Positions 1 through 32,000 of a stretch of DNA of 32,000 bases are shown piece by piece. Under the pieces are notes generated by a model. That model made no database searches and had not been told where the DNA came from. It saw only the letters and a list, made by a program, of their open reading frames with translations. The translations under genes were made by a program, and so were the position numbers. The stretch is from positions 390,001-422,000 of the forward strand of contig NZ_CP043315.1 in assembly GCF_008189285.1 (NCBI RefSeq), given 5' to 3'. How positions within the stretch are numbered: position 1 is the stretch's first letter; every line of letters starts with the position of its first letter. Source of the DNA: Candidatus Saccharimonadota bacterium (GTDB lineage: Bacteria > Pseudomonadota > Alphaproteobacteria > CAJXXZ01 > 1604HC).

Positions 1-663
1 ATTTGAAATTACTGCAATCTTTGGATCATTAAAATTAATTTTTTCAATTTCTTTAGCTAATTCTTTTTGCACACTTTCAACTAATGAAGAATGGAACCCT
101 CCACTAACTTTTAATTGTATGCATCTTTTTATTCCAAATTCTTTGTAAGATTGATTAATTTGATTTTTCAATCTTTCATCACAACTGATAATAATCTGAG
201 AATCAAGATTGTGATTTGAAACTTCGCATACCAATCCTGTTGAATCATTAATATTTTTAGCAAAATTTGCCACATCTTCAAAATTTGCGATACAAGCAAA
301 CATTATTCCAGAGCACTTAGCCATTAATTCTGATCTCAATTTTATCAATCTTAATCCATCTTCAAAACTAAAGCATCCAGCAGCGTAACACGCAGCATAC
401 TCTCCAACTGAATGACCAGCTAAATATGCAGGCCCAACACTGTCCTTCATTGCAAGCCAAATTGCACATGAAACAACATATAAAGCAGGCTGAGAATATA
501 AAGTGTTGCTCAATTCTTGATCTGTTTTTTGCAAAATAGATTGAAAATCAGGGTAAATATTATTGGCGCGGTCAAAAATCTCTTTACTAATTTCAAGCAG
601 ATCCATTCCCATGCCTTGTTTTTGAGCTCCTTGTCCAGGAAATACAATAGAATATTTTGTCAT
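1..663 (-). CDS. fabD: malonyl-CoA:ACP transacylase FabD (N-terminal 221 codons; 3' end runs off the left edge of the window)
   Basis: Absent from the ORF track because it is truncated. My translation from the ATG at 663..661 gives MTKYSIVFPGQGAQKQGMG...YLAGHSVGEYAACYAAG...NDPKIAVISN. It carries the FPGQGxQ and GHSxGE active-site motifs of FabD, and the frame stays open to position 1. Confidence 0.85.
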   Translation of the reverse strand, partial: MTKYSIVFPGQGAQKQGMGMDLLEISKEIFDRANNIYPDFQSILQKTDQELSNTLYSQPALYVVSCAIWLAMKDSVGPAYLAGHSVGEYAACYAAGCFSFEDGLRLIKLRSELMAKCSGIMFACIANFEDVANFAKNINDSTGLVCEVSNHNLDSQIIISCDERLKNQINQSYKEFGIKRCIQLKVSGGFHSSLVESVQKELAKEIEKINFNDPKIAVISN

Positions 664-737
664 AGAGAGAAATTATATACCTAATAATTCAACTTATCCA
701 TACTTATTTATCAAAAATTTATTATATTTTAACCATA

Positions 738-2498
738 ATGCATTCTAATTCTGACATGAGTCAAAATAATCCTGACCTAAATAAATTGTTTCCATACTTC
801 AGAAATTCAATGAATTATCTGATGCAAGAAGGAGAAAAATTTGCTCAGAAATACCCTTCCATAGCAAAAGAATTAAATTTCTCAGAACACAAAATTTCAG
901 ATCCACATGTTAAAAGAGTCATAGAGGCATTTGCGTTTTTTGATGCTAGATTGCAATATCAAGTTGATGATCAAATGCGTGATATTAGCGCCAATCTTCT
1001 TAATGCGCTGTATCCACAATTCACAGCCCCAATCCCTTCATGCACTATATTGCAATTTCATAAAATGAAAAATATTTCTCAGAAACAAAGTATTTCTATA
1101 GAAAAAAACACTCAAGTAAAAGCAAAAAACTCTTACAAGCAAGAATGTACATTTTCTACTGTATATGATTTAGATCTAACTGATTTTCAGATCAATCAAA
1201 TGCAATATGTAAAAGCAGAGCAATCTGATTTAGCAGTAAAAAATTCATTTATGCTTGGATTAAATGCGCAAAATATAAAACCAAATCAAAGCGTCAGTTT
1301 ATTTATTAATTCAGACTCATTCTCTTCATTTTCTTTGTATGAAAACATATTAGCTTATAACCATGATGGCCCAACTCCAATTTTTGCTGCAAATTTAAAA
1401 CATGAATTATTGCAAAAAGAACCAATAGGATACATTTACCCCAAAGGATTTAGCGATGAAGATGCTCTTCTAGATATTCCGCAATATTGCTCTGATATAC
1501 ATAGAAATCTAATGGAGTACAGCGCATTTCCAGAGAAGTTCCTATTTGTCGATATGAAATTTAATGATTTTAATTTTGAAAACAATGAAATACAATTATT
1601 GATTCCATTAAGTGAAAAAGCTAATCCAAATACAATTCACCTAAATAACAATATGCTGTCTACTAACTGCACACCAGCAATTAACTTATTTCCAAAAAAA
1701 TCAGAACCTATTATGATAAATTATGAATCTGAATCATATAAATTAATTCCAGCAAAAAATGAAATTGCATTTGAAATACACACAATACAGAATGTTTATC
1801 AATATGATCAATCCAAAGAAAATAATAGAATAACTTATAATCAATATTTTGGATTTCGCCATCATGATACAAGCAAGTCTTGGTATCACTACAGGCAGCC
1901 ATCTATTTATGATGGAACAGATGCATTTATAGCCTTAGTAGATGAGGAAATGAAGCACCTTGATTCAAATTCAGCAACAATATACGCAGATTTATTATGC
2001 ACGAATAGAAAGCAAGCAGAGCATATTAAGATCAATACAGAATTTCAGGTAAATAAAATTGACGGAGTGTATTGCTCAAATCTAATACAGCCAACCCAAA
2101 GCATGTATTCTAATAGTGAAGGCAAAGAACAGTGGTCATTAATTTCCAACCTATCTTTAAATCATATAAGCTTAGCGATAAATCGTAATAATATAGAAAC
2201 ATTGCAAAAAATGCTGTCAATATATAGCTCAAGAAAAGATCTAAAACAATACAATAAAAAAATATTAAAAATTGAATACAAAGAATCTATAGGAAGAGTA
2301 AAAAATGCAATCACCGAAACTCTTCCAAAAATCATATTCAAAATCACATTTGAAGATTCAAATGCAGAAATATTTTTATTGTCTGTCTTATTGAGCAATA
2401 TTTTAATCAAAACTGCGCCATTCAATAGCCTGGTAGATGTTTTAATATTAAAAAATTCAAATGATACAATATGGAAAAAGGTTAGCTTAGAACAATGA
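738..2498 (+). CDS. tssF: type VI secretion baseplate protein TssF
   Basis: 586 aa. The N-terminal block LFPYFRNSMNYLMQEGEKFAQKYPSIAKELNF...DPHVKRVIEAFAFFDARLQYQVDDQMRDISANLLNALYPQFTAPIPSCTILQF matches the conserved TssF (ImpG/VasA) N-terminus. The size is typical, and the stop overlaps the tssG start (ATGA). Confidence 0.88.
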   Translation: MHSNSDMSQNNPDLNKLFPYFRNSMNYLMQEGEKFAQKYPSIAKELNFSEHKISDPHVKRVIEAFAFFDARLQYQVDDQMRDISANLLNALYPQFTAPIPSCTILQFHKMKNISQKQSISIEKNTQVKAKNSYKQECTFSTVYDLDLTDFQINQMQYVKAEQSDLAVKNSFMLGLNAQNIKPNQSVSLFINSDSFSSFSLYENILAYNHDGPTPIFAANLKHELLQKEPIGYIYPKGFSDEDALLDIPQYCSDIHRNLMEYSAFPEKFLFVDMKFNDFNFENNEIQLLIPLSEKANPNTIHLNNNMLSTNCTPAINLFPKKSEPIMINYESESYKLIPAKNEIAFEIHTIQNVYQYDQSKENNRITYNQYFGFRHHDTSKSWYHYRQPSIYDGTDAFIALVDEEMKHLDSNSATIYADLLCTNRKQAEHIKINTEFQVNKIDGVYCSNLIQPTQSMYSNSEGKEQWSLISNLSLNHISLAINRNNIETLQKMLSIYSSRKDLKQYNKKILKIEYKESIGRVKNAITETLPKIIFKITFEDSNAEIFLLSVLLSNILIKTAPFNSLVDVLILKNSNDTIWKKVSLEQ

Positions 2499-3385
2499 AC
2501 CTAGAGGAAAAATTAATTTCACAGCCATGGAAATTCTCCTTGCATCAATTCATGTTTTTGTCTAAACAAATTGATCCAAATTTAAAATTCAAAGGAAATA
2601 TAGATTTAAGTCCAAGTCCAAGCGATATTATTGAAATCAATCAAGACGAGCGACATGTTTTAGTTAATGGAATTAGTTTGCTAGGAATTCAAGGCGCACT
2701 TCCAATTCATTACATAGATATGATTATGAATAGAAAAAGAAAAAAAGATCATGCTTTGCAAGACTTCTTAGACATTTTCAATAATAAAATAATCAACAAT
2801 ACTTTTGATATAAAGAAAAAATCAGTTTTCTCACTAAGCGCTTCAAAATTTCAAAAAACATCATCAGGCAGAATCGCAAATGCAATAGGATTAGGTGAAT
2901 TACATAATTCTAATTCTATAACAAGGGAACTTTGCACAGCATTGCCTATTTTATTTTGGTCGCAAAAAAGCCCTAATAATTTAATCTATATACTTCAATC
3001 ATTTCTAAAAGACGCAAAAGTAGAATGCAAACAATTTATAGGAAAATGGATCAAAATAGAAGAGGAAGACCAAACTATATTAAGATCAAACTGTAAAAAA
3101 CCAAGTCTTGGATTAAAATTTCTAGGAAAAAGATTTTGGAATAGCAAGCATGGAATAAAAATTATAATAACCACAAAATCTCTTGAGTTATATTCTAAAT
3201 TATTACCAAACGAATCTTTCAGGAAAGACTTGGAGCTTATTATCAAATCGTATATTCCTTATAATATAAATTTCCAAATTGAATTAAATCTAATATACAA
3301 ATCTCAACCAACATTATTATTAGGAAAGCAAAGTATATTATCTTACTTCAGTTGGTTAAATAATGCATCATGCGAAAAAAGATAA
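2495..3385 (+). CDS. tssG: type VI secretion baseplate protein TssG
   Basis: 296 aa. PWKFSLHQFMFLSKQ...LLGIQGALPIHYIDMIMNRKRKKDHALQDFLDIFNNK matches the TssG signature (F-F-Q...GLxGxxGPLPxHYTE...FLDIFNHR). It overlaps tssF by 4 nt. Confidence 0.82.
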   Translation: MNLEEKLISQPWKFSLHQFMFLSKQIDPNLKFKGNIDLSPSPSDIIEINQDERHVLVNGISLLGIQGALPIHYIDMIMNRKRKKDHALQDFLDIFNNKIINNTFDIKKKSVFSLSASKFQKTSSGRIANAIGLGELHNSNSITRELCTALPILFWSQKSPNNLIYILQSFLKDAKVECKQFIGKWIKIEEEDQTILRSNCKKPSLGLKFLGKRFWNSKHGIKIIITTKSLELYSKLLPNESFRKDLELIIKSYIPYNINFQIELNLIYKSQPTLLLGKQSILSYFSWLNNASCEKR

Positions 3386-3402
3386 TTAAATTAGAGTTTA
3401 TT

Positions 3403-3555
3403 CTGATTTAATTAGAATTTATTCTAATCTGATTAGGACGCACTTTGTGTGGACTGATTTAATTAGAATTTATTCTAATCTGATTAGGACGCACTTTGTG
3501 TGGACTGATTTAATGAGAATACATTCTGATCTGGTTGATTTGCTCTTAAGCAAAT
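3403..3555. repeat. 51-bp tandem direct repeat: two exact copies plus one degenerate copy, each with an internal 8-bp inverted repeat
   Basis: The unit ctgatttaattagaatttattctaatctgattaggacgcactttgtgtgga starts at 3403 and again identically at 3454. A diverged third copy starts at 3505. attagaat/attctaat inside each unit are reverse complements separated by 2 nt. Confidence 0.85.
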
Positions 3556-3623
3556 TAATTTAATCGGAGCTTGCTTTGATAAATCTAATTGGAATACATT
3601 TCATTATATGTTAAAAATATGTA

Positions 3624-4538
3624 ATGAAGATTTTACTAGCTATCTTATTTGCTTTCTCTATGAATATGAATGCAAAAAATAGCAATGATATATACAATAA
3701 ATCAAATAGTAAAAATGAAATAGACAAAACAAGCGAAGAAGCCTTATGGCACAAAGCAAATCAATTATTCAAACAGTCAAATTATTCAAAAGCAGCAAAA
3801 ATATTAATGCAAATAGAAGAGCTTTATCCATCTTCTTCAAGAATCAAAGATGTTCTTTTTCTTGCTTCAAAATCATTTCTTTTGTGCAAGCAATATAAAA
3901 AAGCAATTGAAGCAGCAGAATTATTGAAAGAGCTAGACGCGTCATACAAAGAACATTCAATAGATGATGTGTTAATTCAATCTTATTATGCTCTTTTGAG
4001 AAGTCCAGAACGAGAAAATCCAACATTAAGAATGACATTAGCTTTGGCTGATAAGCATCCAAAAAAATACCATAGAATCAGACAAAAATGCATAGATATA
4101 TTAGCGTATGCAGATCTAAAAACAGGATTGTTATATGCAAAGAAAGATAATTATATAATATCCTTAAAATATTATGGAAATATAATTAGAGAATATAAAG
4201 AAAGCGCATTTACCAGCGAAGCATATTTTAGATGCGTAGAAATTTTCCATCATTTAGGCTTAACAAAAGACAAAAACCAATGCATAAAAATACTTGCTAT
4301 TAAATATTCAAAATCTGAATGGTATCAAAAAGCAATTGGACTAAAAGATGGTGGCAGCAAATGCGAAAAAATTATGTCTAATAATATTAAAAACAATTCT
4401 CAATCAACTATAAATGAAACTGAAAAGTCATATAATGTTTATATGAAAGATAGAAAAGATGAGAAAAAGATGAAAGAAAAAGAGGCGCAAAAATACAAAC
4501 CAAGAAAAACCAAAAAAAATCAAGAAATTAAAATATGA
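3624..4538 (+). CDS. TPR-type outer-membrane assembly protein, BamD/YfiO-like, with a Lys-rich C-terminal tail
   Basis: It has an N-terminal signal-like segment (MKILLAILFAFSMNMNA). This is followed by ALWHKANQLFKQSNYSKAAKILMQIEELYPSSSRIKDVLFLASKSFLLCKQYKKAIEAAE, which follows the BamD pattern of a TPR lead-in plus 'YP-S' motif. No lipobox Cys is present. The stop overlaps the ligA start (ATGA). Confidence 0.45.
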   Translation: MKILLAILFAFSMNMNAKNSNDIYNKSNSKNEIDKTSEEALWHKANQLFKQSNYSKAAKILMQIEELYPSSSRIKDVLFLASKSFLLCKQYKKAIEAAELLKELDASYKEHSIDDVLIQSYYALLRSPERENPTLRMTLALADKHPKKYHRIRQKCIDILAYADLKTGLLYAKKDNYIISLKYYGNIIREYKESAFTSEAYFRCVEIFHHLGLTKDKNQCIKILAIKYSKSEWYQKAIGLKDGGSKCEKIMSNNIKNNSQSTINETEKSYNVYMKDRKDEKKMKEKEAQKYKPRKTKKNQEIKI

Positions 4539-6208
4539 GCAAAGAATTATTAGAAGAATGGAAAGAAATAGCTAAAAAAATCAAAAAATATGATAAAAAA
4601 TATGCGCATGGAATTCCTCTTATATCAGATTTTTCTTACGATGCTCTTAAACAACGATTAGAAGATATAGAAAAAATTATAGGAAAACAGCGAAATAGCC
4701 CTTTAAATACAATTGGAGAAGTTGAGGAAAAAACAGTAGATCATGCAACCCCTATGCTTTCTCTTGATCATGGATATGGAGCAAATTCTATATCTGATTT
4801 TTATAAGAAGATTTATAACGCAACAAAATCTACTTATGAGAAAGCTGTTCCTAAAATGATTATAGAGCATAAAATTGACGGTGTAGCAGTATCTATTAGA
4901 TATGAAAATGGAGCAATAAAATATGTTCTCACAAGAGGGGATGGATTCGCAGGAATTGACATAACCAAACAATCAAAATATATAAAAGGAATCCCACAAA
5001 ATATTTCATTAAAAGATTTTGATATTAGAGGTGAAATATACATGACATTCGAAGATTTCGACAAAACTCAAGGATTTAAAAGCCCACGTAATGCAACTAC
5101 TGGAATAATCAGAAGCAAAGAAATGGATTTTATAGCATCACATAATCTGCAATTCATTGCACATGGATTTGTAAACAAAGGAAACTTTGAACAATATTCT
5201 GAAGGAATAGAATTTATCAAAAATGCTGGATTTCAAATATCTGATTATCATATAAGTAAATCTGAGCAAGAATCAATAGAAATTTTTGAAAAATTTGATC
5301 GCGATAGCGTTCCCTATCCTATTGATGGAATGGTATTTAAAATCAATGATTTAAATTTATGCGAACAATTGGGTCATCATAGAACCGCTCCAAGATATGC
5401 ATTTGCAGCTAAATTTCCTCCAAAAAATACAAAGACTTTCATTAAAAATATCGAATTTCAGGTTGGTAAGTTTGGAACAATTACTCCAGTTGCAGAAGTA
5501 AATTCAATAGAAATAGATGGAGTTATGATTCAAAAAGTATCCATGCATAACATGGCTGAATTGCAAAACAAGAAATACAATATAGGAGATGAGATTATAA
5601 TTGCTAGAGCTGGAGATGTAATACCTTATATACTTTCAAAAGAGAGCTCAGGCGAAAAATCTTTTGAACTTCCAAATCAATGCCCTGTTTGTAATTTTAA
5701 ATTAATTTGGGATAGCGTTACAATGAGATGCACAAATGGGTGGAATTGTAATGCGCAAGCTTTATTGAGGATTGAGCATTTTGTATCAAGAAAAGCAATG
5801 AATATTAGTGGTTTAGGAGCGAAAAATATCGAGAAATTATTCAATGCTGATATTGTAAAAAAGCCAAATGATATATTTAATATAATAAATTTAGTGCTTA
5901 ACAATGATGAGGTAATCAAAAAATTACTTGGTACAAAAGTTGCGCAAAACACATTTGAAAGCATTCAGAAAAATAAAAAATTATCTCTAAGTAGATTTAT
6001 ATATTGCTTGTGCATTCCTAATATTGGACATGGAATGGCTAAGACCATAGCAACTCATTGCATAACATTTGATAATTTTATAAATATATTTCAATCAGAT
6101 CAAATAGAAATCAAAGGTGTTGGTCCTATGATTATTGAATCTATCAAGAAATTTATTTCTGAAGAAAAATGGATCTATGATGCGTATCAAAAAATTGAAA
6201 TTATATAA
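4535..6208 (+). CDS. ligA: NAD-dependent DNA ligase LigA, short form apparently lacking the BRCT domain
   Basis: The KxDG adenylation motif (IEHKIDGVAVSIRYENG), the Cys4 zinc finger (CPVCNFKLIWDSVTMRCTNGWNC) and HhH-like segments (ISGLGAKNIEKL, IPNIGHGMAKTI, IKGVGPMIIESI) are present. The 557-aa length is well below the usual ~670 aa. Confidence 0.9.
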   Translation: MSKELLEEWKEIAKKIKKYDKKYAHGIPLISDFSYDALKQRLEDIEKIIGKQRNSPLNTIGEVEEKTVDHATPMLSLDHGYGANSISDFYKKIYNATKSTYEKAVPKMIIEHKIDGVAVSIRYENGAIKYVLTRGDGFAGIDITKQSKYIKGIPQNISLKDFDIRGEIYMTFEDFDKTQGFKSPRNATTGIIRSKEMDFIASHNLQFIAHGFVNKGNFEQYSEGIEFIKNAGFQISDYHISKSEQESIEIFEKFDRDSVPYPIDGMVFKINDLNLCEQLGHHRTAPRYAFAAKFPPKNTKTFIKNIEFQVGKFGTITPVAEVNSIEIDGVMIQKVSMHNMAELQNKKYNIGDEIIIARAGDVIPYILSKESSGEKSFELPNQCPVCNFKLIWDSVTMRCTNGWNCNAQALLRIEHFVSRKAMNISGLGAKNIEKLFNADIVKKPNDIFNIINLVLNNDEVIKKLLGTKVAQNTFESIQKNKKLSLSRFIYCLCIPNIGHGMAKTIATHCITFDNFINIFQSDQIEIKGVGPMIIESIKKFISEEKWIYDAYQKIEII

Positions 6209-6462
6209 ATCCATTAAAATAAAATAATAAAATATAAATTCACAATGAATATTCAAATGAATAAGAATAGAGGTTGTGTAAATCCATTAAAATAATGGAT
6301 AAAAATTATATAAATATTAAAATAAATTATTTAAATGAGAGCAATCAATATTATCGAAATCATCAAATTGTATTGCAAATCATGATCTTCATTGTAATAA
6401 ATTAAATGTATTTATGTTTAGAAATTATGTTGAAAAAATAATAATTTATCAATTGATAAATA

Positions 6463-7020
6463 TTACTTTCCTCCAGTTACAGTTGACTCTTTAACATTGT
6501 ATTTAAATTCAAATACTCCGTCAGAAGCTCCATCATCTTTAATTTTGCTAAACTTAACTGCCCTGCTATCAAATGCAAATCTCATAAAGTAAAATGCACC
6601 CAATTGACTTGCAACATAAACAACATTGCACATCCCATAAGTTAAAGTAAGTAATTTTTGTCTTTCATTTTTAACTAAAACAGTTTTTACAAGCTCAATC
6701 TTTGTTATAGGATCAGATGACAATCCTTTTTGTTGCAATTCAAAGGCAAAAATACTTTCAGGAATGTAAATTTCTACAAAACCAGAGTTGATTGTTCCTC
6801 CAACTGAAGCGCTGTTTTGTCTACTATCCTTCCTAATATTGTTACGAAAAGATTCTGAAAATTTCTTAACAGTAGCAAATTTCTCGAATCCTTTTACAGA
6901 TCCTTTAGCATTTAAACCATCAGCAGAGACAAATAAATCAGAACCCGAGGTTTGCTTATCATCTATCTCTATATTTAATTCTTCTGTATTTAGAATTGTG
7001 TAATCTTGTTCAGTGCTCAT
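6463..7020 (-). CDS. divergent Hcp (TssD)-like tube protein candidate
   Basis: 185 aa. It starts 2 nt after the stop of the tssBC ORF, the usual tssB-tssC-hcp position. Strand-like blocks (GGTINSGFVEIYIPESIFAFEL, ITKIELV, LLTLTYGMCNVVYV, FMRFAFDSRAVKFSKIKDDGASDGVFEFKYN) follow the order of Hcp beta strands, but similarity is weak. There is a ~30-aa N-terminal extension. Confidence 0.5.
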   Translation of the reverse strand: MSTEQDYTILNTEELNIEIDDKQTSGSDLFVSADGLNAKGSVKGFEKFATVKKFSESFRNNIRKDSRQNSASVGGTINSGFVEIYIPESIFAFELQQKGLSSDPITKIELVKTVLVKNERQKLLTLTYGMCNVVYVASQLGAFYFMRFAFDSRAVKFSKIKDDGASDGVFEFKYNVKESTVTGGK

Positions 7021-7022
7021 GA

Positions 7023-9014
7023 TTAACCTTCCTGTCCTGGTAGACTAGCTACCAATCTCAATGAAACTTCTAGTTCTTCCAACTGGAAATGAGGTTTCAA
7101 AAATATTACTGCCTTGTATGCGCCTGGATTTTCTTCATCAGCCACAACTTCAATATCAGCTTCTCTCAATGGATATTTTGCTTTTACATCTTGATCACCT
7201 TGATCTGATAAGAAAACGTAACGTGCAATCCAATTATTCAAATACAACTGAATGTCATCTTTGGATTCAAAAGATCCAATTTTATCTCTCATCAACATTT
7301 TAATGTAATGAGCAAATCTAGAAACATTCAACATATATGTTAATCTAGCAGATAGCGCAGCATTTGATGTTGCTGAAGGAAGATCATACTCCTTAGGCCT
7401 TTGCGTACTTTGCGCACTGAAGAACACAGCTTTATCCGTGCCTTTATTGTGGCATAGAGAAATAAATCCAAGATCACTTAATTCTTTTTCTCTTCTATCT
7501 GTAATCATAACTTCTGTAGGACATTTCAATGCAATATCACCATATGAAGTTTTGAATGTGTAAGCTGGTAGATCTTCAACCAATCCACCACCTTCAATAC
7601 CACGAATAGCAGCTGTCCAACCATATTTTGAATATGCAGTTGTGATTCTTAATGCCATTGCGAATGCGGGGTTTCCCCAACAGAATTTAGAGTTATCCAT
7701 TCCATCAACTGATTCATTGTAATCAAATTCTTTGACAGGAATAGTATTTTGACCATAAGGCAATCTAACCAAAACTCTTGGTAAAAACAAGTTTATGTAT
7801 CTAGAGTCTTCTGTGTCTCTAAAGCTATTCCATGCAGCCAATTCAGAGCTTTCGAAAATTTTCTTCAAATCTCTTGGGACATGTAGTTCGTTATAAGATT
7901 TAAGATCAAACATATCTGGCGCTGCTGCTGCCAACAAAGGACAATGTGCTGCTGCTGCAACTTGGCTCAATTTTCTTACAAATGCAACATCAATTGGCTT
8001 TCTTCCGATATAAAAATCAGCAACTAAAGAAGAATATGGAGATCCACCTAAGGTTCCAAACTCTTCTTCATAAATTCTCTTAAATAATGTGCTTTGGTCA
8101 AACTCTGAAGCATTATCCAAATCACTCTGAACTTCATCTCTTGTTGCAGCAAACAATCTAATTTTCAAATTTTCTCCTGTTTCAGAATTCATAACAACGT
8201 AATGAACCCCTCTCCAAGATGCTTCTAATTTTTGAAATTCTACATTATGCAAAATTTCATCCAATTGCAATGAAATCTTCTCATCAATTTTTGTGATTAC
8301 ATCCATTATGTAAGGGTATAAACTAGTTTCCCCAGTAATTTCAGATGCATTTTTGCACAAAGAAGCGATCATTTTTCTATATCTAATCATAGACTCAGAA
8401 TTCTTATCTGCATTCTTTTCATCAGCAGAACTATCTGTATATAATCCACTTTCTTTGATAATTTTATCCATCTCAGGGCATGATTTAGTTGAATCTTTTG
8501 ATTCTGAAACCAATTTAGCAAGCAATCCTTTGTCAGCAACTGCTTTAGATAAAATATCATGTAAAATATTATTTGAATCTAATTTAGCTGATAAATCAAT
8601 CAACATTTCATGATCTAACAATATTTCATTCAATTGAGGGATTCCCTTAACAATACTAATTGGATTAAAATCATCCATAGTTTCAAACATCAGCTCAAGA
8701 GCTAACATTTCACTAGAAGAGCCCTTCTTTTTATTAGATTTATCTTCTTTGACATCTAGAACATTATTAATAGAAATGTTCAGTTTAGGCTTAATTGATT
8801 GCATGACATGAGAAAAATTATCCCTGTCGATGTAAACAAATTTCCTTTCTTTAAAATTTACGCGATCCTCTTGATGACCATATAAATCAGAAATAACACC
8901 TAATACAAAAGGAAGCTCTTTAGATTGAACTGCTCCTCCTGTTTCGACGTCATAGGTTATACGGACTCTAGGAGGCCTAATTCTTAACAATAATTTTTGT
9001 ATGCTTTGCTCCAT
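7023..9014 (-). CDS. tssBC: type VI secretion contractile sheath, fused small and large subunits (TssB-TssC in one ORF)
   Basis: 663 aa without a stop. The N-terminus has the TssB/VipA motifs PPRVRITYDVETGGAVQSKELPFVLGVISDL and DDFNP. The remainder has TssC/VipB motifs: IDEKISLQLDEILHNVEFQKLEASWRG, EFDQSTLFKRIYEEEFGTLGGSPY, AAAAHCPLLAAAAP, FRDTEDSRYINLFLPRVLVRLPYG, GIEGGGLVEDLP, PTEVMITDRREKELSDLGF, SRFAHYIKMLMRDKIGSF, LKPHFQLEELEVSLRLV. A GAGAGG-type RBS lies upstream of the ATG at 9014. Confidence 0.9.
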   Translation of the reverse strand: MEQSIQKLLLRIRPPRVRITYDVETGGAVQSKELPFVLGVISDLYGHQEDRVNFKERKFVYIDRDNFSHVMQSIKPKLNISINNVLDVKEDKSNKKKGSSSEMLALELMFETMDDFNPISIVKGIPQLNEILLDHEMLIDLSAKLDSNNILHDILSKAVADKGLLAKLVSESKDSTKSCPEMDKIIKESGLYTDSSADEKNADKNSESMIRYRKMIASLCKNASEITGETSLYPYIMDVITKIDEKISLQLDEILHNVEFQKLEASWRGVHYVVMNSETGENLKIRLFAATRDEVQSDLDNASEFDQSTLFKRIYEEEFGTLGGSPYSSLVADFYIGRKPIDVAFVRKLSQVAAAAHCPLLAAAAPDMFDLKSYNELHVPRDLKKIFESSELAAWNSFRDTEDSRYINLFLPRVLVRLPYGQNTIPVKEFDYNESVDGMDNSKFCWGNPAFAMALRITTAYSKYGWTAAIRGIEGGGLVEDLPAYTFKTSYGDIALKCPTEVMITDRREKELSDLGFISLCHNKGTDKAVFFSAQSTQRPKEYDLPSATSNAALSARLTYMLNVSRFAHYIKMLMRDKIGSFESKDDIQLYLNNWIARYVFLSDQGDQDVKAKYPLREADIEVVADEENPGAYKAVIFLKPHFQLEELEVSLRLVASLPGQEG

Positions 9015-9224
9015 TTACAAACCTCTCTCTACTTATTAAAGAGCAATATATTTAAGTTTTCGTCAAAATATTGTATAAAAAATGATAATTTAAATAAATT
9101 TATGTATAATATGAATCAAATAGCAATCAAATTAATTGTGAATACATGTTAAAACAATATAACAATTTATAGAAATAGAGAGCATTTTCAAACATTTAGA
9201 AATTCTACTTAATTATTTTATATT

Positions 9225-9638
9225 TCATTTATTTCTTTTTGGCTTAAAAAAGTCATAAAGCATGTTTTTACATTTATCTTCACAAACTCCCCCAATAATC
9301 TCAGATTCATGAGATATAGATCCATTGTTATAAGCGCCAAATATAACTCTTTTCATTCTAACTAAATTAATTGCGTTAATGCACATCTTGCATGGCTCTA
9401 AAGTGCAAAACATAATGCAATCACACAAAAATTTCACATCTAATTTTTTTACTGCTTCATTAATTGCTAAAATTTCAGCATGCAAAAGAGGATTTTTCAA
9501 CTCTTCAACTTTATTGCAACTTGATGCCACAACTTTGCCTTCATGAATTATCACACAACCCACAGGAACTTCATCGTCATTATTTGCAGCATCAATAGCA
9601 AGGCTCATAAAATATTTATGATCAATAAAATTATTCAT
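9225..9638 (-). CDS. tadA: tRNA-specific adenosine deaminase TadA
   Basis: 137 aa with the CDA-fold zinc motifs HAEILAINEA and PCKMC. The size and N-terminus (FMSLAIDAA...EVPVGCVII) are typical of TadA. Confidence 0.85.
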   Translation of the reverse strand: MNNFIDHKYFMSLAIDAANNDDEVPVGCVIIHEGKVVASSCNKVEELKNPLLHAEILAINEAVKKLDVKFLCDCIMFCTLEPCKMCINAINLVRMKRVIFGAYNNGSISHESEIIGGVCEDKCKNMLYDFFKPKRNK

Positions 9639-9678
9639 TTATATAAATAATAAATACTATTTCCATGATATCAAAGAC

Positions 9679-10938
9679 CTAAAATGAACCTAAACGACAT
9701 GGCGCATCACAATAACATGAAGCCAGAACAAACTTTGTAAGGAAAAATACTTTATCATCAAATCCTTTTGAAATATTTCCTGCTTGATAAAAATTCATAG
9801 AGTTGCTAGCATTTTCTAACTTATGCGCACAACTTCCTCGAACAGGCTTCTTTGACCCATCTCTGTTAAACCATCCTCCATTTAAGCCATGACTTATCAA
9901 AACAAATGCAATAGTGTCGCATACTTTATACTGAGAACAAGATATATCGCTCATATTTTTACTAACAGAATATGTGATATCGCTATTATAATAATCGCTA
10001 ACTTTTTTTCTTGATGATGCGCTTCTCATGCGATCTCCAGCATATTTACTACTACCCCATATTTCGCCTTCTGAGTCATCATCATCATAAATGCTATGAA
10101 ATACATCCATATAATGTGTTTTCTTAGCTTCTTTCAAAATATCAGATCCATTTCTATCAAAAACATGTGGAGACTTTTCAAAAAAACAAGACATATCAGA
10201 TAATATTGCCAAATAATACCCTGTTCCATAATGATGCCTTGGAGGTGTATTAGCAAAATATTTTATTTTTCTTCTGAATACATTTATAACCATATTTTTT
10301 TCTTCTTTTCCATACAGTTTAGCCCCACAAATTCCGGTCATTTTTGCATAATTTCTATTTTTAAGACTTTCAAGATTATCTTTATCGTAATCATGACCTA
10401 TGTAATTTCTTGACATGCCAATATGTTCGTATTCTTCCCTTTCTCCCATCATTATATTAACTGCATATGTAAAATAATTTCCATTTCCATCTTTCGCATC
10501 TTTCTCATCTAGCCCAAGAGTCAAAAAAGGAACTATTCCAAAAGCTTTATTACTCAACTTTCCATCTGTAGATTCATAGAAAAAAGAGGAAAGAGCCTCA
10601 CTATTACTCAATTTAGAAGCTTGCTCTCCAAACTTACAATCGATCTCACCTGAACATGAATATCTTGATTTTATAATATGAGGAAAAGGCAAATACCCAT
10701 TAGACATAGCGAAATTTGCTATAGCTTTATTGATTCTTTCAACATTGATTTGAGTAATTTTATCTCTTTGCATTTGCATCATAGAAAAAGTTAGCCTCAT
10801 AAAAGAATGAGAGGCAATTCCCATAATTATAAGAGCGAAACTTATTTCTAACAAAGAAAATGCATGCATCTTTCCAATAGCAAGCAATTTTTTAACTTTA
10901 AGAAAAAGAAGTTTGAAAGAATCAATCAGAAATGCCAT
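9679..10938 (-). CDS. large Cys-rich protein with a prepilin-type N-terminal cleavage/methylation-like segment
   Basis: The N-terminus ...AIGKMHA|FSLLEISFALIIMGIASHSF has the class-III signal layout: small residue at -1, F at +1, E at +5, then a hydrophobic helix. This is followed by RINKAIANFAMSNGYLPFP, as in pilins and pseudopilins. About a dozen Cys lie in the 350-aa C-terminal part. An alternative start is the ATG at 10869 (MHAFSLLE). Confidence 0.5.
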   Translation of the reverse strand: MAFLIDSFKLLFLKVKKLLAIGKMHAFSLLEISFALIIMGIASHSFMRLTFSMMQMQRDKITQINVERINKAIANFAMSNGYLPFPHIIKSRYSCSGEIDCKFGEQASKLSNSEALSSFFYESTDGKLSNKAFGIVPFLTLGLDEKDAKDGNGNYFTYAVNIMMGEREEYEHIGMSRNYIGHDYDKDNLESLKNRNYAKMTGICGAKLYGKEEKNMVINVFRRKIKYFANTPPRHHYGTGYYLAILSDMSCFFEKSPHVFDRNGSDILKEAKKTHYMDVFHSIYDDDDSEGEIWGSSKYAGDRMRSASSRKKVSDYYNSDITYSVSKNMSDISCSQYKVCDTIAFVLISHGLNGGWFNRDGSKKPVRGSCAHKLENASNSMNFYQAGNISKGFDDKVFFLTKFVLASCYCDAPCRLGSF

Positions 10939-11265
10939 ATAAATATAATAAAATACTAATTTAATTTCATCAATCGAATTACGACAAAAAAAATTTCTAT
11001 TTTTAATTTCTATTATAATATTGGATTCGCAAAATATTTCAATTGAATTTATCGCTAAGTATTTTTTTTGCTAATTTATCATTTTTTATTAAATTTATCG
11101 CTAAATATTAAAATATTATTTTTCTTATCACTAAAATATTAGTTTATTTTGTTAAATTTTATTAAAATATTAAAAAAACATTAAATTATCTATTTTCATA
11201 TACGATTTTTTTTTGTATCATTATTCCGTACTATTATTTAGTGTTCTTTTTGAAAGGGGAAAAAA

Positions 11266-11952
11266 ATGAATAAAAAACTTTTATTTGCAACTTTAATTTC
11301 TTTGTCTAACCAAGCATTCGCAGGAAGCTTTGCTGGTTCATTCGGTTTGGGAGCAACAGCTCAAAAAACCACATTGGAAATTGAAAAAAATGGCAACGCA
11401 TCTGAGTTCGAAAAAGACGGAAACAAGGGATACTTCGCAGGAAAAGCTCTAGTTTCATTGGGAATGAAAAAAGGATCTTCATTCTTTGGAGTAAAACTTT
11501 CAGCTTCATTGATGAGTGACAAGAAAAACTTAGAAGTAAAAATTGATGGTAAAGATGTTGAGACTATGAATTCAAAATCTAACTTCGCTGTTCATGTTGG
11601 TCCAGAATTCGGATACCAAGTAAACGATAAGTTTTCTGTGCACTCTGCTATTTTGCTTGCTTACAAACACATTGAAATCAATCAAAATGCATTAACTATT
11701 GAAAACGTTAAAGTTAGTGCAGCAAAAGCTGAAAAAGAATGCCAATACGGATTCGGTGCAACTGTTGCAGCTTTCTACAGCATCACCAAAATGTTCCAAG
11801 TTGGACTTGAAGGTGGAGCTGATTACATGATGAAGAAAGAAAATTCTTTCAAAACAAAAGTAGATGACAAAGATAAAGAAGTAAAGTTCGATGTTAAGAG
11901 CAACTTTGCTCCTCATGCATCAGTAATTGCTAAAATTTCTTTTGGCAAATAA
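11266..11952 (+). CDS. outer-membrane beta-barrel / surface antigen family protein, paralogue 1
   Basis: It has a signal peptide MNKKLLFATLISLSNQAFA|GS, alternating hydrophobic beta-strand patterning, aromatic strand ends (GPEFGYQV, YGFGATVAAFY) and a C-terminal ...VIAKISFGK. An AAAGGGG RBS lies 7 nt upstream. It is a paralogue of 12606-13253. Confidence 0.6.
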   Translation: MNKKLLFATLISLSNQAFAGSFAGSFGLGATAQKTTLEIEKNGNASEFEKDGNKGYFAGKALVSLGMKKGSSFFGVKLSASLMSDKKNLEVKIDGKDVETMNSKSNFAVHVGPEFGYQVNDKFSVHSAILLAYKHIEINQNALTIENVKVSAAKAEKECQYGFGATVAAFYSITKMFQVGLEGGADYMMKKENSFKTKVDDKDKEVKFDVKSNFAPHASVIAKISFGK

Positions 11953-12127
11953 ATCGCAAAATTATCTTTTAGGTAACTTGCGCAACAAATACTACTACGA
12001 CTAGTGTTTGTTCATTATGAGCAAATTAGTATTTCTGCATTCGCAGATTTACTGTTCAATTATTTCTTTTTTTAGTTTATTAATATTCATACTTAATACA
12101 GCAAAGAAATTCTTACGCAAAAATTTC

Positions 12128-12332
12128 TATAATTTCTTTCTATAATTTCTTTCTATAATTTCTTTCTATAATTTCTTTCTATAATTTCTTTCTATAATTT
12201 CTTTCTATAATTTCTTTCTATAATTTCTTTCTGTTATTTCTTTCTGTTATTTCTTTCTGTTATTTCTTTCTGTTATTTCTTTCTGTTATTTCTTTCTGTT
12301 ATTTCTTTCTGTTATTTCTTTCTGTTATTTCT
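12128..12332. repeat. 13-bp tandem array in two homogeneous blocks: 8 x tataatttctttc, then 7 full plus 1 partial x tgttatttctttc
   Basis: Counted directly. Variant A fills 12128-12231 (8 x 13 = 104 bp). Variant B fills 12232-12322, with a partial copy to 12332. The variants differ at unit positions 2 and 4 (tAtAa to tGtTa). There are no spacers. Confidence 0.95.
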
Positions 12333-12605
12333 ATTGTAAATTTTATGCATGAAATAACGTGCAACATAAATCCAAGAATTAAACAGATCTCTAGAAAATC
12401 TCAAATACATAATCATAGTGTTAGATTTTCTTGAACAGTATGTCTAATAAAATACCATGCAATATAGTCTTTATTTACTCTTAATCTCTATTGTTTGTTT
12501 TGTTAAAATATTAAAAAAGCATTAAATTATCTATTTTCATATACGATTTTTTTTTGTATCATTACTCTGTACTATTATTTAGTGTTCTTTTTGAAAGGGG
12601 AAAAA

Positions 12606-13253
12606 ATGAATAAAAAACTTTTATTTGCAACTTTAATTTCTTTGTCTAACCAAGCATTCGCAGGAAGCTTTGCTGGTTCATTCGGTTTTGGAGCAACGGC
12701 TCAAAAAACCACATTGGAAGCTGGCATAAAAAACACTATATTTGCATTCAAAGAAGATGGAAACAAAGGGTATTTCGCAGGAAAAGCTCTAGTTTCATTG
12801 GGAATGAAAAAAGGATCTTCATTCTTTGGAGTAAAACTTTCAGCTTCATTGATGAGCGACAAGAAAAACCTCATTAATCATAATGCTAATGAAAAATTTA
12901 TTAATTCAAAATCTAATTTTGCTGCTCATGTTGGCCCAGAATTCGGATATCAAATAAACAATAAGTTTTCTGTGTGTTATGCTATTTTGCTTGCTTATAA
13001 AAACATGAAAATCAAGAATAAAGAAATAAAAATTAAGAAAGAGTACCAATGTGGATTCGGTGCAACTGTTGCAGCTTTCTACAACATCACTAAAATATTC
13101 CAAATTGGACTTGAGCATGGAGTTGATTTCATGATGAAGAAAGAAAATGCTTTTGACAATCAATCAGACAAGAAGGTTAAAGAAGAAGCCAGTGTTAAGA
13201 GCAATTTTACTCCCCATGCATCAGTAATTGCTAAAATCTCTTTTGGCAAATAA
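12606..13253 (+). CDS. outer-membrane beta-barrel / surface antigen family protein, paralogue 2
   Basis: It has the same signal peptide, RBS and 5' leader as paralogue 1. The ORF track starts at a GTG at 12582, but the ATG at 12606 aligns with the start of paralogue 1. Conserved blocks are GNKGYFAGKALVSLGMKKGSSFFGVKLSASLMSDKKNL and PHASVIAKISFGK; the middle region differs. Confidence 0.6.
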   Translation: MNKKLLFATLISLSNQAFAGSFAGSFGFGATAQKTTLEAGIKNTIFAFKEDGNKGYFAGKALVSLGMKKGSSFFGVKLSASLMSDKKNLINHNANEKFINSKSNFAAHVGPEFGYQINNKFSVCYAILLAYKNMKIKNKEIKIKKEYQCGFGATVAAFYNITKIFQIGLEHGVDFMMKKENAFDNQSDKKVKEEASVKSNFTPHASVIAKISFGK

Positions 13254-13312
13254 ATCGCATGCATCAAAATTATATGCATTTACTATAAAATATATATAAT
13301 TTAAAATTCATT

Positions 13313-14023
13313 ATGAACCCAATAGCATTTTCAATATTTTCTTTCGATATCACATGGTATGGAATTTCTTATTTTATATCTTTTGTTTCTATAAATCATT
13401 TTACAGTTAGGAAGTTATCAAGCAAATATCCAGAAAAACAAATAGAACAAATCATGTCATTTTCTTTCTTTGGAATGATAGTTGGAGGAAGGTTAGGCTA
13501 TGTGATATTGTATGATTTTCAAAATTTACTTAATTTTAAGGAAATAATTGCAGTTTGGAATGGTGGAATGGCAGCTTATGGAGGGTTTATTGGAGGAATT
13601 ACATTTTTATATATCAGGTCAAAAATTTTAAAAGTTAAAATAAATGATATTTTAAATGCAATTTCACTTTATATCCCTATCGCTCTTTTCTTTGGAAGGA
13701 TAGCAAATCACATAAACAATGAAATACCAGGCAGAGAATTATTTGGAATGTATCATCATGTTATTTTATACAGCATTTTTCTTGAAGGAATGTTTCTGTT
13801 TATATTGATTAATTTTAAGAATTATTTCTCAATATTGCAAAAAATATCAGAAAGTAATTTATTTTTTATTTCCTATGGATCAATAAGAATCTTCCTTGAT
13901 TTCTTTAGAGCAACAGAATCATCCATGTTTTATTATTTTACGTATGGACAATTATTTGGATCAATAATGATTGTTATAGGATTATTAAGATCGATTAAAT
14001 TATGCACTTATCGATTAAATTGA
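13313..14023 (+). CDS. lgt: prolipoprotein diacylglyceryl transferase Lgt
   Basis: ITWYGISYFISF, GGRLGYVILYD, WNGGMAAYGGFIGG and FGRIANHINNEIPG match the conserved Lgt blocks in a polytopic membrane profile. Confidence 0.85.
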   Translation: MNPIAFSIFSFDITWYGISYFISFVSINHFTVRKLSSKYPEKQIEQIMSFSFFGMIVGGRLGYVILYDFQNLLNFKEIIAVWNGGMAAYGGFIGGITFLYIRSKILKVKINDILNAISLYIPIALFFGRIANHINNEIPGRELFGMYHHVILYSIFLEGMFLFILINFKNYFSILQKISESNLFFISYGSIRIFLDFFRATESSMFYYFTYGQLFGSIMIVIGLLRSIKLCTYRLN

Positions 14024-14540
14024 CAATCAAAGCTCTTAATAAATCATATAACTTGAACATCAAATCTTTAGAATATAAAATCATAGAATGATCAGAAGTG
14101 AAAAATTGATAAGATCTAGAATTTTCAACATATTGGGTGAATTCTGGATAAAATTCATTTACTAAGCTTGTTGCAATAACAAAAAACAAAAATGCCTTCA
14201 CTGCTCCAAATGCAATTCCTAACATTCTATCTAAAATACTAACTCTGCTTTTTCTGATCCAAGAAGCTAGTTTGTGGCTAATCCCCAACAAAATATAACC
14301 AACTACAAAAAATAATAATAAAGGAGCTGCAAATAATAATGAGTAACGCGTAAATAAATTCTCGAATTTATTTTTATACGCACAAAATCTCACAGAATAA
14401 AACATTGGAATTGCAAAAGAAATTAATACAGAAATAGTTCTTAAAATCTCAGCGAAAAACCCTCTTGCAAAACCAGAAATTAAAAAATAAGATGAAATTA
14501 ACAAAACAATTAAGTCAGCAGATTTGCAACATTCAAACAT
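13995..14540 (-). CDS. cvpA: CvpA-family membrane protein (colicin V production protein-like)
   Basis: The N-terminus ADLIVLLISSYFLISGFARGFFAEILRTISVLISFAI matches the CvpA pattern (iDxxiLxxxxxSxxxGfxRGfxxE). Four hydrophobic segments are present. Its 3' end overlaps the 3' end of lgt by 29 bp (convergent). Confidence 0.7.
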   Translation of the reverse strand: MFECCKSADLIVLLISSYFLISGFARGFFAEILRTISVLISFAIPMFYSVRFCAYKNKFENLFTRYSLLFAAPLLLFFVVGYILLGISHKLASWIRKSRVSILDRMLGIAFGAVKAFLFFVIATSLVNEFYPEFTQYVENSRSYQFFTSDHSMILYSKDLMFKLYDLLRALIVNLIDKCII

Positions 14541-14631
14541 TATACACCATTAAACTAATCATACTTAATAGAGCTTAACATTAAGTGTAATTTTTATATA
14601 TATTTTAAATACATATATTTAATTTATAAAA

Positions 14632-15966
14632 TTAATCATTGTTCATAGTTGCTTGCTCTCTTATCCAAGCATGAACTTGGTTAATATGAGCAAATTTAAA
14701 CACCTTCATATCATGAGATAATTCAGATCCTTTTGGAATGCAAGCTGAATTAAATCCTAACTTTTCTGCTTCTTTCAATCTTTGATCAACATGTGAGATA
14801 GGTCTTATTTCACCAGATAATCCAATTTCTCCAAATGCAATGCAATCATTAGGAATAGCAATCTTGTACCACGAAGAAAGCAAAGACATGGCAACAGCTA
14901 AATCTGAAGCAGGTTCTAATAATCTAATTCCTCCCACAATATTTAAATAAATATCTTTCCCAGAAACAATAATCTTACATTGATTTTCCAAAACAGCGCA
15001 AATCATAGCTAGTCTCTGAACATCCCACCCAACAACTGCTCTTCTTGGATTTTGCAAGTAAGAATTTGAGATTAATGATTGAATTTCTACTAATAACGGC
15101 CTACTTCCTTCAACTGCAGGGAAAATGCAAGATCCATGTATAACAGATCTATTTTTTAAGAATGATTTCGATGCATTATCAACAGGGATTAATCCCTTGT
15201 CTCTCATTTCAAATATTCCCATTGAGTTGGTAGCGCCAAATCTATTTTTAATTGATCTCAAAATTCTCAGAGAATCAGATCCTTCAAAATACAAAACAGT
15301 ATCAACCATATGCTCTAGCACTTTTGGCCCTGCAATCATTCCATCTTTGTTGACATGACTAATAATTATCAAAGGAATATTTCTATTTTTTGCCCATTGA
15401 ATTAATTTGTTTCCACAAATCCTAACCTGCGCAACACTTCCTGGAGTTGTTTCAGAATACCCATCATACATTGTTTGTATGGAATCTATCATAACAATTC
15501 CAGGATCAGTATTATCAAGAGTGTAAAGAATTTGCTCTAAATTTGTTCCATAAGCACATTTTAAATTTTTCAATTCAAGCTTTAATCTATTTGCACGAAC
15601 TTTAATTTGCTCAATTGACTCTTCTCCAGAAACATAAACAACGCTTTTTTCTTTGAAAGCAGCGCTAATTTGCAACAGCAACGTAGATTTTCCAATTCCT
15701 GGATCTCCACCTATCAGAATCACAGAACCTAAAACAATTCCTCCGCCACAAACATAATCAAATTCAGAAATTTCGGTTTGAAATCTAGTTACCGGCTTTG
15801 AATCTCCAGTTAAAGATTGTAATTCTAATTGATTGACCGACCTGTTCTCGACAACATTTTCAATAATGCTATTCCAAGATCCACAGGCATCACATTTCCC
15901 TGTCCATTTTGCATAAAAAGCCTGACATTCTTTGCAGGCAAACTTAGCTGCTTTAGATTTACTCAT
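14632..15966 (-). CDS. radA: DNA repair protein RadA (Sms)
   Basis: It has an N-terminal zinc finger (CKECQAFYAKWTGKCDACGSW), Walker A (GGDPGIGKSTLLLQ), the KNRFG motif and a Lon-like C-terminal domain (GEIGLSGEIRPI). 444 aa. Confidence 0.92.
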   Translation of the reverse strand: MSKSKAAKFACKECQAFYAKWTGKCDACGSWNSIIENVVENRSVNQLELQSLTGDSKPVTRFQTEISEFDYVCGGGIVLGSVILIGGDPGIGKSTLLLQISAAFKEKSVVYVSGEESIEQIKVRANRLKLELKNLKCAYGTNLEQILYTLDNTDPGIVMIDSIQTMYDGYSETTPGSVAQVRICGNKLIQWAKNRNIPLIIISHVNKDGMIAGPKVLEHMVDTVLYFEGSDSLRILRSIKNRFGATNSMGIFEMRDKGLIPVDNASKSFLKNRSVIHGSCIFPAVEGSRPLLVEIQSLISNSYLQNPRRAVVGWDVQRLAMICAVLENQCKIIVSGKDIYLNIVGGIRLLEPASDLAVAMSLLSSWYKIAIPNDCIAFGEIGLSGEIRPISHVDQRLKEAEKLGFNSACIPKGSELSHDMKVFKFAHINQVHAWIREQATMNND

Positions 15967-16034
15967 TAAACAAATTATATATCATAAAGAAAAAATTATA
16001 CATCATAAAAGAAGCATATTTGTCATTATATTTA

Positions 16035-16298
16035 TTATTGGGGATAAACTTCCATTGCATCGCTCTTGATAATAATTTTTACATTATCAGGCAAGTCTGG
16101 CGTGCTTTCCAATGCATTTGAAATGTAAATTTTTACATTTGGCGCTTTTAATTTGTCAAGTCCATTCATTGTTTCAATTGGCCTATCTCTCAAATCAATA
16201 ACTTCTACAATATCATTTGCAACAAAATCAATTTCTTTCATACTGATGTTCTGCGTTAATGTTATATATTTAATTTTCATTCCAAGCACAGCATCCAA
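16035..16298 (-). pseudogene. possible detached C-terminal piece of the LRR-like gene at 16306-17256 (frame differs by 1), or a small independent ORF starting at the ATG at 16280
   Basis: The track ORF begins at a TTG at 16298; the first ATG is at 16280. It lies 7 nt beyond the stop of the upstream ORF in a different frame. The content (ITLTQNISMKEIDF..., LDKLKAPNVKIYISN...) resembles the repeat-like C-terminal parts of the 454- and 462-aa paralogues. 316 + 87 aa is close to their length. Confidence 0.35.
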
Positions 16299-16305
16299 AT
16301 TATCA

Positions 16306-17256
16306 TTACTGCAAAATCGAAAGTGATTCCAATTCTTTCAAATTACTTATCTCGTGAGCATTATATACATAGCAATTAGAGCTCAACTTTTTAAGACTTG
16401 AAAATCTTAAAATCTGATTAGCTTCAATATTTACATCCTCAGAATCCATATCAAGCTCTTGCAACCCTTCTGGCAATAAACCTAAGATATCTGTATCGTG
16501 TAACCCTTCATTAGCAAGATCTGAATATTTAAAATTAATGCTAGCAGAAGTAATTACACTGCTAAGCTTTTGAAGCGCATCTACTTGATCAAAATGCTCT
16601 TCAGTGGATACCATTCTGCTGCTGATATGAAACTTGTTGAATTTAAATTTTCCTATTTCATCGACCATGGCTATATAACATTTGTCTTCTAGGGAGGAAT
16701 CAGCAACATGTGGAAGATGCGCATTAAACTCATCAACATTATAACAATTAAAATGTTTCATACAAAGCAAAAACAACAATTGATTTTTTTCTATTGATTT
16801 TCGCATAATATCATCATTAGGATTAAATTTATTCACATACTTCAAAAGATCTTCCATGTATGGATTATCATCTGTCAATCTAATATAATTTATATCTATA
16901 GCAATTTTTATATCATCCATTGAATTTCTATCTAAATCACCATGTATATTCTCAATATAATTTAAAAACTGTGTTGTGCTTTTCTCTACTAATTCAGAAC
17001 CACTGATAAGAGCAAGCATGTCTATTCCTGTATTTTCTACATCAATATCATGCTCAAAGCATTTGTTATTATTTTTATATATAACATGCACATATGACAA
17101 AACTTCTAAAATACTATTGTTAAACTCTCCAATGCTTTGCATGTAATCGATTAATTTATAATCTGATTCACATTCAACATCTGATCCTACCGCATGCGTA
17201 TTAATTAAAATCGCTGAGCAAAATATCATCTCTTTAAATAATTTTATAAATCTCAT
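16306..17256 (-). CDS. secreted LRR-like family protein, diverged third member (probably truncated)
   Basis: It has a hydrophobic N-terminus (MRFIKLFKEMIFCSAILINTHAVG). It shares the family block NQLLFLLCMKHFNCYNVDEFNAHL (compare NQLIYLSCMDYCSDYNEDLTYHI and NQFIYLSCIGYCSDYNEDLTYHI). The C-terminal end is L-rich (LKKLSSNCYVYNAHEISNLKELESLSILQ). Confidence 0.5.
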   Translation of the reverse strand: MRFIKLFKEMIFCSAILINTHAVGSDVECESDYKLIDYMQSIGEFNNSILEVLSYVHVIYKNNNKCFEHDIDVENTGIDMLALISGSELVEKSTTQFLNYIENIHGDLDRNSMDDIKIAIDINYIRLTDDNPYMEDLLKYVNKFNPNDDIMRKSIEKNQLLFLLCMKHFNCYNVDEFNAHLPHVADSSLEDKCYIAMVDEIGKFKFNKFHISSRMVSTEEHFDQVDALQKLSSVITSASINFKYSDLANEGLHDTDILGLLPEGLQELDMDSEDVNIEANQILRFSSLKKLSSNCYVYNAHEISNLKELESLSILQ

Positions 17257-17282
17257 TTCAAATTAGTAACATAAATCCAAAT

Positions 17283-17691
17283 GCTAATAAAGCCCTTACA
17301 GCATTTATAAAATTAAATATAATAACGCTAAATTAAACATAGTAACTCTATAATATTTAATAAAATTAGATGAAATAAATTAACACCAAACTAAAATTAA
17401 CAAAAAAACCTTGCAGTATTTGCAAATTAGATATAATAGATAAATTAAAAATATAGTTCAAATAATATTTATAAAATTATATATAACAACTAATATGTAA
17501 ATTAAAATTACAAAACCCTTACAATACTTATAAATTAAATACAGCAACTCTAAATTAAATAGCAATTCTACAACATTTAGCAAAATTAGATGCAATAAAT
17601 TAACAGCATAAATTAAAATTACAAAACCCTTGCAATACTTATAAATTAAATACAGCAACTCTAAATTAAATAGCAATTCTACAACATTTAG
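17283..17691. repeat. about 112-bp tandem repeat array: two near-identical copies preceded by about two degenerate copies
   Basis: taaattaaaattacaaaaccctt(a/g)caatacttataaattaaatacagcaactctaaattaaatagcaattctacaacatttag occurs at 17497 and at 17609, a period of 112 bp. Recognisably related but decayed copies lie at about 17283-17496 (cccttacagcatttataaaattaaat...; ccttgcagtatttgcaaattagat...). Confidence 0.8.
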
Positions 17692-17973
17692 TTATTAAAT
17701 AAAAAAATAAGCTAATAAAAAATTGATAATGCAAATCCAGATATGAGAAAGCTTTGGCAATATTCCATAAAATCAAACATAGCAAAGCCTTAATAATATT
17801 CAATAAAATTAAATTGCAAAAGCAAATTCATAATTGAATAATTCGTAAATAATTTCATAATTATAATTCTTAAAATGTAAATTCCCAGACAGAAAGTCTA
17901 GAGAATAATATGCAAATGCATAACAATCGACCAGAAAAGCGATCGATCAAAAATCAACAAAATTAAGTTGAAA

Positions 17974-18018
17974 AGTCAACAAAGTCAACAAAGTCAACAA
18001 AGTCAACAAAGTCAAAAA
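17974..18018. repeat. 9-bp microsatellite-like tandem repeat (agtcaacaa x4 plus a partial fifth)
   Basis: Counted directly. There are four perfect copies at 17974-18009, then agtcaaaaa. The array ends 10 nt from the pal stop codon. Confidence 0.9.
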
Positions 18019-18027
18019 TTAAAAAAC

Positions 18028-18465
18028 TTAAACGTATTTTTTAATTATTGCAACTCTGTTTTTCTTTGGATGACCTTTGCCTGCAGGAAGTTTTTCTTCT
18101 CCGAAAGCTTTGCATTCAATTCTTGATTCTGAAATTCCATGATCAGATAAGTAGCTTTGAACTGACTTAGCTCTTCTCATAGACAATCTTTTATTGTATG
18201 CAGATTTTCCAACTGCGCTTGCGTGACCCGCTACACAAATAGATGAATTTGGATTCTTTTTCATCCAAACAATCAAAGCGTCTAATTCGCATCTAGATTT
18301 ATCATCTAACATGCATGAATCATGAGCGAAACAAACTGCAAAGCAACCTGCTTCTCTCTTTATGCTGGAATTAACTTCCTTGGCACTTCTGTTGCAACTT
18401 TGCTTCTCACAACCAGATAGTAAAAAAGCAGATAAAATAACACTAAAAGCTACAAATGATTTCAT
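18028..18465 (-). CDS. pal: peptidoglycan-associated lipoprotein (OmpA-C-like domain), Pal
   Basis: It has a lipobox (AFLLSGC). The OmpA-C domain motifs are FAHDSCMLD (the FxxDSxxL position), GHASAVGKSAYNKRLSMRRAKSV (the GHTDxxGxxxYNxxLSxRRA pattern) and AFGEEKL. 145 aa. Confidence 0.85.
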   Translation of the reverse strand: MKSFVAFSVILSAFLLSGCEKQSCNRSAKEVNSSIKREAGCFAVCFAHDSCMLDDKSRCELDALIVWMKKNPNSSICVAGHASAVGKSAYNKRLSMRRAKSVQSYLSDHGISESRIECKAFGEEKLPAGKGHPKKNRVAIIKKYV

Positions 18466-18708
18466 AACATCCTCCTATATTTATAATGAGCATACAAAAG
18501 ACCAGTAAATATCTTATTAATGAATGCCTTACAAGAAAATATTATACAAAATTACTATATAAATCAATAAAATAATCATATTTTTTAAATATTACAAACA
18601 ATCTCGGATAAATGTCATAAATAACACTAGGCATAGAAATCAAATAAACAAATTATCACTTTCACATAATGTATTTATCATTTACAATATCTCTTAAGGA
18701 ATCTAAAT

Positions 18709-20478
18709 ATGAATACGCCAAGAAATATATCAAAAAACGTTGAGTTAGCTCCAAGAAGCGATGAATTAATCGAGAGTTTATTTCAACTTGCTAGTGAAAA
18801 AAATTTAAATACCACTCTATTATTTGAAATTGTTGAAGATTCTATAAGAGAGGTTCTCGCAAGAACTAAGGGAGATATACCTATAGATGTCAAAATTGAT
18901 ATTGATAACAAAACTATATGTATTTATGCAATCAAAACCATAGTTGAAGATGAACCTCAAGACATATACGAGATCTCTTTAGAAGAAGCGTTAAAAAGCG
19001 ATCCAGATGCAGAAATTGATGGTCAAGCTAGAGAATTAATTGGAACTGGATTTTCATCTATGCCTTTCATGAGGACATCTATTAATGCTGTAAGAAAATT
19101 ACTGCAAGAAAAAATTATGATTTTGGAAAAGGAAGCAGAATTCGATACATTTTCTGAGAAAAAAAATACCATGATATCTGCAAGGGTAAAAAGCATATCA
19201 TTTGGAAATATAATCTTAGATATAAAGGGAGGAGAAGGATATATGCATTCTTCTGAAATCATTCCTGGAGAAACATTTAAGATTAATCAAGAAATCAAAG
19301 CTTATATATATCAAGTAGAAGAAAATCAAAAAGGACCTCAGGTCATGTTATCAAGAAAGCACCCAGGAATGCTTGAATATTTGTTTGATGAAAATGTTCC
19401 CGAAATTGGAGATAAGATATCCATAAGAGCAATTGCAAGAGAAGCTGGAAGTAAGTCAAAAGTTGCTGTGACTTCTGAAGATCCTGATATAGATCCAATT
19501 GGATCATGCATAGGAAAGAATGGAGACAGAATCAAAGCTGTAATGAGAGAGTTAAGCAATGAAAAAATAGATATAATTAATTGGTCTGATGATCTTATAA
19601 CTCTAGTTATAAATGCTATATATCCTGCTGAAATTGTTAAAGTTGTTGTTAAAGATGAAAATGATATAGAACTAGTAATAAAAGATGATAATATGCATAT
19701 CGCAATCGGAAGAGATGGTCAAAATGTTAGATTGGCTAGAAAATTAACTAAATGCAAAATAAAAATATCATCAGAAACAGAATATAAAGCAGAAGAATTA
19801 AGAATCGCGAATAAAGCTAGAGAAGAATTTAAAGAAATTGGAATGAACGATGATGATATAGAATTGTTTATTGAAAATGGAATTCTATCATGTAACGCTA
19901 TAGTGGAAAATAATCCAGATGAAATAAAAGAAATTGAAGGAATTTCTTTGAATAATGAAGAAATGGAAGATTTAATACACAAAGCAAATGAAAAATGCAT
20001 TGCTAATTATACAAAAATTGCAACTGAATTGGAGAGTAAAATTGACTCCCCAGATGATAGAATCACTATTGAAGAAATAGCCTCTCTTGCTCAAAATGGA
20101 ATACTTACTAATGAAGATGTTGCTTATATGGACACATATGACATGATAGATATTATAGGTAATAAATTTAGCAAGTATGATGTAGATGAAATCATAATGA
20201 ATTTCAGAAAAGATTTAGGAATAATTGACGAATACTTCAGAGAAGATGAAGGATCTGATGATAAATCTGACGAAAATACATCAGAAGATGGATCTTATGA
20301 TGAAGATGGTAATTTTATCAGCTCCGCAGAGAAGTCAGAAGAAGGCAGATCAAATGAGCCTGATTCATTTGATGAAAATGAGTCATCTGATGAAGAAAAA
20401 ACTGAAAATTCTCCATTAAATGAAGAGAAATCTGATGAACATAAAAATCCATCTGAAAATCCATCTTTAGACAATTAG
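18709..20478 (+). CDS. nusA: transcription termination/antitermination factor NusA with a long acidic C-terminal extension
   Basis: It has an S1 region (ISARVKSISFGNIILDIKGGEGYMHSSEIIPGE), KH1 (SCIGKNGDRIKAVMRELSNEKIDII) and KH2 (AIGRDGQNVRLARKLTKCKI). The 589-aa length includes an approximately 80-aa Asp/Glu/Ser-rich tail. Confidence 0.9.
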   Translation: MNTPRNISKNVELAPRSDELIESLFQLASEKNLNTTLLFEIVEDSIREVLARTKGDIPIDVKIDIDNKTICIYAIKTIVEDEPQDIYEISLEEALKSDPDAEIDGQARELIGTGFSSMPFMRTSINAVRKLLQEKIMILEKEAEFDTFSEKKNTMISARVKSISFGNIILDIKGGEGYMHSSEIIPGETFKINQEIKAYIYQVEENQKGPQVMLSRKHPGMLEYLFDENVPEIGDKISIRAIAREAGSKSKVAVTSEDPDIDPIGSCIGKNGDRIKAVMRELSNEKIDIINWSDDLITLVINAIYPAEIVKVVVKDENDIELVIKDDNMHIAIGRDGQNVRLARKLTKCKIKISSETEYKAEELRIANKAREEFKEIGMNDDDIELFIENGILSCNAIVENNPDEIKEIEGISLNNEEMEDLIHKANEKCIANYTKIATELESKIDSPDDRITIEEIASLAQNGILTNEDVAYMDTYDMIDIIGNKFSKYDVDEIIMNFRKDLGIIDEYFREDEGSDDKSDENTSEDGSYDEDGNFISSAEKSEEGRSNEPDSFDENESSDEEKTENSPLNEEKSDEHKNPSENPSLDN

Positions 20479-20594
20479 AATCTTTATTTTATTAAAATCC
20501 TAATTCTAAAAAATTAAATTGTATTTTAAATCATATATTTAAATTTAATTAATTCTGATTTGCTATCGATTGCAAGATCTAATATAATCAATAT

Positions 20595-21959
20595 ATGAAT
20601 ATACTTAAATCAACTTTAACTTCATTTGTATTGTCATCAGGCTGCTCACATGCAGTAAGTAATTTTCAATTCAAGGAATTTGACCACAATGCAATATGCG
20701 TACTTTCATGTACTTACAAAATTGTGCAGGATAAAAAACTTAAACATATTACTATAACTGAAGATATTGATATGGAAGATATTGATATGGAAGGCGATAA
20801 AGACAGTCTTATTAAATATATCAGCACAATATCTGAAACAGAACTAACAGAACAAAGTGGTTTATCAGAAATAAAAGATGCGCTTATGCTAAGTGCTAGC
20901 TCAATTGAAGATGCATATATTAGAGAGCTTGCAGAAGAGTTATGCGTTCTCCAAGCATCAAATGAAACAGAAAGACATCACAGACATTTAAGTCCATTAA
21001 TACCCAAATCTGCCAATCAATTGATCTATTTGTCATGTATGGATTATTGTTCAGATTACAATGAAGATTTAACTTATCATATCAAAAATGCCTTATTTTA
21101 TTTAGGATCAATTGCCAGTATATTATATAGCACACACGATGTTATGCATGGAATAGGGCAAGATTTCTTAAAAATAATAGCTCAAAATTCTTTAAAATTA
21201 ATAAGTAGATGTAGTTTTGAAAATTCAAGAATAGTGATAAGTGATATTGGCGCAAGCTTTAATGAAATGGAGCGAATTATTGACAATTTCTCATCAGTCA
21301 ATAATGCAGCTGTGTCTTTGCGCAAAGAAAGCATTGACTTGGCATTAGCCAAGATTCCAAACGCAAGCACTCTAATATTTTACAACTGCATTGATGTGCT
21401 AGCAAATACTCAATTAAATGATTTACAAGAATTAATAATGGATAATGTAGATTCATTCGAAATAGATGCTATAAAAATTCCTAATGTAAAAACATTGCGT
21501 ATAGAGAAAAATATGCGCCATCAATTTAAAGATGCGCCCAATTTATGCATACCAAGCTTTGTTTGGGATCTTGCAAATCTAGAGAATTTAGAAGACAGAT
21601 CTGGCATAATAAGAACAACAAACATTTCAAAAGACAATGGATTAAAATCACTTCTATTAAGCTCTGTGTCAGAAATTAAAGGATTAAACAATCTAAAATC
21701 ATTAGAAAAATTCAGCTTTAGAAGCGCTAGTGAAATCACATTAGGAGAAGATATAAAATCAGATTCTGTAAAGGATTTATGCATATTTATACAAGAAAGC
21801 ATAACAAATCTAGATGAAATTCTTACATACTTTCCTAATTTAGAAAAACTAACCATGCGTTATGAATCAGTTCGTAATGAAGATATGGCTAATTACACGT
21901 CTAGAATTTTAAATGAAAAAGGCATATCAGCTGATTGTAAACAGGGATATAGCTTATAA
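20595..21959 (+). CDS. secreted LRR-like family protein, paralogue A
   Basis: It has a signal-like N-terminus (MNILKSTLTSFVLSSGCSHA|VS). The first ~120 aa are near-identical to the ORF at 27414-28802. The C-terminal half has L/N-rich ~22-25-aa periodic segments (IPNVKTLRIEKN, LANLENLEDRSG, LNNLKSLEKFSF, FPNLEKLTMRY). Confidence 0.6.
   Translation: MNILKSTLTSFVLSSGCSHAVSNFQFKEFDHNAICVLSCTYKIVQDKKLKHITITEDIDMEDIDMEGDKDSLIKYISTISETELTEQSGLSEIKDALMLSASSIEDAYIRELAEELCVLQASNETERHHRHLSPLIPKSANQLIYLSCMDYCSDYNEDLTYHIKNALFYLGSIASILYSTHDVMHGIGQDFLKIIAQNSLKLISRCSFENSRIVISDIGASFNEMERIIDNFSSVNNAAVSLRKESIDLALAKIPNASTLIFYNCIDVLANTQLNDLQELIMDNVDSFEIDAIKIPNVKTLRIEKNMRHQFKDAPNLCIPSFVWDLANLENLEDRSGIIRTTNISKDNGLKSLLLSSVSEIKGLNNLKSLEKFSFRSASEITLGEDIKSDSVKDLCIFIQESITNLDEILTYFPNLEKLTMRYESVRNEDMANYTSRILNEKGISADCKQGYSL
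20700..20912. repeat. left copy of a 213-bp near-identical inverted repeat (the partner is 28485-28697)
   Basis: By eye, gtactttcatgtacttacaaaattgtgcaggataaaaaactt...gctagctcaattgaagat equals the reverse complement of 28485-28697 except for 2 mismatches (ataactgaagat versus ataattaaagat). The flanks are clearly more diverged. Confidence 0.85.
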
Positions 21960-23052
21960 TTGCTGCGCCATATTTATACAGCACAATAAAAAAGCCTAAC
22001 AAGTTGTAATTCTATTATCAATTCAAAAATCTTCAAATTATTATAAAGCTAAATTTCTCTCTTTAAGCTCAAAGATATTTGAGTTCAAGAATCTTCAAAT
22101 TAATATTTTCTATACAGCTTCAAAAGTATCTTAGTTATTTGTCAGGCATACTTTTTATAATAACAAAATTCAAGACAAAATCCCTTTAATTGATAAAATC
22201 TGCAACATGAGCAAATGAAACAAATTATATTTCATAAGATTTTGCACATTGGGTAAAAAGCATCTTCATAAATATTTCTAAAAAGCTATTGCCTACATGC
22301 ATTTCAAATCAGTTTCTATAGGGCTGATCAATTATACAAAACAATTGAAACGGTATTATGAATCTTTTTCTAATGACTTTTTATTAATATAAATTATTTA
22401 TATTATTTCAACTTTAAGCATTTGCATGCAATTAGTCTTAAATCTTTCATCTAATATTTCTGATATTATTTATAATATCTCTCATTGATTATGAGTTTAT
22501 ATAAAAGAAACTTTGCCTAAATTAATTTCAATGCTATTTCTTTAATGATAAAATATAATAAATATTAAGATTGATTGATATTATAAAATAACCAATCAAA
22601 ATAAACTGATAAATCTGATCTATATATTTCAATTCCATATTTCTTAGCTTTTAAACTATGGAGCAAAACTATCATTTGCACAAATTAATCGATGAGTTTT
22701 TATCATTCAAATAATTTAAGAAGATTGGTCTAACTAATTTTCTTAAATATATTAAAACTAAATAATTTTATTTGTAACTTTTGTTAATTATAAATTTTGA
22801 TTAAAAGATTAATTCAATTAAGATAATAAAATGATAAGCATACAATAATGCTCATTAAAAAATTAAGTTTATTGAATTTTCAAATTATATGAAAAACTTG
22901 CAAATTGAGTGTTTGTTTTTTCTAATCAACTGCCCTGTTTTTTAATAAAAGTATTATTTTACGAATATTATCTTATGATACTATTGATGAATATCAATCA
23001 ATTCAGATTGATAAATTTGATTTTAAGTTATTTGTAAATTTGTTAAAGCGAA

Positions 23053-23214
23053 TTATTTGAGTTTTTTCTCTTTAACAACAACATGTTTTCTGAGTTTTGA
23101 GCTATACTTTTTTAATTCAAGCTTTCTACCCTTCATTCCACCAGTTTTTTTACAAACTCCGAAATACCCATCACCAACTAGAGCGATTAATCCAAGATCA
23201 TTCTTTTTTGCCAT
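23053..23214 (-). CDS. rpmG: 50S ribosomal protein L33
   Basis: Below the ORF-track size cutoff. My translation is MAKKNDLGLIALVGDGYFGVCKKTGGMKGRKLELKKYSSKLRKHVVVKEKKLK (53 aa). The pattern MAKK...rLeLkKYspklRKHvlfKExK is the L33 signature. It lies directly downstream of tRNA-Phe on the same strand. Confidence 0.85.
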   Translation of the reverse strand: MAKKNDLGLIALVGDGYFGVCKKTGGMKGRKLELKKYSSKLRKHVVVKEKKLK

Positions 23215-23236
23215 AAAAACCCCTTAATTTAAGAAA

Positions 23237-23309
23237 TGCCTAGAGCCGGAATCGAACCAGCGACACGTAGATCTTCAATCTACTGCTCTACCGACTGAGC
23301 TATCCAGGC
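23237..23309 (-). tRNA. tRNA-Phe (anticodon GAA), with no encoded CCA
   Basis: The reverse complement reads GCCTGGATAGCTCAGTCGGTAGAGCAGTAGATTGAAGATCTACGTGTCGCTGGTTCGATTCCGGCTCTAGGCA. The 7-bp acceptor stem has one G-T pair. The D arm is AGCTCAGTCGGTAGAGC. The anticodon stem is GTAGA/TCTAC with loop TTGAAGA. The T arm contains GGTTCGATTCC. Confidence 0.92.
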
Positions 23310-23374
23310 AACCTAAGCATTATAATCTAAAATTATAAAAACTTCTATAGATTTGCAAGAAAATTGCAAAACTA

Positions 23375-26299
23375 TTATGCGCTGTATACTCCAGCATCAA
23401 CCAACACTTCATGCATAATCTTCAAAGTGTGAACTTCTTTTATATTATACTTGTTGTCAGATCCAGCAACATTAATGCTAAACTTGCTCTTCATAAAATT
23501 ATGGAACTTACTATCAACTGTATCCATAACCAAAACACTCTTCTGAGAAGCGCTTGGCAAATTCTTCAAAAGATATTCATACATAGAATTCACACGCTTA
23601 TCTTGTAATTCTTCATCTTTCAAGCCTTCAATGGATGAATTTCCACTATTTATGTAGCTTATCAAGGAATCAGTTTTATCAAACTTCCCCACCAAGTCAT
23701 CAATGCTAATCTTACAGCACATCAAAACTAATCCATCATTATTTTTATCTCCATTTCTCAACCATTCTTTGAAGTATGGATTAATTAATGGGCTAACTAT
23801 GTCTCCATTATTATTTTCAATAACCATTTTTGAATGATGCTCACTATTTTTATTCACATAAAACAATAGGTAAGGAATAGTATTATCATCACGCTTTGTA
23901 ACATGATCATACAATGCTGGATTCATTTCTTTCAAAATCTTTCCGCAATCAGATTTCATGAGATTTTCAGCCTTAATTTGGAATAAAGAGTTATTGTTAG
24001 AATCATAATGTCTCAAACCATATCTTCCTTTCCCTTTTTGACCATCTGCATATATAACTTTAGCCAAAGTTTCTTTCTTTTCTTGTCCCAAAATCATTTG
24101 AGCTATAAACTTCTTATTGCTTTTTGTTGAAGCGTCATTATTAATTTGATTTCTAACATAATTGATTGTTTCATCGCTAATGTTGAATTTATTTTTAATA
24201 GCATTCAAAGCATTTTCAAAATCTGATTTTTCTAAGATATCAACCATTTCATTCAATTTTAATTCTACAGTTTTAGATTCAACTGCAAAGTCATTGCCAG
24301 TATTTTTTGTAGAGCTACTTAGAGCCTGTTTCATTAATCCTGACAAAGAATCTTTTTGAATATCATTTTGCTCATTAGCAGTTTTAGAAACTACTTTTTT
24401 AACATTTCCATTTCCTCTTTTTCTCTTTCCAGCCAATTTCTTGCTATTTTCTTTTGTAGTTTTAGAGGGCGCCAAAGATGATTTTTCCCCTTCAGGAAGT
24501 GTTTGCAATCTATTTGCTGCTGCTTTTAATCTTTTTGTAACAGTCTCATCAATTTTTACTTTCTCTTCATCTTGCTTGACATTCACCAATGGAGCAGGCT
24601 CTGCATTTGTTGATCTCAAAACATTTTGTTGATCAGCAAGAAGAGCTTTTTGCTCTCTTACTTTTTTTTCAGTTGCTAATAATGGAGCAGATTTTGCATT
24701 TGTTGACCTTAAAGTATTTTTTTCACTAAATAATTTGCTAAGCATAGGATTTCTCTTCAAGCCTGAGAAATGATGATCAGGATCAACTAAAGAACCTCTC
24801 TCCAACTCTGCAGGATTCTGATTTTTGACTTCAACCAAAGTTTCTTCGTCTGATGAATCAAGTCTCTCTTCTCCAGTTTGCGAATCAATCAAAATTTCTT
24901 TGTCTGATGAATCAAGTTTTTCTTCTTCAGTTTGTGGGTCAACCAAAATTTCTTCATCTGATAAATGAGATTCTAGCTCAGCTGCATCGCTAGCTTTTTG
25001 AGGAGTTCTTGGAGTTCTAGATCCAACCTCTATTGCTGACTCGTCTGTATTTCCTTGCAATACATCTAACATGAATTTATCTTTTAGCTGATCTTCTTTT
25101 TCTGAATCAGAATTTCTATTAGATACATCGGTAGAAGATGCAAATGCAACTCCATAACCCAAAGGAGAAGCTTCTGACTGAAGTTCTGACAAATCAGAAA
25201 CAACTAGAGATGTAGGCTGTCTTTCTGTGGTAGGTACTTCTATCAAATCACCAACAATTCGAGGTATAGGCTTTGATAATGAATTCAATGCTTTTGATCT
25301 TGATACTAAACCATCTTGCAAGTCTTGAGCCTCATCTTTTTCTGAAAAACCTAAATCTGCTTTTTGTTCTTCATGTGAGGATAACTGCGTTTCTATAGAT
25401 CTTTTATCTTCTACTTGAGGAGCGACTTGACTTGAGATCTCTGCAATTGGATTCGCGTTCCTAGCTTCAGCCAAGCTCTCTGCAATTGGATTCGCATCCT
25501 TAATCTCAGCTAAACTCTCTGAAATAATTGAAGGTTGAGATGGAGACAACACAACTCTCTTGGGAGCTTTTCCATCTTTTTGTGAATCACCAGCAAATGA
25601 TACATTTTTTGGAGATGTTGCAAATGCAGATCCACTTCTACTTCTAGCCGGACTTCCAGCTGGAGTTGTAACTTTAGAGCTTGCTAAACTACTTCTAGCC
25701 GATCTTCTTGCAAGCTTTTCCTTCTCCTCTTTTATATTCTCATCGCTTATAGCAAATCCAGAACCCTTTAATATACCTACTATCTCATCTAGTATATTTC
25801 CTATAATTCCATTGTCATAGCTTCCTAAATCAATTGCTTTGCTTTCATTGGTTAGTTTTTTCTCTGCATTCTTATAAAAAATCTGCCCATCCATCTTCGC
25901 AGACAATTTAGAAAAATCAAACCCAGTAATATTAAAATAATAATTTGCTTTGCTTAGCCCGGCAATGAGTTTTTTTGAATCAATTTTGCTTAATTTGCCC
26001 ATCTTATCAACAGAAAACCATGAACTACTATTTTGCAATTTGTTTTCCATAGAAAAATAAAAATTATTCTTTTGATCCCCAAGAACTATTTTTCCAAATA
26101 ATAAATCTTTTTCTTGATCTCTTATAGCCAACTGTATTCCTTTAAGCAAGTTTGCCAAATTATCTCTAACTGGCGCAGCTTTGCTATAAAACATATCTTG
26201 AGCTACACTACTTGCAGTTTTTTCAACCTTAGCAGGCATTGTGTTTGTATTTGAAATAGATAGCAAGCAAGCTAGCAGAATCAATGATTTTTTATTCAT
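23375..26299 (-). CDS. large secreted protein of unknown function (974 aa) with a repeat-rich, probably disordered centre
   Basis: It has a signal peptide (MNKKSLILLACLLSISNTNTMPA). The central ~450 aa is Ser/Glu/Asp/Pro-rich with internal repeats: SLAEIKDANPIAE/SLAEARNANPIAE, EEILVDPQTEEEKLDSSDKEILIDSQTGEERLDSSDEETLVEV, and NTLRSTNAKSAPL.../NVLRSTNAEPAPL. I recognise no known domain in the folded-looking N- and C-terminal parts. Confidence 0.7.
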   Translation of the reverse strand: MNKKSLILLACLLSISNTNTMPAKVEKTASSVAQDMFYSKAAPVRDNLANLLKGIQLAIRDQEKDLLFGKIVLGDQKNNFYFSMENKLQNSSSWFSVDKMGKLSKIDSKKLIAGLSKANYYFNITGFDFSKLSAKMDGQIFYKNAEKKLTNESKAIDLGSYDNGIIGNILDEIVGILKGSGFAISDENIKEEKEKLARRSARSSLASSKVTTPAGSPARSRSGSAFATSPKNVSFAGDSQKDGKAPKRVVLSPSQPSIISESLAEIKDANPIAESLAEARNANPIAEISSQVAPQVEDKRSIETQLSSHEEQKADLGFSEKDEAQDLQDGLVSRSKALNSLSKPIPRIVGDLIEVPTTERQPTSLVVSDLSELQSEASPLGYGVAFASSTDVSNRNSDSEKEDQLKDKFMLDVLQGNTDESAIEVGSRTPRTPQKASDAAELESHLSDEEILVDPQTEEEKLDSSDKEILIDSQTGEERLDSSDEETLVEVKNQNPAELERGSLVDPDHHFSGLKRNPMLSKLFSEKNTLRSTNAKSAPLLATEKKVREQKALLADQQNVLRSTNAEPAPLVNVKQDEEKVKIDETVTKRLKAAANRLQTLPEGEKSSLAPSKTTKENSKKLAGKRKRGNGNVKKVVSKTANEQNDIQKDSLSGLMKQALSSSTKNTGNDFAVESKTVELKLNEMVDILEKSDFENALNAIKNKFNISDETINYVRNQINNDASTKSNKKFIAQMILGQEKKETLAKVIYADGQKGKGRYGLRHYDSNNNSLFQIKAENLMKSDCGKILKEMNPALYDHVTKRDDNTIPYLLFYVNKNSEHHSKMVIENNNGDIVSPLINPYFKEWLRNGDKNNDGLVLMCCKISIDDLVGKFDKTDSLISYINSGNSSIEGLKDEELQDKRVNSMYEYLLKNLPSASQKSVLVMDTVDSKFHNFMKSKFSINVAGSDNKYNIKEVHTLKIMHEVLVDAGVYSA

Positions 26300-26542
26300 A
26301 TATCACTCCTCATTTTTTACAATTCTAATGATTAATTATTTATAAAAAATAAAAATACAATTAATTAATTATTAATTATGCAAAAATCTAAATAAAATTT
26401 GCTTCAATTTTATCTCTATATTAATGAAATGCTATCTTTAATTTTTATCATTTATTTATTGCATTTTTTCAAATTTCATGTATAATGCAAAATTAACTTG
26501 CAATTTCTTACTCTACAATGTGAAAATAACTTTGGAGGAAAA

Positions 26543-26752
26543 GTGAATGAAGAATTTATTGAAAACCTAAAAGACATTTATAAGAAAGCAACAAAAAAGA
26601 ATTTACTAAGCGTTGCTCTTAAATCACAAGAAATGATAGCAAGGTATTATGGGTATTTTTCAAAAAATACAAAAAAAGATATTTCAATGTTAAATCATAA
26701 TGAATTGAGTGAAATCTTAGGTGAAATCAAGAAGATGATAGGAGATAATTAA
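26543..26752 (+). CDS. small hypothetical protein (69 aa from a GTG start; the track ORF starts at a TTG at 26498)
   Basis: GGAGG lies 4 nt upstream of the in-frame GTG at 26543, and tataat is at 26481-26486. The segment LLSVALKSQEMIARYYGYFSKN faintly recalls the C-terminal helix of phage small terminase subunits, but this is unverified. Confidence 0.35.
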   Translation: MNEEFIENLKDIYKKATKKNLLSVALKSQEMIARYYGYFSKNTKKDISMLNHNELSEILGEIKKMIGDN

Positions 26753-26795
26753 ATGCGAGACTCCTAAAAACAATATAATCTTCCAAATTTGCTAA

Positions 26796-27302
26796 ATGAA
26801 TATCATAATAACAACAATGCATATAATTTTACATCTACCAAATTGGGACACTTTCCTGCAAACACAAATCAATCAGTCAAATTGCACAATAAAAACGTGG
26901 TCTCCAAATTTGGAAAAGAAAAGCCATCTTAATCCTTACCAAGTTGTACAAGAAATATTTTCAAAAATTAATGATGATGGATATTTTTTCCTTAGCTTTA
27001 TAAAGTGTGGAAGATTTTATTTTTCCCCGCCAGAAAATGATCAAGAAGCGTGCGAAGTAATTAAAAAGATGGAAGGAAGACGAACTAGAATATATTACGC
27101 TCTCAGACAACCTAATGCAAAATACAAAATATCCGAAGAATGGATCATGTTGAAACGAATGAATGATTCAGAAAGACTGCTAACAGCTCCAAAACTTAAG
27201 AATTATCAGGAATTTTTAAGATTATCTGGACAATCTGTAATATTAAAATCAGGATCAACAAGAAACCCATTCAATTTATTGCATAATCATAATATTATAT
27301 GA
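26796..27302 (+). CDS. hypothetical protein (168 aa)
   Basis: This is an open frame only. No motif is recognised and no clear RBS was seen. It sits 43 nt after the preceding small ORF. Confidence 0.3.
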   Translation: MNIIITTMHIILHLPNWDTFLQTQINQSNCTIKTWSPNLEKKSHLNPYQVVQEIFSKINDDGYFFLSFIKCGRFYFSPPENDQEACEVIKKMEGRRTRIYYALRQPNAKYKISEEWIMLKRMNDSERLLTAPKLKNYQEFLRLSGQSVILKSGSTRNPFNLLHNHNII

Positions 27303-27413
27303 CATGTCATCATCAGATTAAATTATCACAAAAACTGCAAATACAACTCAAATTACCAAAGGAAACCTAATTATCTTATAATATTATGCAAAACATTAAT
27401 CACAATTTATATT

Positions 27414-28802
27414 TTAAAATAACTCATAGTTAATTTCATCAACTTCTACTTCCACACCTTGTTTTGCTAGCTCAATAACTCCGTAATCTATTGGATATTG
27501 CTCATATTTCCCTAGCCCATGATAGCGTATGGTAAGATTTTTTAACTTAGGAAAATGCGTCAAAGCATAGTACAGATTTGTTACTGATCGATTTGTTGCT
27601 ATATCTATATATAAATCAGTCACAGAGCTTGATTTAAGATCTATTCCTAATGTAACTTGATTGATTGTTTTGAAATACAATTTTTTCCTTGCAATCCTTT
27701 TTTCTTCAATTTCTTCAATTTCTTCATCTGTTAGACTTTCAATTTCTTCATCTTCTTCATCTATCATATCTTCTATTCTTACAATCTCTTCATCTTTATT
27801 TTCAACTATCAGATTCTCTAAGTTTTTAAGATCCCAAATAAAATTAGGTATTTTATACAAATCGACATTAAAATCATCTGATTCATCATCATCATCATCA
27901 TACTCAACAGGAAAATCAAGCATTATATTAACCGTCTCAACATTAGGTATTTTATCGGAGCATATTTCATGTGATCTTGCATGTCTAATTGTTAGTTTCT
28001 TCAAACTATCTAGTTGAACATCTATTTTACATAAGCAGTCATAAAGAGTTAAAATTTTGATATTCGGAAACTTGCTTACAATAATATCAATATCTGCCTG
28101 ACTTACTATTTCTAGTTCGTCGATTGATGAGAAATTTGCCATAATTCTATTTATTTGATCGATATTTGCATTAGGATCATTTACAATTATTTTTGAATTT
28201 TCAAAACTACATCTACTTATTAATTTCAGAGAATTTTGAGCTATCTCTTTCAATAATGGCTCTTTTGTATCATTAAGAATATCTGCAATTTCCTTTAATT
28301 CAAATGAAGCATTTTTGATATGATAAGTTAAATCTTCATTGTAATCTGAACAATAACCTATACAGGATAAATAAATAAATTGATTGACAGCTTTGTGTGT
28401 TAATGCACTTAAATTTCTGTGATGCTCTTCTGGATCATTTGAGCGGAGGACACATAATTCTTCTGCAAGCTCTCTAAGATATGTATCTTCAATTGAGCTA
28501 GCACTTAGCATAAGCGCATCTTTTATTTCTGATAAACCACTTTGTTCTGTTAGTTCTGTTTCAGATATTGTGCTGATATATTTAATAAGACTGTCTTTAT
28601 CGCCTTCCATATCAATATCTTCCATATCAATATCTTTAATTATAGTAATATGTTTAAGTTTTTTATCCTGCACAATTTTGTAAGTACATGAAAGTACACT
28701 CATTGCATTATGATCAAATTCCTTGAATTGAAAATTGCTTGCTGCATTCGAATAATTCGATGATAATACAAACAATGCTAAAGCTGATTTAATAATATTC
28801 AT
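27414..28802 (-). CDS. secreted LRR-like family protein, paralogue B, with acidic insertions
   Basis: It has a signal-like N-terminus (MNIIKSALALFVLSSNYSNA|AS). The first ~120 aa are near-identical to paralogue A. It shares the internal block IAQNSLKLISRCSFENS and the motif IWDLKNLENL, and ends FPKLKNLTIRY... There are extra acidic runs (YDDDDDESDDF; EDMIDEEDEEIESLTDEEIEEIEEK). It starts 31 nt after the stop of the nlpD-like gene. Confidence 0.6.
   Translation of the reverse strand: MNIIKSALALFVLSSNYSNAASNFQFKEFDHNAMSVLSCTYKIVQDKKLKHITIIKDIDMEDIDMEGDKDSLIKYISTISETELTEQSGLSEIKDALMLSASSIEDTYLRELAEELCVLRSNDPEEHHRNLSALTHKAVNQFIYLSCIGYCSDYNEDLTYHIKNASFELKEIADILNDTKEPLLKEIAQNSLKLISRCSFENSKIIVNDPNANIDQINRIMANFSSIDELEIVSQADIDIIVSKFPNIKILTLYDCLCKIDVQLDSLKKLTIRHARSHEICSDKIPNVETVNIMLDFPVEYDDDDDESDDFNVDLYKIPNFIWDLKNLENLIVENKDEEIVRIEDMIDEEDEEIESLTDEEIEEIEEKRIARKKLYFKTINQVTLGIDLKSSSVTDLYIDIATNRSVTNLYYALTHFPKLKNLTIRYHGLGKYEQYPIDYGVIELAKQGVEVEVDEINYELF
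28485..28697. repeat. right copy of the 213-bp near-identical inverted repeat (the partner is 20700-20912)
   Basis: See the partner entry; coordinates were derived by direct comparison of the two strands. Confidence 0.85.
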
Positions 28803-28833
28803 GAGTTGAATTTACTAAGTTTATTAAAAAATC

Positions 28834-29697
28834 TCAATACCTCTTAGCGTATTCAATTTTTTCTGGATCTATATATTTTTTCCCATCCCAAATTCTTATA
28901 AAAATATTTCCGGCTGAGTAGCCTATTTTATCTCCCTGCTTAACCAAATCTCCTTTTTTCACAAAGATCTCAGCTAAATTACTATAAGTAACTAACCAGC
29001 TCAAATTACCTACATCTTTCTTTATATATATCGTATTATTAGCTTTTTCAATAAACATAACCAAGCCATCATACGGCGCAAAAATATTCCCTGTGCCTAC
29101 AACAAACACTCCATCACGCCTTTTTCCATGTCTCTGAGAAAATGGAAGAGATTTATCTATTTTTCCATTAGAAGTAGGAAACAATATGCTAGATTTATCA
29201 ATTTCTTCTTTAGGGTCATTCTTTTTATCAGTTTCCTGACCATTTTTCTTAAATTGCTCTGCAGAATCATTGTCTTTCTTGGCTTTCGCTTTGCTTTCTT
29301 TAGCATCTCCCGCAACGATTTTAATTTGCTTTTTCTTTTCAATTTCTTGATCAATCTTAATTTCTGCAAGCTCTTTATCAAGATCTTGCTTTAATTCATC
29401 ATCAATTTCATGCAATTCTTCAGTTTTTCCAAGCTTTTCCTTGTCAGATATTTGCTCGTCATCTTTATAAAGTATTTTAGCTCTCGTTTCTATTTTGGAA
29501 TAAGAAAGTTTTTGCCCTGCATTAATAATATAAGGATGCTTTAAATTATTCTTTTCTATTAGATGTTTTTTATTTATGCCATATTTTTCAGAAATTGTAT
29601 CCAATGTATCTCCTGAATCAGCCACAACAAATTTTATAGGCTTCTTTTCACATCCAAGCAAAACCAAACAAAATACATACGACGCTATTTTCAACAT
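28834..29697 (-). CDS. NlpD-like lipoprotein: LysM domain plus a degenerate LytM (M23) domain
   Basis: It has a lipobox (LVLLGC), a LysM domain (FVVADSGDTLDTISEKYGINKKHLIEKNNLKHPYIINAGQKLSY) and a Lys/Glu-rich linker. The C-terminal M23-like fold (APYDGLVMFIEK...VTYSNLAEIFVKKGDLVKQGDKIGYSAGNIFIRIWDGKKYIDP) has non-His residues at the HxxxD and HxH positions. The start overlaps the serS stop (ATGTTGA). Confidence 0.7.
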   Translation of the reverse strand: MLKIASYVFCLVLLGCEKKPIKFVVADSGDTLDTISEKYGINKKHLIEKNNLKHPYIINAGQKLSYSKIETRAKILYKDDEQISDKEKLGKTEELHEIDDELKQDLDKELAEIKIDQEIEKKKQIKIVAGDAKESKAKAKKDNDSAEQFKKNGQETDKKNDPKEEIDKSSILFPTSNGKIDKSLPFSQRHGKRRDGVFVVGTGNIFAPYDGLVMFIEKANNTIYIKKDVGNLSWLVTYSNLAEIFVKKGDLVKQGDKIGYSAGNIFIRIWDGKKYIDPEKIEYAKRY

Positions 29698-30917
29698 TTA
29701 AAACTCTCCATTCCAACATAAGATTGCAAAACATTCGGTATATGCAAAATTCTTTCATCTTTATTATAATAATTCTCAAGTATGGCCGCCAATGTTCTTC
29801 CTACAGCCAATGCAGAACAATTCAAAGTATGAGCAAAATACTTTTTTCCTTCATGAGCATATCGTGTATTCATTCTTCTAGCTTGGAAATCTCCACAATT
29901 GGAACAACTAGAAATCTCAACATATTTTCTAACTCCAGCCATCCACACCTCTATGTCAAATTGTCTTTTCGCTGTAAATCCAATATCTCCTGAGCAAATT
30001 TCCACAATTCTGTAAGGGAGCTGCAGCTTTTGAAGCAATTTCTCCGCATGATTCAACATAAACATATGCTCATCCTCTGATTTATCTTGTGTTGTGATTG
30101 AAACAATTTCTACTTTCTGAAACTGATGCAATCTAATCAATCCTTTTGTGTCTCGCCCAGCCGACCCTGCTTCTTTTCTAAAACAATGACTCAAAGCAGT
30201 AAATCTCATAGGAAATTCATCAGATTTTGCCAACCTTCCTTGAACAACATTTATCAAAGGAACTTCTCCGGTAGGAATAAGCGCTTTATCTTGCATTACA
30301 AATAAATCATCTCTAAATTTAGGCAACTGACCTGAATTATACAATGCAGATTCCTTAACAATAAAAGGAACTGAAATTTCATCAAAACCATTATCTATGT
30401 TAAAATCTAACATCCAATTAGCAATTGATCTTTCTAATTTTGATAAAATACCTTTCATCATAGCAAATCTAGATCCAGAAATATCAGCAGAATTAATCCA
30501 CAAACCCATCTCATCCATTATTTCATCATGAGAAACATTTCTTTCCTCTGGATTTCCCCACTTCTTAATTTCCACATTATCATTATCATCTTTGCCGCTT
30601 GGAGTATGGTCAGAAATAATATTTGGAACAGTTGATAAAATACTATTCAACTCCTCGCTAATTTCTTTTTCTTCCTGCTCTAGTTTTTGAATTTCTGCTT
30701 TTATTCTTTTGCCCTCTTCAATATCTCTGTTTTTAGCAGCGATTTTTGATTTTTGCCTCAAATTATTCAACTCATTAACTGCGCTACGCCATTTTTTATC
30801 TGCATCCAATATTTTTTCTGATTGTGCATTAGAACCACGATCAATAAAATTCTTATCTAACTTATCTGGATTTTCTCTAATCCAATTTAAATCCAACATA
30901 TAATCTAAATCTAACAT
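29691..30917 (-). CDS. serS: seryl-tRNA synthetase; the true start may be the second Met at 30899
   Basis: It has an N-terminal coiled-coil arm (MLDLNWIRENPDKL...). The class II core motifs are FRDDLF, LIPTGEVPL, RFTALSHCFRKEAGSAGRDTKGLIRLHQFQKVE, FDIEVWMAG...EISSCSNCGDFQARR and LNCSALAVGRTLAAILENY. Confidence 0.92.
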   Translation of the reverse strand: MLDLDYMLDLNWIRENPDKLDKNFIDRGSNAQSEKILDADKKWRSAVNELNNLRQKSKIAAKNRDIEEGKRIKAEIQKLEQEEKEISEELNSILSTVPNIISDHTPSGKDDNDNVEIKKWGNPEERNVSHDEIMDEMGLWINSADISGSRFAMMKGILSKLERSIANWMLDFNIDNGFDEISVPFIVKESALYNSGQLPKFRDDLFVMQDKALIPTGEVPLINVVQGRLAKSDEFPMRFTALSHCFRKEAGSAGRDTKGLIRLHQFQKVEIVSITTQDKSEDEHMFMLNHAEKLLQKLQLPYRIVEICSGDIGFTAKRQFDIEVWMAGVRKYVEISSCSNCGDFQARRMNTRYAHEGKKYFAHTLNCSALAVGRTLAAILENYYNKDERILHIPNVLQSYVGMESFKC

Positions 30918-31101
30918 ACAATTTCATTCATATAAATAAAACTCTATTAATTTATGTGAATTAACACTAGCATGCTAATATTTATATAAATTACATGAAA
31001 AGTTGTTTCATTTAATAAAAATTAATTCAATTAATAGATAATCAACAAAGATTATGAAATCAATTATTGACATATCTATATATAAATACCATAATTGAGC
31101 T

Positions 31102-31380
31102 ATGTTAAACGCTGTTGTACAATCAAGTGGACATCAATATATAGTAAGCGAAGGTTCTTTTATCAAGCACCCAACATTAAACAACAATGTTGGAAGCGTG
31201 ATTAAGTTCAATAGCATTTGGTCTACCGGTAAAAAATGCACTGTTGAAGCTGAAGTTTTGAAGCATAGCAGGCATAAAAAAGTAATCGTATTTAAAAAAA
31301 TTAGAAGACATAATCATAGAAAGTTTAATACCCATAGACAGGGTTACACTCTTTTACAGATTAAGAGCATTAAGGAATAG
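31102..31380 (+). CDS. rplU: 50S ribosomal protein L21
   Basis: MLNAVVQSSGHQYIVSEGSFIK... with ...KVIVFKKIRRHNHRKFNTHRQGYTLLQI fits the L21 pattern (YAVixxGGKQYkV; kkRRKxyrrkxGHRQ). It is immediately upstream of rpmA, as in most bacteria. Confidence 0.9.
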   Translation: MLNAVVQSSGHQYIVSEGSFIKHPTLNNNVGSVIKFNSIWSTGKKCTVEAEVLKHSRHKKVIVFKKIRRHNHRKFNTHRQGYTLLQIKSIKE

Positions 31381-31391
31381 GGGAATCTTAG

Positions 31392-31688
31392 ATGGCACAG
31401 AAAAAAGCTGGTGGTAGTACTAGTAATGGTAGAGATAGCGCAGGTAGAAGACTTGGTGTTAAAAAATTCGGTGGAGAATTTGCCAGAGCTGGAAACATTA
31501 TTATAAGACAAAGAGGAACTAAATTCTATCCAGGAAAAAATGTTGGAATGGGTAGAGATCATACTTTATTCGCTCTTAAAGATGGAGATGTTTCTTTTGA
31601 ATACAAATTAAACAGAAAATTCGTCACTGTCACAGAAGACTCAGAGATGGTAATTATCAAATCTGAAAATTCAGACAAGCCAAACTAA
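31392..31688 (+). CDS. rpmA: 50S ribosomal protein L27 with a short C-terminal extension
   Basis: [70 protein letters not shown] is an almost canonical L27 sequence. Confidence 0.93.
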
Positions 31689-32000
31689 TTATTCATAATT
31701 AGCAGGTTTCATATAAATTGTATTAATTTTTTTGATATAATTTAAAATCTTAAAAAATAAATCGAAAGAAATTTAAATTTTTCACATTTAAAATATAGAG
31801 ATGTTTGAATTTCAAATTCATTGATCTAATTATAAGCTTTCATTTAAACTTAAACTTTTTTTCGAAATGCAAATTTAAATAAAAATATTGTAGAAATAAC
31901 AACTCAATCATTATTTATAGCTTTGCAAATTAATTTAGAAGATTTGAAAAATAAAAATTTACAAAAAAGAAAATAGAAATTAAATCTGCTTACTAAGTAA

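Follow-up and report, generated by a model that had tools for sequence, protein, structure and literature searches.

The 32-kb stretch of DNA analysed here (hereafter the window) carries two short groups of type VI secretion system (T6SS) genes set among housekeeping genes. One group consists of tssF (738–2498, + strand), an intact gene for a baseplate wedge subunit of 586 aa, and tssG (2495–3385, +), which encodes a second baseplate wedge subunit of 296 aa; the tssF stop and the tssG start overlap by 4 nt (ATGA). TssF matched the Pfam family PF05947 over model positions 3 to 596 of 608 (E = 3.7e-105) and scored above the cut-off of TIGR03359 (358 bits; cut-off 260), and TssG matched positions 2 to 303 of the 304 in PF06996 (Pfam; E = 1.5e-42), with a TIGR03347 score of 141.0 bits that falls slightly below the 143.3-bit cut-off. 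Divergent from tssF lies fabD (malonyl-CoA:ACP transacylase; 1–663, −), of which the window holds only the 5' part, encoding the N-terminus with its FPGQGAQ and GHSVGE motifs, before the gene continues past the window start; an Acyl_transf_1 match occupies the same position in the corresponding loci of Ca. Cytomitobacter primus and Ca. Nesciobacter abundans. Downstream of tssG and on the same strand are two housekeeping genes that overlap each other by 4 nt. These are a bamD/yfiO-like gene for a TPR lipoprotein (3624–4538, +; PF13525, E = 2.4e-10; 59 bits against TIGR03302, which is under the cut-off), whose position is kept in the C. primus and N. abundans loci, and ligA (4535–6208, +), encoding an NAD-dependent DNA ligase without the C-terminal BRCT domain (NF005932, E = 3.3e-137, model positions 2–562 of 664 matched).

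The other group lies on the minus strand and is convergent with tssF-tssG, with bamD and ligA in between. It comprises tssBC (7023–9014, −), a single 663-aa ORF in which the two sheath subunits are fused (PF05591, PF05943 and PF18945), and a gene for a 185-aa protein (6463–7020, −) that starts 2 nt beyond the tssBC stop, with GGAAGG in front, and that is identified below as a divergent hcp (tssD), the gene for the inner-tube subunit. Upstream of tssBC on the same strand, across a 210-bp spacer, is the housekeeping gene tadA (tRNA adenosine deaminase; 9225–9638, −; PF00383, E = 2e-25; NF008113, E = 9e-25), and beyond it a prepilin-like (pseudopilin) gene (9679–10938, −) whose 419-aa product has a weak match to TIGR02532 and a prepilin-type N-terminus, HAFSLLEISFALIIMGI, in which AFSLLE is followed by a hydrophobic helix. 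The original prediction had described T6SS genes dispersed among and interleaved with housekeeping genes, with tssF next to a divergent fabD and tssBC preceded by tadA and a pilin-like gene, and every gene call holds at the coordinates given above (Pfam/NCBIfam). The core genes of the window are not contiguous, contiguity being typical of T6SS-i without strictly defining it. GC content is even across the region, and the spacers at 3386–3623 and 6209–6462 are both AT-rich and of low complexity. Promoter and terminator scans of this AT-rich DNA returned fewer sites than shuffled sequence and have no bearing on operon structure.

No further T6SS core gene was recognisable in the 32 kb (TssJ/L/M, TssK, TssE, TssA, VgrG, PAAR and ClpV), as had been noted; this holds for the annotated genes and also for ORFs of at least 80 aa outside them, which yielded no match to a T6SS family. 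The ORFs of 168, 316, 454, 462 and 974 aa, unknown by annotation, were considered as hidden T6SS parts and set aside for want of family support.

Our analysis of the sheath gene confirmed the identities of TssB and TssC by Pfam and TIGR models and revealed what the original prediction had overlooked, namely that they form one fused gene. In the 663-aa product, PF05591 covers residues 11–172, PF05943 residues 239–538 and PF18945 residues 548–658 (Pfam), and the chain scores far above the cut-off of the TssC model TIGR03355 (638 bits, cut-off 271; E = 9e-192) and also above that of the TssB model TIGR03358 (136 bits, cut-off 97). Both sheath components of a T6SS-i, the small TssB (VipA) and the large TssC (VipB), are therefore present, but as one chain. 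The fusion was found in all of the best 120 TssBC homologues among the matches listed, and throughout the Holosporales-type clade TssB and TssC occur naturally as one sheath chain. A still wider distribution, in Pseudomonas, Burkholderia and others, as read from full-length single tblastn alignments, was rejected: the Pseudomonas/Burkholderia-type "fusions" contain in-frame stops and represent separate tssB and tssC genes that share one frame. In four members of the TssC clade, too, the TssB and TssC parts are separated by in-frame stops. No relevant paper on natural TssB-TssC fusions came up in a full-text search of a limited library, too narrow a base to call such fusions unreported. ClpV binds the N-terminus of TssC, which is now internal, and a natural single-chain sheath could for this reason suit structural studies of how the sheath assembles and how ClpV or ClpB recycles it.

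The 185-aa protein alone matched no Pfam or NCBIfam model. Word-indexed homologue searches recovered 3 and then 9 relatives, a shallow profile of 8 sequences found nothing credible in the PDB, and the link to Hcp required an exhaustive HMMER search. Of the 62 members of the family, 10 matched PF05638, and the family profile retrieved Hcp sequences from the PDB at E = 5.6e-8. The AF2 model computed with the 62 sequences reached a pLDDT of 86.2 and a pTM of 0.80, compared with a pLDDT of 63 for an earlier model with 9 sequences only, and its top Foldseek matches were almost all Hcp structures (Hcp1, E = 7.7e-13; TM 0.73–0.86); the protein of the window also carries a disordered N-terminal extension of ~28 aa. 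Gene position gives the same answer. In most of the 89 loci among the matches listed, the same family profile picks out an ORF immediately downstream of tssC, the sole such ORF checked against Pfam, from the Pseudomonas locus L028, is T6SS_HCP at 1e-30, and in two loci (L004 and L088) the hcp equivalent lies between tssBC and vgrG. By profile, by predicted structure (AF2/Foldseek) and by position, the gene is a divergent hcp, as the original "hcp-like" call had it, and its product is predicted to form hexamers and a tube.

This identification contradicts the published view that the inner tube is absent from diplonemid symbionts. George et al. (bioRxiv 10.1101/719211) scored Hcp as absent from these symbionts, and the accessible portions of the 2019 genome paper and of a 2025 review describe the diplonemid symbionts as being without an inner tube, which is the basis for ideas of a "modified" T6SS. 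Because the sheath gene is followed immediately by a gene for Hcp, the T6SS is probably a conventional tube-firing machine.

Among named sequences, the TssBC of the window is closest to those of Ca. Cytomitobacter primus (78% identity) and Ca. Nesciobacter abundans (63%), the other best named matches being Holosporaceae MAGs. The nine-gene order prepilin-like / tadA / tssBC / hcp-like / ligA / bamD / tssG / tssF / fabD is identical in two C. primus assemblies and in N. abundans, for both of which the comparison genomes are complete, and in a Logan contig with 84% identical TssBC, tssBC-hcp is again convergent on ligA. An identical order at 63–78% TssBC identity fits the earlier suggestion of an old, domesticated system disrupted by rearrangement, and at the level of sequence it is supported that the split arrangement is old and stable.

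For a wider comparison, loci were collected by a contig scan with the TssBC alignment, the matches listed being mostly canonical proteobacterial clusters with no Cytomitobacter genomes. When the TssC part was used for a neighbour-joining tree, all Holosporales-like loci among the matches listed fell in one clade of 21, the window included, so that tree and best named matches both assign the sheath to the Holosporales clade. Not one member of this clade for which 6 kb or more of sequence was available downstream had a co-directional tssF there (among the matches listed). Under the same length requirement and again among the matches listed, a co-directional tssF lay within 6 kb of tssC in 46 of the 55 loci with separate tssB and tssC and in none of the 13 Holosporales-type fused loci. 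These counts agree with the initial premise that core genes normally sit in one locus, and beside normal clusters the split layout is clearly unusual. Two of the loci (L005 and L006) have tssBC and the hcp-like gene alone, and in L004 and L088 the only nearby T6SS genes are vgrG and a PAAR-like gene, arranged as a vgrG-X-PAAR-like set after hcp.

The original prediction had implied that this scattering was new. Earlier work has already described the split layout as the convention in Holosporales, namely in Bodocaedibacteraceae, Paracaedibacteraceae and Caedimonadaceae, where tssG-tssF and tssB-tssC-hcp form separate modules and where the T6SS genes of Ca. Bodocaedibacter are transcribed (Midha et al. 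2021, PMC8163844). The window contains both modules with their coupled junctions; like the Holosporales systems, it keeps them as separate units amid housekeeping genes, belongs to the same clade by sheath similarity, and has a fused sheath with a divergent Hcp family downstream. The Cytomitobacter/Nesciobacter lineage is distinguished by modules that are convergent and ~3 kb apart with bamD-ligA between them, whereas the other Holosporales loci examined have no tssF or tssG within 10 kb of tssBC. The system was also described for Cytomitobacter and Nesciobacter by George et al., whose Table S3 (10.1101/719211) covers the remaining components: all three symbionts, C. primus, C. indipagum and N. 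abundans, are credited with tssE, K, L and M, with vgrG and with a PAAR-like gene, and both Cytomitobacter species also with tssA; clpV is listed there for C. indipagum, not for C. primus or N. abundans, and tssJ for none.

In the canonical T6SS(i) of Pseudomonas sp. R1-7 (L028), tssA-tssM-tssL-tssK is divergent from tssB-tssC-hcp-tssE-tssF-tssG-clpV within an unbroken locus that has tssB and tssC as individual genes. The window shares with it homologous TssB, TssC, Hcp, TssF and TssG and the within-module orders B-C-hcp and F-G, and its TssBC is 44–49% identical to those of canonical clusters. It differs in that no tssE lies between hcp and tssF, F-G is inverted relative to B-C-hcp, and housekeeping genes are interposed. 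Some parts of the Vibrio cholerae-type T6SS also lie in auxiliary clusters away from the main locus, but the genes found outside the main Vibrio locus are confined to hcp, vgrG, effectors and immunity genes, and the structural core remains in one cluster. In the window, unlike in the Vibrio cholerae type, the structural core itself is split.

The reduced, AT-rich genome that had been proposed from the window is real, with a source contig of 628,024 bp at ~30% GC. Since dS against C. primus was saturated (>1.3 or undefined), dN was compared between genes in place of dN/dS, which is bounded at roughly ≤0.2. Ranked in this way, tssBC has the lowest dN of the block (0.148), followed among the T6SS genes by tssF (0.215), tssG (0.239) and hcp (0.258), with values of 0.207 for ligA, 0.303 for bamD and 0.287 for tadA; the divergence of the T6SS proteins is on a par with that of LigA and lower than that of the bamD and tadA products. 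The four T6SS ORFs are also intact and full length against their family models. The argument for function from intact ORFs with preserved motifs is strengthened by this conservation, which resembles that of the essential neighbours, and judged from their sequences the T6SS genes are not decaying. The other possibility raised at the outset, a system being lost, is not supported by a dN of 0.15–0.26 in the T6SS genes against 0.21–0.30 in their neighbours.

Our preferred reading, to which we assign a probability of about 0.8, is that this Cytomitobacter-type Holosporales endosymbiont of diplonemid protists, probably Ca. C. indipagum or something very closely related, carries in the window two conserved modules of a split T6SS that are maintained by selection, with the other parts presumably elsewhere in the genome. 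The tssF-tssG module would provide the baseplate wedge and the tssBC-hcp module the contractile sheath and inner tube, each module keeping physically interacting partners together. The ATGA overlap, the 2-nt gap between tssBC and hcp with its GGAAGG, and the fusion of TssB to TssC suggest that translational coupling underlies the module layout. The ancestor probably had a contiguous tssA-M-L-K / tssB-C-hcp-E-F-G-clpV cluster, as is still found in Pseudomonas, and this would have come apart into modules at an early stage of Holosporales evolution; today they lie among housekeeping genes (bamD-ligA and tadA), with which they are probably co-transcribed. Following the published lists for relatives, one of which probably refers to this very genome, assembly would presumably involve tssA, E, K, L, M, vgrG and a PAAR-like gene supplied from elsewhere in the genome, and the completed system would be expected to fire and secrete.

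The same genes might instead be remnants of a T6SS that a shrinking genome is in the course of losing and that no longer builds a working machine. Although this would be consistent with the high degree of genome reduction (a 628-kb contig), with the 4 to 5 of ~13 core genes visible in 32 kb, and with published analyses that report no TssJ and, for some species, no ClpV, we consider it unlikely, given that all four ORFs are full length against family models, that protein divergence is comparable to or below that of essential neighbours, and that the modules are intact in at least three symbiont genera with ~0.6-Mb genomes, where useless genes vanish quickly. Relatives are moreover reported to retain tssE, K, L, M and vgrG, and tssA in most cases, and Ca. 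Bodocaedibacter transcribes its T6SS genes (PMC8163844). The chance that the interleaving is an assembly artefact, produced by chimeric joins at 3386–3623 or 6209–6462, is negligible. The tssG-bamD and ligA-hcp junctions recur in three further assemblies (two separate ones of C. primus and that of N. abundans), the ligA/hcp junction is present in the separate Logan contig as well, and GC content is uniform across the region.

A different use of the same parts has also to be weighed, in which the sheath, tube and baseplate modules were co-opted away from envelope-anchored secretion, for example as a contractile structure that is released by lysis or that acts in the host cytoplasm. Such co-option would account for why TssJ was lost and why the genes are less tightly clustered, and it could accommodate the unusual single-chain sheath, the N-terminal extension of Hcp, the reports that TssJ is unrecognised in most of the clade (a tssJ-like gene being reported only in Ca. 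Bodocaedibacter) and the omission of ClpV for C. primus and N. abundans from the published list. However, TssL and TssM, which form the inner-membrane complex, and TssK are reported as kept in relatives, the vgrG-X-PAAR-like set follows hcp in L004 and L088 as it would in an ordinary T6SS, and nothing speaks positively for another mode of action; we regard co-option as very improbable.

If the two modules belong to a selection-maintained T6SS, as we favor, the system of the Holosporales might be better seen as a distinct and coherent subtype than as a degraded canonical one, and we lean slightly towards this interpretation. Its marks would be the fused sheath, the N-extended divergent Hcp, the lack of TssJ, and coupled modules wired into housekeeping transcription units; the tube-less picture published for diplonemid symbionts and other Holosporales would be an artefact of annotation, and a normal Hcp tube would be fired into the host cytoplasm. 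The dispersal is real, functional-looking and already known, and it is mostly ordinary because the split layout has been published as the normal arrangement in Holosporales, which are endosymbionts of protists. It adds little in itself, the window probably deriving from one of the genomes where this T6SS was first reported, and the gain for specialists lies in the identification of Hcp and in the clade-wide fusion of the sheath.

Homologues of the prepilin-like gene occupy the same position in C. primus and N. abundans and adjoin hcp in L006, and the gene was found only in these three and in the window. Its occurrence in 0 of the 68 loci outside the Holosporales-like set (among the matches listed) led us to reject it as a general companion of tssBC-hcp or T6SS accessory. 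Elsewhere in the window, the 168-aa protein has only a weak Maf-like match, the 974-aa protein appears to be secreted and is of low complexity, and the 454- and 462-aa proteins (the 316-aa protein less clearly) look secreted, with C-terminal parts resembling leucine-rich repeats.

Family searches upheld each gene call of the original prediction, which had described T6SS genes dispersed among housekeeping genes. On the forward strand, genes for TssF (738-2498; PF05947, E 3.7e-105; TIGR03359, 358 bits, above the cut-off) and TssG (2495-3385; PF06996, E 1.5e-42, almost the entire model length) are followed by those for a BamD/YfiO-like TPR protein (3624-4538) and an NAD-dependent LigA without BRCT domain (4535-6208). 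The reverse strand encodes TssB (residues 11-172) and TssC (residues 239-658) in one 663-aa ORF (7023-9014), with the 185-aa hcp-like gene directly 3' of it on the same strand, as well as TadA (9225-9638), a protein with a prepilin-type N-terminus (9679-10938) and, at the window edge, the start of the FabD gene (1-663). The two T6SS modules thus converge across bamD-ligA with no further recognisable core genes in the 32-kb window, as predicted; family searches returned no T6SS matches among its remaining genes. These include lgt, cvpA, radA, nusA, serS, genes for an OmpA-domain protein and a LysM-M23 peptidase, genes for ribosomal proteins L21, L27 and L33, and tRNA-Phe, in DNA of ~30% GC throughout. 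The LigA is 557 aa long, against 653 aa in Ca. Nesciobacter abundans, and matches positions 2-562 of a 664-position model, the C-terminal BRCT domain being absent.

Among the matches listed that carry a species name, the fused sheath protein is closest to those of Ca. Cytomitobacter primus (78%) and N. abundans (63%), two Holosporales that live as endosymbionts in diplonemid protists and have genomes of about 0.62 Mb. The gene order prepilin-like gene, tadA, tssBC, a gene of ~180-210 aa, ligA (opposite strand), bamD, tssG, tssF, fabD was the same in the window, two C. primus assemblies and N. abundans, and a separate Logan contig (TssBC identity 84%) has ligA converging on tssBC and the small gene. 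A misassembly at 3386-3623 or 6209-6462 is excluded by this recurrence, and the shared order makes the arrangement older than the divergence of the Cytomitobacter and Nesciobacter genera. Prepilin-like genes with AFSLLE or GFSMLE N-termini adjoin tssBC-hcp in the window, in C. primus (7260-9410 of its locus), in N. abundans (6747-8819) and in a third relative, L006, a genome with a contig of ~0.6 Mb (12727-14090); the remaining Holosporales-like loci and 68 loci beyond that set lacked such a neighbor. This adjacency may reflect shared ancestry instead of a functional link.

The dispersed layout had been read as either an old, domesticated system or one being lost. All four T6SS ORFs are full length relative to their family models, and nonsynonymous divergence from C. 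primus (dN, Nei-Gojobori) was 0.148 for tssBC, 0.215 for tssF, 0.239 for tssG and 0.258 for the hcp-like gene, compared with 0.207, 0.287 and 0.303 for the housekeeping neighbours ligA, tadA and bamD. Because dS is saturated (>1.3), dN/dS can be bounded only, at roughly 0.2 or less. In genomes that rid themselves of useless DNA, values within or below the range of essential neighbours speak against decay; loss of the system is therefore unsupported, and together with the conserved synteny these results favor the old, domesticated and still functional alternative. A remnant lacking the rest of the core genes is likewise contradicted by the literature: George et al. (bioRxiv 10.1101/719211) describe a 'modified' T6SS for Cytomitobacter and Nesciobacter, and list tssA, B, C, E, F, G, I, K, L, M, vgrG, cts2N and a PAAR-like gene for C. 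primus, the same set plus tssH for C. indipagum, and the same set without tssA for N. abundans. T6SS genes are also transcribed in Ca. Bodocaedibacter (Midha et al., PMC8163844).

Gene neighborhoods show the dispersal across the Holosporales-type clade as a whole. A TssBC alignment search of genome contigs provided 80 further loci among the matches listed, in which co-directional tssF was scored within 6 kb and only loci with at least 6 kb of downstream sequence were counted. By this measure tssF accompanied 46 of 55 separate tssB/tssC loci and 3 of 16 fused loci, those three being gamma- or betaproteobacterial; the count for Holosporales-type fused loci was 0/13. In a neighbor-joining tree of the TssC part, all Holosporales-like loci and the window formed a single clade of 21. 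The more distant Holosporales-type loci examined had no tssF or tssG within 10 kb of tssBC: in L005 and L006 the fused gene and the small gene downstream of it sit by themselves amid housekeeping genes, and in L004 and L088 they are followed by vgrG, a ~230-aa gene and a PAAR-like DUF4280 gene. This longer module (L004, 2386-8410; L088, 10001-16059) comes from two Holosporales with larger genomes, one the shrimp pathogen NHP-B and the other a MAG whose contig measures 457 kb, and represents an intermediate stage in the break-up of the cluster. Relative to a Pseudomonas locus, where tssA-tssM-tssL-tssK diverges from tssB-tssC-hcp-tssE-tssF-tssG-clpV, the Holosporales modules are recognisable pieces of the same order. 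The split layout, with tssG-tssF and tssB-tssC-hcp as separate modules, was already known as the usual one in Holosporales (Midha et al., PMC8163844) and is not a new discovery; the modest gain made here lies in the clade-wide sheath fusion and the Hcp assignment.

TssB and TssC form one ORF in the window, as they do in the best 120 homologues listed, which are 622-723 aa long and all contain PF05591, PF05943 and PF18945, with two strongly conserved halves joined by a linker of variable length. Within the Holosporales clade of the comparison set tssBC is fused in 17 of 21 loci, the remaining four having in-frame stops in the linker. Unrelated loci without a stop between the genes were found in Thalassomonas, Algicola, Kangiella, Trinickia soli and one MAG; those of Thalassomonas, Kangiella and T. 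soli, the three with enough downstream sequence, retain the canonical cluster, and the sporadic fusions in the four named taxa apparently arose independently. The limited literature searched contained no paper on a natural TssB-TssC fusion.

The 185-aa protein had no single-sequence match in Pfam or NCBIfam, and word-indexed searches returned few relatives. An exhaustive HMMER search with a nine-sequence family profile recovered 64 cluster representatives, with a Pfam T6SS_HCP match in 10/62, and the profile matched Hcp sequences in the PDB (E 5.6e-8). AlphaFold2 with a 62-sequence alignment (pLDDT 86.2, pTM 0.80) predicted a disordered stretch of ~28 residues followed by a core made of a beta-barrel and one helix; Foldseek matched this model almost exclusively to Hcp structures among its top hits (best E 7.7e-13, TM-score 0.73-0.86), the deep alignment itself including recognisable Hcps, so that model and profile are not independent of the Hcp link. 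An earlier shallow-alignment model also gave Hcp, more weakly. The family profile detected the ORF directly after tssC in most of 89 loci; the one such ORF checked, in Pseudomonas sp. R1-7, is a T6SS_HCP (Pfam E 1e-30), and in L004 and L088 the hcp-like gene lies between the sheath gene and vgrG. Profile, predicted structure and position after tssBC thus bear out the 'hcp-like' call and identify the gene as a divergent hcp. The inner tube is treated as missing in these symbionts in the accessible portions of George et al. and of a 2025 review (PMC11909080), and Midha et al. had earlier noted a protein resembling Hcp in Ca. Bodocaedibacter. Our assignment extends the latter finding to the Cytomitobacter lineage and makes a tube-less T6SS in these symbionts unlikely.

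Physically interacting partners remain paired: the reading frames of tssF and tssG share an ATGA overlap, hcp starts 2 nt past the tssBC stop and has a GGAAGG motif ahead of it, and TssB and TssC are covalently joined. Such coupling would keep stoichiometry inside sub-complexes, so that break-up at module boundaries could be tolerated. An overlapping bamD-ligA pair follows tssFG in the same direction and tadA lies ahead of tssBC; the modules probably share their expression with these housekeeping neighbors, and their products, with components encoded elsewhere, may build a contractile injection machine acting on the host.

The window also encodes a pair of paralogous outer-membrane beta-barrel proteins and several secreted proteins, of which some have leucine-rich-repeat (LRR)-like parts. 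It is rich in LRR and signal-peptide proteins, which are reported to be far more numerous in C. indipagum than in its relatives (George et al.), and the window may come from C. indipagum or a very close relative. Two paralogous secreted-protein genes with LRR-like C-terminal parts (20595-21959, +; 27414-28802, -) form an inverted repeat through their 5' parts (20580-21299 and 28122-28817; blocks of 373 nt at 90%, 158 nt at 84% and 135 nt at 77%). It encloses a 7-kb segment, which could invert by recombination, containing tRNA-Phe, rpmG (L33) and two further ORFs. One (23375-26299, -) encodes a 974-aa candidate secreted effector that carries a signal peptide, has an extended, probably disordered Ser/Glu/Lys-rich middle and matched no family. 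The other (168 aa; 26796-27302, +) had a single, weak hit, which was Maf-like (NCBIfam E 0.009, residues 68-113), and may be a maf gene that is truncated or decaying; L088 has an intact maf upstream of tssBC. The ~950 bp at 21960-22908, unusually long for so compact a genome, contain no ORF of at least 40 aa and no Rfam match, and may be a decayed gene. The beta-barrel gene is tandemly duplicated (11157-13259; copies 11266-11952 and 12582-13253, DNA identity 80-94%), and between the copies lies an array (12124-12344) in which a 13-nt unit (TTTCTATAATTTC / TTTCTGTTATTTC) recurs ~17 times; with a unit length not divisible by three and a position upstream of the second gene copy, the array might vary in length. 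Two copies of an 83-nt direct repeat (17498-17691; 99% identical, 111 nt apart) lie between a gene for a 316-aa secreted protein and the OmpA-domain gene.

Follow-up and report, generated by a model that had tools for sequence, protein, structure and literature searches.

Probable gene conversion between two inverted paralogues at the edges of a conserved gene block in Candidatus Cytomitobacter indipagum

Among the closest described systems are the inverted duplicates tufA and tufB of Salmonella and E. coli, which are homogenised by RecA-dependent conversion and between which rare inversions occur. Conversion chimeras are formed by babA, babB and other hop paralogues of Helicobacter pylori, where the exchange has been documented experimentally and changes adhesin expression. 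At the sap locus of Campylobacter fetus, inversion that is mostly RecA-dependent takes place between the conserved 5' regions of opposed sapA homologues. Here, we analyze two inverted paralogues, referred to as A and B, and compare them with these systems.

The 32,000-nt stretch of DNA that was analyzed (the window) comes from Candidatus Cytomitobacter indipagum, an endosymbiont of the protist Diplonema aggregatum with a genome of 628 kb. This genome was closed by hybrid assembly of Nanopore reads and paired 125-nt Illumina reads at 3423x (bioRxiv 10.1101/719211), and is otherwise described as stable and repeat-poor. Paralogue A (20595..21959, plus strand; 454 aa), an ORF identical to the NCBI record FZC35_01745 (hypothetical protein), and paralogue B (27414..28802, minus strand; 462 aa; NCBI record FZC35_01775) are convergent and both full-length, with the arms of their shared core 7.6 kb apart. 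Their description as paralogues with a near-identical inverted core was confirmed. The core corresponds to codons 36-106 in both genes, with one arm at 20700..20912 in A (plus strand) and the other at 28485..28697 in B (minus strand). An exact count gave 2 mismatches in 213 nt between one arm and the reverse complement of the other, the same number as was first reported by eye. Both mismatches (20758 C/T and 20760 G/A) are nonsynonymous, and exact runs of 58 nt (20700-20757) and 152 nt (20761-20912) lie on either side of them.

A repeat finder placed the core within a longer series of inverted arms, located at 20580-20952/28445-28817 (373 nt, 90%), 20958-21115/28285-28442 (84%) and 21165-21299/28122-28256 (77%). 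Homology between A and B begins 15 nt upstream of the ATG (20580/28817), with no shared flanking sequence beyond this point. The 5' flank of the core (20580..20699, plus strand) has synonymous sites near saturation and forms a sharp edge. On the 3' side, identity is graded across a shoulder (20913..21299 in A, plus strand; partner in B at 28122-28484), with 75-92% identity to about 21090, a second island at 21160-21230, and further stretches of exact identity, 48 nt at 21044-21091 and 34 nt at 21195-21228. The sharp identity boundary of the original prediction was thus found on the 5' side only, with the shoulder in its place on the 3' side.

At the protein level, A and B share 54% identity over 440 aa (E = 7e-145) in an alignment that is colinear to about residue 430. 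Identity amounts to 86% in residues 22-35, 97% in the core, 72% in residues 107-170 and 28-55% in residues 171-426. The alignment has zero indels before residue 120. Acidic insertions occur in B only, as had been stated, but the view that the genes are strongly diverged outside a module of ~120 aa needs to be qualified, as homology spans their whole length. Shared motifs reach residues 404-423 (TNL..LT.FP.L..LT.RY), and the last ~28 aa are unalignable. Since conserved motifs run this far, the C-terminal parts of A and B are not different domains but diverged, colinear homologues, and the proposed polymorphic-effector architecture of a conserved N-terminal module joined to different C-terminal domains is overstated. 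Additionally, neither the multi-member family nor the downstream immunity genes of polymorphic toxins or effectors were found: the databases searched held two members in all, and A is followed by a 1.1-kb spacer without a convincing ORF and B by the end of a conserved ORF.

The LRR-like fold proposed for this family was examined by profile, motif and structure comparisons. The Pfam LRR_4 profile matched A with E = 0.0077 and 16.9 bits against a cut-off of 27 bits, with no stretch passing alone, and no LRR match was obtained for B in Pfam at E <= 1. The motif LxxLxLxxN was not enriched over shuffled sequences in A (3 vs 4.8 expected, p = 0.87) or in B (8 vs 4.4, p = 0.066). AlphaFold2 gave models of low confidence both for full-length A (pLDDT 45.1) and for its C-terminal half (42.6), in which short strands are placed about every 20-25 residues from residue 206. 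The best Foldseek matches were LRR-containing proteins (NLRC4, NRC2), but at E values of 0.007-0.01 and a TM score of 0.15, and there was no PDB match by sequence. With the Pfam score below threshold, the motif not enriched and the models of low confidence, the LRR-like call is unproven. LRR proteins are reported to be scattered through the genomes of diplonemid endosymbionts, including sites close to genes for type VI secretion (George et al., bioRxiv 10.1101/719211); A and B, from the same organism, fall below the Pfam LRR threshold and have no detectable homology to other proteins.

Structure prediction for A made the N-terminal half helical, with short strands and helices taking turns in the C-terminal half. 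Judged by eye and by hydropathy, the N-terminus of A is weakly signal-peptide-like, with a weak hydrophobic region (maximum Kyte-Doolittle 1.36). Both proteins probably begin with a Sec-type signal peptide; behind it, an N-terminal domain of helices would precede a C-terminal half in which strands and helices repeat. This predicted layout would be in keeping with proteins that a bacterium free in the host cytoplasm exports; export, and any host-facing role, are putative. Looser motifs, such as 'φPNφxxLxφ', can also be seen by eye to recur in the sequences at a spacing of roughly 20-25 aa.

The genes of the block follow the order nusA, A, rpmG, tRNA-Phe, a large protein, two small ORFs, B, nlpD and serS. 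On the left flank, nusA (18709..20478, plus strand) ends 116 nt before A, and on the right flank the nlpD-like LysM/M23 gene, which together with serS occupies 28834..30917 (minus strand; Pfam), is separated from B by 31 nt; both spacers are as originally given. The AT-rich spacer 3' of A (21960..23052, ~21% GC) showed no convincing ORF (longest 42 aa) and no pseudogene trace of the family. It is followed by rpmG, encoding ribosomal protein L33 (23053..23214, minus strand; Pfam PF00471; 71-90% tblastn identity in relatives), tRNA-Phe (GAA) (23236..23310, minus strand), which adjoins rpmG in all relatives too, a 974-aa signal-peptide protein (23375..26299, minus strand) and two small ORFs of 84 aa and 168 aa (26498..27302, plus strand). 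The ORF list, the Pfam L33 match and the tRNA match corroborated these interior contents. The 974-aa protein is conserved in the relatives only over its C-terminal ~310 aa, and its middle part is repetitive and Ser/Glu/Lys-rich, with 54-nt repeats. The two small ORFs had been taken for orphans, which they are not, as tblastn recovered both in each of the four relatives, at 41-50% and 41-52% identity. The interior genes are conserved housekeeping or clade-specific genes. Elsewhere in the window are a radA homologue (14632-15966) and tssBC/tssF/tssG, the latter about 11.5 kb away from A and B.

The relatives compared were C. primus, two genomes of ~620 kb and a 558-kb MAG. In all four, nusA (+), rpmG (-), tRNA-Phe (-), the large protein (-) and the two small ORFs (+) occur in the same order and orientation, and A and B are absent. 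In these genomes, rpmG (-) comes directly after nusA, without A, and in three of them nlpD lies 3-66 nt from the homologue of the 168-aa ORF, without B. With the interior conserved and A and B absent from the relatives, the two genes are additions specific to this lineage, one at each edge of a conserved block. The orientation shared by the four relatives indicates that the assembled orientation is ancestral, with no fixed inversion visible. Nearby, lgt has the opposite orientation to that in the four relatives. In C. primus, the nlpD-serS-rplU-rpmA block runs the other way round, and a breakpoint of this inversion coincides with the junction occupied by B. Neither the window nor the related loci contained a further copy or a pseudogene of the family. 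A word-index search of 5.8 billion proteins returned no family members further to A and B, an exhaustive HMM search of 1.84 billion representatives returned one cluster only, no metagenome loci of A or B were found, and exact-protein look-ups of both in assembly collections gave no match.

The proportion of synonymous differences between A and B (pS), calculated by segment with the Nei-Gojobori method, was 0.59 in codons 1-35, 0.00 in codons 36-106, 0.23 in codons 107-170 and 0.46-0.69 beyond. None of the ~41.5 synonymous sites of the core differ, compared with 12 of 20.3 in the adjacent upstream codons. With a gene-wide pS of 0.434, the binomial chance of 0 differences in 41 synonymous sites is 7e-11, and the comparison of the core with its adjacent flanks gave a Fisher p of 4e-6. 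Along the gene, dN climbs from 0.14 to 0.6-0.75. The pair thus shows what concerted evolution leaves behind, namely a near-zero synonymous tract inside otherwise diverged copies, and zero synonymous change in the core next to diverged flanks points to recent gene conversion, not protein-level selection. We consider it likely that A and B are old copies that were partly re-homogenised by gene conversion, most recently in codons 36-106, and that the pair is private to C. indipagum. Of the original prediction of ongoing gene conversion, conversion stands as the best explanation of the island (pS 0 vs 0.59 and 0.23-0.69); with one genome sequence, holding at least one recent tract, "recent" is a relative term and "ongoing" is unproven.

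According to the mechanism that we propose, the old copies, with synonymous sites near saturation over most of their length, would later have been partly re-homogenised by non-reciprocal homologous recombination. Codons 36-106 would represent the latest tract, with only two substitutions, in the GC-to-AT direction, since then. Older or shorter tracts probably gave rise to the exact islands of 48 nt and 34 nt and to the gradation of the 3' shoulder. Part of this gradient could stem from the N-terminal domain being under stronger constraint at the protein level. As there is no outgroup copy, tract direction and the number of events are not reconstructible. The putative machinery is RecA with RecFOR, and MutSL may restrict tracts to regions of existing similarity; RecA-dependent RecFOR and MutSL are reported to be present in this genome and RecBCD to be absent (bioRxiv 10.1101/719211). 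The recombination genes also include the radA homologue of the window.

Amongst the alternatives, purifying selection that acts without recombination, whether on the protein or on a nucleotide element within the core, would fit the position of the core inside the most conserved protein block (86% in residues 22-35 and 72% in residues 107-170). However, selection at the protein level leaves synonymous differences, which the core lacks (0 of ~41.5 sites vs 12 of 20.3 upstream), neither of the only two core differences is synonymous, and neither an RNA structure signal (fold z = -1.16) nor an Rfam family was found in it, tRNA-Phe being the sole Rfam match across the window; this explanation is very unlikely. 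We regard as highly improbable, too, that assembly or short-read polishing homogenised more divergent copies. The 152-nt exact run does exceed the 125-nt read length, and ambiguous mapping in polishing can in principle overwrite one allele with the other, but identity falls off gradually towards flanks in which reads map uniquely, two differences persist in the middle of the core, the hybrid assembly was closed with paired 3423x reads and Nanopore, and its orientation agrees with synteny in the relatives. A segment flanked on both sides by inverted duplications is what staggered-break inversions classically leave behind in Drosophila. Although A and B match this pattern, an inversion scar in which one breakpoint gene was duplicated onto both ends of the block is hardly credible, given that the block is not inverted relative to the four relatives, that the copies are old (saturated dS) and that no flank is shared beyond 15 nt upstream.

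Inversion by crossover between the cores is possible, judging from their geometry. Because the arms are inverted, resolution of a crossover would flip the 7.6 kb between them (20913..28484, 7,572 bp), with the two genes trading everything from residue 107 onwards (their 3' 77%), and because no indel occurs before residue 120, both chimeras would be in frame, which upholds the geometry first proposed. The start codons and upstream regions of A and B (20479-20594 and 28803-28833) lie outside this segment. A working recombinational switch, in which RecA crossovers would repeatedly invert the 7.6 kb in the population and A5'-B3' and B5'-A3' chimeras would change expression context (nusA side vs serS/nlpD side), is nevertheless unlikely. 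It would be favored by inverted arms with 152 nt of exact identity, by chimeras that are both in frame, by the pairing of arms that conversion indicates, by the reported presence of RecA (bioRxiv 10.1101/719211) and by small inversions nearby in evolution (lgt; nlpD-serS-rplU-rpmA). However, the interior has the same assembled orientation relative to nusA as in all four relatives, so that no fixed inversion is visible. Flipping the segment would replace no more than residues 1-35 of each protein and its promoter context, which offers little for phase variation to act on. A programmed invertible segment, such as an invertase switch or a shufflon, has a dedicated serine or tyrosine recombinase gene in it or next to it; the ORFs scanned inside 20595-28802 and alongside it contained no recombinase domain. 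In model bacteria, homology of 152-213 bp gives low rates of RecA crossover. Additionally, the genome paper names RuvABC only for another symbiont (bioRxiv 10.1101/719211). Slightly more doubtful still is a recombinase-free variation module, in which conversion and occasional crossover would hold the N-terminal (export/anchoring) part uniform and reshuffle two divergent host-facing C-terminal halves, so that the endosymbionts of a single protist cell would be a mixture of orientations and chimeric forms.

Under the preferred reading of partial re-homogenisation by gene conversion, homologous recombination would still be acting on the highly reduced (628 kb) genome of a protist endosymbiont. 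Such recombination agrees with the published finding that RecA/RecFOR is kept in these symbionts, in contrast to many symbionts of insects (bioRxiv 10.1101/719211). The locus also presents a new two-member family, seen only in C. indipagum, whose genes border on either side a block that four relatives share. Being lineage-specific, A and B may reasonably be considered for a part in host interactions particular to this species. Should the segment truly flip, it would provide recombinase-free variation in a minimal genome, which is easy to test; if the variation module were true, it would amount to minimal recombinase-free antigenic or effector variation in a protist symbiont.

Compared with the systems introduced above, the locus resembles sap in that oppositely oriented conserved 5' coding regions bracket several kb and in that homologous, not site-specific, recombination is the proposed driver. 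Whereas a single promoter inside the invertible element selects the homologue in C. fetus, the 5' ends and upstream regions of A and B lie outside the segment, so that inversion would switch neither gene on or off.

With babA/babB, the pair shares an arrangement of paralogous genes at separate loci that are highly similar in their end regions and divergent in the remainder, the bab products being exported or surface proteins. Recombination in the shared part of the bab genes moves variable parts between expression contexts, whereas no variant form of A or B was observed; furthermore, A and B are unrelated to the Hop family, and the two C. indipagum genes lie near each other in opposite orientations.

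Like tufA/tufB, A and B form an inverted paralogue pair on one chromosome, in which non-reciprocal recombination would erase synonymous divergence and a crossover would invert the DNA between the copies. The tuf genes differ in being essential and ancient, and in their near-identity from end to end, with arms hundreds of kb apart, while here only 213 nt of a fast-evolving orphan gene would be homogenised, with arms 7.6 kb apart. On present evidence, the case is an ordinary one of two inverted paralogues evolving in concert, which is a well-known process, though the genome is an unusual one.

The protein encoded by A (20595-21959, + strand, 454 aa) was 100% identical to the hypothetical protein FZC35_01745 of Candidatus Cytomitobacter indipagum, and that of the convergent ORF B (27414-28802, - strand, 462 aa) corresponded to FZC35_01775 in the same 628,024-bp genome. 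This bacterium lives as an endosymbiont in the cytoplasm of Diplonema aggregatum, a marine protist, and its genome was closed from Nanopore and 3423x Illumina data (bioRxiv 10.1101/719211). The GC content of the window is ~30%.

A recount of the inverted core confirmed its near identity. Positions 20700-20912 in A and the reverse complement of 28485-28697 in B differ at exactly two of their 213 nt (20758, C/T; 20760, G/A), which leaves perfect matches of 58 and 152 nt. The spacers were also as given in the original prediction, with A 116 nt after nusA and B 31 nt after nlpD, and so was the interior content (tRNA-Phe, rpmG, the ORF of 974 aa and a pair of small ORFs). A repeat finder extended the homology to 20580-20952 and 28445-28817 at 90% identity, and beyond these arms two more A/B repeat blocks were found, at 84% and 77% identity. 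Upstream of the genes, -10-like hexamers occur at 20583-20588 (TATAAT, A) and 28809-28814 (TAAATT, B), each ending 7 nt before the ATG and falling inside 15 nt of common upstream homology. Promoter-like matches around these hexamers, in an AT-rich region, were no commoner than in shuffles, and neither the promoter scan (64 promoter-like sites vs 74.6 expected from shuffles) nor the terminator scan (4 terminator-like sites vs 4.4) did better than chance.

The identity boundary, which had been described as sharp, proved so only on the 5' side of the core, where sliding A/B identity climbs from 65-77% to 97-100% across 20650-20700. On the 3' side it drops through a shoulder of 75-92% to ~21090, followed by an indel dip, a second island at 21160-21230 and then ~50%. 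The two proteins are colinear over 440 residues (54% identity, E = 7e-145), with identities of 57% for A residues 1-21, 86% for residues 22-35, 97% for residues 36-106, 72% for residues 107-170, 28-55% for residues 171-426 and 16% for residues 427-454; a clear common motif is still found at residues 404-423. This colinearity, together with the motif, indicates that A and B are full-length paralogues with graded divergence, and not one module fused to different C-terminal domains, as had been proposed in likening them to polymorphic effectors.

Synonymous and nonsynonymous divergence between A and B, counted by segment with the Nei-Gojobori method, showed how far the core departs from the rest of the genes. 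Codons 36-106, the core, had a pS of 0.00 (0 of ~41.5 sites) and a pN of 0.012, compared with a pS of 0.59 and a pN of 0.13 in codons 1-35, a pS of 0.23 in codons 107-170 and a pS of 0.46-0.69 beyond codon 170. The probability of zero synonymous differences in 41 sites is 7e-11 at the gene-wide rate, and the core also differed from its adjacent flanks in synonymous differences (p = 4e-6). Protein-level selection cannot account for the loss of synonymous differences. An RNA element was also sought in the core, with no structure signal (fold z = -1.16) and no Rfam match. Altogether, gene conversion between A and B is well supported and best explains the identity island, as originally predicted. 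The two surviving differences lie in adjacent codons and are both nonsynonymous, with C and G in A and T and A in B, which would fit a small amount of mutation since the conversion, under AT pressure. The 3' shoulder, with exact islands of 48 and 34 nt, suggests older or shorter conversion tracts, and part of it may come from a stronger constraint on the N-terminal domain of the protein.

Mechanistically, RecFOR-type non-crossover repair is inferred to homogenise the core, with mismatch repair confining the tracts to similar sequence. The genome paper reports that RecA-dependent RecFOR and MutSL are retained and RecBCD is lost; RuvABC is named there only in connection with another symbiont (bioRxiv 10.1101/719211). 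A radA homologue is present in the window.

The neighbourhood was compared with four relatives reached via NusA homologues, namely C. primus (L081), two ~620-kb ENA assemblies (L082 and L084) and a 558-kb MAG (L085); a NusA search of genome contigs returned only distant NusA loci, at no more than 40% identity. All four carry nusA (+), rpmG (-), tRNA-Phe (-), the large protein (-) and two successive small ORFs (+) as recognisable orthologues, in the order and orientation of the window. A and B are absent from all four, and tblastn of the corresponding intergenic gaps found no remnant of either, which makes them lineage-specific additions, one at each edge of the conserved block. The second small ORF of three relatives adjoins nlpD (-) and serS (-) across a gap of 3-66 nt, exactly the place of B in C. 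indipagum. Judged from these gene orders, the assembled orientation of the block is the ancestral one, and thus nothing points to a fixed inversion.

The neighbourhood around the block is not rigid. In C. primus, nlpD-serS-rplU-rpmA (L081 17311-19995) is inverted relative to C. indipagum and the three other relatives, one breakpoint falling on the B junction. Additionally, lgt runs on the - strand in the same direction as cvpA in all four relatives but is on the + strand in C. indipagum (13313-14023), apparently through inversion of this one gene; the 3' ends of lgt and cvpA overlap by 29 nt in the window. No inverted repeats were detectable at the ends of either inversion. Around nusA, rimP overlaps the nusA start in two relatives (L082 9531-10004 and L084 9528-10004); neither C. 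indipagum (18466-18708) nor C. primus has rimP upstream of nusA, and infB does not come next after nusA in any of these genomes. A 1.7-kb contig of a closer relative (L083, Logan SRR12358676, NusA 70% identical) has at 1667-1694 an ATG 97 nt past the nusA stop, which opens the reading MNKSKVTKF up to the contig end; it matches the position and strand of the start of A, in a sequence too short to call.

A crossover between the core arms, rather than conversion without one, is possible in principle and would invert 20913-28484 (7,572 bp), making in-frame A5'-B3' and B5'-A3' genes. Homology of 152-213 bp would make such crossovers rare, and the assembled orientation matches that of all four relatives. 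Because both genes point inward, their start codons and upstream regions would keep their position after inversion. Only the first 35 residues and the transcriptional context of each product would change, a weak lever for phase variation; in the C. fetus sap system, in contrast, the promoter itself moves.

Searches for further family members left the family at two, A and B. A word-indexed search of 5.8 billion proteins gave only this pair, and among 1.84 billion cluster representatives an exhaustive HMM search matched solely their own cluster. No relatives were found when metagenomes were scanned with the A/B alignment, or in a PDB sequence search with the A/B profile, even at E <= 10, and no degraded copy was detected in the 1.1-kb spacer of the window or the intergenic gaps of the relatives. 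Assembly collections gave no match to exact-protein look-ups of A and B. The assignment to leucine-rich repeat proteins was not supported, with A matching Pfam LRR_4 below threshold (16.9 bits vs 27), B giving no match, and the canonical motif not enriched over shuffles. AlphaFold2 models were poor (pLDDT 45 for full-length A and 43 for the C-terminal halves) and agreed on a helical N-terminal half (residues 1-203) followed by short strands every ~20-25 residues. Their best Foldseek matches in the PDB were LRR-containing proteins below significance, none of them at E <= 0.001; "LRR-like" is therefore a lead, not a result. The N-termini (MNI[IL]KS..., then S-x-A) look like Sec signal peptides; B has a moderate hydrophobic core and A a weak one.

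A signal-peptide-like orphan ORF of 316 aa (16306-17256, -) was considered as a third member and rejected as unproven, its likeness to the N-terminal module of A and B being weak and not above that of a control pair (BLASTP E = 0.024; hhalign probability 2%; Smith-Waterman z 2.1-2.75 vs 1.97 for an unrelated control pair). It lies between radA and pal, as do 111-nt direct repeats at 17286-17691 (83 nt, 99% identical), and neither feature was detectable in any of the four relatives; radA and pal are adjacent in three of them, and L084 has two unrelated genes between. Elsewhere in the window, tandem outer-membrane beta-barrel paralogues (11266-11952 and 12582-13253, within 11157-13259) share block-wise 80-94% nucleotide identity, upstream regions included. 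The two genes are separated by a tandem array of ~24 copies of a 13-nt unit (12072-12383), and most relatives have a single copy of the barrel gene at that place. One 663-aa ORF (7023-9014, -; VipA residues 11-172, VipB 239-538, VipB_2 548-658) is a fusion of tssB and tssC, which encode the type VI secretion sheath, and tssF and tssG are at 738-3385 (+). A 185-aa ORF directly downstream of the fusion (6463-7020, -), without a Pfam match, might be a very divergent tube protein. The 974-aa protein (23375-26299, -) has no Pfam domain; only its C-terminal ~310 residues are kept in relatives, at 26-36% identity, and the rest is a fast-evolving Ser/Glu/Lys-rich region with 54-nt tandem repeats (24831-24992).

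The phenomenon described here is the concerted evolution of an inverted paralogue pair. It is noteworthy mainly for its setting in a minimal endosymbiont genome and in a gene family that is unique to one species. As a case of concerted evolution of paralogues, the A/B pair is comparable to tufA/tufB and to the bab genes of H. pylori.
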